DNA of 58,068 nt from a virus (taxonomy: Duplodnaviria; Caudoviricetes). Below the pieces are notes generated by a model. It made no database searches. It worked only from the letters and a program-made list of their open reading frames with translations, and had not been told where the DNA came from. Made by a program: the position numbers and the translations under genes. Location of the stretch: the IMG/VR virus record IMGVR_UViG_3300006947_000012, positions 1 through 58,068 of that record. One strand, given 5' to 3'. Positions 1 to 58,068 of this stretch are shown piece by piece. Position 1 is the first letter of the stretch. Every line of letters starts with the position of its first letter.

Positions 1-3000
1 CTTACGTTTACCGTCCGCAGTCTTATATGAAATACCTGTAAGAACTTCTATTACTGATTCTGTTAAATTCTGAGAGTGGTCAATAGTATTAGCATCTTGT
101 ATATGCGCATTTAAGTTAACTGTATCTAAATGTATATTCTCTTCTAGCTCATAACCTTCAGCAAATGCTTTTCTTTGATATACATCAGAGAACATCATTT
201 TAGCTTTCTTAATATCACTTAAGTTTTTAAGTGCCTGATGACTAATAGCATCAGCTTCAGTTAAACTTCCTTCAGATGTTAATTCATCGCTGTATTCTTC
301 AAACTTACTAGGAAAATCATTCCCTACCAAGTAATTTAAGATTTCATCTCTACTTACTGGTACATTATAGATTTCCTGTGTAGTTTCATTCAACTCAGAC
401 ATTATTAATCCATCTTCATCTACTACACCATCATAGTTAGATAGATACCCATCCATACCGTCTATAAACCAAGCCCTTGCTTCTCTGTAAATCTCTATAC
501 TACCCCATACTTTTATAATGTCTTGGAAGTTCATATTAGTATCGATAGGTTCTCCTGTAACATTCTTACCTGCAAAGTATCCTGAATCAATATTATCAAA
601 TAGTTGATTAATATTAGTAGCGTTTTTATTTACAAAACCTAAGAACTTTAATATTTTCTTAAAGAATCTTTTAATTATAGCTGGAACACTATTTGGGTTT
701 GCTCTAAACTTCATAAACTCTCTAGCTAAATGCTCTTCAACCTCTGCATTACTCATACTTGCTGATAATTTATATTTTGTTCTAGCAGATTTAAATAAAG
801 CTTTACGCTCAGCAGCTGTTAAATAATAAGCTAGAACTTTATGGAAAACCTCATGTCTAACTACATTTTCATAGATACCTTCTTTCTCTTCTAATAAGTA
901 TATAGTCTGATCAATAAACTTACCTAAAGTATAGTCATTATCTGTAAGATCTACCATACGAAGAGAATCTAAGTATGCTACATGCCCTGGAATAAGGTCT
1001 CCCTCTGCATTAAATAAGTCAGGTAATAATTGCTTAAGAAGTTTTAAACTATCTGCTTTTGTTATACGATCTCCTTTAATATCCTTAGCGTCTGGAGATT
1101 GTCTGTACTCTTTACCTTGAGTTTTAGAGCCTAATCCTTTTTTAAATCCTCCTCTTCTCTTTCTAGGCTGTGGTTTAACTACCTTTTCCTCTGCCTCTCT
1201 ATCTGTCTTTATTTTAGCTTGTTTCTTCTCAACAACTTTACTCTTAGCTAGTATAATTTTACTGCTGTCTATACTATCTAACTGTGATGTTAATACTTGA
1301 CTTGCTCTCTTATGGTTATCTTTAACAGTGATAAGTTTAGCTCCCTGACCTTCACTTCTTCCTACTTTCTCAAGTAAAGCAAAATCAGATAAAGTTATAG
1401 GTAAGTACAATATGTTGTTATAGCCTTTAGAATCTGCTTGAGCAAAGAATAATTCTAAAGCGGATAGTGTTAAAGGTCCTTTCTTACCTCCTGGCTTTGT
1501 AGTACTAGCATATGCTAATATACTTTTAGCGCTTACCTGTCTGTGTTTTCTACCGTCTCTTTTAAATCTTTTTGATTCTCTAAACTGTCCATTACTTTGA
1601 GCTAGTTTATTTAAAGCTTTCTGCGCAGTACCTACTCCTGTAGTATTCTTTGAATCTAACTCTCCAGTTTCTGTGGCAGCTACTTCTAGGAACCTATGAC
1701 TTCTCATTTCATCTCTTAATGCGAGTAATTCTTCCATAGCTCCTGGATCACCTATACCTACTGCGTGCCTTTTAACATTCTCATTAGAGCCTAATACAAA
1801 CTTGGTAAACTCTTTTGTACCTAACTTAAGATTACCGCCAGTTATCTCTTCTATACGAGAAGCTGTTATTCTTAAGGCGTCAATAGGGCCATAAAAATTC
1901 TGAACATCATCTTTAATAGCTCTAGAAATTCTTCTAGGAGTTAAAGCTATAAACTGTTTCTTAGATTTAGATCCGGGCGCTTCTACTCCTTCCAGTACTA
2001 AGTATGGTCTACCAGACTTTAACATGAAGTTTTCAGGTATCAACCCTTTACTAGCCATATCTTGTATCTCCTGCTTTTTATAAATTCTTACTCTAGAGTT
2101 AGTAATATTTTTAAGTTGTTTTGGTTTAACTTTCTGGAATTGATCGTAAAAGCTACTCACAAAATCTTTGAGTATATCTTGAATTAAGTTTTTATTTTCC
2201 TTCTTAAAGTTAGCGGCATTTGGCATGTCCTCTCGTAACTGATCCCTAGACATATAGTTATAACTAAGTCTCCTAGCTCCAGACTCTGGTATTATAATAC
2301 CTTTAATAATATTTTTTCTAGAAACCATACCAGAATCATCTCTAACTAAACTCTTATCTCCTGCTATATCTAATGTTACTAAAGGAATAGCTGCTCCTGT
2401 TATAAGGGATGTTTTAAGATTTAATCTTTCTTTTGGGGTTAAAAAGTTCATTGCGTCTACTTCTAAAGCATCACCAACTAATCCTACTCTCCTGTAAACT
2501 TTCTTACCGTTATCTAGTAAAGCTATATTACCGTCTTTAACAGTAACACGCGCTTCTTGTAGCATAACTATTCCTGTTATAGGAGATCCGTCTGCTGCAA
2601 CACCTTTAGCTCTTACAAAAAGTACTGGGCCTTCTTGTAATTTTAATATAGTACCTTGTTCAGCAACTGTATCAGATAGTGCATCATATTCAGGATAATG
2701 AATAATATGTTTATCTTGTACATTTATATCCTTATTAAACTCTCCTTGAATTTCACCTTCTGTATACGCTTCAGTATCTTCACTATAAGCTTCCTCTGGT
2801 AATTCCTCTATAACTTCTATAGCATCATTAGCTACAGCGTCTGCTGGATCTTCATCAGGTAAGTCTTGTGTATTCTCTAAAACCTCTTCTTCAATCGCTT
2901 CTTCTATAACAACATCCTCATTTCCTTCTATAGTATCATTCTCTGTATTTGTCTCTCCCTCCTCTTCTAACTCTTCTTCTATTACAGGATCCTCCTCCAT

Positions 3001-6000
3001 CTGTGTTCCGTCGAACTCATTAAGTAGTTCTACATTATCTTCAACCTCCAATTTAAACTCAGTAGCTCTTCTAGTAAATTCACCAGAAAGATCATTCTGT
3101 ATGTGGTGCATTTGAGGGTCTATAGTATTCTTAATATTAAGATTTGTAGCAATGATAAGTTCTTGGGCCCTAGAAGAAGCAGTGTATAATGCTTTATTAT
3201 AGTCTTCAGAGTCCATACCATTCTCCTGTCTTATATCCATATAAACTTCATCGATAGTCTCTCCTTGAGCTTGGACATAATCTAATACCTCAACATTGTA
3301 TTTATTACTACTAACAAATTCTTTATATTCTTCAACTCTATTTGGGTTAACTATTATAGCTCGTCTAGAGCCTTCAGCAGGTTCAGTAGCTAATTTTAAT
3401 CTTAATCTTTCTTTAAAGTTTCCTGAAATACCATAAACTCCTTTTGCCCCTTCCATAAAAGGATTTGGAGTATTTACCTTAACTACAATTTGCTCATTAG
3501 ACATATCATTTAAATTACGTCTAAATATGTCTTGGAAGTTTGCAATAGCAGGATTATCACTTCTGTATATACTTGTAACAGGAGTAATTAATGTGTTCAT
3601 ATTAGGTAAAGTCCCAAAAGATCTAAGTGGCGACACGCTCTCACTAGTAATTTGAGCTTCATCTCCAAGCATTAGAACCTTAAGTATAGATTCTTTAGCT
3701 TCTTTACGTCTTTCATTTTCTTCTCTTATCTTATTCTCTATAGCCTCATACTGAGCATAAGATAGTGAAGGAGCCTCATCTATAACTAGTACTTGTAATG
3801 CTTGTATTGAATCCTCATCTAACTCTAAAAATGTATTTATTGTGTTAGGAATCTCAATACCTAACGCTTTATTAATTGTTGCGGAGGATGCATCACTGTG
3901 GCCCATTGCGTATATTCTATTAGCAGGTATACCAGCAGTAGCCATTGCCCAAGGTAATACAACTTTACTCTTACCTGTACCGGCAGCTCCCTGCATAAAC
4001 GCTGAAACATTTGCTATATCTCCTATATTTTTAATCTTAGACGCTAAAAATACACTTAACTCTCGTATTGCATTTAATTGCTGTTTAGTTGGGGTAAACT
4101 CTTCGTTATTTAAAGCAGTCTTCTCATTATGTAAATGTGTAGGTATATCAAACTCAGAGTTTAATATTTTAGATAGCTTAGTGTCTGCTACATACTTAAT
4201 ATGTTGAATAAGAATATCAGTTAATACTTCTTTAGAGATAGTGTGTTGAGATCTGTCTTCAACTTGTAGCTCATCTAATAATCTATATGCATCTAAATGA
4301 TCTTCATATCTCCATAATGCAGAGTTATTATTAAATAAATCTAGGTCCTCATTTACACTTGCTATTTGTTGTAGTAACCCTCTTAACCCTGACTCAGGAT
4401 TCTTAAGATAGTTATCTAAAGCAATATCTTGATCTATATCAGACTCAATAATACCTTTAACACTCTCTAAAGCAGCTTTCGCTCCTAACTCAAGATTCTC
4501 ATAGAATACTTTCTTGGCTTTTGATTCAGACTCTAAAGCTTTTTTTACTAGATGTACAGCAGTTAAAGCTACCGCCATTTTATCTGTCATTCCTGTTAGC
4601 ACTCCTTCAGGTAATACTTGGCCTTCTTCTAGTTGCGTTGCAGCTAAACTTAACTTACCTAATACCTCATCTCCTAATAATTTATGTATAAGACTTCCTC
4701 TACTATTATTATCTAGAGGTAGAACATCAGAACCTAATCCTATTGACTCTAAAGTTTGTCTGTATATTCTATCTTCAAATTCATATTGTTGTTGCTCTCT
4801 GTTTGCGGAATTCTTTTTAATTTCCATTAACAATCCTTGAGCCATTACATACCCTGCAGCTAAGTCTTCTGTAATAGCCTCAAAATAATCTTTTTTATCG
4901 TTTGGAGCTTCTACTGTTCTACGTTTAAAGATATTCATAAACAGCTCTATCTTATCAGAAACTTGCTGAGCATTATTCACATCACTATAGTCTGGTATAT
5001 TGTCTAGCTGGCTTTTGATATACTCTAAAGGATTTAAAACTTCTAAAGCTGCCTCTTCTAGAACTCTATCTCTATCAAAAGTAGCAAATACTTCATCTCT
5101 TAAAGTTATAGAATCTGGATCTTCAGCAGCTCGGGTTAGTAGTTTTTCTGCGCTATCTAAAGTATCATTAGATTGAGCTAGTTTAGCCTCTGCTTTACCT
5201 TGCTTCTCATTTAACTCCTTCATATCATGATCTACGCCGGCTCTTTCAACTAGTCCGTCTAATCTTGATTGCTGTAAAGTATCTAATGGTTTAAAATCTT
5301 CTAGGTCTCTTAACTCTTGCAGGTCTTTCATGTCCTGTTCCGTTAAAGGCTCATGAAATAATTCTTTACCTACTGTAGGGTCAAATCCTTTATTAGTTAA
5401 CTTCTCTTTATTTTCTTTTATTTGTTGTATAATATGCTTTTGTTCATTAGCATCTCTAACAATCTCATCAGCCATTTCAACAATCTCTTCTAAAGTTGCA
5501 GGATCTAACTTCGAGTTATTATCTAATATGTCTGGTAATATTTCTCCTAATCTTTTTTTACCGTACTTAGTTATATGTTGTACAATACTCCCTACAGTAT
5601 GATGAGATACCAGTCTTCTTAATTGATGCTTTCTCTTACCTTCTCTAGCTATTTCATACTCTCTATGATTCTCATAAGCAATTTTCTCACTCTCAATCTT
5701 AAGATCTTTTAAAGTAACTTGTTCAGCCTCTGTTAAGTCTTCTCTTGCCTGCATCTCAGAAATTACTTTACCTAAATTTTGAATTCTTCTAAGCTCCCCT
5801 GTGTCCCAAGCCACTCCTTTATACATAGTTTTCTCATTACTAGCAATATCATTATTCTCTTGCTTTGCTTGCTCTATGTCTTGTACATTCTCTTCTATAT
5901 CTTGGTCATATGGTGTACCTAGATTTCTGTCCTTCATTTTCTGTTGAAGAGTTTCTTTTTGAGTCTGAGATAAATTTCCTTCTTCCTGCTTCTTTTTTAA

Positions 6001-8382
6001 TTCTTCTGCTCTTTCCTTAGAAGTTTCTTTATTATTTAACTCTGATAATTCCTCTTTATCTAAAGCTGGCGTATAGAATTCATCAAGCCCTGATAATTGC
6101 TCATCAGAGAATTCTTGTTTCTTTTGTTTAAGTTGTTCGTTTAGTTTAGTCTTATTCACTAAGTTAATAGCATTCTTAAAGACTTGTTCCTTATCCTTTT
6201 CTGATCGCTTCTCTCCTTTTGTTCCCCCTAATATATCATACTCAAAACCAAGTACATTAAAGGCTAACGCAGATTCTTTATCAAATATACTATTATATAT
6301 ATCTTTAGCTTCTCTTATCTCGTCTATAGCAGTTATAGCATCTTCTTTAGTGAACCCTTCCATCTTCTCTGCCTTAGCTAGTCTGTATAATCCGTCGTAA
6401 AGATCATTCTCTTTACCGTTTTTGAAATACTTATATAGTAAATCAGACTTATCATTTAAATCCATTTGAGAATTAAACACATCTCCTTTCTTTCCTAATA
6501 AATTCATAGCCTGTCTTAGGCCCATAACACCTTTAAGTCCCCCATAATTACTAGCAGCTCTAGCTCCTCCAGTCATCATAGTAGCCATATCTCTACCAGA
6601 CTGTACAGCTCTTTTAAAATTTAAACTATTATACATGTCAGGATCTGTATTAGCTAAACCTGTCATATTAGCTGCATAGAGAGGAGCGTCTTTAGCCCAT
6701 ACATCTCCTGTTGCTTCTGCTATATTGCTAAAAAATCCTCCTGAGTAATCTTGAGTAGCTCCTGCTAAGTAATCTTGAGTCCATGTATGCTGAAGGCCCT
6801 CTTCCATTCCTTCTAGTTCTCTAGATATACCCACACCAGCTGAAAATTTAGCAGCATTTATACCTAACCTACCAAAGTAATTAGATGTTATCTTACGGCC
6901 TAAAACGTTACTAACTGATTTAGGTATTATTTTAGAGCCTATACCGCTAAAAGTTTTACCTATCGCTGGTATTCTAGCCCATGTTAATAAAAACTGTGCT
7001 AAATCTGATGCTCCTAGTGCTCTATTCTTTGTTATTAAAGCGTCTATACCTTCATTAGCAGATATAGCTATATTATTTCTTTCAGATTTTGTTAAATCTC
7101 TTTTTATACCTTCATCTTTAAAGATTTGATCTTGGAAAGCTTTCTCCATCTGATCAACTTTCTGCCAGTATACATCACCAGCTTCCATTCTACTCTCAGC
7201 ATTTCTACTAAGACCAAGCCCAAAAGCTACTTCACCCATTGTAAGAAGAGCCAAACCTCCTTGTGTGTATGGGTTAGCCCCTACACCTGTTGTAGCCGCA
7301 CCTAATTGTCTTGCAGCGGCTCTTGTTAAAATAGGGGCAGCTATAGAAAATATTTGTCCTTCTGCTCCTGACATGGTACCTGCTAAATCCTTACCAGATC
7401 TGTGCTCAAAATATTCTTCTCCCATCCATTTATCTGATAACCCAGTCATCTTGGATACTCCAGGGATAGAAGATCCTACACCTCCCCAAAACCCGTCATA
7501 GTTAGGATTATTTCCCTCTATCTTACTTTTTAAATTCCAGTCTTGCGATACGTCACCTCCTCCGTAACCTGAAAATAGAGCACCTACAACAGGTATACTA
7601 CCAAAGTACACACTTCTACCCCAACCTCCATTTTTTATTAACTCTTCTTTCTCAGCTTTTTTCTCCTCATACTTTTCTTTATCTTCTAATAAACTCTCCA
7701 TTGAGTCTCCCGTACCAAGGTAACTCTTCGTAAGTATGTCCTTGTCTAATAGACCTGCCTCTAGAGATTTTTGAATATACTCTTCATAATCCTCTTCTGT
7801 TAATGTATCAGATAATCCAATTTGTATTTCATCTAACATTGTATGAATAAGATTTTGACCTTTAGTCTCAGTAACATATTCACCTTTTTTAATCTTATCC
7901 ATAACTCCTGCATGGTCAGACTTAGATAGAAGACCAGACATCAGTAAATCATCAGCTCTTTCCTCTGCTTGTTCTATCTCAGCTATCTTAACTCTTACCT
8001 CTCTTAACCTGTCCTCATACTGAGTTACATGAAACCCCCTAGTATCATTAATATGAGAGTTCATATAATTTGAAAGATCACCTTGATATATAGACTTATA
8101 CATCTCAGGGAAAGCATTTTGAGTAGCTATCCCATCAGCTCCAGCAGCAAAATCAAAACGTGATTGATCTCCTGTGTCATCTGAATATTGTGCGGCCTGC
8201 CCTACACCCCCCATACCTGGGATAGGACCTCTATTATTACTTAAAGTTTTAAAAGACTGGTCTAACGATAAAGAACCACTAGTTTGATCCACAGAAGATA
8301 CTGCAGAGTTTGTAGGGGTTCCCCCATCTATAGGTAAATTATTTTCATCTAAACCTCCAGTTTGGTATTTTTTCTTAGTCAT
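1..8382 (-). CDS. Giant polyvalent virion cargo/ejection protein (>2794 aa, 3' end outside window): N-terminal membrane-like region, SF1 (RecD/Dda-like) helicase, zincin metallopeptidase
   Basis: ATG at 8382 (MTKKKYQTGG...). Spot-checked in frame: GAAGTGKS (~3967-3990), VLVIDEA (~3772-3792), LGDEAQ (~3652-3669), QAQGETIDEV (~3244-3273), LYTAASRAQ (~3163-3189), HEVFH (841-855), EEHLAREF (~715-740), open at base 1. Absent from the ORF track, consistent with no stop inside the window. Confidence 0.88.
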   Translation of the reverse strand, partial: MTKKKYQTGGLDENNLPIDGGTPTNSAVSSVDQTSGSLSLDQSFKTLSNNRGPIPGMGGVGQAAQYSDDTGDQSRFDFAAGADGIATQNAFPEMYKSIYQGDLSNYMNSHINDTRGFHVTQYEDRLREVRVKIAEIEQAEERADDLLMSGLLSKSDHAGVMDKIKKGEYVTETKGQNLIHTMLDEIQIGLSDTLTEEDYEEYIQKSLEAGLLDKDILTKSYLGTGDSMESLLEDKEKYEEKKAEKEELIKNGGWGRSVYFGSIPVVGALFSGYGGGDVSQDWNLKSKIEGNNPNYDGFWGGVGSSIPGVSKMTGLSDKWMGEEYFEHRSGKDLAGTMSGAEGQIFSIAAPILTRAAARQLGAATTGVGANPYTQGGLALLTMGEVAFGLGLSRNAESRMEAGDVYWQKVDQMEKAFQDQIFKDEGIKRDLTKSERNNIAISANEGIDALITKNRALGASDLAQFLLTWARIPAIGKTFSGIGSKIIPKSVSNVLGRKITSNYFGRLGINAAKFSAGVGISRELEGMEEGLQHTWTQDYLAGATQDYSGGFFSNIAEATGDVWAKDAPLYAANMTGLANTDPDMYNSLNFKRAVQSGRDMATMMTGGARAASNYGGLKGVMGLRQAMNLLGKKGDVFNSQMDLNDKSDLLYKYFKNGKENDLYDGLYRLAKAEKMEGFTKEDAITAIDEIREAKDIYNSIFDKESALAFNVLGFEYDILGGTKGEKRSEKDKEQVFKNAINLVNKTKLNEQLKQKKQEFSDEQLSGLDEFYTPALDKEELSELNNKETSKERAEELKKKQEEGNLSQTQKETLQQKMKDRNLGTPYDQDIEENVQDIEQAKQENNDIASNEKTMYKGVAWDTGELRRIQNLGKVISEMQAREDLTEAEQVTLKDLKIESEKIAYENHREYEIAREGKRKHQLRRLVSHHTVGSIVQHITKYGKKRLGEILPDILDNNSKLDPATLEEIVEMADEIVRDANEQKHIIQQIKENKEKLTNKGFDPTVGKELFHEPLTEQDMKDLQELRDLEDFKPLDTLQQSRLDGLVERAGVDHDMKELNEKQGKAEAKLAQSNDTLDSAEKLLTRAAEDPDSITLRDEVFATFDRDRVLEEAALEVLNPLEYIKSQLDNIPDYSDVNNAQQVSDKIELFMNIFKRRTVEAPNDKKDYFEAITEDLAAGYVMAQGLLMEIKKNSANREQQQYEFEDRIYRQTLESIGLGSDVLPLDNNSRGSLIHKLLGDEVLGKLSLAATQLEEGQVLPEGVLTGMTDKMAVALTAVHLVKKALESESKAKKVFYENLELGAKAALESVKGIIESDIDQDIALDNYLKNPESGLRGLLQQIASVNEDLDLFNNNSALWRYEDHLDAYRLLDELQVEDRSQHTISKEVLTDILIQHIKYVADTKLSKILNSEFDIPTHLHNEKTALNNEEFTPTKQQLNAIRELSVFLASKIKNIGDIANVSAFMQGAAGTGKSKVVLPWAMATAGIPANRIYAMGHSDASSATINKALGIEIPNTINTFLELDEDSIQALQVLVIDEAPSLSYAQYEAIENKIREENERRKEAKESILKVLMLGDEAQITSESVSPLRSFGTLPNMNTLITPVTSIYRSDNPAIANFQDIFRRNLNDMSNEQIVVKVNTPNPFMEGAKGVYGISGNFKERLRLKLATEPAEGSRRAIIVNPNRVEEYKEFVSSNKYNVEVLDYVQAQGETIDEVYMDIRQENGMDSEDYNKALYTASSRAQELIIATNLNIKNTIDPQMHHIQNDLSGEFTRRATEFKLEVEDNVELLNEFDGTQMEEDPVIEEELEEEGETNTENDTIEGNEDVVIEEAIEEEVLENTQDLPDEDPADAVANDAIEVIEELPEEAYSEDTEAYTEGEIQGEFNKDINVQDKHIIHYPEYDALSDTVAEQGTILKLQEGPVLFVRAKGVAADGSPITGIVMLQEARVTVKDGNIALLDNGKKVYRRVGLVGDALEVDAMNFLTPKERLNLKTSLITGAAIPLVTLDIAGDKSLVRDDSGMVSRKNIIKGIIIPESGARRLSYNYMSRDQLREDMPNAANFKKENKNLIQDILKDFVSSFYDQFQKVKPKQLKNITNSRVRIYKKQEIQDMASKGLIPENFMLKSGRPYLVLEGVEAPGSKSKKQFIALTPRRISRAIKDDVQNFYGPIDALRITASRIEEITGGNLKLGTKEFTKFVLGSNENVKRHAVGIGDPGAMEELLALRDEMRSHRFLEVAATETGELDSKNTTGVGTAQKALNKLAQSNGQFRESKRFKRDGRKHRQVSAKSILAYASTTKPGGKKGPLTLSALELFFAQADSKGYNNILYLPITLSDFALLEKVGRSEGQGAKLITVKDNHKRASQVLTSQLDSIDSSKIILAKSKVVEKKQAKIKTDREAEEKVVKPQPRKRRGGFKKGLGSKTQGKEYRQSPDAKDIKGDRITKADSLKLLKQLLPDLFNAEGDLIPGHVAYLDSLRMVDLTDNDYTLGKFIDQTIYLLEEKEGIYENVVRHEVFHKVLAYYLTAAERKALFKSARTKYKLSASMSNAEVEEHLAREFMKFRANPNSVPAIIKRFFKKILKFLGFVNKNATNINQLFDNIDSGYFAGKNVTGEPIDTNMNFQDIIKVWGSIEIYREARAWFIDGMDGYLSNYDGVVDEDGLIMSELNETTQEIYNVPVSRDEILNYLVGNDFPSKFEEYSDELTSEGSLTEADAISHQALKNLSDIKKAKMMFSDVYQRKAFAEGYELEENIHLDTVNLNAHIQDANTIDHSQNLTESVIEVLTGISYKTADGKRK

Positions 8383-8386
8383 TTGG

Positions 8387-8394
8387 CAAATATA
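8387..8394 (-). promoter_or_regulatory. Bacteroidota-type -7 promoter element TATATTTG
   Basis: Minus strand TATATTTGCCAAATG in the short intergenic gap; matches TAnnTTTG; no -33 TTG at 19 nt. Confidence 0.5.
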
Positions 8395-8398
8395 CTAA

Positions 8399-10387
8399 TT
8401 ATTCTTGTTTTTGTCCTATACTTTGTAGGTAACTATTAAGTATAACAGTCAGTTCCTGGTTATTCTTACCCTCATTTTTAGCTTTTATAACAAGTTTAGA
8501 TATATTGTCAGCGTGGTGATTGTACACACCTACAGGATTAGCCATATTTAATATATCTGGCATTTTCTTTAATGTATTAAATGCCTCTTTAACAACTAGG
8601 GTCTGACTTGCTGGAAGTCCCTTAGCAGTATTAATTGTTTGTTGGTATTTTATATCTGAACTTTCAGCTATCGATCTAGCTGCAACTCTTTGTCTTAGTA
8701 TTGTCTCCTCATTGTCATTATACTGGGTAGTACTATGTCCTGCGGCTTTGTATAATGCATCTCCTTGAAGTTTTTCACCTTTAATTCTTTGTGATTTACC
8801 TTTCATTACCCAGTAAGTATTTTCACCTTCTGTTACCTTCCTAAATATTTTATTACCTTGTGCATCTTCTATGTTATCAATGTCCGTAGCCCCAAACCAA
8901 TCAGGAGAGAGCGCCCAATCTGTTGTAGCAAATTTACCTCCAGAACCTTTAGCCATACGATCCATCTGCTCTTCAGTAAACCAATACTCACCATCTATAA
9001 CTGCATTACCATTTATCCACTGCGCGTTGCCTTTAGTACCTGAATTAGGTCTAAACACTCCATCAACAGTTACATCTACAAATGCTCCCATATTCTTAAG
9101 CTGTTCTACATCTACAGCAGCTGTTGCAATTTGTGAAAGTGTTTGTAATTTTCCTACCCTCGTCTTATCATTAAATTCTATTCCCATATCCGCAGATATT
9201 CTTCGCATGTCCTCAATGTTACCAGACTCCTCAGCCACTAAATAATCTATTAAGTGGGCAGACATTTGACTAGCTTCTTCAGAGTTTGCTACAACACCGT
9301 TTGATATTAACTGTTGATCGATCTTGCTGAATGCTTCTTGACCAACAAACCTGCTATAGTCAACAGTAATACCCTGTTGCCCTGATACCCTAACCCCTCC
9401 AACAATGTCTTTTGATATATTTAAAGTATTGTTTGTCATCTCAGTATAAACATCAAACCCTATATTTGTTTTACTATCTAATAAACTATTAACAGCCCAG
9501 TTATCTTGTGTCACATCGCCAGCACCGCTACCACTACCACTCGCAGAATTTAGTTTATATGCTTGATTAGATATAGTAGTTGTTAATCCTACTTGACTAG
9601 ATCCTGCTCCTTTCATTCTATTAAGAATATCTAATTTAGCATCACCCTCAGACATACCTTCAATCTGAGTTAAACGCCTCATATCTTGATCACCTGCTTT
9701 ACTATCTAAGTAGTTACCTAGCATACCATTTACTACCCTCTCCATCTTACCTCTAGAAACTCCTTTAGTGTTACCTGTTTGAAGGTAATCCATAATATCA
9801 TCACCATTAACATCTAGGCCCCCTGTTGCACTGCTGCCACTAGAGGCAATAGTACCTATAAGATTTTTCATGTAAGCGTTATAATCCTCTTTCTGCTCCA
9901 TCTTCTCTTTATAGCTATTAACAATTTCGTTACCTTCTTCGTCTGTTGTAACGGTAGTAAAGCTCTCTCTAGCTCCTTTGTTAAAATCTAAGATACCACT
10001 AGGCCCAAATTCTTCTATCATAGCCTCTTCCTTTGTAAATTCTAAGGCATTCTTCTGGGCTTGATTAACAGTTTTATCAGTCATTACATAATCGATGTTC
10101 TGTTGTACAGCATTAGTTGCGTCTTCAAATGCACCTGACTCTAAAACACTCTCAAAGTTTTTATCTATGGTGCCTGTAAACTGGTCCCTTAACCCTGCCT
10201 TCTCGTCTCCTGGCATTAACTCCATCTGCGCCATAGCTCTTTTAGTAAGATTATAAGCATCTTTATTCTTATCATACTGTTGTCTGTATAACAAAGCAGC
10301 CTGCTTAAATGTTTCTACTCCAGGATCTATAAATGTAGACTGCACTGGAGTAATAATGTTCCCACTATTTAAATCGTATTTTCCCAT
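8399..10387 (-). CDS. Putative internal virion (cargo/ejection) protein, 662 aa
   Basis: Long ORF between muzzle-adjacent cargo genes and the giant protein, as in crAss-like genomes; helical N-terminal half; no catalytic motif recognised. Confidence 0.6.
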   Translation of the reverse strand: MGKYDLNSGNIITPVQSTFIDPGVETFKQAALLYRQQYDKNKDAYNLTKRAMAQMELMPGDEKAGLRDQFTGTIDKNFESVLESGAFEDATNAVQQNIDYVMTDKTVNQAQKNALEFTKEEAMIEEFGPSGILDFNKGARESFTTVTTDEEGNEIVNSYKEKMEQKEDYNAYMKNLIGTIASSGSSATGGLDVNGDDIMDYLQTGNTKGVSRGKMERVVNGMLGNYLDSKAGDQDMRRLTQIEGMSEGDAKLDILNRMKGAGSSQVGLTTTISNQAYKLNSASGSGSGAGDVTQDNWAVNSLLDSKTNIGFDVYTEMTNNTLNISKDIVGGVRVSGQQGITVDYSRFVGQEAFSKIDQQLISNGVVANSEEASQMSAHLIDYLVAEESGNIEDMRRISADMGIEFNDKTRVGKLQTLSQIATAAVDVEQLKNMGAFVDVTVDGVFRPNSGTKGNAQWINGNAVIDGEYWFTEEQMDRMAKGSGGKFATTDWALSPDWFGATDIDNIEDAQGNKIFRKVTEGENTYWVMKGKSQRIKGEKLQGDALYKAAGHSTTQYNDNEETILRQRVAARSIAESSDIKYQQTINTAKGLPASQTLVVKEAFNTLKKMPDILNMANPVGVYNHHADNISKLVIKAKNEGKNNQELTVILNSYLQSIGQKQE

Positions 10388-10388
10388 T

Positions 10389-12953
10389 TTATCCTTTTTT
10401 ATCTTCTATTGTTGCTTCAATGTTTGCAATTAACTCTTCGCCCTCAACTGTTGATATATAACTTTTATTCATTAGTTGTCTAATATTATCTATACCTTTC
10501 CTCTTATCTGTGCCGGTACCGCCCGCTATAGCTTTATTAATAACTAGCATTTGATTCTCAGCAGCTTTAAGTTGTTTAGTGTCTTTAATTTTAGTACTAA
10601 TAGCGTTTCTCATGTTCTGAGATAGAGCAATACTATTTTTAAGCATACTTGCTTTTGCATCATTATTAGCTACCTGATCGTTTCTATCGTTAGTTGTGTT
10701 AGCAGTGTCCGCTCTAAACTTAGCGTCCATGTTCATTTTCTTAGCAATATTATTTTGTTTTTTCTGCAATTCTGATTCTGTTTTAGCTATAGACCTTAAC
10801 GATCCTTGCCCTGCTTTTTGTGCAGCTATGATAGATGCCATACTTTTACCAGACTCTTGGCCCGCTTTTATATTAGCAACAGTTAATTGAGAGGTTCTTT
10901 CTTTATCATCTCCTAAGTCAACTGTCTCTGGAGTGTAAGAGCCCGGTTGTATTTTCTTAGATTTAACTTTTAACTCTCCTATTTTTTTGTTTTGTTTCTG
11001 AGCGTATCTATTAGCTTTCATAATACTAGCTATCTCTATAGCGTCTGTAATATTATTCATTCCTATTCTGTCTAAGAAGTTTTTCTTTGGTTCTTTGTCG
11101 TCAGGTGTAGTTTTGGCTTTTTGGTTTTCAGGTACTATATCTCCTTCCTCATTATAGTAATCTTCCTCAGCTGCCCACTCACCGTCTTTCCAAACATCTC
11201 CAAACGCTGTGTTAACTGCCCCCTCTTTTGGCATCCACCCTCCTTTATCTGTTCCATAGTTATTCTCTGTTCTAGTTGGGTCCCACTCTAAATCTTCAGG
11301 GTTAACTCCGTGCCCAGCGGCAGATCTAGCTCTATCATCGTTCATACCATCAATTGCTCCTTGAGTTTCATCCCCCATTTTACCATCAGCTCCATACTTA
11401 GGTAATCCATACCCCTTATCTAGTAGGTCGTTTTGCACAGATCTTGTCTCATCTGTTCCGTTATTAACACCTCCATCTCCAGGTGTAACCCCTTCAACAA
11501 CAACCTCTTCAGTAACTACTTCTTCAACTTGCTCCTCTACAGTAGGTGCAAGATCATTTACTCTTAGTATATCTGAATTATCTACATCATTAAACTTCTC
11601 ATCCGGGTAGTACCAACTTCCTTTCTCCCCGTACTTCCCAGAGAAATCTTGTTTTTGCACCCTACCGTTAAAGTAATTAGTTGTAATCTGGCCTCCTCTA
11701 GCGTTATTTCCAACCATATCCTCACCTTGAGAGATAACAGAGTTATTATCCCCTCTTACAGCTCCTGCCTCAAACCCTTCTGTGTCTAACATAGCTGTAG
11801 CAAACGTCCCTGCTCTCTTCATCCAGTTTGGCACACTCCAACTACTAGCAGTAGGGTTAGTGGTTGGTCTAGGTGCCCATCTTTGTGGAATACCTGACCC
11901 ACTCCCAAAAGGATTTCCAGGTATACCTCTACCAGACATAGGTAGACGGTTTGGTATACTAGGAAGTGTTGTTCCTGGAACGCTAGGTAAATATGAAGAA
12001 GTCACAGCTGGAAAGCCTCCTGTATAGTATTCTTCTGGCATTCTTCCTCTATACCCACCATCAGCTCTCACAGTCTGTTGGTGAAGTAACTCAGATTCAG
12101 AGATACGCCCTGCTTGTGCTGCGTTTATTTCTTGTGAAGGCATTCCTCCCATAAAGTACTTTTTCATTCCTCCGTCCTCCATATATGAAAGATCCTCCAA
12201 AGCTCCCATACCTAAGTTAGCCCCTCCTGTACCATACTCCTTCATTCCTCCATAAGCATGTGTAAAACCAGCCCCTTTTAATGAGTTATGCGCCCCTTCA
12301 TTTGTAGCAGATATTGTATACCCTGTTTTAGGATTAGTCATATCATGTGTTTTGTAACCTCCGTTCTCCATATATGGATTATTTCCACCCATACCGTATT
12401 CGTTCATACCTCCATTTTCAAGGTTAAATCTTTTCGCTGTGTCAGCAGAAACTTTACTTTTATCAGGTGCTTCTCCTCTTTTTCTTTTTGCGTGTACATT
12501 GTCCCAAAATCCTCTTTTACCACCAGACCCATACTCTTTACTCATACCTCCGTTAGCCGCTATATCTAAAGGACTTCCGTCTGGGTTCATGCTTTCATTA
12601 AGCTTAGCAAATTCTTGTTTAGTTTGTTGAGGTAAAGTACCTCCATTTTCAGCTTTAGCTTGTAGGTATCTTTGAGCAATTCCATTTTTATGTGACATAT
12701 AAAATTCTTGAGGGTTACCACCATTATCATAAATAGTAGTAATAACTTCTCCGGCCTTAGCTTGTCCATTTGGAGTATATCCTCCGCCTTCTAACTCTAC
12801 ATTAGAATTACGCAGCACACCTCCTTGATTATGTCCGGCCCCGTATACTACTTGGTCCCCACCTCCAGAATCTTTAATGTACCCACCTTTTTTATATTTT
12901 ACTTGACCGCTACTGTCTAAAGCCTTTCTAAGCCTATTTTTAAAATCGCTCAT
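10389..12953 (-). CDS. Cargo protein with repeated YxxGG motifs and a peptidoglycan-binding (PG_binding_1-like) segment, 854 aa
   Basis: GxxHxxGGV...VELEGG N-terminal motif typical of crAss-like cargo proteins; about ten YxxGG/xxNGG motifs; SVQNDLLDKGY...GADGKMGDETQGAI resembles PG_binding_1 (DGxxGxxT). Confidence 0.65.
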   Translation of the reverse strand: MSDFKNRLRKALDSSGQVKYKKGGYIKDSGGGDQVVYGAGHNQGGVLRNSNVELEGGGYTPNGQAKAGEVITTIYDNGGNPQEFYMSHKNGIAQRYLQAKAENGGTLPQQTKQEFAKLNESMNPDGSPLDIAANGGMSKEYGSGGKRGFWDNVHAKRKRGEAPDKSKVSADTAKRFNLENGGMNEYGMGGNNPYMENGGYKTHDMTNPKTGYTISATNEGAHNSLKGAGFTHAYGGMKEYGTGGANLGMGALEDLSYMEDGGMKKYFMGGMPSQEINAAQAGRISESELLHQQTVRADGGYRGRMPEEYYTGGFPAVTSSYLPSVPGTTLPSIPNRLPMSGRGIPGNPFGSGSGIPQRWAPRPTTNPTASSWSVPNWMKRAGTFATAMLDTEGFEAGAVRGDNNSVISQGEDMVGNNARGGQITTNYFNGRVQKQDFSGKYGEKGSWYYPDEKFNDVDNSDILRVNDLAPTVEEQVEEVVTEEVVVEGVTPGDGGVNNGTDETRSVQNDLLDKGYGLPKYGADGKMGDETQGAIDGMNDDRARSAAGHGVNPEDLEWDPTRTENNYGTDKGGWMPKEGAVNTAFGDVWKDGEWAAEEDYYNEEGDIVPENQKAKTTPDDKEPKKNFLDRIGMNNITDAIEIASIMKANRYAQKQNKKIGELKVKSKKIQPGSYTPETVDLGDDKERTSQLTVANIKAGQESGKSMASIIAAQKAGQGSLRSIAKTESELQKKQNNIAKKMNMDAKFRADTANTTNDRNDQVANNDAKASMLKNSIALSQNMRNAISTKIKDTKQLKAAENQMLVINKAIAGGTGTDKRKGIDNIRQLMNKSYISTVEGEELIANIEATIEDKKG

Positions 12954-12965
12954 TATTTATTATTA

Positions 12966-14141
12966 TTATATGTTATATTTAAAACCTCCTAGTGCGCCTG
13001 AACCATAAACAGCTCTTTTACCATATCTTGATTTTTGAGATCCCTGTGCTTTAGAATTAGCTAGTACGTCTGCAGTATGCTCATTTTCTAATTTAGTTTG
13101 TGCTTTTGTTAATTTTCTTTTTTCTTTTCCAGCTTCTCTTTTTAACTTATTTCTTCTAGCCCATTGAGACCCTATATCGAATATTTGCATTCCAGCCCCT
13201 ATCCAATCAAAGGTAACTAAATCTAAAGCTAAACTAGCTACATCAGTTCCAACTTCTGCTGCAGTATACGTAGAATCATCATTATCATCGCTTAAGTAAT
13301 GTAACCCCAGGTCAACAGGCACTGTCCAAAGACCTCCTGACACAGGAGCTGTCGCACTTCCTGCAACTTTACCTCCTACATCTGTTGCTACATCTGTTGC
13401 TACATCTGTTGCTACATCTGTTGCTACTTTCCCTACTACTTCATTAGTAGCTTTATCTACTACTTGGTCTCCAACTGCCTTATAGAATTCAGAATTATAA
13501 CTTGCATTAACCCCAGAAATAGTGCCTGAAGGAATTGCTGAGCTTGCAGCTTCTATAGTATTAATGCCAGATTCAAGCTCTGGATAGTAGGTTTCTCCTT
13601 GTGGGACAGCGAAACTTTGAGGCTCAGTTTTTGCACTACTTACCTGAGGGTTAGCTGCTTCATATCTCATATTAGCGTCTGATAAACCTTGGTCAGTAGC
13701 ATATTGCCCTATACCTCCAGGATCATTTAATGTTGCTGAGCTTGCGTCATACCCCCCACTTAAATCTCTTGTAAATTCTGGAGATACATCTCCCCTACCC
13801 GTGAATTTATCCGTTATTGAGGAATTAATATTATTTCTATAGGATTTACCATTATCTCCTTTCCCAGAAAGACTAAAATTAATACCACTTTTTATTTGGG
13901 ATTGAAGTGCCTTGTTTTCTTGTATTTTCTGATTAGAAAGTTGGAGATTAGTTTTATAATCTGAAATTAGTACTTCTTGATTTTGATTATAAGTATTAGT
14001 AGTAGCAGTTTGTAAAGCGTTGATTCGTTCCGCATCAGCTTGGGCCTCATAAGTATTAGACCCATAGTCTGAGAACCCATATCCACCAGTATTATATTGT
14101 TTACGTATTTTTTTAGGTGTGTATTTTGATTTATAATTCAT
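12966..14141 (-). CDS. Putative cargo/ejection protein with C-terminal hydrophobic segments, ~391 aa
   Basis: ATG at 14141 follows the muzzle stop (TAA-A-ATG) and is preferred to the overlapping 14171 start; KQYNTGG motif; DVAT repeats; hydrophobic VASLALDLVTFDWIGAGMQIF followed by a basic helix. Confidence 0.6.
   Translation of the reverse strand: MNYKSKYTPKKIRKQYNTGGYGFSDYGSNTYEAQADAERINALQTATTNTYNQNQEVLISDYKTNLQLSNQKIQENKALQSQIKSGINFSLSGKGDNGKSYRNNINSSITDKFTGRGDVSPEFTRDLSGGYDASSATLNDPGGIGQYATDQGLSDANMRYEAANPQVSSAKTEPQSFAVPQGETYYPELESGINTIEAASSAIPSGTISGVNASYNSEFYKAVGDQVVDKATNEVVGKVATDVATDVATDVATDVGGKVAGSATAPVSGGLWTVPVDLGLHYLSDDNDDSTYTAAEVGTDVASLALDLVTFDWIGAGMQIFDIGSQWARRNKLKREAGKEKRKLTKAQTKLENEHTADVLANSKAQGSQKSRYGKRAVYGSGALGGFKYNI
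13377..13424. repeat. Perfect 12-bp tandem repeat (TACATCTGTTGC)x4 encoding (ATDV)4
   Basis: Four exact copies read directly from the sequence. Confidence 0.95.
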
Positions 14142-14142
14142 T

Positions 14143-17100
14143 TTATCTATATGTTTTACGTTTTGACGCACCTGCAGAATGCAAAGTTACTAAAAATTTT
14201 CCAGTATTACTAGCAATATCATTATTTCTATTCTGCACTAGTCTTACAGCTATCCATTTATCTACAAACTTTCTTCTCGTATTCCAAACTTTAGAACCTA
14301 AAGAGTTTAATTGTATATTAATATCTGCTAATAATAAATTTGTTGATAAGATAGGGTTGTCTATAGGAGCATCTAAAGTAGTATTAGCTGTCAGAGTGCT
14401 TTGATTTCTATCGTCTCTAAACCCGTTAACATACCAAGTTCTTTCTTTTCTTCTTACATTTGCAGTAGACCAAAGTTGATTATTAGTTCCTTCAGGTTCT
14501 ATCAGAGTAGCTCCCCCTGTTAATTGATGACTATTATACACATAGAAATAATCAAATCCTGAATCATGCACTTCATGCCTTACTCCGCCCTCATCGTTAG
14601 ATGGCACCTCTATGTCTGCAGTATAGTAAAAATTAGAATATAATTTATTATCATCAGGCGCTTCATTATCTATATATTCAAATACTATATCATAGTCCAC
14701 GCCATAGTATCTTCCTATATTATAAAGAACACCCGCACTATTTCCTTTAGGTAAATTTGCAAGAGAACTACCTCTTTCATGGTTATGCTCATACAACTTT
14801 GACCCAAAAAAGCCGTAAAAATTAGTGGTAGTGTAAAAATACGTGTTAGGGTAAAAATCGTGCAGAGATCCCCATATTTTTAAAGCTGGATAATAAGATA
14901 TTGTCCAAGATGCATCTTCAAAATAAATAGCATCATCCCAATCAATAAGATCGGCAGTGTCAGTATTTATAAAGTGCCTAGAGTACTCGTTCCAATCTAA
15001 ATCCCCTGCTGTATGCAAACTTATAAATGCATCTGTAGGCATTTTATCTAACTTAGTTAAAATAAATCTAGCATACTTAGGGTCCCATGTAGATATTATA
15101 CCTATACCTATAGTGGGTATATCTATATTAGATGGAAGTCCATACTCCAATAACGACCAAGATGTTAATCTTCTTAGTAAAAACTCTTTTAACCCGTAGT
15201 TAGAGACTTCCTCTAACTCCTTAGCTAGTAAAAAAACTTTACCTGTCATCTTATCTACGGAAAAATGTCCATACCTACTTGTAGCAACACTAAACTGTGA
15301 TAAAGTACCACCGTACCCTCTGTCCGTGAACAACACTTCGTCTGGCTCATTTTCAAATAAATCACCACTCCCAAGAGCTACTGATGAAGTATCTGATAGG
15401 TTAAGATCTTCTTTACCTTTTGTTTTAAGTAGGGATCTTTCTAGAATAGGTAGCAGTACATTATCAAAAGACGATAGGTTCCATAACTCTCCTCTGTTTC
15501 TAGGCAGGTCCCTGTATTGTTCTGGCTTATACGTTCTAAAATTATCTACAAGACCTTCCCGGTTGTGCTTAACACTTCTAATAATTCTTGTTGGATAATC
15601 CGCTATTGAGGCTGTTACGTTCAGGTGATCAAAAGGTATAGTACCTTTTATGTCATTTAACGAATCCATAGTTGTATCATAACTAAAAATTCTAAAGGAG
15701 TTTACAAAATTATTATTTTGTTTAGAAGACTCGCGTTTAACAAGAGGATAAAAATCTTCATTATCATTTCCTAGAGAATATCTTTGGGAGATATTTACTT
15801 TAGACTCTGTTATATACATCTGCTGACAGTAATCTGTAGATGTTTTTCCTGAAACCGCTCCTAAATAGCCATAAGAATAATGTGTGTACCACTCTGTTGC
15901 TGGCCAAAGACCGCTCTGAGGATGCTTCCAACCCTCTTGCTGCATATGTCGTGTTTCTGTATAGTAATCTATAAATGTATCCCCTCCAAATATGATGTCT
16001 GCATTACTGGCTGGTGTAGGGGTGCCTGTCATATTAACATAAGAAGAAGAATTTATAGTAGACACATCATGAGTATATCCTGTGTATATTAAACTGTACT
16101 GACTGCTAAAAGGAGAGTATACATCTGGAATGTATTTATGCACTCCACCATATGCATGATATTGAGCTATATGGCTGTGCTGGTCATATGACTGGTATGT
16201 ATCATTACTGTGGGTTGTAGCGCGCCATTGCTCAGCAATTACCCATCCTTCCTCCCATGTATTCCCACCTTGACCGTTAGGTTTACCTATAGATAACGCA
16301 TAAGTAGTTGTACCACAACCTCCAACAGTAAAATTCTGCAGACCTACATCCCATGCGCCATTACCAAATAAATCATAATCCTGTAGACCAACATTAAGAG
16401 CCGCGTTAACCATGTCCTTAGTAAAACATGAAGTTGCAGGACCACAATTCATATACGTAGCTCGGTTTTGAGTTTGGTATACATTTTTAACTGTCCTACC
16501 CATATCTAAAGACCATATAGGTCTATTAGCGTACAAAAAAGTAGTTTGACATCCTCCTATATTATTTACGTTTGTGCTTGTACCAGGAATAGAAACAGTT
16601 TCATTACTCTTTATATTATATTTTGCTTTTAATGATCTTATATTAGGAACTTTGCCTGGCGCTATACCAACAACATCATAGTCAGGCCCTGGTAAACTAT
16701 TACCAGTTTTTGATGCATAGTGCTCATAAGGCATACGCGTCCAGTCTAAAAACCAAGATATTTTATTAGTACTAGAATAATCTAGGCCTGTCTCATCACT
16801 TCTAAGAATAGTTACTCCTGCCATACGGCCATTGGTATCATCTGTCCTTCCTATCCTTAAATGTCTAGTTATTTTTATATAATCTATCCCAGAAATATCA
16901 GGATCACTCACCCGCATGTGAAGACCGTTAAAAGTCATACACTCTCCTTTAGCAGCCCAATCATCTCTGTCCAGATACCCACTCCACTTAGTAGTTTTAA
17001 CGTCATTGTACGGGGCGTGGGTACAGCTAAAAGGCGTTGCGACTACAGATCCTCCTAAATCTGGCGGGGACTGTATCATATATTCTAAACAAGGTAGTCC

Positions 17101-19068
17101 AAAAGTAGCAAAATTTAAATAGCACGGACCGTTAACAGGAACATTAGATATTGAGTTATCGTAACTGCTGTAAGTGTCGTAAGTGGTCTCTGAATAACCC
17201 CATGTAGAATTAGACGGCCCACTATGATAGCTGGGGGTAAAATTAAACACTCCTGTGTCTACAACAGTAGTATTGATCTCCTCTCGTTTAGCGTAGTATA
17301 TTTTAAAAGCTTTTACTTTACCTATTAATTCATCAGGAATAGCTACATTCCTAACTTGAAACCCTAAAGGATTCATTACAGTATCACTATTATTAGAATT
17401 AGTTGTTGCGTATATATGGTTAGATCCTTCCTGAAGAGCTGATGAAGGAAAATGGTGGTGCCTTACAGGTGTATTACGTAAATCTTCCTGCGCTACCCCG
17501 TCCTTATCCCGGGCCACATAATTAATATTGTTAGGGTAGTCTTCTCCTTCGTTTTCCCAGTACCCCATACCTGTAGCATTACCCCAAGCACTTCTTGTAG
17601 TAACCTTACCTATCATAGGGTTATTTAGATCGCCACTTTCAGTAGTAGCAGGGATTGGAGTACTACCATTAACATCGTCTACACGATGATTCTCTTTTAA
17701 GGTTGTTCCTGAAGTTGAATGTATAGCATAAGCAGCTGGTATATTATCCGCACTCCTACCTGGTATATGATACGCTACAGTTTCATTACCATCATTCATA
17801 ACCCAAGTTATATAAAAAGCATAAACCTCGTCTCTTTGGTATCCTTTGTATTTAGTAGTATGCTCAGCGTCCCTGCCAGGAGCGGATAGTACATCCCACT
17901 CTACACTTTCTCCATTAATAATAGTAGCATCGTCAAAAGATGGATTTGCTTCAGCAGCGTGTATTGTTATATTGCAGGCATATCGTTGATAATTAATATC
18001 TGGTTGTTTTCTAACTAAATTACCCCAGTATAATACATCATCTACCTGAGCAACTGTTTTAGCTCTAATGTAACTTTGTCTAGGAATTTGTATATCATCT
18101 AACAACTCTGTAGAACTCACCTCTGTTCCTGTATAAGTTATATTTAAATTCTGCCCACTACTATATGGTTTATCAGACAGTCGTATAGCAGTATAGGATC
18201 CGTTAACATTTAGTATAATAGCGGGTCTTATAAATGCATAATTAGGATCTAAATTAGATACATCCCAAGATATACCCTTACCTGTAGGAATTCCCCCTTC
18301 ATTTCCACCGTAAGAACTTCCTGGGTAGGCAGCTGCAGATCCTCCTGAAGATACAAACCCATTAGTAGTTGTTCCAGTATACCCTACATCTACCTTAGCT
18401 TGATTTTCACTAGCTACATTTATATATGTAGTGTTAGACACATTAATATAATTAGTTGGAGTTCCTTCTAAGTTTACATATGCTACTGCCAAAGTATATG
18501 CCCCTGTAAGAAGCCCTCCCCCAATAATAGTTTTAAAGTCTATAATGGGGATTTTATCCACGTTTGGGAATACGTACAGAGTAGCCAAATCAAAAACAGT
18601 ACCTGTAGTTGGTGGGTTATACAACCGTATAAATTTCATCTCTGAATTATCATCAGTCCAATATATAGAAACCTTATTAGTGGAATCTATTTTATATGTT
18701 CCCTGTATAGGGTGCGTTCGTCTAAAGTTTAATGATTCTTGACCTGAAGAAGCTTGCGCAGAATCGTTAAATATTATAGTATAAGAATTAGATACCACAT
18801 CAAATAAACCAATTTCAGAAGTACCTATGGCGGTAACAGGATTTGTAAGGTCTGGTCTAACTGAGAATATAACTACAGTATCATCATGAAGAACAATAGA
18901 CCCCACAGCGTGATACCCATTAGATATATTTGCTACCTTTATAGTTCCGTGCTCAGACTGAATTGATCCTGAATTAGGTGGTATAACTATATTTTTAGCA
19001 TATCTCCAAGTTCCTACAGGTTGATCTACAGGGTTGGTATCTCTATGCATTCCTTTTAAAAATTTCAT
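14143..19068 (-). CDS. Tail muzzle / stabilisation protein (crAss-like), 1641 aa
   Basis: N-terminus GMHRDTNPVDQPVGTWRYAKN typical of podophage tail tubular B/P22 gp10-like proteins; IYWTD, LYWGN, GYQRDEVYAFYI, IFGGDTFI and YPTRIIRS motifs; sits just upstream of cargo genes. Confidence 0.8.
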   Translation of the reverse strand: MKFLKGMHRDTNPVDQPVGTWRYAKNIVIPPNSGSIQSEHGTIKVANISNGYHAVGSIVLHDDTVVIFSVRPDLTNPVTAIGTSEIGLFDVVSNSYTIIFNDSAQASSGQESLNFRRTHPIQGTYKIDSTNKVSIYWTDDNSEMKFIRLYNPPTTGTVFDLATLYVFPNVDKIPIIDFKTIIGGGLLTGAYTLAVAYVNLEGTPTNYINVSNTTYINVASENQAKVDVGYTGTTTNGFVSSGGSAAAYPGSSYGGNEGGIPTGKGISWDVSNLDPNYAFIRPAIILNVNGSYTAIRLSDKPYSSGQNLNITYTGTEVSSTELLDDIQIPRQSYIRAKTVAQVDDVLYWGNLVRKQPDINYQRYACNITIHAAEANPSFDDATIINGESVEWDVLSAPGRDAEHTTKYKGYQRDEVYAFYITWVMNDGNETVAYHIPGRSADNIPAAYAIHSTSGTTLKENHRVDDVNGSTPIPATTESGDLNNPMIGKVTTRSAWGNATGMGYWENEGEDYPNNINYVARDKDGVAQEDLRNTPVRHHHFPSSALQEGSNHIYATTNSNNSDTVMNPLGFQVRNVAIPDELIGKVKAFKIYYAKREEINTTVVDTGVFNFTPSYHSGPSNSTWGYSETTYDTYSSYDNSISNVPVNGPCYLNFATFGLPCLEYMIQSPPDLGGSVVATPFSCTHAPYNDVKTTKWSGYLDRDDWAAKGECMTFNGLHMRVSDPDISGIDYIKITRHLRIGRTDDTNGRMAGVTILRSDETGLDYSSTNKISWFLDWTRMPYEHYASKTGNSLPGPDYDVVGIAPGKVPNIRSLKAKYNIKSNETVSIPGTSTNVNNIGGCQTTFLYANRPIWSLDMGRTVKNVYQTQNRATYMNCGPATSCFTKDMVNAALNVGLQDYDLFGNGAWDVGLQNFTVGGCGTTTYALSIGKPNGQGGNTWEEGWVIAEQWRATTHSNDTYQSYDQHSHIAQYHAYGGVHKYIPDVYSPFSSQYSLIYTGYTHDVSTINSSSYVNMTGTPTPASNADIIFGGDTFIDYYTETRHMQQEGWKHPQSGLWPATEWYTHYSYGYLGAVSGKTSTDYCQQMYITESKVNISQRYSLGNDNEDFYPLVKRESSKQNNNFVNSFRIFSYDTTMDSLNDIKGTIPFDHLNVTASIADYPTRIIRSVKHNREGLVDNFRTYKPEQYRDLPRNRGELWNLSSFDNVLLPILERSLLKTKGKEDLNLSDTSSVALGSGDLFENEPDEVLFTDRGYGGTLSQFSVATSRYGHFSVDKMTGKVFLLAKELEEVSNYGLKEFLLRRLTSWSLLEYGLPSNIDIPTIGIGIISTWDPKYARFILTKLDKMPTDAFISLHTAGDLDWNEYSRHFINTDTADLIDWDDAIYFEDASWTISYYPALKIWGSLHDFYPNTYFYTTTNFYGFFGSKLYEHNHERGSSLANLPKGNSAGVLYNIGRYYGVDYDIVFEYIDNEAPDDNKLYSNFYYTADIEVPSNDEGGVRHEVHDSGFDYFYVYNSHQLTGGATLIEPEGTNNQLWSTANVRRKERTWYVNGFRDDRNQSTLTANTTLDAPIDNPILSTNLLLADINIQLNSLGSKVWNTRRKFVDKWIAVRLVQNRNNDIASNTGKFLVTLHSAGASKRKTYR

Positions 19069-19069
19069 A

Positions 19070-19948
19070 TTATAAATCTAATTTTCTACTTAGTTGTTCT
19101 CTTGTATTTAATTGCTCAAAGTTACTGTCATGTGCGCTCATGTCTGGAACCATCCTAACCCATTGATTCATAAAGCTTTCCATCCTATCAATGTCAGGAT
19201 AGTTAGCTGAATTCCTAGCCTGTGTGCAATAATATTTCCATTGACCTTCAGCCATAGCATAGTCTATTCCATTAGGTTTTGAATTTGGATCTCCTAGTAA
19301 TAATTTTTTATATACATACCAAAACATAGCTTCTTTAAAACTAATGTCATTTGGTACCATTGGGTAACATTCTTCATCTGTTGGGAATGCCATATAACTT
19401 AAGCATATAGTACCTGTTATAAAAGATGTTTTTATTTTACCTCCATTTATAAAATACGATTCTTTACCGCTAGCATTTCTATTTATACATTTATCACAGT
19501 GCAAGGATACAGGAAATTCTGAAGTAGAGTAAGCTAAAGGAGTTAGTTGATCTGGGTTTTTCCAGTACATGCTCTCTAATATTGCTAACCTTGAATTTAA
19601 TTTAAATAATTCTGAGTTAACTTCTTGTGTAGGATCTGCATCTAGTAAAGCTTTTATAGAAGCTATCTGAGTTGTTATAAGGTTTAATTCAGAACTTGTA
19701 CTGCTTGTTATTGATTCGTTTATACCAACTAAATTAATATAATATAAATCAGAAGGTAAACATGTAGTATACTCTGAAACAGTTAAAGTGCACACTTTCT
19801 TTTCTAGTTGAGGGGCTGCCCCTATATGTTCTAAAGCTTCTCCAATCCATTCTACAGCATCGTCTACCCAGTTATCATTACTAAGTTTCAGATCTCTCAT
19901 GATTTTCCTGATAATCACTTTGGATGATATATTGTTATATACTGCAAT
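19070..19948 (-). CDS. Tail ring (adaptor/tubular) protein; probable ATT start at 19948, track start GTG 19918
   Basis: EWIGEALEHIG, LPSDLY, ICLSYMAFPTDEECYPMVP, EAMFWY resemble crAss-like ring proteins; adjacent to muzzle. Confidence 0.7.
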   Translation of the reverse strand: MAVYNNISSKVIIRKIMRDLKLSNDNWVDDAVEWIGEALEHIGAAPQLEKKVCTLTVSEYTTCLPSDLYYINLVGINESITSSTSSELNLITTQIASIKALLDADPTQEVNSELFKLNSRLAILESMYWKNPDQLTPLAYSTSEFPVSLHCDKCINRNASGKESYFINGGKIKTSFITGTICLSYMAFPTDEECYPMVPNDISFKEAMFWYVYKKLLLGDPNSKPNGIDYAMAEGQWKYYCTQARNSANYPDIDRMESFMNQWVRMVPDMSAHDSNFEQLNTREQLSRKLDL

Positions 19949-20427
19949 TATTTATATTTTTTAAATTTAAGATACGCCAACTCGTTTGATTTTAATATAC
20001 TAGTTAATTTTTCTTTGTTTCCTTTAACACCTCTTGTAGCATCAAACCTATATACAGATTTATTTGGTACAGAACATTTACCTTTTCTCCAGTAGTACTT
20101 ATAATAGTTTTCATCTGTAAAATATATTTGCCATTTAACTCCTTCTCCGCTGTCTTTATTATATAGCTTTGATCCTGCAAGTTTAAGCTCCTCTTTATAT
20201 TTATTTGATTCTGACCAATCTACTCTTGGGGATCTAGGGTCTCTCTTCATTCTTACAATAGACAATGTAGATAGGTTATACCCCATATTAAATTCTTTAC
20301 CTTCTAATATATACTCAACTGCTAACATATTAAACTCACTGCAAATATCTTTAAATAGTATTTTATCTACAGAATTATCTACGTTTTTAGTATAGTCATT
20401 ATATATATGTGATAAAGTATAATTCAT
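19948..20427 (-). CDS. crAss-like conserved IHF/HU-related protein, 159 aa
   Basis: Helical N-terminus, EGKEFNMGYNLSTLSI, VDW, YYWRK and YRF motifs; IHF-like genes occupy this tail-module position in crAss-like phages. Confidence 0.5.
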   Translation of the reverse strand: MNYTLSHIYNDYTKNVDNSVDKILFKDICSEFNMLAVEYILEGKEFNMGYNLSTLSIVRMKRDPRSPRVDWSESNKYKEELKLAGSKLYNKDSGEGVKWQIYFTDENYYKYYWRKGKCSVPNKSVYRFDATRGVKGNKEKLTSILKSNELAYLKFKKYK

Positions 20428-21107
20428 TATCCTGCAGGAGGCGTTGTTATATCTTGTTTTCTATCTAAGACTTCATCAGTAATTGTAGATGATAATAATC
20501 CCATCTCACCTTGCATAATGCCAGATGTAATCATTTGTAACATATCCATAGGCATTGGAAAATCAGACTTTGAATTATAGCAATCTGTACCGTCACAATC
20601 AAATTTAGAGATTTCTTCTGGATCCTCAAACACACCTCTAACATTAACAAACCCTATGTCTTGATCGTTAACTAAATATAGATAATCTTCAATCATATAA
20701 GCTTTAGTACTATCTTTAGTATATTTATCATAAGGTAAATACTTAACCATATGAGGCTCTATCATTGGTATGCGAGTAGTACCGTCGACAGCTCCTACAT
20801 AGGTTATAGCATCTGTAAAATTAAATCTAATTGTTTTTGGTATTTTTTCTATACTACGAACTACTTTACAATCTAGAGGAAGGTTGCAGCACTGCGAAGC
20901 ATTAACAGGTTTAAGTTTAATACATCCTAGACTTTGTTCTAGATGTCTTGTTACTAGTCCGTTACGTGCAAAATCTCTTCTTACGAGCATTGCTCGATAA
21001 TACTTAACATTAAATTTTATCTGGGATATAGATATACTCTCATCGTTGTGAGATTTTCCTCCTCGTACCAGGTTTAAAATATTGTATGCAATTTCATCTA
21101 GAGTCAT
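20427..21107 (-). CDS. Tail ring protein, 226 aa
   Basis: MTLDEIAYNI start, CIKLKPV...CC, YMIEDYLY, VRGVFEDP, FPMP motifs like crAss-like ring proteins; TAATG coupling to the next gene. Confidence 0.7.
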   Translation of the reverse strand: MTLDEIAYNILNLVRGGKSHNDESISISQIKFNVKYYRAMLVRRDFARNGLVTRHLEQSLGCIKLKPVNASQCCNLPLDCKVVRSIEKIPKTIRFNFTDAITYVGAVDGTTRIPMIEPHMVKYLPYDKYTKDSTKAYMIEDYLYLVNDQDIGFVNVRGVFEDPEEISKFDCDGTDCYNSKSDFPMPMDMLQMITSGIMQGEMGLLSSTITDEVLDRKQDITTPPAG

Positions 21108-21112
21108 CTTCT

Positions 21113-22243
21113 TTATAAATTAGTTTGTAAATAGCCTTCATATCCTCGTAGTTTATTCCATATATGTGCTTGTCCAGTTCTTTTAGCTTCATACCCCATC
21201 ATTTTATGCCATGCATCATTACCGCAAATAGATGGTATAAATCTTACTTTTATTCCACGGTACTCATTAACCATCTCTTTATGTTTATGTCCACAATGAA
21301 CTTCTCTATTAGTTGTTCTTGAAAACATCATAGGCTCTTCAGTTGCCATTATAAGTGGCATTTCTGCAGGTTTTTCTTTGTCTCCGTGTGTAAACATAAT
21401 CATATTTGTTCCATATTCATAATACTTTCTAGAGTTATAGTTGTTGTCAACTGTTACTCCTTCATGTTTCAAAAAGAAAGCTCGTAAAAACTCTCCTGAA
21501 TAAAACATTCTTTCATAGTCATGATTCCCTTGTATAACAATCACATCTACAGGCGCTATATCAGACAGAAAATTTATTGCTCTTACCATTAAACTGCAAT
21601 ACCCTACAAATGTTTCTTGCCATTCTGCGCCATCATGTTGAGGAGTACCTTTAGTTGTAGCTCTAGAGTACCCTTCAGAATTCATACCATCATTTCCTAT
21701 TGGTAAAAGTATTCTATCTATATTTAATCCTGATGCTTTATTCATAAGATCTTTGATCGTATTCATATAAGCCTCTTCTGATTGCTCTAGTGTTTGTCCG
21801 TCTATCTTACCATAATGAATATCTGGCAATGAAACTTCGCACACTATAGGATCTTCTACAGCTTCATACTTCTTCTCAACTACAGGACTATATTCTTTAA
21901 GAGTTTTAAGCATTTCTTCTTTAGCCTCTTTCATTATATTATCCTCCCCTTTGGTAACTACAGAAAATCTGTTATCTCCTTTAATTGTCTGCCAAAACTT
22001 TACAGACTTAACATCATCTTCTGCTATACCGTTACTATCTAAGAACGCTTTAAACTCATTGATTTCAGATGTACTTATATTATCTATATCAAAGTCGTTA
22101 CCTTTTGCTTCTATTCTTGCTTCTTTTAAAGCATTTCTACATGCTTCAACACTACAGTCTAATCTTTCAGAAAGACGTTCAGCACCTTCTTTAAGGTAGC
22201 CAGGCCTGTCTTTCAAGAAGGCCTTGATCTGATCTTTAGTCAT
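21113..22243 (-). CDS. Calcineurin-like metallophosphoesterase, 376 aa
   Basis: Complete motif set: PDIHYG, IGND, GNHD, THGD, GHKH. Confidence 0.88.
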   Translation of the reverse strand: MTKDQIKAFLKDRPGYLKEGAERLSERLDCSVEACRNALKEARIEAKGNDFDIDNISTSEINEFKAFLDSNGIAEDDVKSVKFWQTIKGDNRFSVVTKGEDNIMKEAKEEMLKTLKEYSPVVEKKYEAVEDPIVCEVSLPDIHYGKIDGQTLEQSEEAYMNTIKDLMNKASGLNIDRILLPIGNDGMNSEGYSRATTKGTPQHDGAEWQETFVGYCSLMVRAINFLSDIAPVDVIVIQGNHDYERMFYSGEFLRAFFLKHEGVTVDNNYNSRKYYEYGTNMIMFTHGDKEKPAEMPLIMATEEPMMFSRTTNREVHCGHKHKEMVNEYRGIKVRFIPSICGNDAWHKMMGYEAKRTGQAHIWNKLRGYEGYLQTNL

Positions 22244-22261
22244 ATATCTAGTTATTGGTTA

Positions 22262-22654
22262 CTACTTTTTAACTTTCTCCAGCGATCTCCCACCAAAGTA
22301 AGCCCCTATTACAGTGATCAAAACTAATTGTAATAAGTCAACCCAGCTAGCTTTTACATCAAAAGCTATAACTCCTGCATCAATAAATACTAGTAGCATA
22401 GTCGATACTACTAGAAAGATTAATACTAAAGGTCGTATGTTTTTACTAAGCCATGAATCAGAAGCCATATCCATCTTCCAACGCTCAGTTACTTGTTTTT
22501 GCATTTCTGCTTCATAACCCATTACTAGGTCTTTAATTTTTGCCTCAGCTGCTAGCTTCTCTTCTTTAGACGTATGTAAGTTATCTATAACTCCACCCAC
22601 GCTTTCTACAAGCTTAGCTGCTCCACCTGATAATAATTTTGTTAGTATACTCAT
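22262..22654 (-). CDS. Holin (3TM, GTA-type holin family), 130 aa
   Basis: RWKMDMASDSWLSKNIRP and GAYFGGRSLEK signatures, hydrophobic helices, close to endolysin. Confidence 0.85.
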   Translation of the reverse strand: MSILTKLLSGGAAKLVESVGGVIDNLHTSKEEKLAAEAKIKDLVMGYEAEMQKQVTERWKMDMASDSWLSKNIRPLVLIFLVVSTMLLVFIDAGVIAFDVKASWVDLLQLVLITVIGAYFGGRSLEKVKK

Positions 22655-22666
22655 AATTTTTTGTTT

Positions 22667-23224
22667 TTAATATCCGCCACTATTACTACTACTACTATTA
22701 CTCCTACTGCCACCAGCACTACTGCTACTACTAACAGTACTGTTAGAGCTACTACTAGTACTTGTAATATTTATACTACTGCTAGTACTTCCTACTACAT
22801 TTAATATTAAATCTGCTGTACTAGCAGTATCGTCCAAAGATATATAAAGATCGTATATCCCATGGTCATATAACAAAATATTATCTTCTAATAATAAGTT
22901 AACTCCATTCACAACTGATTTATTCTTTAATATATAGTAGGTAGTCTTAAATTCTTCTTCTGTCTCCGCTATAACGGGGTGTACATACAAAGAAGGGGTA
23001 GACTTACCGGTAGCGTCAGTGGTATAAACAGTAGGGCCATCTCTGTAAGTACTACTTAGATTTGCTTTTTCTACCCACCCACTATAATTTATATACAGAT
23101 TAACTTTTATATCTCCTGAGTCTTTAGTATTACAAACTTTAATGCAATGTATATCTAAATTACTGCCTTTTTTAATTAGCTTTACAGGAGTTGTCCCACT
23201 TATATTTTTATATATATATCCCAT
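22667..23224 (-). CDS. Hypothetical protein with Ser-rich C-terminal tail, 185 aa
   Basis: ORF fills the gap between endolysin and holin; beta-rich core; low-complexity Ser/Gly end. Confidence 0.6.
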   Translation of the reverse strand: MGYIYKNISGTTPVKLIKKGSNLDIHCIKVCNTKDSGDIKVNLYINYSGWVEKANLSSTYRDGPTVYTTDATGKSTPSLYVHPVIAETEEEFKTTYYILKNKSVVNGVNLLLEDNILLYDHGIYDLYISLDDTASTADLILNVVGSTSSSINITSTSSSSNSTVSSSSSAGGSRSNSSSSNSGGY

Positions 23225-23230
23225 TATAAA

Positions 23231-23686
23231 TTAAATAACCATGTATTTAGTTTTACCTTTTTCTTTATATGCTTTTAAACATCTGTTTCTATTGTCAATC
23301 TCATTGACATAACTAATGTGTACCCAGTTAGGATTTTTATCATCACCAAACTCCCAGATCATCTGATCAAAGTTTAAGTTCTCTTTAATCCACTCGTACA
23401 TTTCCGCATTAGTCTTCTTACAACCTCCATCATCTATGTCCATAGCTTGACCTTTACAGTGTTGAGATGATGTTGATCCACCAATAGCTTTGTTCAAAGC
23501 TGGGCCTCTATAAAAACTATTAATTCTAATAGGTCCTCCAACCCACTCTCTTAAAGGTTCAAATATCTGCTCTGCAACTTCCTTCATGTTAGATAGCTCG
23601 AATTGACTTGGCTTATTCTCTAAACCTCTTCTTGTTGCTGTTGTGCTAAATGTTCCTTCTTTATCGCTTATGTGTTTGCTAATCAT
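23231..23686 (-). CDS. Endolysin, peptidase M15 family (Zn peptidase), 151 aa
   Basis: INSFYR, SSQHCKGQAMDID (HxxxxxxD) and WVHISY motifs. Confidence 0.9.
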   Translation of the reverse strand: MISKHISDKEGTFSTTATRRGLENKPSQFELSNMKEVAEQIFEPLREWVGGPIRINSFYRGPALNKAIGGSTSSQHCKGQAMDIDDGGCKKTNAEMYEWIKENLNFDQMIWEFGDDKNPNWVHISYVNEIDNRNRCLKAYKEKGKTKYMVI

Positions 23687-25892
23687 TGTTTATTCTTTTT
23701 TCAATTGTACCGTCATTGTAGATATAAAACAAAATTTGATTTTTATTTTCTTTTGTTTGTCTGCCTAATAAATCTGTAATCATTATTAGCTCTTTTTTAA
23801 CTTGTGCTCTTCTTAATAGTGGGCCAGCATAAGTGCCTTCACAGTGATTATATGTCAGCTGACAAATTGTATCCCAAGAATTGTTACAACAATAATCATC
23901 CACTGATATTACCCAAGAGTAGCAAGGATCATTCATCCAATAAGGATTTCCTGGGCCAGTCACACAACCAGCATCATACTTACAATTATTATCACTAACG
24001 TTAGCAATACTCGAGTAGTTATAGGCGTTTGGGTCCAAACAGCCTTCAACAATTGATATACAAGAGTTATTTTCTGTATTAGCAAGTGAGTCATAGTTAA
24101 GAGCTGACGTATCCATACATCCATATGCAAACTCAATGCAACTAAAATCTTCTGTATTAGACAGGGGATCATAGTTAAGCATAGAAGGATCCGTGCAACC
24201 AAATATAAAAGGAGTACAGCTGCTATTGTTAACATTTGCTAAAGGGTTATAATTATACATTGTGCTATCAGTACAGCCATATATAGGTAGTACGCAGGTA
24301 AAGTCGTCTGTATTGCAGCTATCACAATAATTTAAAGCTATTGGGTCAGTACATCCATAAGCAAATGCTATACAAGAGTTATTATCTGTGTTTGCTAGTT
24401 GTACATAGTTAAACATTGTAGAGTCTGTACATCCAAATATAAAAGGAATACAAGTTCCATTGTTAGTGTTAGCGGTAGGATCGTAGTTAAACTGAGTTGG
24501 GTTTATGCATCCATATATAACAGCAATACAACTAGAGTCATCTGCGTTAGCTGCAGGGTCCCAATTAAATGCCAGAGTATCTGTACATCCATAATTAACC
24601 CCAATACAACTACCGTCGTCTATGTTGGCCAGTGAATCGTAATTTATAGCTATTGAACTCATACAGCCATAAACAACAGCAATACACTCAGCGCTAGTGT
24701 TTGCCTGAGGATTGTAGTTAAAAGCCAAAGGCTGCATACATCCTAAGATCACAGGAATACATCCACCATTATCTATATTAGCAAGTGAATTATAATTAAA
24801 TGCCGTAACGTCATCACAACCCCAAACAGCAGGCGTTAAGCAGCTTCCATCACTTGTGTCAGCCGTAAAGCCTTGCGTGTAGTATTCTAAGTAAGCAGGG
24901 CTAGTACAGCCAAGAACGTAAAAGCATTGAGTGTTTGTGTTAGCTGTGTCTACATAGTTAAGAGCTAGTGGATCCATACAACCAAAGACTCTATCAATGC
25001 AATAGTTACCGCAATAAGTTGATACAGTACGTTTAAACAATGGTTGTATAAAAGGCGCTGCAACCTCTATCATATTCATGCCTAATGGGTTTGTCAGTTT
25101 AAATCCACAATGAGCAGCTGACTGCTGTCCTTGTGAAGATATTGAAAACTTAAACGATACTTCTTGCGGTGATCTTAAGTTTATACTGTACTCTTGCGCG
25201 TAAGCAACTGTATCTAATGTAAAATTCCAAACACTGTCACCTTGAGTTACCTCTAGGTTTGATGTCGGCGCCCAACCATCTCCAATTAAATCTGTTAATG
25301 TTAATATGAATTCACAAGAAGGTACTAAAGACATAGTGTTAGCTAGAGAATCATAATTATACATTGTAGAATCAATACAACCAAGCACTATTAAAGTACT
25401 ACACGACCCATCGCTTGTATCAGCCCTAGGATTAAACTCTACGTAAGAAGAGTCCATACATCCAAATACAGGCGGGCAAGGAGCAGATAAAATAACATGA
25501 GATGTATCATTACCAAAAGCAGCGTCTGTCCCAGTAACTATAGTGTCATAACATTGCACTACATAGTAAGAACCATCTAGCCCACCCCAAAGAGCCCCAT
25601 TTAAACCATCTCCGTACGAATCATATATTGTGAATACTAAAGGGCCAGGAGGTAAACATCTTTGTTCTTCAACAACTCCATAGTCAGGTTCTGAACCATA
25701 GTTTTGCCCGTAAGTTATTAAAGTACCACTAGTGTCAGTTACAGTCCAGTACGTTTCACTTTGATATTGATCAAGATTTATAATTATTGTTGTTTGAACA
25801 CAAGTCTGTGCAGAAGTTACTATAGGTAATAAAGCTAATAATAATAACCAAACTAGTAAAGTTATCTTTTTCATTTTTTGTATTTTTTTCAT
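23679..25892 (-). CDS. Secreted Cys-rich protein with 15 GC(T/M)D-type repeats and a T9SS-like C-terminal tail
   Basis: Signal peptide MKKITLLVWLLLLALLPIVTSA|Q (start 25892 or 25874); DSYGDG/DLIGDGW domains; ~26-aa repeats GCxDxxxxNYxxxANxxxxSC; ends ITDLLGR...FYIYNDGTIEKRI. Confidence 0.8.
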   Translation of the reverse strand: MKKIQKMKKITLLVWLLLLALLPIVTSAQTCVQTTIIINLDQYQSETYWTVTDTSGTLITYGQNYGSEPDYGVVEEQRCLPPGPLVFTIYDSYGDGLNGALWGGLDGSYYVVQCYDTIVTGTDAAFGNDTSHVILSAPCPPVFGCMDSSYVEFNPRADTSDGSCSTLIVLGCIDSTMYNYDSLANTMSLVPSCEFILTLTDLIGDGWAPTSNLEVTQGDSVWNFTLDTVAYAQEYSINLRSPQEVSFKFSISSQGQQSAAHCGFKLTNPLGMNMIEVAAPFIQPLFKRTVSTYCGNYCIDRVFGCMDPLALNYVDTANTNTQCFYVLGCTSPAYLEYYTQGFTADTSDGSCLTPAVWGCDDVTAFNYNSLANIDNGGCIPVILGCMQPLAFNYNPQANTSAECIAVVYGCMSSIAINYDSLANIDDGSCIGVNYGCTDTLAFNWDPAANADDSSCIAVIYGCINPTQFNYDPTANTNNGTCIPFIFGCTDSTMFNYVQLANTDNNSCIAFAYGCTDPIALNYCDSCNTDDFTCVLPIYGCTDSTMYNYNPLANVNNSSCTPFIFGCTDPSMLNYDPLSNTEDFSCIEFAYGCMDTSALNYDSLANTENNSCISIVEGCLDPNAYNYSSIANVSDNNCKYDAGCVTGPGNPYWMNDPCYSWVISVDDYCCNNSWDTICQLTYNHCEGTYAGPLLRRAQVKKELIMITDLLGRQTKENKNQILFYIYNDGTIEKRINND

Positions 25893-25893
25893 T

Positions 25894-26256
25894 TTAAAAA
25901 TCACTCATTAATAGGTTATCTATTTCTTGTTGCACTTCCTCTTTCTTTGCCATCATCTTAAAGCTAAGGTCAGCTTGAAACCTAGCAACCTCTTCTCCAT
26001 CTTTAAATATTATTATAGTTGGTATAGCAGCTATTTTATGTTTTACTTGCATTTTAGGAATAGCTGCAATATCTACATATGATATTGTTTGACAATCATC
26101 AAGGTCCATCACCCACCCAACAGCATTATCATTATTCCAACTAGCATTAAACTGTGCTACAGATATTTGACCAGAAGCTTTACCACATATACAAACTAAA
26201 AAAAGCACTAATAAATAGATGCCTAGTATTTTCCAAGAAACATCTATATTCTTCAT
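25894..26256 (-). CDS. Exported thioredoxin-fold protein lacking CxxC, 120 aa
   Basis: Hydrophobic N-terminus ending ASG|Q; FNASWN where FxAxWCxxC is expected; VDI, IPTIIIFKDGEEVARF typical of thioredoxin C-terminal half. Confidence 0.75.
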   Translation of the reverse strand: MKNIDVSWKILGIYLLVLFLVCICGKASGQISVAQFNASWNNDNAVGWVMDLDDCQTISYVDIAAIPKMQVKHKIAAIPTIIIFKDGEEVARFQADLSFKMMAKKEEVQQEIDNLLMSDF

Positions 26257-26537
26257 TATCTGTTATATAATTTATCCTCTATTCTTTCTAGCGTTTTCTT
26301 CATTTCATCTACGTCAGCTTTTGTATCCATAATAGTTTGCCTAATCATCTTATCCTTCATATCAAACTCCATACGAGTAACTTCTGGGTCTGGTGCAATC
26401 GGTAACTCCATAGCTTTTGCTATATCAGCCTGCAACATAAACCACATACTAACCAAAGTAAATATTAAAGCCGCTATTCCTCCTAATGTTTTTATACTTA
26501 GTTTTAACGTTGTGTCTTCGTTTAGTTCTTTTGCCAT
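26256..26537 (-). CDS. Single-pass membrane protein with C-terminal coiled coil, 93 aa
   Basis: TLGGIAALIFTLVSMWFML hydrophobic stretch; heptad-like charged C-terminus. Confidence 0.7.
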   Translation of the reverse strand: MAKELNEDTTLKLSIKTLGGIAALIFTLVSMWFMLQADIAKAMELPIAPDPEVTRMEFDMKDKMIRQTIMDTKADVDEMKKTLERIEDKLYNR

Positions 26538-26538
26538 G

Positions 26539-27609
26539 TTAAAATATTACGTAATTTACTCCAAATTTAAAATCATACCAGGTTCTATTCCAATATTTAT
26601 TATACTTTCCTTCTACAAAATATCCTAAATTTTTACTTTGTTTTATTCCATATATTAAACCAGCAGAATAATCATACCATTGATCATCCTCTATATAGTT
26701 ATGATATGAGAACTCACTACCATCATTATAATGCCAAGGCATTAAATTACCCCATGCGTGTAACCAAGTGTGTTTAGAATATTTATAATAGTCAAACCCA
26801 ATAACAATTGAATGCTGTATCTGATCCTTTAAAGCACTCCTTTTCTTTTCAGAGTAATCAGATAATACTTGTGGAATAACTACTTCCTCCCATACTTGTG
26901 CGTTAGTAGCAACTATATCACCATCCGGGTCTTTATATTCATTTGCGTATACATCTACTGTATACCCTTCCATTATAGCTAAATACGTATAATGAAGACT
27001 TCCATTATCAAGTATCCAATCTTCTAATGGATTGTAGCCATAAGGTTCTGATAACCTGTGCGCAGCCCCCACACTAAAAGCTAAGTTTTTATCTTTCTTA
27101 ACTCTCCATCTTTCTGATAACTCAAAATATTCTATATCAGCAAAACCGTCTTTTAGATATTCTACTTTTGCAGCAAATTCATTCATACACAAATCACCTA
27201 CACAATCATCGTCAGAACTATACCTAATAAAGTGATGTTGATTTATATAATCTACTCCTTGTTGCCTAGAATAATCTACTTCAAATAAATATTCAAACCC
27301 TTGAACTTTACCTACTGTAGCATTATCTGACCAAGACTCTTCTGTTCCATTATAAAAAGTATTAGCTTTATTTTCATATCCAAATCTAGCTATTTTTCTA
27401 ATACCAAAAGTAACAGAATAATCATAAGGAGTTACTATATTTTCTTGCTCTAATTCTCCCGAAGACACAGAAAAAGTTTTAACGTCTGACAACGAAGTCC
27501 CACCATTTACAGCCCCATATATTGTAGAAAACTTTAATTGTTTAGCTAACGTTTGGGCATTACTTATAGTTGAAAAACTTAAGAGTAATATAATAATGAA
27601 ATTTTTCAT
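26539..27609 (-). CDS. Putative outer-membrane beta-barrel protein, 356 aa
   Basis: Signal peptide MKNFIIILLLSFSTISNA|Q; aromatic-rich alternating strands; terminal FKFGVNYVIF fits the BAM beta-signal (final Phe). Confidence 0.7.
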   Translation of the reverse strand: MKNFIIILLLSFSTISNAQTLAKQLKFSTIYGAVNGGTSLSDVKTFSVSSGELEQENIVTPYDYSVTFGIRKIARFGYENKANTFYNGTEESWSDNATVGKVQGFEYLFEVDYSRQQGVDYINQHHFIRYSSDDDCVGDLCMNEFAAKVEYLKDGFADIEYFELSERWRVKKDKNLAFSVGAAHRLSEPYGYNPLEDWILDNGSLHYTYLAIMEGYTVDVYANEYKDPDGDIVATNAQVWEEVVIPQVLSDYSEKKRSALKDQIQHSIVIGFDYYKYSKHTWLHAWGNLMPWHYNDGSEFSYHNYIEDDQWYDYSAGLIYGIKQSKNLGYFVEGKYNKYWNRTWYDFKFGVNYVIF

Positions 27610-29216
27610 TACGATTCTAGTATTAAGTATTCTACGTCACATTGTGTAGTATCACAATCTACATAAAATACTGGTGTACCCGCTGAAGGCATATATAAAT
27701 GTTCTCCTGGCCCTAGCTTAGCTATTAAATGGTATGTATCAACTCCTCCAGAAAACGTTGTACCTGTAATTTGACTTACCTCTATAAATGTACCCGTAAT
27801 AGCTGTATTACCTGCAGTACCACCGTCTTTTTTTGTTTGTTTAATCTTACCTATTTTTTCGTCAGCGTCAATTTCTAATACAAAAGGCCTCTTTTCTCTT
27901 TTAGCTTTATTATCTAATTTCTCTAAAGTCCTAGATATATTTTCTAATGTCTCTTCCATTGTAGTTGCAATAACAAAATCTGCAGTTTTGTCTCCTGTTC
28001 TTGCTTGTGCGGTAGCTGCCCCAGGAACTACACTAGTTAGAGTATAAACTTCTCCATTTGCAGAAGTTAGTATAATAGTTTTACCTGCATCTCCATCTAT
28101 ATTTGGGGAGCTTGTTAAATTATCAGCGCTAGATTTAATCTCCCCTTTTACAATCTCCGAAGTTTCTCTCGTATAAAAATTTACAGTACCTACTGAAGAC
28201 ATATTAGTAGCATAGAAATATGCTTTATTATCAAGACTATCTACTCTAGCAGCCTGTAAAGGTTGAGGAACTCCCGCCCCAGAAAATACAGTAGTACTTG
28301 CTTCTCCTGTTCTAATAGCAGAACCTTGTATAGCAATACTAGCATCATCTGTATAAGGCCCTGTCATAGTTAAAGTCATTACAGCAGCTGCCGGTGTAGC
28401 TCCCGGGCTAATTCTTATTTTACCTTCTGCGTGCGCTAAAGCTATAGAGTTATAAAGAGAAATTACGTGCGCATTAACTGAATCTACATTACCCGCTATA
28501 CCAGCAAACGAGGATGTATAACCTATACCACCTTTTGTAAAAGATGCCGTTACACTCCCTACCGCAGTAGAGTCTTTAAACGTTCCTGCTATAGTTGTGT
28601 TACCTCCTACACCTATAATAGTCTGAGTAAAGTTAATAATTGCAACATTACTATTGCTTTTACCGGCTGATATAGATATGTCTCCTGATTCATTAATAGT
28701 ATTGACAGCATCAGCGATCTTGTTTCTAACAGCTGTAATAGTAGTTAAACCACTTAAACCTACACTATACGCTATAGCTGTTGCGCTCGTAGAAGTTTTT
28801 GCAACAAGAGTGTTTGAAGCATTGAATGTTATAGTTAATGTTCTAGCTGCTGTAGTATGATTATCAATTAGTATTAATGTCTTATTAGTCCAATTAGTTC
28901 CTGACACTGCTGCCGTTATAGTTACTGTTCCAGTACTACCAAATCCACCTGATCTATTAGAGTAAGTTGTGCTGAATTCAATTTCATGTCTGTTGTTAAA
29001 GGAGTCTATTAAAAGGACTTTATCACCGTTTATATTAGCTGCTGCTGCGTCTAACTGTGTGTATGTAGCAGAAGCTCTTACTCCTAAATTAACTTTATCA
29101 GTACCATAGGTTCTATCGTCTCCAGTAGTAGAAACAGAATTTTGGGTATTAATATTTAATCTTTTACTAAAAAAGTCGCTACTTGTGAGTATTGTTTTAG
29201 TTGTTAGTATTGCCAT
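27609..29216 (-). CDS. Putative virion structural protein with inserted repeat modules, 535 aa
   Basis: Thr/Ala/Gly-rich; three related modules ending GNT(T/A)IxGTF...F(T/S)xGG; in the tail-fibre region. Confidence 0.55.
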   Translation of the reverse strand: MAILTTKTILTSSDFFSKRLNINTQNSVSTTGDDRTYGTDKVNLGVRASATYTQLDAAAANINGDKVLLIDSFNNRHEIEFSTTYSNRSGGFGSTGTVTITAAVSGTNWTNKTLILIDNHTTAARTLTITFNASNTLVAKTSTSATAIAYSVGLSGLTTITAVRNKIADAVNTINESGDISISAGKSNSNVAIINFTQTIIGVGGNTTIAGTFKDSTAVGSVTASFTKGGIGYTSSFAGIAGNVDSVNAHVISLYNSIALAHAEGKIRISPGATPAAAVMTLTMTGPYTDDASIAIQGSAIRTGEASTTVFSGAGVPQPLQAARVDSLDNKAYFYATNMSSVGTVNFYTRETSEIVKGEIKSSADNLTSSPNIDGDAGKTIILTSANGEVYTLTSVVPGAATAQARTGDKTADFVIATTMEETLENISRTLEKLDNKAKREKRPFVLEIDADEKIGKIKQTKKDGGTAGNTAITGTFIEVSQITGTTFSGGVDTYHLIAKLGPGEHLYMPSAGTPVFYVDCDTTQCDVEYLILES

Positions 29217-29236
29217 TTTTTATGTTTTATATATTA

Positions 29237-29932
29237 TTAAAATTTATTGTTTAAGTATGTATGAATATCTAGAATGTTTGTAGCGGATAGCTCTCTATAA
29301 ATTATTAATATTTCTTGTATGCTACCTTCTAACAACCAACTAGTAGAATTTTTCCCCCCTACTTCTGAAAATATTAAATCATAAGTATTATCAGAAAATT
29401 GCTCTGTATCATTTTGAGCAACCCCATCTATATAGATTGTTAAAAGTCCGGATGAAGTAGCTGTTACCGCTATATTATAATATTGATCGTCTACAAGATC
29501 TGAAGGAGCGTTAAAGTTAAACCCTTTTGACTCTGACCCGCTAGTACCAGTTGCTTTTATTGACAGTCCATCACCTACATTTTTTATAAATGAGTTATTA
29601 CTACTGTCGTCTCCGGAAATTGCAGAATTAGCAGACCAATCGTCTTCTTTATATCTTATATATAGAGTCCATCCATCATTACTAGTATCTAAAATTCTAT
29701 CTACATTACACCCTAAAAAATCTCCTCCATCAAAAGTTATATGTGTTCCATTATCTGTGGGCCTTCTTGAAGCATTTGATTGAGAGAATACTTCAGAAGG
29801 TTTCATAAAATTCTTCCAATCATTTATAGTAGTAGATGTAGTTCTATAATCAGGATCTAAATTTAACCAAAGGATCAAACCATCATTACCTTGAGTAAAT
29901 GGAGCGTAATATGGCATATGAGAATTTATCAT
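29237..29932 (-). CDS. LamG/concanavalin A-like lectin-fold protein (receptor-binding candidate), 231 aa
   Basis: LILWL, QSNASRRP, ITFDGGDFL, YYNIAVT, IYIDG, GSIQEILIIYREL motifs. Confidence 0.75.
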   Translation of the reverse strand: MINSHMPYYAPFTQGNDGLILWLNLDPDYRTTSTTINDWKNFMKPSEVFSQSNASRRPTDNGTHITFDGGDFLGCNVDRILDTSNDGWTLYIRYKEDDWSANSAISGDDSSNNSFIKNVGDGLSIKATGTSGSESKGFNFNAPSDLVDDQYYNIAVTATSSGLLTIYIDGVAQNDTEQFSDNTYDLIFSEVGGKNSTSWLLEGSIQEILIIYRELSATNILDIHTYLNNKF

Positions 29933-29934
29933 AT

Positions 29935-32778
29935 TTATATTGATTTATGTCCTATTAATGTAACTTTTAATCCTGCACCTGCAACTGTACTTCCTATTAC
30001 ATCTACATCTATTGTTATTACAGCATCATCTGCAATAGCAAGTGTAGGTGTAGCTGACCCTCCACCTGCCGCAAAAGCATGTGCAGTACCTCCAACAGAA
30101 GTTGTTGCACTAGCAGCTATTGTAAGTCTTACACCATTGTTAGCCCCATTTTCAAAGATGCTCGTATTATTTACATTAATATCAACAGTAAGAGCAGCTC
30201 CCGTTGGCGCGACACTAACACTAGCTCTAACATCTGTTAATACAAATGCATAAGGCATTCTAAATTGAACTTTCCTAAGGCTCGCAGTTAAAGATGTGGA
30301 TTCATCAGAAGCTGCTAGTAAAAATGATTCTGTTCTTAAAGATTCAACTGTTGCTAATCTACCACCTGTTTTACTAAAGGTTATATCTCCGTCTACATCT
30401 AGAAGTAAATGAGCTGCAGCGCCTGCCACATCCAAAGTACTTATTTTTGTAGTCCCTGCTACTGCTGTAGATATTCTAAAATAATCTGTAGCATTAACTG
30501 AAGCGGGATCCCATAGAGTAAAATCACTAGTTTCTGGAACTATATTCTCAAAATATGCAATACGTCCTACAGTATGTCCTCCTGTACCACTACTAGTTTT
30601 TCTTGTACCCCAACATTGAACACCCCCGCCAGCGCCAGTTCCTGTACCCGAAGATCCTCTTAAAATTACATACCCTCCAACAGCATTAGTTGGACCTCCA
30701 TTAATAGCAGGCTCTGCATAGATATTTAAATCGCTAGCATTAGCAGAAGTATTAGTATTTCCTATTATAGTTTTAGGTGTATATAAAATCTGTCCCCCAT
30801 CAGTAGCATTAAACTTAAAAACCTCATCCGTATGAGCTGCTAAGCTTCCACTAGCACCAGGCCAAATTCCTACAAAACATGTAGCATCATCTGTATCTGT
30901 TACTGCAGTTAATGCTGAAGGTATTCCAGTTAATGGTCTCTTTTTAATTAATCCCCCAGTCTCTACTAAGAAACTTGTTAATGACGCATCTGTTGCTATA
31001 TTATTAATTAATAATCCTGAAGCGTTAAGAGTACTTAATGCTGCCGCACTAGCTCCTGTCGAGACAATATCACCCCCACCAGCCTTTAAATTTATATCTG
31101 CACTGCCTGATGATAATTCTGCGTACGTACCTCCACTAATTACTGCGTGGGTGTTGGCTACTGCACGAATATACCCTCCTCCTGCTGAAGATATATCTAT
31201 ATCTGGGTCTGACCCAGTAGTAGAAATAAGGGTCTTTCCTTGAACTCCTACTTGCATCTTAAGTCCTCCAGCTGTAATACCCTTTAGTTCCATGTAGTTG
31301 GTTGAAGATGCTCCCCCATCACCACTGTGGCTGAATATAGCTGTATTGAGATAAGTGTGATCTGTTGTTCCAGAAGCTTTTTGGACTGAGGCGTTAAAAT
31401 ATACTCCTTGATTAGCCCCTGTACCTGTGCCTAGTCCTGACCCTATACCAAGATCTCCCCCGGATAAGTTTGTTCCAGCTCCTGATTTTCCCGCCAACAG
31501 GACCATTCTATTACCAGCAGCCCCAGAGACAGATGTTGTAGATAAGACTCCATGTTCTGCTCCACTAACTCCTGTCCCCAACGTCAAACTACCAAGACAC
31601 GTAAGCATATGAGCTCCATCATCCGCATTATATAATAAACCTTCATCTGTTTTAGTAGCTAAATTTCCAGTAGCAGATTCATAGAGTCCTACAAAACATG
31701 TAGTAACTTCTGTGTCCAGTACTGCAACTAATGATGCAGGTATACCTGATAAAGGCCTCTTTTTGATAAGACCTCCAGACTCAACTAAAAAGCTTGTTAA
31801 AGATGCGTCTGTAGCTATAGTATTAATAAGCAATCCACTACCATTCCATAAACCTATTTGATTATTATTTTCTTTCCAAATGTGTGTTTCTGTTGCAGAG
31901 TCATAAATTACATCCCCGGCAACATCAAGTTCGTAATGTGCACCATTATTATTAGTACTATCTACTGTTACATGTTTAGTTGCACCATCTACTCCAATCA
32001 AAAGTTCATGATAATCATTAGGGTCAGCTGGGTTAAAAGTTCTTATACCATGCGAGGCTCCTAAAGTATAGAATAAAGTATTCTTTATATATGTTTGTGC
32101 AGTTGTACCGCTTCCTTTAAGAGTAGCAGTATACAGAGATATACCAGATGCTACACCACCCCCAGTACCTGTTCCTAATCCAGCGTGTAAATTTAAATAT
32201 CCTCCTGCGTGATTTGTTCCTCCTGTTGTATCTCCTCCAAAAATATCTAATGCTCCCCCTTGAGCAGCGCCTGCAATTGCTTCTCTGTGTATTTTATATG
32301 CATTAGCATTAGCACTAGAACCCATTTTCAAAGTTCCTATTATATTTAATATCTCGCTCTGGGCATTATATAATAATGATTCATCAGTCTTAGGTAATAA
32401 ATTACCTGTTGCGCTTTCCCATAGACCTACAAAACATGAAGGATCTTCTGTGTCTAAGACTGCTGACGTTCCTGGTATTGTTACAGTAGTATCATTACTA
32501 GATCCAACTGTTGTAGTAACCCCAGCTCCTACATAATTTATAGATTGTGTAGTAGTTGTTAATTGGTTTCCTTCATCGAGGCTAGTTAAATTAGGAAGTA
32601 AAGTAAGCACAGAACGTTTACCTAATAAACCACTGTCTTCTACAACTAGACTTCCTGAAGTACTAGTATCTAAATCAGTAACAGTTAAATTGTATAGCCA
32701 TGAGTCTCCCCAGGTCTTAGCTGAAGTACCTATACCACCTTCATTATTTCCTCTTGGTACTAATCTCTTTGTTGCCAT
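29935..32778 (-). CDS. Tail fibre protein with three internal repeat units, 947 aa
   Basis: Three copies of DTxxxxCFVG(L/I)(W/Y)xxAxGxLxxxTDE, each followed by GxGTGTG modules; C-terminal FRMPYAFVLTDVRAS...GAGLKVTLIG domain common in phage fibres. Confidence 0.7.
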   Translation of the reverse strand: MATKRLVPRGNNEGGIGTSAKTWGDSWLYNLTVTDLDTSTSGSLVVEDSGLLGKRSVLTLLPNLTSLDEGNQLTTTTQSINYVGAGVTTTVGSSNDTTVTIPGTSAVLDTEDPSCFVGLWESATGNLLPKTDESLLYNAQSEILNIIGTLKMGSSANANAYKIHREAIAGAAQGGALDIFGGDTTGGTNHAGGYLNLHAGLGTGTGGGVASGISLYTATLKGSGTTAQTYIKNTLFYTLGASHGIRTFNPADPNDYHELLIGVDGATKHVTVDSTNNNGAHYELDVAGDVIYDSATETHIWKENNNQIGLWNGSGLLINTIATDASLTSFLVESGGLIKKRPLSGIPASLVAVLDTEVTTCFVGLYESATGNLATKTDEGLLYNADDGAHMLTCLGSLTLGTGVSGAEHGVLSTTSVSGAAGNRMVLLAGKSGAGTNLSGGDLGIGSGLGTGTGANQGVYFNASVQKASGTTDHTYLNTAIFSHSGDGGASSTNYMELKGITAGGLKMQVGVQGKTLISTTGSDPDIDISSAGGGYIRAVANTHAVISGGTYAELSSGSADINLKAGGGDIVSTGASAAALSTLNASGLLINNIATDASLTSFLVETGGLIKKRPLTGIPSALTAVTDTDDATCFVGIWPGASGSLAAHTDEVFKFNATDGGQILYTPKTIIGNTNTSANASDLNIYAEPAINGGPTNAVGGYVILRGSSGTGTGAGGGVQCWGTRKTSSGTGGHTVGRIAYFENIVPETSDFTLWDPASVNATDYFRISTAVAGTTKISTLDVAGAAAHLLLDVDGDITFSKTGGRLATVESLRTESFLLAASDESTSLTASLRKVQFRMPYAFVLTDVRASVSVAPTGAALTVDINVNNTSIFENGANNGVRLTIAASATTSVGGTAHAFAAGGGSATPTLAIADDAVITIDVDVIGSTVAGAGLKVTLIGHKSI

Positions 32779-32789
32779 ATTTTATTATT

Positions 32790-33062
32790 TTAAACTATCT
32801 CTGGTATTATATCACCGTTTGAATCTATTTGAAAATGTCCTGAAGCAGCTGGGTGTACTTCAGGCATTATATCTCCATTACTATCTAAATCAAATGTGTT
32901 ACACATATCTACAATATTAAGTTGTGGCATTAATTCTAACCCAGCAGTACTTACATGCTCAAAGAAACACCCATCATAATGAGAAACCCCTCCCTGATAC
33001 GCTAGCACCACTTGCTGCGTTCCCCTTATAATTCCTAATCCTAATATAGTTTGAAGTGCCAT
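32790..33062 (-). CDS. Small hypothetical protein with duplicated FxxDSNGDIxPE motif, 90 aa
   Basis: FDLDSNGDIMPE and FQIDSNGDIIPE; TAATG coupling with the upstream gene. Confidence 0.6.
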   Translation of the reverse strand: MALQTILGLGIIRGTQQVVLAYQGGVSHYDGCFFEHVSTAGLELMPQLNIVDMCNTFDLDSNGDIMPEVHPAASGHFQIDSNGDIIPEIV

Positions 33063-33424
33063 TATTTTCTATATGCAATAACTTTAACTACATCTGGCGC
33101 TCCCGTAACTGCTTTTAATCCTATAGATTTAAAGTCTCCATAAATAGGCATTCCAACTGGTAATACTATATCAAGGCTTCCAGAATTATTCAAAAATGTA
33201 GCTTGTGAATCTATACTCCAATTTACATCTGTACGATCGCTGTCCAATTTAACATCATCCGCTAAAGCAACTATACAATAAAAGTCACCTGTCCACGTTG
33301 CGTCTGCTTCATATATCAAATGCGCACCCTGCTGCCCATAAGGAGCTGCTAATATTTGCTCTATATTTGTAGTTAGTTGTGCTAATGTTTTTACTAGAGC
33401 TTCATTTGTTAGTTGATTTGACAT
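33062..33424 (-). CDS. Hypothetical (probably structural) protein, 120 aa
   Basis: Compact beta-rich ORF in the tail operon (GDFYCIVAL, LPVGMPIYGDF, VIAY). Confidence 0.6.
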   Translation of the reverse strand: MSNQLTNEALVKTLAQLTTNIEQILAAPYGQQGAHLIYEADATWTGDFYCIVALADDVKLDSDRTDVNWSIDSQATFLNNSGSLDIVLPVGMPIYGDFKSIGLKAVTGAPDVVKVIAYRK

Positions 33425-33428
33425 AATT

Positions 33429-33842
33429 TTATTTTATTATTAAAGCAATTGAAGATAACTCTTTTCCTGTTATCTCAGAAGGTAAGTCTTTTTCAGAAAG
33501 CAAAGCTAAATCTAATTCAATTTCTTGTTGTAGTAATGCTTGAACCTCATCTAATTGCGTCTTTCTTTCTGCAATTAATTTAACATTTTCAGGAAGAGCC
33601 TCTTTTTCTTTTACTTCTTCAACTTGAGTCTCCATGTCATATTTTTGCATCTCTGTTGCTAAAAGCATAAACTCTTCTGTAGGTATTGCTTTCTTTTCAA
33701 TATCTGCTAAAGCTTCGCCAATAATCTGATAGTTTTTCTGAACAGCTACTGCTAGTTTTACTCCTTTAAGATTTTCAATTGATTGTAAAGATTGCAATAA
33801 ATTTACTAAATCTTGTTTTACATACGTTTTTTTCTTTGCCAT
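33429..33842 (-). CDS. Helical acidic protein, possible tail-fibre chaperone, 137 aa
   Basis: Charged helical ORF flanked by fibre genes; function inferred from position only. Confidence 0.5.
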   Translation of the reverse strand: MAKKKTYVKQDLVNLLQSLQSIENLKGVKLAVAVQKNYQIIGEALADIEKKAIPTEEFMLLATEMQKYDMETQVEEVKEKEALPENVKLIAERKTQLDEVQALLQQEIELDLALLSEKDLPSEITGKELSSIALIIK

Positions 33843-33879
33843 TTTTCTAGTTTTTAGTTTTTTAAATTATTAATTTCTG

Positions 33880-33909
33880 CAAATATATAAAAAATATTTT
33901 ATATATCAA
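33880..33909 (-). promoter_or_regulatory. Bacteroidota sigma70 promoter TTG-N19-TATATTTG
   Basis: TTG at 33909-33907, 19-nt spacer, TATATTTG at 33887-33880, in an intergenic gap; matches the Flavobacterium -33/-7 consensus. Confidence 0.75.
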
Positions 33910-33912
33910 TGA

Positions 33913-35199
33913 TTATGAGAAAGGTGTTGCACAAGTCCCTATAGTAACAGCAGTTCCTTCTACTAACCATATAGCATTAGTTATTGCTGTATATTTTAAT
34001 CTTGTTCCTAACAATCTTCCTTTTGTGTCTGCATCTGCTATATATTGATGATCAGCTGCTGCCGGTCCTGCAATAGCAGTTGTAGCTCCTGCGTTAGTAG
34101 CTGTAGCTAATAAGCTTGGTGCCATTGTAATTATACCTTGTAATGTATCAGAGACTGAAGCTGCATTAATTATTAAACTTCCTGTAAAAGTTGTCCCTAC
34201 ATGAAACTCATAAGTTAATCCTGCAACTGCTGTTGGTAAAGTTATTGTTATACCTCCTGCTAAGTTTAATGTAAATATACTTCCTGATTGAGCTGCTGTT
34301 GGGCTACTTGTAGAAGCAGTTATATTTACTACAGGTCTTTTATACGCTAGAGTAGCATTAGCTTGTGATATTAAGTTTCCTGAACCATCCACTATTAAAC
34401 CAGCTGTACCACTTGCGTTCTGTAATGTAGTTATTTTTGTTGATAAACTTAAAGTATTAGACCCTGTTGCAAATGCTATTGATGAATCACTACACGCAAG
34501 AGTTGCAAAAGCAGGTGCCCCTGAACCCCCCATAAGAAGTTGTCCATTTGTACCAGCTGCTGAAACGCCAAGCACACCCGTATTATTTCCATAAGCTACC
34601 CCATTAAGAGTAAAAGATGTTTTTCCTGTTCCACCACTAACTACAGGAAGTGTACCATTAACATGTGTAGTTAACCCAACTTTACCATACGCTGGAATAG
34701 TTAAAGTACCCGCAGATAATAATACATTACCTGTTGCAGCAGCTGTTATAGATGCTAAAGTATTAGTTGCTGAAGCATACGCTATATCTCCTACTACCCA
34801 AGCAGTACTTTTATTAGTTCCTCCATTTGCTGTAGGTAATACTGTTGCGCCTACATTAGTTGTTAAACTTACTGTACTTAAAAATAATGAAGTAAGATTA
34901 CCACATTTAGAAAGATCAATTTTAGACTCATTAACACTTATACCTAAAGTAGTTCCATCTGTTATATTTACTATTGTATCTTCTGCTGCTATAGATTTAA
35001 ATTGTAAATTATTTAATTGAAATGCTTGTGTAAATATAGAAAATCCATTACCTGTAGATATAGGGTAAGAATATAAATCAGTTAACTTTAACTTAGTATC
35101 TATACTATTAGATATATTAGTTAAGTATAAATATTCGTTTTTAGTATCACTTTTAGTGACGATAGTTTTAGTTGATAAGTTTTTTACCTGTATTGCCAT
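33913..35199 (-). CDS. Tail fibre/spike protein, 428 aa
   Basis: LPTANGGT and LPVVSGGTG repeats, GNVLLS/GQLLM fibre motifs, C-terminal ITITLPTAVAGLTYEF domain. Confidence 0.7.
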   Translation of the reverse strand: MAIQVKNLSTKTIVTKSDTKNEYLYLTNISNSIDTKLKLTDLYSYPISTGNGFSIFTQAFQLNNLQFKSIAAEDTIVNITDGTTLGISVNESKIDLSKCGNLTSLFLSTVSLTTNVGATVLPTANGGTNKSTAWVVGDIAYASATNTLASITAAATGNVLLSAGTLTIPAYGKVGLTTHVNGTLPVVSGGTGKTSFTLNGVAYGNNTGVLGVSAAGTNGQLLMGGSGAPAFATLACSDSSIAFATGSNTLSLSTKITTLQNASGTAGLIVDGSGNLISQANATLAYKRPVVNITASTSSPTAAQSGSIFTLNLAGGITITLPTAVAGLTYEFHVGTTFTGSLIINAASVSDTLQGIITMAPSLLATATNAGATTAIAGPAAADHQYIADADTKGRLLGTRLKYTAITNAIWLVEGTAVTIGTCATPFS

Positions 35200-35211
35200 A
35201 TTTATATATTA

Positions 35212-38200
35212 TTAAAAATCAAAATTAGAATTATTTGCGTTAAATATTTGAGAAACTACTGCTTCCATCTGTGCTGGTGTTAATTGATCTCCTACTGAAC
35301 ATGTAGGACAAACTTCATCTAAATAGCCTGTAAAAGAATCTTGTATATCAGCTAGTGAAAAACATATATTTAAATTTTGTAACATATGTTTAATCATTAT
35401 TGTTAACCAAACCTGTCTTACATCTAAAACGTTAGAAGCTAGAGCTCCGTGTATTTTAGACAAAGCTTCGTTTGCTAATGTTCCTGGGCACTCAACTAAA
35501 TCAGCTAAAGCAGAATCATCAGTAACCCATACATTGTTTGTTATAAATCCAGTATTATCTGTAGCAGAGACACATGGACCTTTCTTTGTGTATGTAGTAT
35601 TAGGAAATCCTTCATCATCATAGCAAGCACCACAATCTAAAGGAACTTCGCAAGGAGCAGTTACATCTGATATACAAAACAGAGAACTACCTGATAGCTG
35701 AACTGTAGTTCCTATTGTAGGGCAACTGTATCCTATAGTTGTACCTATTTGTATTTCTATATTATCATAGGAAGAACTGCTTAAAGGGTTATTTGCATTA
35801 TCTGTTAATATATTAGAAGTTAAATCTCCTATAGTAAAAGTAGGACTTAACATAGCAGCTGCAAAGAAAGCACCTGCTTGCGCTCCAAACCCTAGTTTAT
35901 TTGGGTACACTTCAAAAGCTAAAAATGCATCAGTGCTAGTTGTATTCATAGCTTGAAACGATAGTGAATGTAAGCCTGAAGGTAGTACTACAGGAAATAA
36001 ATTAACATAGTCTGTATTGTCTGCTATTGTTGTTGCGTTACCAGTAGTTGCATCTAAATGAATATACTCAACACCATCTATATACATTTTAACTTCTTCT
36101 GATCCTGATATAGCTATAATGCTTTCTTGTGTAGTCCCAAAGTTTATCTCTGTTATTACACCAATAAACTCATTTTGTGGTGAGACTGGGAATACTCCAA
36201 CAGTACCGCTATTTCTCCAGATAGCAATTTGATTAAGCCTTGTATTCCAAACATTAGATATAGAATTAACTGCTGTTATGTCTGCTCCAATTAAAGGCCC
36301 AGAAGCATCATTCATTACAAGAAGATTAGATCCTGTAGTTGCAAGATCTCTTATTAACGGTAATGCGTTTACATTAATATTAATAGAAGATGCATAATTT
36401 ACTATACCAGTAAGAACATCGTATGGCCCATATAAAATAGCTCCATTAGAAGCAAAGTTAACTGGTGTAGCTTGCCCTAAATATAAATTAGGTATCAATG
36501 TCCAATAGTCAGGAGTAATAGTGTTAGCTATAATAGGCTCTATTTCAGTACTAATACACTCTCCATTAGTAGCGCTTCCTGGTACTAAATCTAACTCATA
36601 TCCTATAGGGCACACACAATCACAATTAATTGCTCCATATATAGATATTAACCCAAAGATACCATTATCAATTCCGACAGTAGAGATTTGAACACACCCT
36701 GCAGAGTCTTGAACATAAAATCTATATTGAGCACCTAAAAAAGATCCTCCTAAATCTAATGACACACTTACATCTTGTATCATAAAACTAGTAGCTGATG
36801 TTGTATAATGCGTAGCAGCATCAAAGTCAGAATACGTAAGACCTGAGTCTTCAGATATTCCCCATATATTATTATTTAATCCAATACTAGGTATAACTGT
36901 TCCTGTTAAAGTACATTTATCTGGCTCTTGGTCTAAAGGACCTATACCTGTACAATTAGTAAGTCCTGTAAGAGCACTATATACTGGTCCTGATGTAGCG
37001 ACAGCAGAGATAGTATAAGGAGGAGTACCTCCTACTAAATTTAATGATATAGCTCCAGCCGTATCTCCTGGGAATTGGCAATGACTAGTGACACAAGCGT
37101 TTGCGTCTGTAAAATTAGATAAAGGTATTAGCTCTATTTTAGTGCAAGATCCCTCTGTAAATGCTGCTCCAGCGGATAGACCTAAAGTCTGTAAATTAGT
37201 AGTTGGTACCCATGTACCTGACACACTAATTAAACATGACTCAAAGTCAGCGTGGCAGTTGTTATCATAAGAAGATAGCACTGTTTGATCATCAGGATCT
37301 GCGAAGTACTCTGAAGCACATCCGCTACCGTCTCTAACCCATATACTTTTTATACCTCCTAATAATCCTGTAAAAGTATATGTTCCTGTTACAGCTGTAT
37401 ATGTATTACCATTATCAATAGAAACTTCAATAGCTCCATTACCTCCGTGAGTTGTAATAGTTATAGAACCGTCTGGGCAGTCAATACAAGTAGGATGTAC
37501 CCAAGTAATATCATCAATATATACTATTGGATCTTGTAATTCTGTTATTGGAGCTGACACACCACCACAACTATCAGTTACTATACAAGTATATTTTCCT
37601 GGCCATTGTACTGCTGAAAGATCTTGTGTTGTAACACTAGACCATTGTGTGTTTACGTTAGCATGCCCTACTATAGAACATGTATTAGGTAATCCAACGT
37701 ATCCCCATAGATATGTGTATACTACAGTTAATATCTGATTTTCATATGTTCCTAGAGTAGGAGTAAGGTTTATAGATCCATTACACGTATTAACTCCAGA
37801 AGCTCCAAAAGAACTGCAACCACAACAAGTAGGATCAACATGCGTAGTTGTAGCTACAACATTTTGATAGTCAGACGCTAATATAGTAGCAGTATGCAAA
37901 GAATCACATTGCCCTGTACCTCCATTCTCTACTAATTTAATATCCCAAGAACTACCGCCAGTAAACTGCAAATTAGATCCACCTGCTTTATCTCCTCCTG
38001 CTCCTCCTGTTATTTGGAAGTATGTGTTAGACGCAACATTAGAAGTGTCGTAAGCGAGTCCTGTTGAAACAATATTACCTGTTGGTGTATCATAAGCTTG
38101 AACAGATGTTATACTTAAATTAGTACCTGAACTATTTGTTACTTGTTGGTAAGAACCACCACCTGAAGGCTTAATATAAACATCATATGGAAATGTACCT

Positions 38201-41200
38201 GTTGGCGTAGAACTATCTAACATTAATCTTATATTACCGTCAGAACCTCCTCCTGCACACGTAGGTCCTCCGTACATTCCGTACAGTAAATTGTTAGCAG
38301 TAGTATTTGTTGTAGTATTATCAAATATCTTGTTATATTCATAGTTATTAATATCTATAAATATCTCTGCAGAACCAAGACTGATTAATACAAATGTTTC
38401 TGTTGCAGTACAATTATTACTATCAGTAATCACTACAGTATAAGTACCTACAGTTATACTAGTTAAATTTTGACTAGTTGCGCTAGAATTTCCTGACCAT
38501 TGGTATGTATAACTACCACTTCCTCCTGTTGGAGCTAAAGTAATAGACCCACTAGAAGAACCTGCACCACATCCTATATTAGACTGTATAGAATTAGGAA
38601 GAATAGGTCCCGGAACCGTAGCAGCCGTAATAGTTTTAGTAGTTACAGGACACCCAGTCTGATCATTCACAGCAACAATATAATCAAATACACCTGAAGC
38701 TGTGACAACGCTTGAAGTATTAGTAGTAAAAACTACCGCAGGAGCAACAAAAGATGGATCAGTACTTGACCACGAGTAGCTAAAAGGTGGGATACCTGTA
38801 GTAATAAGTGCTGTTACTGTAGTATTACCTCCTGCGCATGCTGGAGCTGCGGTTGATAAATTAAAGGCAGTATTTATAGTTGCACCTATTGTAATAGCAT
38901 TACTCATTATTACACACCCACAACCATTTTTAGCAACCATGTACCAAACTCCTGCAGGCACATTTGTAAAGTAGCTTGACAAAGTAGGTGTAATTAAAGT
39001 ACTGCCATTAATATTAAACGCATCGAATCTATCCAAAGAGTCATTCCATACAAATGGATTAGGATTATCTGTATAAGTGTAAGTAGGCACACCCCCGCCA
39101 CTAGCACAGGTACTCCAACTATTATTGTTACAATTAATATTATCAACGTCAAAACCACTAAGAGTACCACCTAAACCTCCCCCACATCCTACAGGACTAG
39201 TACCTGTTGGTTGTGTGCAAATAATTCCTCCATTGCCTGCTGTGTATGTTTTAGATACATTTTGATCTACAACTCCTAATTGGTAGGTTGAAAAGTCAAA
39301 ATAATAATTCACTGAGTATGTGCCTGGTGCAATACCTGCTAGTACTGTACCAGCAGAGCCCGGACCGTGCGTAGCTAGTATAACACCAGTAACGGAAAGA
39401 AATTCATAATACCCAATTGTATCACTTCCCATACCAGTAACCTCAAGCTTCCCTGTTTGTAGAGGTGAAAGACCATTTGGCATCACACCATTAGCATCAG
39501 CTAGATTTCCCCATGATACTCCCTGCAGCCATTCATATGGATCAGAAACGTTACAAGGTCCCTTCATTAGTGAAAGCCCCATAGTAAGCCCTGTACACGC
39601 TACAGTTATAGTATCAGTAATTGCACAACTATCATTTAAAATGCTTGAAACATTTAGGTCCCCTATAATTGAATCAGAAGCATTTCTATGAAATACTACT
39701 GTATAATCTGTAGAAACTAATGTTTGTGTGATTGGAATGAATAGAAGTATAGATGCATTGTCTCCATTACTAGTAACTCCTCCGCAATTACCACTAAGGC
39801 AACTTGCACTACCGCCATATGAATTTAAAAGTGGTATAGTAGTTCCATTACTATTAGTTACAGTGTTAGATGAAGTCCATGGAATAAAATTTAATAGTAT
39901 TTGTGTGTCCCCATTAGGTAAATGTTCAAAAACTGTACCTATTAAGTCTCCAGAATTAGAATCAGAACCACCACTTACATTAGTTGCGTCTAGAGTTATT
40001 GCATGCATTACTGATGAATTACAAGGACCAGAAGTATTATTCCAACTGTTAGAAGTAAAAAGAAATTCATTACCAATGCTTCCAACTACATAATTATCTA
40101 ACCTAAATTCACATGCCCCATCCGAGAATGAAGTGTGTGCCTCAAAGTCAAATGATGTTCCTCCTGGTATATTTATAAGTGTGTACGAAGGAAGAGACGT
40201 AATAGGAATACTACCTGGAGATGCACTGCAAGTGCAAAAAACGTCGTTTGAAGAATTAGGAGTCTGAGGGTTTCTATATTCCCAAACATTACCACCTAGA
40301 TAATCAACGTAGACAACGCTGCTAGTGTTATAATTTTTTAATTCAAAATCCACCCATGGAGTAGCAGGACCTGAAAATGACATAGTCAATTGACCGTCAT
40401 TTCCCGCACAGGTAGCCTGTGAATTCGTTATTGAACTACCAATGGCACAAGTAGGTATATAGTTTGAATTATATATCATCCCATTACCTGTTTGCATTGC
40501 CCAATTATTCTTATGTTTAGCAGTAGGAGCACTTGTTTGAATAGCTTTAAACCCTGAGTTAAGACGCCACATTAAATAGTCAGAGTTTGCATTTACATCT
40601 CCCCAAAGTACAGCTCCAGTGTTGTGATTTACATTTTTTACAAATTGGAAAACTTCGCGAAATCTATCAACTGCTGGAACAGGCTTATTATTATAAAAAT
40701 AAGTTAGCCCAACAGCAGCATCAAAAACATGGTATACTCCTATATACCTAAGATGCGCCACAGCGTCTGTAAGTCCGTTCGCACCAGATGTTTTAGGAAG
40801 ACCATTAAATACTCCAGGAGTGGTCGTGTCATTAATATCATAAGTTGTTACTGCGGCTATAGGACTTTTAGAATTAGATCCTTGTGTAGTATTATTAGTA
40901 ATTACCTCAAAAAAGTACCTAGCAGTAGAGTTATATCTTGCGTGTCCAGCACTGTTTAAATAAGTTGCGTGATAAGGCCTAGCTTCGTATCGAACTGCCC
41001 AACTATCATGAGGGTTAGAAGAGTCTAATAATACAGAGCCATCAAAATTAATTCTCCCGTCAAATTCAAACCAACATCCTTGTTGGGAACCTGTATTTGC
41101 AACGTAAGAATTACCTGATCCAGACTCAAAACTTCCGTACACAGGAGGAGTATTTGAATCACTAATCCAAAAATCAAATCCTGTATATTGTATAGGTAAT

Positions 41201-43446
41201 ACAGTTACGAGATTGATGTTTTGGAAACCCTTATAATTTGGGTCAAACAAGTCTCTCCAGCCAGCTATTGGCTCTCCTGCAATAGTAGTTGTTCCTACAA
41301 TATCAGAATTGTGTCCAACACCACATCCATCAAATGCAGTAAACGTAGTTCCTCCATGCCAATGAAAAGGTTGAGTAGCTGAATACATCTGATTAGTTGG
41401 AAAATCCCAACTATCTTTATCTCCCCAAGCACAGCTTGAACTTCCGCCATAATTGTTAAAAACAAGTCCGTGGCATTCTACAGCATTATCTTGAAATCCA
41501 GTTACTACATCTCTAAACATAACAGTCTCACTAGCACTACCAGTTGACCCTGTTATGTGCAAATTAAAGTAAAGATTATCTTCTGTAGCATCAATTTTAC
41601 TAGTAGTATCTAAACTCAAAGGCCTCCAATGAGGGGCTGCTACAGGAGTTTTTACAACTAGTATAGTCTTGCTTCTATGGTTGTAATTAGGAGTTAGTTC
41701 ATCTGGGTATCCTATATAAGCAGTTTCTTTAAGAATATGCATTTGCATCTGGTTAAGGAGTACCCTATCCCACGGATTTCTATCGCTATGGGTAAAATTG
41801 TAGTCCCACCAGTTACTATCTAGTTGCTCAAATTTTCCGTCTAAAACACCTCCAAGTATTTGTGCGTACTCAGGATTTTCTTTTAGAGCTGTTAGTTTAG
41901 AAGCAGGATCTCCAACTTCGTTGGACCAAAATTCTGTAGGTTGGTGCTGCATACCTGTATTAGACTGGGCAACAGGATGCTCGGCATTATAATATTTTTG
42001 TATTAGTTTAGAAGGAGAATCACTCATATAACTACTACCCTGAATTCCAGAATAATTTTTTCCATCATTTGCAGGACCTCCTGTTGTATTGAATGAATAT
42101 GCGCTACCAAATACTTTTTGAAAAGCTACGGACATATGATCTAGGTGAAGTTTAAAATCTAGATTATTGTATTCAAATTTTGCATTAGCTTTTTGTGCAG
42201 TTGTAGTAGGGAATATAATAATTGCATAGTAAGACATACAATCTGTACCTCCACCCCTCGTTTCTTCAGGATGAGGAACTATATTTTTAGCTGCTAAAAA
42301 TGGCCTATTAAATGATGCGTCAGGGCCTGTAGGATAAGGTAAGTTAGAATACATACCTCCAGAAAATTTTGATGTAACTTCAACTGCAGATGTCCCAGAG
42401 TTAGTTGCATTAACAGGCATATTATGACCCCAATCACTACCGTCATTAACGAGTGTGTATCCAGGTTCTTTATATCCTATAAAAGCACCAGCTCCGTAAT
42501 AACTACCACTATTACCATGAGCAATAAAGTCATCCATTGCCCTACCTACCTGATACATGGATGTATTATTTTCATCCTGATTATGTGTATAATCACCAAG
42601 AGCATCAGTCCAAGGATTTAACGCAAAATGACCGTGATAATCCATAGTATCATTATACGGGCCTTTACCTTGCTGAGAAACTGCTGTACCATTTAAATTA
42701 AAGTAAGCTCCAGTAGATAGATTTGCATATCTATTGTCTGCGTAGTTATACTGCCCAGCGGCATTGCCAGCACAAGAGTTACACTTTCTATTAGGAGTGC
42801 AGTAAGAACAATCAAAAGCATCTAGATCATTACCCTCATGATCTTGAATATCACCGTCTTCTTTTGGAGCTTCATTGCCCCCTATATTTCCATTAGTGCA
42901 ATGCGCCATACTAAGCCATCCACTAGTGTAATTAAAAGATCCACCAAAACCATCATCGTAATCCTTAGCTGCCGGAGTACAAGATGTAGCAGTATACCGA
43001 TGTAAATGTGTTAAATTAGGAACACAAGCGCCTGCCCCCATAAGAGAATTGCCGTCAAAACTGCCTGAAGCTAGAGTAAAAGTAGGGCATCCCCCTGGCA
43101 AAACAGCTTCTTTTTTTTGACCGTATGTCATAGGACTAGTACAACCTCCACCTTGAGACCCACCTGAAACAAAAGAATTCCCAAAACCTTCATTAGTAAG
43201 AGAATTTCCCCAAGTACTGCTAAAAGGATACAGCTCATTCCATACATTATTTGGAGCAGCGCGGTTAGGACATATCCAACTTTGACGCTCAAGCTGAAAA
43301 CTTGCGCTATCAAGTTTAACTATTGCAAATTTTAATCCTCCGCTATCTAATACAAATGGAAAATAATCTTGTTCATTAGTAGATTTATAATCCGATCCAG
43401 ACGTATGTCTAGGGGGTAATTGAGGGTACCAAGCATATCCAGCCAT
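35212..43446 (-). CDS. Giant Cys/Gly/Thr-rich protein with SprB-like repeats, likely tail-attached adhesin, 2744 aa
   Basis: e.g. CGAGSSSGSITLAPTGGSGSYTYQWS...LTSITVGTYTVVITDSNNC, with several degenerate copies; no N-terminal signal peptide. Confidence 0.7.
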   Translation of the reverse strand: MAGYAWYPQLPPRHTSGSDYKSTNEQDYFPFVLDSGGLKFAIVKLDSASFQLERQSWICPNRAAPNNVWNELYPFSSTWGNSLTNEGFGNSFVSGGSQGGGCTSPMTYGQKKEAVLPGGCPTFTLASGSFDGNSLMGAGACVPNLTHLHRYTATSCTPAAKDYDDGFGGSFNYTSGWLSMAHCTNGNIGGNEAPKEDGDIQDHEGNDLDAFDCSYCTPNRKCNSCAGNAAGQYNYADNRYANLSTGAYFNLNGTAVSQQGKGPYNDTMDYHGHFALNPWTDALGDYTHNQDENNTSMYQVGRAMDDFIAHGNSGSYYGAGAFIGYKEPGYTLVNDGSDWGHNMPVNATNSGTSAVEVTSKFSGGMYSNLPYPTGPDASFNRPFLAAKNIVPHPEETRGGGTDCMSYYAIIIFPTTTAQKANAKFEYNNLDFKLHLDHMSVAFQKVFGSAYSFNTTGGPANDGKNYSGIQGSSYMSDSPSKLIQKYYNAEHPVAQSNTGMQHQPTEFWSNEVGDPASKLTALKENPEYAQILGGVLDGKFEQLDSNWWDYNFTHSDRNPWDRVLLNQMQMHILKETAYIGYPDELTPNYNHRSKTILVVKTPVAAPHWRPLSLDTTSKIDATEDNLYFNLHITGSTGSASETVMFRDVVTGFQDNAVECHGLVFNNYGGSSSCAWGDKDSWDFPTNQMYSATQPFHWHGGTTFTAFDGCGVGHNSDIVGTTTIAGEPIAGWRDLFDPNYKGFQNINLVTVLPIQYTGFDFWISDSNTPPVYGSFESGSGNSYVANTGSQQGCWFEFDGRINFDGSVLLDSSNPHDSWAVRYEARPYHATYLNSAGHARYNSTARYFFEVITNNTTQGSNSKSPIAAVTTYDINDTTTPGVFNGLPKTSGANGLTDAVAHLRYIGVYHVFDAAVGLTYFYNNKPVPAVDRFREVFQFVKNVNHNTGAVLWGDVNANSDYLMWRLNSGFKAIQTSAPTAKHKNNWAMQTGNGMIYNSNYIPTCAIGSSITNSQATCAGNDGQLTMSFSGPATPWVDFELKNYNTSSVVYVDYLGGNVWEYRNPQTPNSSNDVFCTCSASPGSIPITSLPSYTLINIPGGTSFDFEAHTSFSDGACEFRLDNYVVGSIGNEFLFTSNSWNNTSGPCNSSVMHAITLDATNVSGGSDSNSGDLIGTVFEHLPNGDTQILLNFIPWTSSNTVTNSNGTTIPLLNSYGGSASCLSGNCGGVTSNGDNASILLFIPITQTLVSTDYTVVFHRNASDSIIGDLNVSSILNDSCAITDTITVACTGLTMGLSLMKGPCNVSDPYEWLQGVSWGNLADANGVMPNGLSPLQTGKLEVTGMGSDTIGYYEFLSVTGVILATHGPGSAGTVLAGIAPGTYSVNYYFDFSTYQLGVVDQNVSKTYTAGNGGIICTQPTGTSPVGCGGGLGGTLSGFDVDNINCNNNSWSTCASGGGVPTYTYTDNPNPFVWNDSLDRFDAFNINGSTLITPTLSSYFTNVPAGVWYMVAKNGCGCVIMSNAITIGATINTAFNLSTAAPACAGGNTTVTALITTGIPPFSYSWSSTDPSFVAPAVVFTTNTSSVVTASGVFDYIVAVNDQTGCPVTTKTITAATVPGPILPNSIQSNIGCGAGSSSGSITLAPTGGSGSYTYQWSGNSSATSQNLTSITVGTYTVVITDSNNCTATETFVLISLGSAEIFIDINNYEYNKIFDNTTTNTTANNLLYGMYGGPTCAGGGSDGNIRLMLDSSTPTGTFPYDVYIKPSGGGSYQQVTNSSGTNLSITSVQAYDTPTGNIVSTGLAYDTSNVASNTYFQITGGAGGDKAGGSNLQFTGGSSWDIKLVENGGTGQCDSLHTATILASDYQNVVATTTHVDPTCCGCSSFGASGVNTCNGSINLTPTLGTYENQILTVVYTYLWGYVGLPNTCSIVGHANVNTQWSSVTTQDLSAVQWPGKYTCIVTDSCGGVSAPITELQDPIVYIDDITWVHPTCIDCPDGSITITTHGGNGAIEVSIDNGNTYTAVTGTYTFTGLLGGIKSIWVRDGSGCASEYFADPDDQTVLSSYDNNCHADFESCLISVSGTWVPTTNLQTLGLSAGAAFTEGSCTKIELIPLSNFTDANACVTSHCQFPGDTAGAISLNLVGGTPPYTISAVATSGPVYSALTGLTNCTGIGPLDQEPDKCTLTGTVIPSIGLNNNIWGISEDSGLTYSDFDAATHYTTSATSFMIQDVSVSLDLGGSFLGAQYRFYVQDSAGCVQISTVGIDNGIFGLISIYGAINCDCVCPIGYELDLVPGSATNGECISTEIEPIIANTITPDYWTLIPNLYLGQATPVNFASNGAILYGPYDVLTGIVNYASSININVNALPLIRDLATTGSNLLVMNDASGPLIGADITAVNSISNVWNTRLNQIAIWRNSGTVGVFPVSPQNEFIGVITEINFGTTQESIIAISGSEEVKMYIDGVEYIHLDATTGNATTIADNTDYVNLFPVVLPSGLHSLSFQAMNTTSTDAFLAFEVYPNKLGFGAQAGAFFAAAMLSPTFTIGDLTSNILTDNANNPLSSSSYDNIEIQIGTTIGYSCPTIGTTVQLSGSSLFCISDVTAPCEVPLDCGACYDDEGFPNTTYTKKGPCVSATDNTGFITNNVWVTDDSALADLVECPGTLANEALSKIHGALASNVLDVRQVWLTIMIKHMLQNLNICFSLADIQDSFTGYLDEVCPTCSVGDQLTPAQMEAVVSQIFNANNSNFDF

Positions 43447-43459
43447 AATTTTTTATATT

Positions 43460-44023
43460 TTAACAGTTACAAGAGCAATTTTCTGAACCACAAATAGATT
43501 TAGCTTTTAGATACTCGTCTATTGATTTTTCATAAAGTGTGTTTGTTTGCACACATCCAGCAACATTAACCTTAGCTCCATTAAGGAGTAAGTATATTTT
43601 TGTTATATCTGAAAGTATACTAGTACATTCTTTACATTCTGTGCACTTACATTTCAGTAATTCTTTTGTTTTTTTACCTAGACAACAATTAATATCACAC
43701 ATCCCTACTGCTCCTAATTCATATATTGTGTCAGCTGCCCCTAATAAGCCGGGCACAGTAACAACTATTTTAAAAATACCATTAAAATGAGAATAGGTAG
43801 TAGTTGAATCACCGCTGCCGTCTATAAAATTATCTATAGATAAAACTAATTGTCCGGCTGCTGATAATGTTGTTATTGGAGAATAAGGAGTAATTAACTC
43901 TCTAGGTATAGATACAGAGGAAACGCTGTTCCAATAAATATCTACTTGGGCTCCGGAGTAATCTGATCCTCCTACTATTGTAATAGTTGCGCAGTCTCCT
44001 GATATGTTTGCTTCTAAAGCCAT
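43460..44023 (-). CDS. Putative tail hub/fibre-attachment protein with Cys-rich C-terminus, 187 aa
   Basis: Follows the auxiliary capsid gene; ends CGSENCSCNC; assignment from synteny. Confidence 0.5.
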   Translation of the reverse strand: MALEANISGDCATITIVGGSDYSGAQVDIYWNSVSSVSIPRELITPYSPITTLSAAGQLVLSIDNFIDGSGDSTTTYSHFNGIFKIVVTVPGLLGAADTIYELGAVGMCDINCCLGKKTKELLKCKCTECKECTSILSDITKIYLLLNGAKVNVAGCVQTNTLYEKSIDEYLKAKSICGSENCSCNC

Positions 44024-44047
44024 AAATTTTTATTTTTTTACTTATTG

Positions 44048-44055
44048 CAAAAATA
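44048..44055 (-). promoter_or_regulatory. -7 promoter element TATTTTTG
   Basis: TAnnTTTG followed by C, ~25 nt upstream of the 44023 ATG; overlaps the terminator U-tract. Confidence 0.5.
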
Positions 44056-44084
44056 TAAAAATTAGGGGACTTTCACCCCTAATT
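44050..44084 (-). terminator. Intrinsic terminator after the auxiliary capsid gene
   Basis: Minus strand AATTAGGGG-TGAAAGT-CCCCTAATT 9-bp stem followed by TTTATATTTTT. Confidence 0.75.
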
Positions 44085-44103
44085 CTTACATTAATTTACT
44101 TTA

Positions 44104-45114
44104 TTATGCTGAATAAAGAACTTGTTTCAATCCGTCAGCACTAGCAGAAGCTAATCCTTCAAAATGATCTTCAATAACACCTGTTCCTGCATCTGTCCAT
44201 CCTGCTGGAAGATATAGTTCAATAACTTGGTTATCCATAGCGTTAGTTGCGTCTTGTCTTATTCCTCCGTCACAAGTAATTGTTATTACATCATAAGTTC
44301 CTGTTGCTACTGCAAATAATTCAGGTCCTGTTTGAGCGAAGTGAATTCTATTGTGGTGCGCACCTTTATGGTGTCTAGCTTTCTTTTCAGCTTGTACAGC
44401 TTGCCATCCGTTACCACAACCTTCTGTAGCTCCGTAAGTACCTACTAAAGTTCCACCTGATACAGTAATAGTTGTAGTACTAGTGTCAATAACTTGAAAA
44501 CCAATTCCATACTCTTTAGCAGTAATTAGAACTTGACCTGCACCTCCAGAAACAGCTGTTACAATTGCTGAAGTATCTGCATTAATTGCAGCTACTAAAC
44601 CGTTAGCTATTTCAGTTACAGTACCAGAAGCGTCAGTTACAAATTCATAACTTTGAATTCTACCAACTCTGTCGTAAGAATCTCCTGAAGGATTTATAGA
44701 ATCTTCATAATTACTAGATCCAGCTCTTTGAACTATCTTAAGTCCCCAAGTAGAATTGTTCAGTGCAGCTGAATTATTGATTGTAGCATTAGCATTAGCT
44801 GCTTTAAGTCCTGCTTTATACATTTGAGATGTAACAGACTTTACTCTCACTGTTTCTAAAAGCCCAGTTCCATTAGGATACCCGCTAGTTGTTCCTTGAA
44901 CAAGTTGAAATCTAGTCATTCCTGCGGCTAGAGCAGTAGCACTAGTTACAAAATTTTCTCCTGCTCCAGTTCCAGCTAAGTAATCCCCAGTAGTTCCTTT
45001 ATCAGGGTTCCAAATACCAATTATACCTACTGGACCTGCAAAGGTACTTGATACGTTTAATGCGAAGTTTGCAGCTGTTCCTGTTGCTACTCCGACGAAT
45101 ACATGTTTTGCCAT
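44104..45114 (-). CDS. Auxiliary capsid protein (crAss-like), 336 aa
   Basis: Third gene after MCP, followed by a terminator; TEIANGLVAAINAD, VLITAK, GTYDVITI motifs; matches crAss-like gene order. Confidence 0.65.
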   Translation of the reverse strand: MAKHVFVGVATGTAANFALNVSSTFAGPVGIIGIWNPDKGTTGDYLAGTGAGENFVTSATALAAGMTRFQLVQGTTSGYPNGTGLLETVRVKSVTSQMYKAGLKAANANATINNSAALNNSTWGLKIVQRAGSSNYEDSINPSGDSYDRVGRIQSYEFVTDASGTVTEIANGLVAAINADTSAIVTAVSGGAGQVLITAKEYGIGFQVIDTSTTTITVSGGTLVGTYGATEGCGNGWQAVQAEKKARHHKGAHHNRIHFAQTGPELFAVATGTYDVITITCDGGIRQDATNAMDNQVIELYLPAGWTDAGTGVIEDHFEGLASASADGLKQVLYSA

Positions 45115-45148
45115 TTTATTTTTATTTTAATGGTTAATAATTTAAATA

Positions 45149-46246
45149 CTATTCAGATTTTAATACCTCCATATTTGTACTTTGGTATCGAGGATCTGAT
45201 ATGCCCTCTAATATAGTGTTTACTGTCATATCTACAACTTCTTGATGTACACTTACAGGTAAATCACAATTTACTGTGTTTCCGAAATCAACCGTTGCAG
45301 GTCTTTTTAAATACGTCATCTTTGCTGCTTCAACAATAAAAGTATCGTCAGTGTATATATCTAAACTAGAGTCTCTTATTGTATATAAAGGAGACTTGTA
45401 AGTTGTTGTGTTAAATGGATCTGATAATAATGTAAAAATATCATCATGCTGTGCAAACTTATTTTGACCTACTAGTGTATTTGTAGTAATGTCATCACAC
45501 GCAACTCTTTTAGTATTAAACTGAGCTATTCTTTTTACATATGTATGAGTTATACATGTTTGTTCAGATCCCCCTAGATTGTCATATTTATATTCTCCAC
45601 CTATACCAGGTGGTGTTTCGCTTGAAAGTAAAGTTACAACAAAATTAAACGCTCCTTCATTAGTAACAATTATATCGCCTATCCAATTGGTAGGATTTAC
45701 TAACCAATAACTTAGCTGAGTTATTGAAGCTAAACCACTGCTTGTTACTGTTGCTTGAATAGCTAATCCGTTTGCATTATAATAATACAATGCTATGTTA
45801 TTAAAATCAACACCTGCGAAATCTAAACAAGTACCACTTCCTAAAGAATAGTTAACTTGTGCAGGCACTGTTATAACTTCAGTCTCGTTGTAGCACATTG
45901 TTTTGCACTGTTGATTTCTAATCAAAGTTTTTAAATTAATTAAGTGCATATAATTATTAGGAAATTCACAAGTATCAGAAAAAATACCAGCAAATACTTG
46001 TCCTTTAAAAAAACATGGAACAGATTGTTCTACAATTAAAGTACGTATATCGTCTATTCTTTTCTGAGATTGTTCAAATCCTACTTGATACTTAGTACCT
46101 CTAGAGTTAAATCTTTGATTAATGAATCGTTGTATATTTTTGTTCAATTCTAAATCTATCTCTTCTGGTAAAAGTAAATCAGAATGCTGGGAGTTGATTT
46201 TGTCAACCCCCTGCTGTACTGATATATGCATGTCTCCTATATTCAT
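45149..46246 (-). CDS. Tail ring protein, 365 aa
   Basis: DKINSQ...LPEEIDLELN, GFEQSQKRIDDIRTL, YLKRP, CDLPVSVHQEVVDMTV: characteristic crAss-like ring protein motifs. Confidence 0.78.
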   Translation of the reverse strand: MNIGDMHISVQQGVDKINSQHSDLLLPEEIDLELNKNIQRFINQRFNSRGTKYQVGFEQSQKRIDDIRTLIVEQSVPCFFKGQVFAGIFSDTCEFPNNYMHLINLKTLIRNQQCKTMCYNETEVITVPAQVNYSLGSGTCLDFAGVDFNNIALYYYNANGLAIQATVTSSGLASITQLSYWLVNPTNWIGDIIVTNEGAFNFVVTLLSSETPPGIGGEYKYDNLGGSEQTCITHTYVKRIAQFNTKRVACDDITTNTLVGQNKFAQHDDIFTLLSDPFNTTTYKSPLYTIRDSSLDIYTDDTFIVEAAKMTYLKRPATVDFGNTVNCDLPVSVHQEVVDMTVNTILEGISDPRYQSTNMEVLKSE

Positions 46247-46264
46247 TACACTCTTAAATTAGTT

Positions 46265-47077
46265 TTATAATACTGCGTCTTTAAGTTTAGCTCTCAAAGT
46301 TGTTAATTGCCCTGAATTTTTTTTGTCGTTAAGGAATATTACAGTGTCTTGTAATGTATCACCAAGAACTTCATCTTGGTAGATAATTTGATTTCCTATT
46401 CTTCGTAAAATTTCAGCAGTCAACATCTCTTCAATTTCAGATTTCATTTTTAAATGCTTGTCCGTACAAATTCTTATGAATTTATCTGGAGTAGCTCCTT
46501 TTATTTTATACAGGTAATTTTCAATCTCCATGTCAGTTAACCTGTCTGGATTCTGATTACCCATTAATCTAAACACCCTTCTCATATCTTGCTTATTGTC
46601 TGATAATTTTATAAATTCTTTATCAGCATCTTTGAGTGTTTGTATTTTATTGTTTGCGCTTCTTAATTCTCTTTGTACATCTTGAATATAGAAACGTTTT
46701 ACTTTTGTAGATTCCATCTCATCTCTACTTAAAGCTACATGAGGATGTTTTAGTACCCATTTGTATCTTAACCAATCTTCAATATTTTCAGGCTCTCCAT
46801 CAGATGTTGTAGAAATGTCTAACGCTACTCCTCCCATTGGAACCATTATTGAAAGATCTGTCCAGTATCTTTTTGTATGTCTAGGCCACTCTACGTGATC
46901 TGGTCCTACATCTAAGATGCCGTTTAAATATTTTTTTTCATCATCAGCAGATACACCTTTTAAAGGTTGTCTACTTACATATACACTACTGATATGCATT
47001 CTTGATTCTGCTCTTACTGCTTTAGGTAAAAACCCTGTAGGTTCTTGCCTAAGAATTGTTATACTTCTTTTTCCCAT
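46265..47077 (-). CDS. Conserved crAss-like protein downstream of MCP, 270 aa
   Basis: Synteny; PENIEDWLRYKW, HPHVA, RFYIQD, VIFLNDKKN motifs. Confidence 0.65.
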   Translation of the reverse strand: MGKRSITILRQEPTGFLPKAVRAESRMHISSVYVSRQPLKGVSADDEKKYLNGILDVGPDHVEWPRHTKRYWTDLSIMVPMGGVALDISTTSDGEPENIEDWLRYKWVLKHPHVALSRDEMESTKVKRFYIQDVQRELRSANNKIQTLKDADKEFIKLSDNKQDMRRVFRLMGNQNPDRLTDMEIENYLYKIKGATPDKFIRICTDKHLKMKSEIEEMLTAEILRRIGNQIIYQDEVLGDTLQDTVIFLNDKKNSGQLTTLRAKLKDAVL

Positions 47078-47158
47078 TGTTTTGTTCTTTATTTTATTAT
47101 TAGATTAATTTCCTTTCAGGTGTGTAAGAATACTCTACCCTACTTTCGTTATGTGAAA

Positions 47159-47194
47159 TAAGATGGAGGGGGTTTTGACACCCCCATCACCTTA
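47159..47194. terminator. GC-rich hairpin downstream of MCP (possible terminator or mRNA stabiliser)
   Basis: TAAGATGGAGGGGG...CCCCCATCACCTTA imperfect inverted repeat; only a weak U-tract on the minus strand. Confidence 0.45.
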
Positions 47195-47243
47195 CAAAAA
47201 AACTAGATATATAGACTACGAATACGTTAGTAAACGCCTATAG

Positions 47244-48662
47244 TTAAACGCGTACACATTCTAAATCAATAGAAGTATCAAATCTTTTCAGAACGATACC
47301 TGCTGTTTTAAGCATATGTACACTTGCACCATCAATGTCAGAAGCTCGTAGATCACTTGATCCGAAGCCTGTTGGAACAACAGAACCCGCTACTGCCCAT
47401 CTTAAGTACTCACGTCCTTTCTTATTGATCATTTGAATGTTTGCTTGACCATCATAATTTGATGTATCAACAAATACCATTCTGTATGATTCTAAAGAGT
47501 AGCCAGTCACAGGATGTTTAGCTCTTGCTTGTGCTACAGGACCATGGTCAAACATTGGATGTTTAACCACATTTACTGTATGCCCATCAATATGGTCATA
47601 ACTTGTAAAGTAACCAGTCATTCCTAAAGAACGTCCTGATCCAGTAATAAAATGACTATCAGCATTAATTGTCCAACCATTAGCGAAACCGCCTGTGTAA
47701 GCTTTTAATGCATTGTCAAATTCTCTAGCTCCACCAATACCAGTAAACAATGTGATGTTTTTGTTGTTAGCATCACTCATACCGTAGAATAAATCTCCGA
47801 TAAGATTTGTTATTTTGGACTCAGTTAAAGTAGAGTACGTATCCTTATTGATAATTTGTTGTAATAAACCAGGTCCAGAGATTACAGGTTGCCCGTTTTC
47901 ATCTGTCATGTTTACTACTCCATCATTACCATAAGTTTTTTCTCCATACCAGTAAAGTAACTCGCACTCTTCCTTGAAAGAAAGCATGTGTAGATATTCT
48001 TCATAGTCCATCCACATTTTAGTTGTTTTACCTCCTTTTGTAGGTAGAGCAAATTCAGCAACATAGTTCTTAGCATTTCCTGCGAAGTGGTAAGATTTTC
48101 TAATTGTACCGATTTTGTTTCTAACCATACCTGGCGTAGACCAGTTTGAAGCATTACCTCTTGAGAAGTCAACTCCAACATTAGCATATAGTTGTCCCCA
48201 TATCGCACCAATAGCTCCTTCTCCACTAACAAGAGCTGCTGTAGCTGACGGATCTACTAATTGACATGTGTACTCATAATTTGAGCCAACACTTTTTGGT
48301 TCAGCCATAATTCTCACTTGAGTTCCATCTTGTGAAATCAAAGTGTATGGGAATATAAACCATTTGTCTGGGAAAGTTAATGTAAGAACTGACCCGCCCA
48401 CACCAGTACCAACCATTGCAGCTGCACATGGACGAGTGTTGATTGTGTGAGTTTTAATACGGTACTCATATTCCCATCTATCGATGGATTTAGAGTTACC
48501 AACTCCTTCAGTTAACATAGTTAACGGGAATTTTCTATCATCTTTTCCCGCAAGGTGTGTAATAATTGGAGAAAGCTCTGCTGGCTTTTCCAATAACGCA
48601 TTTACTAACGAATTTGTATCCGTCATTTGCGCATCATTGTAATAAGTTTTTAATACTTGCAT
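47244..48662 (-). CDS. Major capsid protein (crAss-like), 472 aa
   Basis: VRNKIGTIRKSY, MWMDYEE, GPGLLQQI, LFTGIGG, VVKHPMFD and ASDIDG motifs; size and position after portal and scaffold. Confidence 0.88.
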   Translation of the reverse strand: MQVLKTYYNDAQMTDTNSLVNALLEKPAELSPIITHLAGKDDRKFPLTMLTEGVGNSKSIDRWEYEYRIKTHTINTRPCAAAMVGTGVGGSVLTLTFPDKWFIFPYTLISQDGTQVRIMAEPKSVGSNYEYTCQLVDPSATAALVSGEGAIGAIWGQLYANVGVDFSRGNASNWSTPGMVRNKIGTIRKSYHFAGNAKNYVAEFALPTKGGKTTKMWMDYEEYLHMLSFKEECELLYWYGEKTYGNDGVVNMTDENGQPVISGPGLLQQIINKDTYSTLTESKITNLIGDLFYGMSDANNKNITLFTGIGGAREFDNALKAYTGGFANGWTINADSHFITGSGRSLGMTGYFTSYDHIDGHTVNVVKHPMFDHGPVAQARAKHPVTGYSLESYRMVFVDTSNYDGQANIQMINKKGREYLRWAVAGSVVPTGFGSSDLRASDIDGASVHMLKTAGIVLKRFDTSIDLECVRV

Positions 48663-48676
48663 TTTAATTTATTTTT

Positions 48677-49777
48677 TTAAAGGTTATTCAGGTTCAAATC
48701 TAATTTTTCTATATCAAATCCGCCGCTTCTTTTAGGTCGCGACGCACTCTTTGTTGTCGTAGTAGATTTAATTTTTGATCTCAAACTTTGGGCACTTTTT
48801 GTTTTTGCCTTAGTAGAGATTATGTCTTTTAAGTTAAAGCCTTTGAACATTAAATAGTCAATAGCTAATTTAACTTCTGTAGTAGATTCTTTATGTGCTT
48901 TTTCTCTAGCCGTTTTTCCATCTCCATCTTGGTCAGTTAAAAAGTCAAAAAATTTCTTCTTATCTTTTTCTTGTACAGTCAGCCCAGCAAAATCTTTTGA
49001 AGTTTGGATAGTCTCATTAATCTCATCCCAAAAATCTCTTTGTTTTTGTTGTGCTGCTTGTTGTTGTTTCTTTTCTGCTACTATGGATTCATCTCTTTCT
49101 TTTCCATAATATTCAGTTAATGCTGTTTTAGCTTTTGTTGCCTTATCAAATAATTTATTAGTATCTGTATAATCTTCTAATAATTCATTTACAAAATCAT
49201 CGTCGTGTCCTTTTAGTTTAAAGTACTCTCCAAGAACTGCTCGCTGTGTTCTTACGTCGTCTTGAGTAACTTTAACATTTTCAAAATCTGTTATCTTGTT
49301 AGACATCTGTAACCATTCTTCTGATTTACCCCCATTCAAAACAAAGTCTAAATGTTTTTGAATTTCTGGATGAGCTTGGAATAATCCATCTAATTGGTCG
49401 TCTGCTATTTTAGATCCTACAGCTTTAGCTAATTTAACTAAACCTTCTGATGTATCCTCAAATTCTTCATCAGGAAATTCATATCCTAACTGAGAAAGTA
49501 CTTCACTTACTACTGTGTCGTCAATTTCTCCTTCTGGTTCTGGATCCTCAACATCTTCGTTGGCTGTCTCAGCTTTAATTTTTTCTTTTTTAGGGGCCGC
49601 TTGTTCTTCTTCAAGCTTATCTTCTACATCATCATCAAGCTCGTTAAGAACAGACTCTATAGCGTCCTCTTTAATTTCTTTTCCGGGAGTTTCTACCGTC
49701 TCCTCTGCGGTGAGACCTTCACTAATGAAATCATCAAAAGTAATATCTTCTAGTTTTAATTTATTTTCGTCTGACAT
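48677..49777 (-). CDS. Acidic scaffold-like protein, 366 aa
   Basis: Very acidic disordered N-terminus, helical C-terminus, immediately upstream of MCP. Confidence 0.65.
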   Translation of the reverse strand: MSDENKLKLEDITFDDFISEGLTAEETVETPGKEIKEDAIESVLNELDDDVEDKLEEEQAAPKKEKIKAETANEDVEDPEPEGEIDDTVVSEVLSQLGYEFPDEEFEDTSEGLVKLAKAVGSKIADDQLDGLFQAHPEIQKHLDFVLNGGKSEEWLQMSNKITDFENVKVTQDDVRTQRAVLGEYFKLKGHDDDFVNELLEDYTDTNKLFDKATKAKTALTEYYGKERDESIVAEKKQQQAAQQKQRDFWDEINETIQTSKDFAGLTVQEKDKKKFFDFLTDQDGDGKTAREKAHKESTTEVKLAIDYLMFKGFNLKDIISTKAKTKSAQSLRSKIKSTTTTKSASRPKRSGGFDIEKLDLNLNNL

Positions 49778-49794
49778 ATCTATTATTTTTTATG

Positions 49795-49802
49795 CAAATT
49801 TA
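49795..49802 (-). promoter_or_regulatory. -7 promoter element TAAATTTG upstream of scaffold-MCP
   Basis: TAnnTTTG followed by C in an AT-rich intergenic gap, 17 nt before the ATG. Confidence 0.6.
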
Positions 49803-49865
49803 CCATTAATATTTAATTTATTTTTATATTTTTAGTTTTTTGGTTTTGTTATTACTATATAACAC

Positions 49866-52235
49866 TTATTGCTTTATATTAGGTATTATAGGCCTATTTA
49901 TAGCTGTATTATCACTAGGTGCCTCTAGTGATTTCTTTATATAATCCTCTATTGTAGGAGCATTAGATTCTAACTCTTGCTCTTCCTTTTGTTTTCGTTC
50001 TTCTGCCTTCTTAGCTTTGAACGCTTGCGCTTTAGAATATTCACCATCTCCTGCATTATCGTCATGGTAATCTACATTAATATCTTCACTGTTCTTTAAA
50101 ACATTGTTAGCGTAGTCTCTATCTCCTTTTTTTAAATACTCTAGAACAGAATGATTAGCATCAACCTTTCCATATAAATAAGGACTTTTATGCATAGTAG
50201 ATATTACATATTGTAATGGAACTCCTGCAATAGTATTAGTTTTTGGGTCGTACTCTTTATGTTTTTTTGCTTTCTCTGTGTAAGATAGTACTTGAAGTGT
50301 AATAGCATTAAATGATTTATCTATAAAATTATCTGCCCCAAAATCAAGATTCTCTTCAGTGATGTTCATTCCTTTATACCATTGACCTACTTTATTTAAG
50401 TGTCCAGTAACATGATCCTTAGTTTGCATCTCAAATTTAATTCTACCTGCACCTATACTTGTTTCATCAGTTTTAGGAGCTGCTATATAATCAAACGCAG
50501 AAAGACTTCCACTTTCTATAAATTTATCTGCTCTACCTAGACCAGTAGCCACGGTAGCTAATAGCTCAGCATTAATATTATTTTTAGCAAATTCTTTAGC
50601 GCCTCCTTTAAGCATTTGATACCAATTCCCAGTTTCATTTTTAAAAATCCCATAAGCTAAACGACTAGCATCAACAACTGCCTCTTTAGAATGCCCAGTA
50701 GTATTAGCCATCTGATCTACATTAGCATTTATAGTATTTACAAATCTAGTTGCAAAGTATTCTTTAGGGTGAAGTGGATTATTACTTTTTGTTAGATTAC
50801 TTGATAATTTGTCTGTTTTATTAGAATTATATATGTAGTGATCTTTTAAATTTGGTTTTCTATTTTTAGTTCCTTTTGCTCTTGTTATTGCATCTATTTT
50901 ATAATCTCCTAAACTAGGATGATTCTTTAAAGCAATTTCATTTATTTTATCTACTTCCATTTTATCTCCTCCTCCATGCATAATTAAAGGCAGGCCTGTA
51001 GTCTCATCTCTCCCAATGATAAATCCAACATGTTCTGTAGATCTATTCATATCAACAGTATAACCTGAATCACTTTCTTTATCTGCTTTGTCTCCTCCTC
51101 TTCTATTTAAATGTACTAAATCTCCTATTTGTAAATTCTTCCAAATTTCTACTGGAGGTAGATCGGGTAGTTTAGACCAAGCTCCTTTTGCTTTAGAATC
51201 ACTTACTCCCCATAATTTTTCTCCACCTAACTCAACAACATGCTTTGCTCTATACCAAGCGTCTTCAGGACCTAAGTCATCTCTTTGAACGCCAGGAAAT
51301 AAGTCCATTAACATATTAGTTGCCTGTTCAGAACATCCACTTCCTTGTTGACATATCTCTTGCATCTTACCTTCATATATTGGAAGGTTATTTAAATTCT
51401 TAGAAGACCATTCTGAAAAAGCTGCAGTTGTTTTAGGACCCCAATCACCATCTACTCCATTACCGTTATCTCCAGAAGTACCTAAATCATATTTACTATC
51501 TACTAACATTTTCTGTATATCCACTGTATTACTAGTTTGTCTGTACAATAACTGCTTTATCTCAGGTTGTAGTTTATTTTCACTGTTAGCAGGATCTTTT
51601 TTATAAATCTCTTGTACATCTGCTGTCTGCTTAGCATCTAGTCCGCCTATATTAGCGGGAACATCAGCATCAAAAACTATCTGCTCTTTAATAGCGTTAT
51701 AAGATGTACTACCTTTCTTAGGCTGTATCCATTCCCCTGAAGCAGCATTTTCACCTACAGCTTTTTTCCTAGTAAGAATATTACCATCACCTTGTTTTGC
51801 ATATTCCCAAGGATCGCTTTGTGTGCTTACAATATTTAATGTAGACTCATCTATCACTCCTGGTATCCCTCCTTCTGCATATTTTTTAAATCCTCCTTTC
51901 TCTGCTTGTTGTTTAGGTTGACGTTTATATGTAGGATCTTCTATAAAAGACATTAACGCACTATGTTTAGGTAATGTTTCATGATCAGAAGTCATATGAG
52001 TTGAACCATTTATATTCCCATCAAAATTAGGAGTCGGTGTAATATTATTACTAATTACTACAGAATCTAAATCTAATTTATAATCTGATTTCTTTTCTGA
52101 TACATCTGGTTCTGGAACTTCTCCAAATATACCATTAGTTTGCGCCTCAGTAAATAGTTCTTCGTAATCTCCTGCATAACCATTTGCTTGAGCTACTTTT
52201 ACTATGCGTGATTTTTGACTGTTAGTTAGAGGCAT
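49866..52235 (-). CDS. Putative virion-associated peptidoglycan hydrolase (PG-binding + NlpC/P60-like + possible lysozyme-like), 789 aa
   Basis: IQKMLVDSKYDLG...GVDGDWGPKT (PG-binding); GCSEQA...GDLV...HVGFI...IMHGG (Cys-His-His); GIFKNETG; KYAEGG tag. Confidence 0.6.
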   Translation of the reverse strand: MPLTNSQKSRIVKVAQANGYAGDYEELFTEAQTNGIFGEVPEPDVSEKKSDYKLDLDSVVISNNITPTPNFDGNINGSTHMTSDHETLPKHSALMSFIEDPTYKRQPKQQAEKGGFKKYAEGGIPGVIDESTLNIVSTQSDPWEYAKQGDGNILTRKKAVGENAASGEWIQPKKGSTSYNAIKEQIVFDADVPANIGGLDAKQTADVQEIYKKDPANSENKLQPEIKQLLYRQTSNTVDIQKMLVDSKYDLGTSGDNGNGVDGDWGPKTTAAFSEWSSKNLNNLPIYEGKMQEICQQGSGCSEQATNMLMDLFPGVQRDDLGPEDAWYRAKHVVELGGEKLWGVSDSKAKGAWSKLPDLPPVEIWKNLQIGDLVHLNRRGGDKADKESDSGYTVDMNRSTEHVGFIIGRDETTGLPLIMHGGGDKMEVDKINEIALKNHPSLGDYKIDAITRAKGTKNRKPNLKDHYIYNSNKTDKLSSNLTKSNNPLHPKEYFATRFVNTINANVDQMANTTGHSKEAVVDASRLAYGIFKNETGNWYQMLKGGAKEFAKNNINAELLATVATGLGRADKFIESGSLSAFDYIAAPKTDETSIGAGRIKFEMQTKDHVTGHLNKVGQWYKGMNITEENLDFGADNFIDKSFNAITLQVLSYTEKAKKHKEYDPKTNTIAGVPLQYVISTMHKSPYLYGKVDANHSVLEYLKKGDRDYANNVLKNSEDINVDYHDDNAGDGEYSKAQAFKAKKAEERKQKEEQELESNAPTIEDYIKKSLEAPSDNTAINRPIIPNIKQ

Positions 52236-54549
52236 TATTTTGTTTTGATTTAATCATTGCTGCTATCTTTTGTTCCTCAACAGCGTTATCTTCTTTATTC
52301 ATAGCTCTGTCAGCATCTATCTTCTTATGATCAACTTGTACTTGTTTATTGTTGTTTGAATTTTGATCATCATCAGCTTGAGCTTTTCTTCTAGACTCTA
52401 CTTGATCTAAACCTGCTTTCAAGTTAGAAGCATTGATTGTAGTCTCTGATTGTATTAAAGCTACTTCAATTTTATTACGTCTATCTTTATCATTCTCACC
52501 AGCTTCAAATTGCATTTTCTCTTGCTGTACTTGTATTTGTTTCTCTGCCTGTGCGTTCTGAGCTTCTTGTTGTGCTTGCTCTAATTGCTGAGTAATTTTC
52601 TCAGCTTTAGCTATCTTACCCTTAATTTGAGTAAAACTATCTGAATCAATAGCTTCAGCCACAATAGAAGCAGGTACACCATTCTGTATCATAGATTGCG
52701 CTAACATTTCTACTTTAGATTTCTTCTCTAAGTCTGCCCCAGCATCAGTAACAAATATACCATACTCAGATTCCATATGATCTAATGGATTAACTTTTAA
52801 GAACTCAACGGCACCATCAGGCATAACATAAGATGTTTTCTTTCCAGAAACCCAAGCTAATTTAGAATAATCTAAAAGAGCTTGTAAATCTTTCTCTTCT
52901 AATGATCCTATCTTTCTAAAGTAATCTTCTGTAATATGAGAAGATTGCATAATAGCTTGTTGTGTAATTCCTTTACCTTCATATTGACCAGTCTGACCTT
53001 GTCTTTGTCTATTAACTCCAGACAATCTTTCCCACTCACTTAATATAGAATCTAATAATAATACATACTGCTGTATAGTCTTAATAGATAAATCCATAAC
53101 ATTTTGATGCTGTGGATTTAATTGCATTCCTTCTTTGTTATAATCTACCCAAGCAATACCAATTGCATCAATGTAGTACATAAACTTATCCATATCCCAT
53201 TTCTTAGGAATCATATTAATATCAAACTGAGCTATAATATCTTTAGATTTAGCAATTGCTATTTCTAATCTATATTTATATATATTATAATTTATTTGAT
53301 ACGCTACCCCAAGCTGTACTAGTGATACATTGTCAGAATTAATCTCTGAGTATTTAATACCATTAATAGGTAACTTACATAAAGAAGGATTATTTAAAGA
53401 TCTTCTTTGATTTTCTACAGGTCCTACCTTACAAAATATTGTAGAACCTATTCTTGTTCCTTGATACACTTCTGGAACCCATTCATATTCTACATAGCCG
53501 CCTTGATCTTTAATCTCTTTTGGTAGTTTATATGCATCTGGTATCTCTACTACTTCCATATCTCCTGTCTCAGGATCTGGATAATGTAAGAATCCTACTC
53601 TAGAAATAGATTTCCAATATACAGTTATAACTTCTATAAGCCTAGACCTACCTCCTCTTTGTCTTCCGTTGTCTGGGTTTGACCCATACAATAAAAATGA
53701 TCCATCATCAAATTCTTCTGGCCTTTCTAAAGTATCAATATCTGCTTCTGTTAAAAATTCTCTATAAGTATCTACAATACTACTAACATGTGAGTCTCTT
53801 CTTGTTAAAGCCCAATCACCATCTTCAATAAAATCAATATCCGGATCTTTATCATAATCAACATCTAGTGGATTTAATACATCATAAAATACTTCACTGT
53901 TTACAACACCTCTATGAGTATATGCTTCACCAGAAACTAAGAAATGAAACCAAAGTTTTTGAAACTTATTATGAATATTATTATTATACATAATATAACT
54001 AAGAGATTGCTGTCCTATAGCAGCTCTTTTATCTACATATGACATATCAAACTGTTCTGCTATATGTTGTGGTAATTCTACTTCTTGACTTGGAGACCCT
54101 GTAGGAGGAGCTCCTTCAGTTTCATTCATTCTATTAATGAACATTTGCTCCATAGCTTGTTTTACTTTTGCTTTTTTCTGCTCTTCTTTCATGGAGACTG
54201 AGTCCGCATTAGCAACAGCTACAGTATAATTTAAAGGACGTTTTGTTTTCTCACCTAATAATAGATCTACGATTGGCTTTATTATAGGATAATTACGAAT
54301 CTTTGAAGGAAAGTTATTCCTCGCTTTGCCATAGGGCTTTAAAACATAACGATAATCTTCATCTAAAATGTGTCCATTATAGAAATCATATAATGCTTGT
54401 ATGTTACTTCTGCGTGACCCAAAACCTCCAACATCAGACAAACTGATGTAAGCTTGTACACATTGTTTTGCCCATTCTTTATTTTTTTTAGATGTGGGTA
54501 TTTTTTGTTTTGGTATACTATGAGTAGTCGTATCTGTATGTATTTTCAT
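52222..54549 (-). CDS. Portal protein, 775 aa
   Basis: LYDFYNG, NYPIIKPIVDLLLGE, VYWKS, CKLP, SGVNRQRQGQ motifs; coiled-coil C-terminus; follows terminase. Confidence 0.9.
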   Translation of the reverse strand: MKIHTDTTTHSIPKQKIPTSKKNKEWAKQCVQAYISLSDVGGFGSRRSNIQALYDFYNGHILDEDYRYVLKPYGKARNNFPSKIRNYPIIKPIVDLLLGEKTKRPLNYTVAVANADSVSMKEEQKKAKVKQAMEQMFINRMNETEGAPPTGSPSQEVELPQHIAEQFDMSYVDKRAAIGQQSLSYIMYNNNIHNKFQKLWFHFLVSGEAYTHRGVVNSEVFYDVLNPLDVDYDKDPDIDFIEDGDWALTRRDSHVSSIVDTYREFLTEADIDTLERPEEFDDGSFLLYGSNPDNGRQRGGRSRLIEVITVYWKSISRVGFLHYPDPETGDMEVVEIPDAYKLPKEIKDQGGYVEYEWVPEVYQGTRIGSTIFCKVGPVENQRRSLNNPSLCKLPINGIKYSEINSDNVSLVQLGVAYQINYNIYKYRLEIAIAKSKDIIAQFDINMIPKKWDMDKFMYYIDAIGIAWVDYNKEGMQLNPQHQNVMDLSIKTIQQYVLLLDSILSEWERLSGVNRQRQGQTGQYEGKGITQQAIMQSSHITEDYFRKIGSLEEKDLQALLDYSKLAWVSGKKTSYVMPDGAVEFLKVNPLDHMESEYGIFVTDAGADLEKKSKVEMLAQSMIQNGVPASIVAEAIDSDSFTQIKGKIAKAEKITQQLEQAQQEAQNAQAEKQIQVQQEKMQFEAGENDKDRRNKIEVALIQSETTINASNLKAGLDQVESRRKAQADDDQNSNNNKQVQVDHKKIDADRAMNKEDNAVEEQKIAAMIKSKQNNASN

Positions 54550-54552
54550 ATG

Positions 54553-56523
54553 TTAAAAGTATTGTCTATTAAAAAAGTCATCTTGTGCCCTATCTTTGTA
54601 AATATCAGTTACCTCAGCATTATACAATTCTCTTGTATGATACATACCAATCATTAACGCCATGACACGGTCAAAGTTTCCTTTATGGTTAAATTTAAGT
54701 AATTCTTGTATGAGTGCTGGGTCATAAATCTTTTGCAAATTTAAGAATTTTTTTCCAGTATCGTCTACCCCCCGAAGTGAATTTAGCCAATCTCTTATAT
54801 ATATCTCACCTTGGTGCTTCCTAGCCTCTGTCATATGCATGCCATACGTACGTCTAACACGTCTAGATTGCAGTTCTTTCTTGTCTAACATCTCAAATTC
54901 AGGCTGTAGTCTGTGCAGCTTTCTATGTCTTTTTGCGTATGCTATTATCTCACCTCTATCATTCTCAAATCCTATCTTACAATTATAATAATCTGCAAGC
55001 ATAAATAGATTTCTATTGTAATCATCTTGTGTTTTAGGTCTACCAACATAAGAAGCTACAATCATATCGTCAGGTTGTGATAAATTATTAGGTCTCTTTA
55101 ATACATATGCTGCTCCTAACGAGGAGGAGTCTGCTGATTGATTCTGACCATATGGATCATGACATATCACATATAAATTATGAGGTGTTTCATCTTGTGT
55201 GTTTCTATATGGTGATTCATATATAACTATAGATCCTGTATTATCATCATCTTTTCTGTGAGGAAATTTTAGTATAGGGTGTGCAGAGTAGTCTGGTTTA
55301 AATTCTACTTTATCTTTTTTATAATAAAATCTTCCTGGAGTTCCTTTAGTATGTAAATTATTAGCTTTAATATTATTATAATGTTCTTGTAAAGATGCTA
55401 CATCAAATAAATTAGCTGTAACTTGTAACGTAGCTTCTTGTGGAGAAAAAGGATGTTCTGCTATATACTGATCTAATGATTTTGCATCAGCCGCCCCTTT
55501 CTTCTTATCTCTCATTCCTTTCTCATACTCTACAGCGTCACCTTTAATAGAGTTTCCATCTTCATCTATAAAACCATCTAAATTCTTTTGTATAGGTATA
55601 AAATATCCACATCTTGTGCCTGTAGCACCTGCATCCCATACATTCTCATAGTCCATACAATCATATGCTGCAGGGTTATAAAATATTTCTTCCATCGCCT
55701 CAAAATCAGCGCCTTCTGTACCACCTGTACCAAAAGCAATCATCATACCTAATGTTTTTGCTCCTTGCCTCATTGTTGGCATTGTTACCTCCCAAGCTTT
55801 GAGTAGTCCGGGGAAAGAACCAGCTTCCTCAAAGAAAACTAGTTCTCCCGCCTTTCCCCTCACCTTGTCTGGAGCATCCTTTAAAGATACCCCCATTATC
55901 TGGGATTTCATACCCATCTCTATTTCAATACCGTTTACTTTCTTTTTATACCCAGACATCTTGCTCATCTCTCTATCTCTTAATCTAGGTTGTGCCCATG
56001 CTGTATTATCATCTATAAAAGATAAAAACTCCCACGCTTTAGATAGAAGTCCGTCACCAATTAAATATTCTTTTTGTCCTGCAAATACAAAGTTTTTAGA
56101 GTTCTTTACAAAGAAGTAGTTACGAGCTAACATAGACCCTGCTTTATAAGAGTACCCTTTACGCCTAGCTTTAAGTACAATCATATGTTTATTGCTCGCC
56201 CTTGCTTTGTCTATCTCTTGGAAGTACTCCCAATCACCATCATAAAATCTAGGGAAAGTTCTTTCACGTCTAGATTGTATTGTACCGTCAGGTAATGTTT
56301 CATCTACAGCTCTGTCAATAGGACAATAATTTAAATAAAAATAATGGAAGCCTGTAACATGTAATTCATCTATTGTATACCCATACATACATCTTTTAGT
56401 CTCTTCATCCCAAAAGTCGTAATACCCTTTAGTATTAGGAAGAGTATCAGTATAATAACCATTCTGCTCAAAAAAATACGCAGCTGGGCGTATCCTATTT
56501 ATATCCTTAAACTGTTCGGACAT
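54553..56523 (-). CDS. terL: Terminase large subunit, 656 aa
   Basis: ITG-like VTGFHYFYLN, Walker A LKARRKGYS, Walker B FFEEAG, FGTGG, nuclease HDPY / FENDRG / NFDRVMA. Confidence 0.93.
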   Translation of the reverse strand: MSEQFKDINRIRPAAYFFEQNGYYTDTLPNTKGYYDFWDEETKRCMYGYTIDELHVTGFHYFYLNYCPIDRAVDETLPDGTIQSRRERTFPRFYDGDWEYFQEIDKARASNKHMIVLKARRKGYSYKAGSMLARNYFFVKNSKNFVFAGQKEYLIGDGLLSKAWEFLSFIDDNTAWAQPRLRDREMSKMSGYKKKVNGIEIEMGMKSQIMGVSLKDAPDKVRGKAGELVFFEEAGSFPGLLKAWEVTMPTMRQGAKTLGMMIAFGTGGTEGADFEAMEEIFYNPAAYDCMDYENVWDAGATGTRCGYFIPIQKNLDGFIDEDGNSIKGDAVEYEKGMRDKKKGAADAKSLDQYIAEHPFSPQEATLQVTANLFDVASLQEHYNNIKANNLHTKGTPGRFYYKKDKVEFKPDYSAHPILKFPHRKDDDNTGSIVIYESPYRNTQDETPHNLYVICHDPYGQNQSADSSSLGAAYVLKRPNNLSQPDDMIVASYVGRPKTQDDYNRNLFMLADYYNCKIGFENDRGEIIAYAKRHRKLHRLQPEFEMLDKKELQSRRVRRTYGMHMTEARKHQGEIYIRDWLNSLRGVDDTGKKFLNLQKIYDPALIQELLKFNHKGNFDRVMALMIGMYHTRELYNAEVTDIYKDRAQDDFFNRQYF

Positions 56524-56798
56524 GTATCTTTAATCTTTATTAATTCAGAACATTTTTCATACTCTTCTGTTGATGTAAAATACTCTACAAGAATATCTAT
56601 CATATCAGCAGTTCTGCCATCTTCTTCCATAGGGTTAAAAGGTAAAGGATATGAATCTATATCATCACCTTCTAACTCATAATAAATATCATCTAAAGTT
56701 CTTCTTTTAGTTATAATATTAAAAGCATTCTTCATAGCTATTTCATATAACTCTAGATCATCTTCATAATTTTTTTGATTTTCTTTCCATTCTTCCAT
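56499..56798 (-). CDS. Small acidic protein with UVR-like helix pair, 99 aa
   Basis: YFTSTEEYEKCSELIK resembles the UvrB/UvrC (UVR) motif; TAATG coupling. Confidence 0.55.
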   Translation of the reverse strand: MEEWKENQKNYEDDLELYEIAMKNAFNIITKRRTLDDIYYELEGDDIDSYPLPFNPMEEDGRTADMIDILVEYFTSTEEYEKCSELIKIKDTCPNSLRI

Positions 56799-57310
56799 TA
56801 CATACTATATTTATTTACTTCAACTCCTCCTCTGTTACTATTATTTGCTTGCTCTTCTTTTCGTACTATATCTTCTAATCTAGCTAATCCATCTACTACT
56901 TTTCCCATATTAGATAAGTTTGCAATTAAATCTTTAGCGTGGAATATAGGTTTACCATTATCATCCATCATAGTTAGGTCTATATCTCCAAAGTACTTTT
57001 CTAATTTAATAACAGACCCTCTAGCTGCTTTTAATAATTTTACTGCTGAGGTTTCTAATAGTTCTTCATACTTAGAGCACGCTGCATCTATCTTAGAACT
57101 TTCTTTCCATGCTTTAGCAAAGATACCATTTTTTACTTCAGTTTTACGTTCTTCCCATTCATAAACAGCATATGGAGATCTATAATCAACCATAAAGTAT
57201 ACATAAGCTAATTCCTGAGCTGTTAACGGTCTGAATTCTATTATTAACTTAGCGTATGGAGATGGTACTGCTTTGTTATCTACAATTATTAAAAGGTCCT
57301 TAGTGCGCAT
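56798..57310 (-). CDS. Conserved helical protein, terminase small subunit candidate, 170 aa
   Basis: ELAYVYFMVDYRSPY, C-terminal RGG; two genes upstream of terL; function inferred. Confidence 0.5.
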   Translation of the reverse strand: MRTKDLLIIVDNKAVPSPYAKLIIEFRPLTAQELAYVYFMVDYRSPYAVYEWEERKTEVKNGIFAKAWKESSKIDAACSKYEELLETSAVKLLKAARGSVIKLEKYFGDIDLTMMDDNGKPIFHAKDLIANLSNMGKVVDGLARLEDIVRKEEQANNSNRGGVEVNKYSM

Positions 57311-57538
57311 TTATTTTTTAGCATTTGTTAAATCTGTTATATATTTTACTCTATTCTTATTTACTGAAAACTTACCAAAATAAGGAAGTCGTACTGTCTC
57401 AAATTTACCAATACTCATAACTTCTGAGACAAATTTAAATTGATAAGTTACTATACGTTCTATATCTTTTAAAGGTTTTTCATGTTTATTCGCTAGATAA
57501 TAAATTATCTCTTGTTTATTTTTTACTGCTGCCATCAT
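57311..57538 (-). CDS. HU/IHF-like DNA-binding protein
   Basis: KQEIIYYLA...IERIV...ETVRLPYFGKFSV matches the HU pattern VxLxxFGxF; start 57538/57535 preferred to 57577. Confidence 0.7.
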   Translation of the reverse strand: MMAAVKNKQEIIYYLANKHEKPLKDIERIVTYQFKFVSEVMSIGKFETVRLPYFGKFSVNKNRVKYITDLTNAKK

Positions 57539-57944
57539 CTTCTTTTTTAATTGCGGCATGAAGTTTAATTTCTTCAATATTTTTTTTAAATCCTCCTTTC
57601 ATTTTAAGTTTAAGTTCAGCTGCTCTAGCCTCCGATCCTGCCCTCTCCGCCGCTGCAGACGCTTCCACTAATACCTTCTCCTCCTCTTTAGTAAGCACTA
57701 GCTTATTCCAGCGTTTAGGATTATCTGCACACTCTGATGTTTTCCATCCTGCTTTTACAGGCATATGACACCCACATAAACCGCAAGATTTATTTTCTGT
57801 AAAATGCTCACATGACACACATATAGATATTCTTTCTTCATATTCTTCTGAAGAAGTTAGTGGTGCTCCTTGTTTAATAAAATTTACAGACTCTTTAGCA
57901 AAGTTCTGTACCATTTTTAATATAGATGGTTTCTTTTGTTTCAT
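57516..57944 (-). CDS. Cys-rich putative metal-binding protein (DUF6171-like)
   Basis: ERISICVSC...CGLCGC...K...EC...W pattern; ATG at 57944. Confidence 0.65.
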   Translation of the reverse strand: MKQKKPSILKMVQNFAKESVNFIKQGAPLTSSEEYEERISICVSCEHFTENKSCGLCGCHMPVKAGWKTSECADNPKRWNKLVLTKEEEKVLVEASAAAERAGSEARAAELKLKMKGGFKKNIEEIKLHAAIKKEDDGSSKK

Positions 57945-58068
57945 TTTCAATATTTTCTAAAATTATACGTTCACATTCTCCTGTAAATGATTGATGTATT
58001 ACAAAATATAAATCATCATTGTAAGGATAAACTAATATTAAGCTGTCTTCAGTTTCGCTTGATATTGA
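57895..58068 (-). CDS. Partial hypothetical ORF entering from the right edge
   Basis: Frame open from 58068 (SISSETEDSLILVYPY...) to TAA at 57895-57897; start outside window. Confidence 0.4.
   Translation of the reverse strand, partial: SISSETEDSLILVYPYNDDLYFVIHQSFTGECERIILENIENETKETIYIKNGTELC

Follow-up and report, generated by a model that had tools for sequence, protein, structure and literature searches.

Four neighbouring phage genes, described in a sequence-only reading as one envelope-targeted cassette, form two separable units, namely a conserved trio encoding a predicted outer-membrane barrel, a helical protein with an inner-membrane anchor and a thioredoxin-fold protein, and a lineage-specific gene for a Cys-repeat protein. 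The two units can be told apart because in a divergent lineage (barrel ~34% identical) the trio is complete in 74 of 77 loci, whereas a Cys-repeat homologue within 7 kb was found in 0 of 80 loci. The predicted destinations of the four products are the host inner membrane, the periplasm, the outer membrane and probably the cell surface.

Gene layout and export signals

The stretch of DNA that was analysed (58,068 nt, hereafter the window) comes from an uncultured marine crAss-like phage. Its minus strand carries the cassette (27609-23679) as four co-directional, overlapping genes. The trio consists of the barrel-like protein (356 aa, 27609-26539), the TM/helical protein (93 aa, 26537-26256) and the thioredoxin-like protein (120 aa, 26256-25894), and is followed by the fourth gene, encoding the Cys-repeat protein (741 aa from GTG, 25904-23679). 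From gene to gene the spacing is a gap of 1 nt, an overlap of 1 nt and an overlap of 11 nt, which confirms the tight coupling noted earlier. The ESM Atlas record of the Cys-repeat protein begins at an ATG, residue 5, and with this start the third junction is a 1-nt gap instead of the 11-nt overlap. Upstream, the barrel gene shares 1 nt with a gene for a 535-aa protein. At the other end, the gene for a Peptidase M15_3 endolysin (23231..23686, minus strand; PF08291, E 3.9e-14; phrog_894 'endolysin', E 6.9e-33) overlaps the Cys-repeat gene by 8 nt. Since tight packing runs on at both ends, the spacing sets no four-gene boundary. A holin of 130 aa with C-terminal TM segments is encoded 1 kb beyond (22262..22654, minus strand; phrog_3427 'holin', E 1.8e-30); a TM segment was detected and its GTA_holin_3TM score of 24.4 bits is narrowly below the cut-off of 24.8. 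The cassette is thus indeed located between tail-fibre and lysis genes.

Signal peptides were called with an in-house heuristic, in place of SignalP, in the 36 window proteins of at least 90 aa. A signal-peptide-like N-terminus was identified in three of these, the barrel, the thioredoxin-like and the Cys-repeat protein. Their predicted cleavage sites SNA/Q, ASG/Q and TSA/Q (the slash marks cleavage), respectively, are all followed by Gln, a feature absent from the other window proteins. Together with the membrane-anchored helical protein, this agrees with the proposal that all four products carry a signal peptide or a TM helix and that three are export substrates. By the same heuristic the signal-peptide feature is conserved in 75 of 75 distinct barrel homologues, in 27 of which a lipobox replaces the ordinary signal-peptide site, and in 63 of 63 thioredoxin-like homologues. 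In the Cys-repeat family, 60 of 70 sequences have a signal peptide, in 57 cases followed by Gln at +1; the 10 sequences without one include long forms and sequences cut by contig ends.

These signals bear on whether the four proteins could be virion parts, e.g., tail-fibre accessories, with hydrophobic N-termini that are not export signals. The genes lie within the tail and fibre gene block, and relatives have long Cys-repeat proteins without signal peptides that are probably fibre-like. However, the signal-peptide features are present in every barrel and thioredoxin-like homologue and in no window protein outside the cassette, the lipobox occurs in barrel homologues, the barrel model is that of a membrane beta-barrel and the products matched no structural-protein family. 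A virion role is therefore very improbable.

The conserved trio

The barrel sequence matched no Pfam, PHROG or NCBIfam family, and no PDB sequence at E <= 10. An AlphaFold2 model based on 41 sequences (mean pLDDT 79.9, pTM 0.73) contains ~12-14 long strands, with an insert of 75 residues (188-262). When the PDB was searched with this model using Foldseek, every match was an outer-membrane barrel (NanC, FapF; E ~4e-6), and VIA-align Z values were 14.7 for Tsx, 13.6 for KdgM, 13.5 for NanC, 11.8 for LpxR, 10.4 for OMPLA and 7.5 for PorV. Model and fold searches thus back the original beta-barrel call; the matches are to generic 12-strand barrels and indicate no function. Tsx, the top structural match, is a nucleoside channel, and KdgM and NanC, next in rank, are sugar-acid channels. 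This could suggest that the barrel is an uptake channel, e.g., for nucleosides, which would boost the supply for phage DNA synthesis and leave the other two proteins as accessories; in some loci of the divergent lineage the trio also adjoins ribonucleotide reductase genes. We regard this as quite improbable, since unrelated 12-strand barrels (autotransporters, LpxR, OMPLA) score within 2-4 Z units, which points to a match of fold only, the searches revealed no relationship to Tsx at sequence level, and a dead thioredoxin and a helical protein of the inner membrane, both strictly linked, would be superfluous to a channel. In addition, the window barrel gene lies in the late region.

Viral contigs hold 112 close relatives of the barrel, and a profile search yielded 399 cluster representatives at E <= 1e-3. 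The family has a mean column identity of 65% and 91 invariant residues, about half of them in predicted loops, which is compatible with fixed protein partners. Among 185,579 species genomes the barrel was found on 6 contigs only, every one a MAG contig, and the 4 of these with a complete barrel gene also hold the other two trio genes. The barrel and helical-protein profiles each matched 1 of 201 genomes of the host-like family, on the same phage-like contig. Barrel and helical protein are thus phage-only in the genomes searched, and the model supports assignment of the barrel protein to a new family of exported 12-strand-type outer-membrane beta-barrels. Phage-made beta-barrels that the host inserts into its outer membrane are also represented by lambda Lom and the OMPs of huge phages (bioRxiv 10.64898/2026.10.24.761521). 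The window barrel differs from Lom in family and size class (~12 strands vs. 8), and from both in its conserved loops and its strict linkage to two further exported proteins.

The 93-aa protein has a single hydrophobic stretch, starting at ~residue 17. It probably comprises ~17 cytoplasmic residues, one TM helix and ~55 periplasmic residues that are probably helical. Mean column identity in the family is 52%, and Cys is absent in 42 of 42 sequences. Database matches were weak (phrog_1009, E 0.008; PspC, E 0.008 and far below cut-off; a designed coiled coil in the PDB, E 0.05).

For the thioredoxin-like family, a profile search of the PDB matched 179 thioredoxin-type sequences (best E 4.6e-12), and the F-N-A-x-W/F-N stretch of the family aligned opposite the WCGHC of the PDB protein. 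The window sequence alone just missed the Pfam Thioredoxin cut-off (22.3 vs. 23.5 bits). As claimed from the sequence, the family lacks CxxC (0 of 48 aligned sequences) and the cis-Pro P79 is invariant; 47 of 48 end in F or Y. Without CxxC the fold cannot carry out redox chemistry, and a Cys-free thioredoxin fold in the periplasm would act as a binding module rather than as an enzyme. Redox-inactive thioredoxin-fold modules of this kind, e.g., the b domains of protein disulfide isomerase, keep the cis-Pro loop, lack CxxC and function in binding and not in catalysis. In contrast to these, the window protein is a phage-exported single domain with an aromatic C-terminus that is almost invariant in the family, and its gene follows that of the membrane-anchored helical protein.

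This pairing is tight: at most 60 nt separate the two genes in 146 of 155 cases, and the median overlap is 1-4 nt. The barrel gene shifts position relative to the cargo gene, while the helical and thioredoxin genes keep together, and in one lineage two such pairs flank a single barrel gene. A tblastn search of 80 related loci recovered the helical protein from 73, its thioredoxin-like neighbour from 70 and the Cys-repeat protein from 69, the misses being mostly contigs that end next to the barrel gene. The trio is complete in 67 window-like loci and, at the level of lineages (barrels clustered at 80% identity, with at least 3 genes on both sides), in 18 of 18. Conserved four-gene linkage, as first suggested, therefore holds for the trio and fails for the fourth gene in the divergent lineage. 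Given its retention in 69 of 80 loci, a functional tie between the Cys-repeat gene and the trio in the window lineage is possible.

The Cys-repeat protein and its tail

The Cys-repeat protein contains 45 Cys and consists of a signal peptide, two N-terminal domains, ~16 two-Cys repeats of ~26 aa (13 units by motif pattern and 3 by eye), a Cys-rich helical knot, a linker and a short beta tail. The repeats are unique to it among 14 large window proteins checked, and no tandem repeat could be detected in the gene at DNA level. The window protein matched no Pfam or NCBIfam family. In its relatives the N-terminal domains vary, and one carries a MAM domain (E 4e-18).

The tail comprises the last ~42 residues (23682..23807, minus strand) and occupies the position where some relatives have a T9SS type A sorting domain. 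Among 70 distinct homologues, 10 have the type A YPNP motif and 46 a short tail. All six canonical-tail homologues scanned on PF18962 scored 32-55 bits (cut-off 27), whereas the short tail of the window copy matched neither PF18962 nor TIGR04183 even at E <= 10. When its profile was compared with the canonical tails of the relatives, the probability was 5.7% and only the last 14 columns aligned. AlphaFold2 predicted three short strands (pLDDT ~81-84) after a disordered linker; the model of the whole 98-residue tail region had a pLDDT of 67 and a pTM of 0.39. The description as a T9SS-like protein thus fits 10 positional homologues and not the window copy. Judged by their sequences, some relatives may reach the surface via the host T9SS, while the shorter tail of the window copy fits no T9SS model. 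The Cys-repeat protein is probably a lineage-specific add-on, Sec-exported and disulfide-rich with changeable N-terminal binding domains, and probably directed to the cell surface.

The 10 relatives resemble the variable genes of a 'Cryophage' (Bellas et al., 2020; PMC7468147) and T9SS sorting-domain ORFs of crAss-like contigs (PMC6949934), which are described with a Sec signal, variable passengers and a type A tail. The window protein differs from that cargo in its short three-strand tail failing every T9SS model, in its linkage to the trio and in its passenger, a 45-Cys repeat protein instead of a glycoside hydrolase or PA14 protein. A gene for a secreted adhesin-like protein beside an outer-membrane barrel gene is likewise known from Bacteroidota, where T9SS type B cargo is accompanied by a PorP/SprF-like shuttle (PMC12618676). 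In the cassette, however, the barrel has no PorP/SprF match, the tails of the cargo relatives are type A, which is served by host PorV according to the same source, the genes are phage-borne and the barrel is cargo-free across a whole lineage.

The sequence-only reading had combined all four proteins into a single surface-display machine. In this scheme the Cys-repeat cargo would be shuttled or anchored by the barrel and assisted in folding by the thioredoxin, and the helical protein would be the partner in the inner membrane. The four-gene linkage in the window lineage, the canonical-looking tails of the 10 cargo homologues (above threshold in the six scanned), the precedent of a cognate shuttle gene beside type B CTD cargo (PMC12618676) and the use that a 45-Cys cargo could make of a periplasmic chaperone all speak for it. 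Yet the trio persists without cargo, the barrel gene moves relative to the cargo gene while the other two stay paired, PorP_SprF (PF11751) matched nothing in the window at E <= 10, the Z value for PorV is lower than those for generic barrels, host PorV would make a private shuttle unneeded (PMC12618676), and the thioredoxin fold has no redox Cys. The single machine is consequently unlikely.

Lysis-gene context and a possible role of the trio

In the divergent lineage the trio often directly adjoins endolysin and holin genes, and 35 of 64 loci have a recognised lysis gene no more than 1 kb away. A 164-kb non-crAss phage encodes, in this order, a small TM protein, barrel, helical protein, thioredoxin fold, a PG_binding_1 and Amidase_2 endolysin and a Phage_holin_4_1 holin. 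Its neighbouring genes encode RecA, DnaB and RNR. The loci are non-independent samples; of those eligible, 27 of 37 and 23 of 35 have a recognised lysis gene no more than 5 kb away, and the nearest one is co-directional in all cases counted (44 of 44 and 53 of 53, 97 of 97 in total). At lineage level, 10 of 18 have a lysis gene no more than 3 genes away, or 8 of 18 without counting DUF5675, and in some loci (L101) the trio is found amid replication genes. Late-gene modularity alone can put unrelated genes beside lysis genes.

Building on the export signals and folds, the linkage, the restriction to phages among the genomes searched and the frequent lysis-gene adjacency, we tentatively propose a spanin-like action of the trio on the envelope during lysis, a reading that is plausible and falls short of probable. 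The trio would place one protein per envelope layer, with the 93-aa protein as inner-membrane anchor and helical periplasmic arm and the barrel in the outer membrane. We infer that a fixed pair of helical protein and thioredoxin fold would engage the barrel, and that late in infection, with holin and endolysin, the three would jointly breach or loosen the outer membrane. Two-component spanins of the lambda Rz/Rz1 type likewise comprise an N-anchored inner-membrane protein with a helical periplasmic arm and an outer-membrane partner encoded alongside, are co-directional with and often adjoin holin and endolysin genes, and serve phages of Gram-negative hosts with an outer membrane to breach (PMC6139136). 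The trio differs in that its outer-membrane partner is a 356-aa beta-barrel instead of a small proline-rich lipoprotein (PMC6139136), that the periplasm contributes an obligatory third protein with a thioredoxin fold, and that architectures of embedded or overlapped genes are absent, as is any sequence relation. The ~55-residue arm of the helical protein, much shorter than that of lambda Rz, also argues against the lysis reading, as does the lack of Cys (0 of 42), a residue present in the periplasmic part of ~96% of two-component spanins (PMC6139136). The trio would be a functional counterpart of spanins in Bacteroidota phages without recognisable ones; the spanin survey lists 91 of 677 phages without a spanin, including Bacteroides B124-14 and Croceibacter P2559S/Y (PMC6139136). 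No credible lipobox ORF was found across the 58-kb window, which is ~67% of the genome, so that a spanin could lie in the remainder.

Further points against a lysis role are that lysis-gene adjacency is frequent and not universal (about half of the lineages) and that the generic fold matches of the barrel indicate no function. Moreover, a beta-barrel depends on host assembly machinery, and we know of no precedent for one as fusogenic or lytic partner. It is possible, if rather doubtful, that the trio instead remodels the infected-cell envelope for a non-lysis purpose such as superinfection exclusion or receptor masking, of the kind proposed for phage outer-membrane barrels like lambda Lom, with the Cys-repeat protein as a second masking or adhesion factor, whose changeable N-terminal domains would suit an arms-race surface function. 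Accessory surface genes often neighbour lysis or tail genes, as lambda bor and lom do, and about half of the lineages have no recognised lysis gene within 3 genes. Phage-encoded outer-membrane barrels are common, with many phage 'porin/OMP' models in BFVD and 1,603 barrels reported in huge phages, and Lom, which binds LamB, has been shown to block superinfection (bioRxiv 10.64898/2026.10.24.761521 and work cited therein). Exclusion genes, however, are usually sporadic and fast-evolving, whereas the trio is complete in all 18 lineages and its barrel conserved even in the loops; a three-compartment set exceeds the needs of receptor masking, and the nearest lysis gene is always co-directional. 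Of the purposes suggested from the sequence, outer-membrane disruption is the direction favoured by context, and surface display is partly supported.

In agreement with the earlier impression, full-text literature searches found no described system of the same make-up, and the terms 'thioredoxin' and 'T9SS' are absent from the main text of the huge-phage study (bioRxiv 10.64898/2026.10.24.761521). If the proposed spanin-like action is true, the trio would represent a possibly undescribed route for opening the outer membrane.

Genomic setting, gene linkage and distribution

The source phage is crAss-like (Crassvirales setting). Hits to Crass_capsid (E 6.4e-78), CrAss_Ring_1 (E 2.4e-52) and CrAss_Ring_2 (E 8.2e-36) were obtained in the window, which is ~67% complete and carries all sizeable genes on the minus strand; a match to the muzzle C-terminal domain stayed below its cut-off. 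In the direction of transcription, the genes for a 947-aa fibre-like protein, a LamG-like protein (231 aa) and a 535-aa protein are followed by those for the barrel (26539..27609, 356 aa), the helical membrane protein (26256..26537, 93 aa), the thioredoxin-like protein (25894..26256, 120 aa) and the Cys-repeat protein (23679..25904, 741 aa with 45 Cys), and then by an M15 endolysin, a 185-aa protein, the holin, a metallophosphatase-type exonuclease and Ring 2. The four cassette genes lie where the sequence-only reading had placed them, with 1-nt gaps or overlaps. Because the same tight packing runs on into the upstream 535-aa gene and the downstream endolysin gene, the cassette is not delimited by spacing. 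A scan for sigma-70 promoters and terminators yielded fewer sites than shuffles and is unsuited to Bacteroidota promoters, and therefore sets no operon boundary.

The lysis genes and the exonuclease (phrog_704) at 20427-23686 (minus strand) are located amid the tail gene block, flanked by fibre genes and by the Ring 2, Ring 1 and muzzle genes. The 185-aa protein between the endolysin and holin genes (22667-23224, minus strand) has a Ser-rich low-complexity C-terminus and belongs to no family, its only match being phrog_37593 at E 0.003; in relatives, the gene before the holin encodes another small protein, which ends in a low-complexity stretch. Downstream of the muzzle gene (1-14171, minus strand), four large proteins (2,794+, 662, 854 and 401 aa), the largest with an AAA_30 domain, are free of cysteine, in contrast to the Cys-rich exported and fibre proteins. 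A 2,744-aa protein (35212-43446, minus strand) without a signal peptide, with 70 Cys, one SprB repeat hit (E 8.5e-7) and an internal, sub-threshold weak type A tail-like stretch (12.5 bits), probably belongs to the virion as a giant fibre or surface protein. When the region was compared with 50,697 phage records by blastn, the sole match covered 125 nt of the endolysin gene. By tblastn, no barrel relatives were found in cultured phages, and for the Cys-repeat protein a single match, in an unannotated marine virus, spanned 16% of the query.

Viral contigs contain 112 close relatives of the barrel, and 80 window-like loci were kept for the linkage counts. By tblastn, 73 of these 80 loci encode the helical protein, 70 the thioredoxin-like protein and 69 the Cys-repeat protein, most misses being contigs that end beside the barrel gene. 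Gene order varies: in some loci the barrel gene directly precedes the helical-protein gene, in others it comes after the Cys-repeat gene. The thioredoxin-like and Cys-repeat genes are often separated by small genes for an SNase nuclease, a PAP2 phosphatase or highly basic proteins. A PAP2-family phosphatase (E 2.7e-9) and several very basic small proteins were seen in this interval in eight loci of related contigs (L015, L016, L028, L046, L050, L051, L054 and L060), and a staphylococcal-nuclease homologue (phrog_452 endonuclease, E 1.9e-38) in others.

A divergent barrel, P0030, which is about 34% identical to that of the window, has 222 relatives in viral contigs; 80 loci of this divergent lineage were kept, 77 of them with a barrel hit. 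The complete trio of barrel, helical protein and thioredoxin-fold protein was present in 74 of the 77, and a Cys-repeat homologue in none of the 80; a weak type A-like ORF was confined to two near-identical loci. The linkage of four genes claimed from the sequence thus stood in the window-like loci, but for the fourth gene it did not extend to the divergent lineage. Since that lineage keeps the trio without the cargo, the conserved unit is the trio and the Cys-repeat gene is its lineage-specific companion. A single machine of all four genes for surface display, as proposed in the sequence-only reading, would suit the window-like loci; it is contradicted by the 74 complete trios in loci that carry no Cys-repeat homologue and is considered improbable.

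The divergent-lineage phages examined are not crAss-like, and in a 164-kb genome the neighbouring genes encode a RecA-like protein, a 5'-3' exonuclease, DnaB and ribonucleotide reductase. At L106:3629-6331 and L114:8989-11604 of this lineage the trio adjoins ribonucleotide reductase genes, probably by coincidence. For a second divergent barrel (P0072), the scan of viral contigs gave no relative.

Among 185,579 species (one genome each), a profile built from the barrel family alignment A1 found the barrel on six contigs, all of them MAG contigs, labelled Flavobacteriales, Winogradskyella, Parvibaculum, Rickettsiales and Maricaulis. The four MAG contigs with a complete barrel gene also hold both other trio genes, and because of this co-occurrence these four look like binned phage DNA. 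In the family of the Winogradskyella MAG (201 genomes), the barrel and helical-protein profiles were each found in 1 of 201, on the same phage-like contig; the thioredoxin-like profile also weakly matches ordinary host thioredoxins in two MAGs. A Flavobacteriia host is suggested, the only indication being the MAG bins that carry related contigs.

Export signals and the three conserved proteins

Signal peptides were assessed with a heuristic (not SignalP) that combines n-region charge, h-region hydrophobicity and a small-x-small site followed by Gln. It flagged 3 of the 36 window proteins of at least 90 aa, namely the barrel, the thioredoxin-like protein and the Cys-repeat protein and no others, so that the Gln+1 export signals noted earlier were confirmed for all three. 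The feature is kept in 75/75 barrel homologues, 63/63 thioredoxin-like homologues and 60/70 Cys-family sequences. Export substrates following the Q-rule have previously been noted in phages of Bacteroidota, namely Porphyromonas phages (PMC10367356). That the cassette proteins are virion parts, as their position next to fibre genes might suggest, is scarcely credible beside these conserved signals.

A lipobox-like site is found in 27/75 barrel homologues, where it either replaces the type I site or accompanies it. In eight divergent loci (L089, L100, L138, L148, L149, L151, L156 and L162), a ~185-aa lipoprotein with a clear lipobox is encoded between the barrel and helical-protein genes, and other lipoproteins occupy the same spot in L126 and L144. 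Based on these inserts and on the lipobox-bearing barrels, an OM lipid anchor is a recurring extra, though not a constant one.

No model of Pfam, PHROG or NCBIfam matched the barrel, and a sequence search of the PDB gave no hit up to E 10. The AlphaFold2 model, calculated from 41 sequences including members only 25-38% identical, had a mean pLDDT of 79.9 and a pTM of 0.73, and consists of about a dozen long antiparallel strands, with low confidence at residues 74-92 and a partly helical 75-residue insert (188-262). Foldseek against the PDB returned only OM barrels (NanC, FapF, DcaP, OmpG and autotransporters; E 4e-6 to 1e-3, query TM 0.3-0.37). An independent all-against-representatives search gave Tsx at Z 14.7 (200 residues aligned, rmsd 4.2), KdgM at 13.6 and NanC at 13.5, followed by autotransporter barrels (Z 10.8-12.8), LpxR (11.8), OMPLA (10.4) and PorV (7.5). 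According to the model and both fold searches, the protein is a beta-barrel of the OM, as the sequence-only reading had it, with roughly 12 strands. The generic features of such proteins, a signal peptide, a closed antiparallel barrel and an aromatic end of the C-terminal strand, are all predicted; the last residue is F in the window copy and in 38/50 close homologues, R in 12/50, and F in 24/41 across the wide family. In a viral structure library the sole close hit was an unnamed UniProt protein (E 2.4e-24) and the others were assorted phage 'porins', and in the ESM Atlas the named neighbours, to be taken as leads only, all belong to OM barrel families (0.92-0.93).

All these matches are to generic barrels, so no functional signal can be drawn from them, and an uptake channel, which such a fold could form, is a quite improbable reading of the barrel. 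Two long loops of the barrel, at residues 73-103 and 188-262, are conserved. The high conservation of the family (mean column identity 65% in 50 sequences; 91 invariant positions, about half in predicted loops) prompted the alternative of an OM enzyme of the OMPLA, LpxR or PagL type, but OMPLA (Z 10.4) and LpxR (Z 11.8) scored no better than non-enzymatic barrels and this reading is not supported. Assignment to PorP/SprF was rejected, as PF11751 (PorP_SprF) matched neither the protein nor the window at E up to 10; the cyanophage Phage_OMP model had no match in the window. PorV chains (Z 7.5 for 6h3i_F; Foldseek rank 24 for 8gl6_F) ranked below Tsx, KdgM, NanC and the autotransporters. Among 1.84 billion cluster representatives, the barrel profile obtained 399 hits at E up to 1e-3. 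A Pfam family was found in 0/21 divergent full-length or near-full-length members, and a 22nd carries an FGE-sulfatase domain.

In the 93-aa helical protein, a conserved charged N-terminus is followed by one hydrophobic segment, which begins near residue 17 (KD19 1.97), a pattern retained across 42 aligned sequences. Its best PDB sequence match was a designed coiled coil, weak at E 0.05 and for a periplasmic domain of only ~55 residues, and searches of PHROG, NCBIfam and the PDB revealed no solved or curated relative.

At E up to 0.01, the family profile of the 120-aa protein retrieved 179 thioredoxin-type sequences from the PDB (best E 4.6e-12), and the cis-Pro P79 is invariant. The CxxC motif was present in 0/48 sequences, in agreement with the earlier description as a CxxC-less thioredoxin, and an F-N-A-x-W/F-N stretch aligns opposite WCGHC of the matched PDB protein. 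Because the active site is replaced in this way, the protein is predicted to be a thioredoxin fold that cannot perform thiol-disulfide chemistry. The C-terminal residue is Phe or Tyr in 47/48 sequences of the family alignment A4, more constant than the barrel's own, and this near-invariant aromatic resembles the C-terminal signature of OM proteins. By analogy, and as an idea only, it could serve as a docking element.

The thioredoxin-like gene starts within 60 nt after the helical-protein gene in 146/155 cases, mostly with an overlap, and in one lineage two helical/thioredoxin gene pairs flank a single barrel gene. From this adjacency and the doubled pairs, it is argued that the two proteins probably work as a pair. 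The doubled arrangement was seen in L122-L125, L128 and L129 (e.g. L122:6294-9650), where genes for an M15 endolysin and a 129-aa lipoprotein follow.

The Cys-repeat protein and its tail

The Cys-repeat protein starts with a predicted signal peptide (n-region with 6 K/R, h-region KD 3.17, TSA|Q site by the heuristic), followed by two domains, both with the motif D-x-x-G-D-G-W/L, then by two plus fourteen two-Cys repeats (~26 aa each), a Cys-rich module modelled as a helical hairpin, a disordered linker and a conserved tail of ~40 residues. No DNA tandem repeat underlies the protein repeats, which, among the 14 large window proteins compared, occur only in this one. The N-terminal domains of its relatives vary widely, and one has a MAM domain. 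Long proteins sharing the two-Cys repeats (1,296-1,584 aa), without signal peptides, are encoded upstream among structural genes (L003:76-3963, L004:3904-8100, L017:3304-7779, L020:2118-6869, L024:2301-6824 and L069:799-5061). The existence of these long forms indicates that the repeat module is also used in non-exported proteins, which are probably virion proteins.

Among 70 distinct Cys-family sequences, 46 end in a short tail and 10 in a tail with the type A YPNP motif, and in both groups the tail occupies the equivalent place behind the shared Cys-rich module. When six canonical-tail homologues were scanned, all six matched PF18962 (32-55 bits) and exceeded the cut-off of TIGR04183. The window protein, however, had no hit to either model at E up to 0.1-1, and six-frame searches with T9SS models at E up to 10 found nothing at its tail. 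The description 'T9SS-like' therefore applies to the canonical-tail homologues, but the window copy matches no T9SS model. Profile comparison of the short tail with canonical type A tails gave a probability of only 5.7% with just the last strand aligned, so that homology between the two is not shown. In an AlphaFold2 model of the last 98 residues (overall pLDDT 67), the tail forms three short strands with a pLDDT of about 81-84. Like T9SS type A cargo, the protein has an N-terminal Sec signal peptide by the heuristic; unlike the type A sorting domains, which are defined by a seven-strand Ig-like beta-sandwich (PMC12618676), the tail of the window copy is modelled with three strands. Earlier reports describe type A cargo encoded by phages, in 'Cryophage' (PMC7468147) and on crAss-like contigs (PMC6949934). 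The fourth gene would be a case of phage proteins that carry either a host T9SS tag or, in its place, a short tail.

Lysis context and a possible role of the trio

In the 164-kb divergent phage the gene order is small TM protein, barrel, helical protein, thioredoxin fold, a PG_binding_1 plus Amidase_2 endolysin and a Phage_holin_4_1 holin; in other lineages it is thioredoxin fold, barrel, M15 endolysin and holin. Proximity was counted for five lysis families (the holin type of the window, M15, an endolysin-like 200-aa family, Amidase_2 and holin_4_1) in loci with enough flank on both sides. A lysis gene was found within 5 kb in 27/37 window-like and 23/35 divergent loci and within 1 kb in 8/53 and 35/64, and the nearest one was co-directional in 44/44 and 53/53, respectively, figures to be read with the loci being related, the lysis models few, proximity inflated by late-gene modularity and the trio lying among replication genes in some loci. 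After collapsing barrels at 80% identity and keeping those with at least three genes on each side, 18 lineages were obtained. The trio was complete in 18/18, and a lysis gene lay at most three genes away in 10/18, or in 8/18 without DUF5675, a family with a presumed lytic role.

The evidence best fits a conserved envelope set of three layers that works with the lysis genes, together with a separable secreted adhesin-like protein. A lysis-stage, spanin-like role of the trio is tentatively proposed as a possibility somewhat short of an even chance. Non-lytic envelope remodelling or exclusion by the trio is rather unlikely.

Comparison with two-component spanins gave both likeness and differences. 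The 93-aa protein would have an i-spanin-like topology, with an N-terminal TM anchor and, if the predicted orientation is correct, the remainder in the periplasm. In i-spanins, coiled coils of the periplasmic domain span the distance to the o-spanin; here the one hint of such a structure is the weak match to a designed coiled coil. In contrast to spanin pairs, no o-spanin-type small lipoprotein was found in the window: a six-frame lipobox scan of this ~67% complete genome gave no credible candidate, and of the two pattern hits, both rejected, one is an ORF that runs antisense to a large gene and the other an internal start within the Cys-repeat gene. Among the real window genes, only the helical protein and the holin are membrane proteins. 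A further difference is that about 96% of known pairs have a periplasmic Cys (PMC6139136), whereas the helical protein has none in 42/42 sequences. In the same 2018 survey, no spanin was reported for 91/677 phages, including Bacteroides phage B124-14 and Croceibacter phages, and it is asked whether another route to OM disruption exists (PMC6139136).

With more reserve, the trio may be viewed as a third kind of phage OM disruption machinery, after spanins and disruptin-type peptides, although this is doubtful. In this proposal, the inner-membrane-anchored arm and the thioredoxin-fold adaptor would lock onto the phage-made OM barrel and, after removal of the wall by the endolysin, the membranes would be torn or fused. 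In line with the sequence-only reading, which knew of no described system with the four-gene make-up, no account of the trio was found in full-text literature searches. A 2026 preprint on envelope proteins of huge phages describes many phage barrels, but neither 'thioredoxin' nor 'T9SS' occurs in its main text (bioRxiv 10.64898/2026.10.24.761521).

The 2018 survey explicitly raised the question of how spanin-less phages pass the OM (PMC6139136), and the trio offers a concrete candidate for OM disruption, abundant and strongly conserved, that is directly testable. If the third-machinery reading is true, it would account for the completion of lysis by Bacteroidota phages that lack spanins. Even without a role in lysis, the trio would represent new biology, a phage-only set with one protein for each envelope layer of marine Bacteroidota, with a new barrel family and an exported, redox-dead thioredoxin among its parts.
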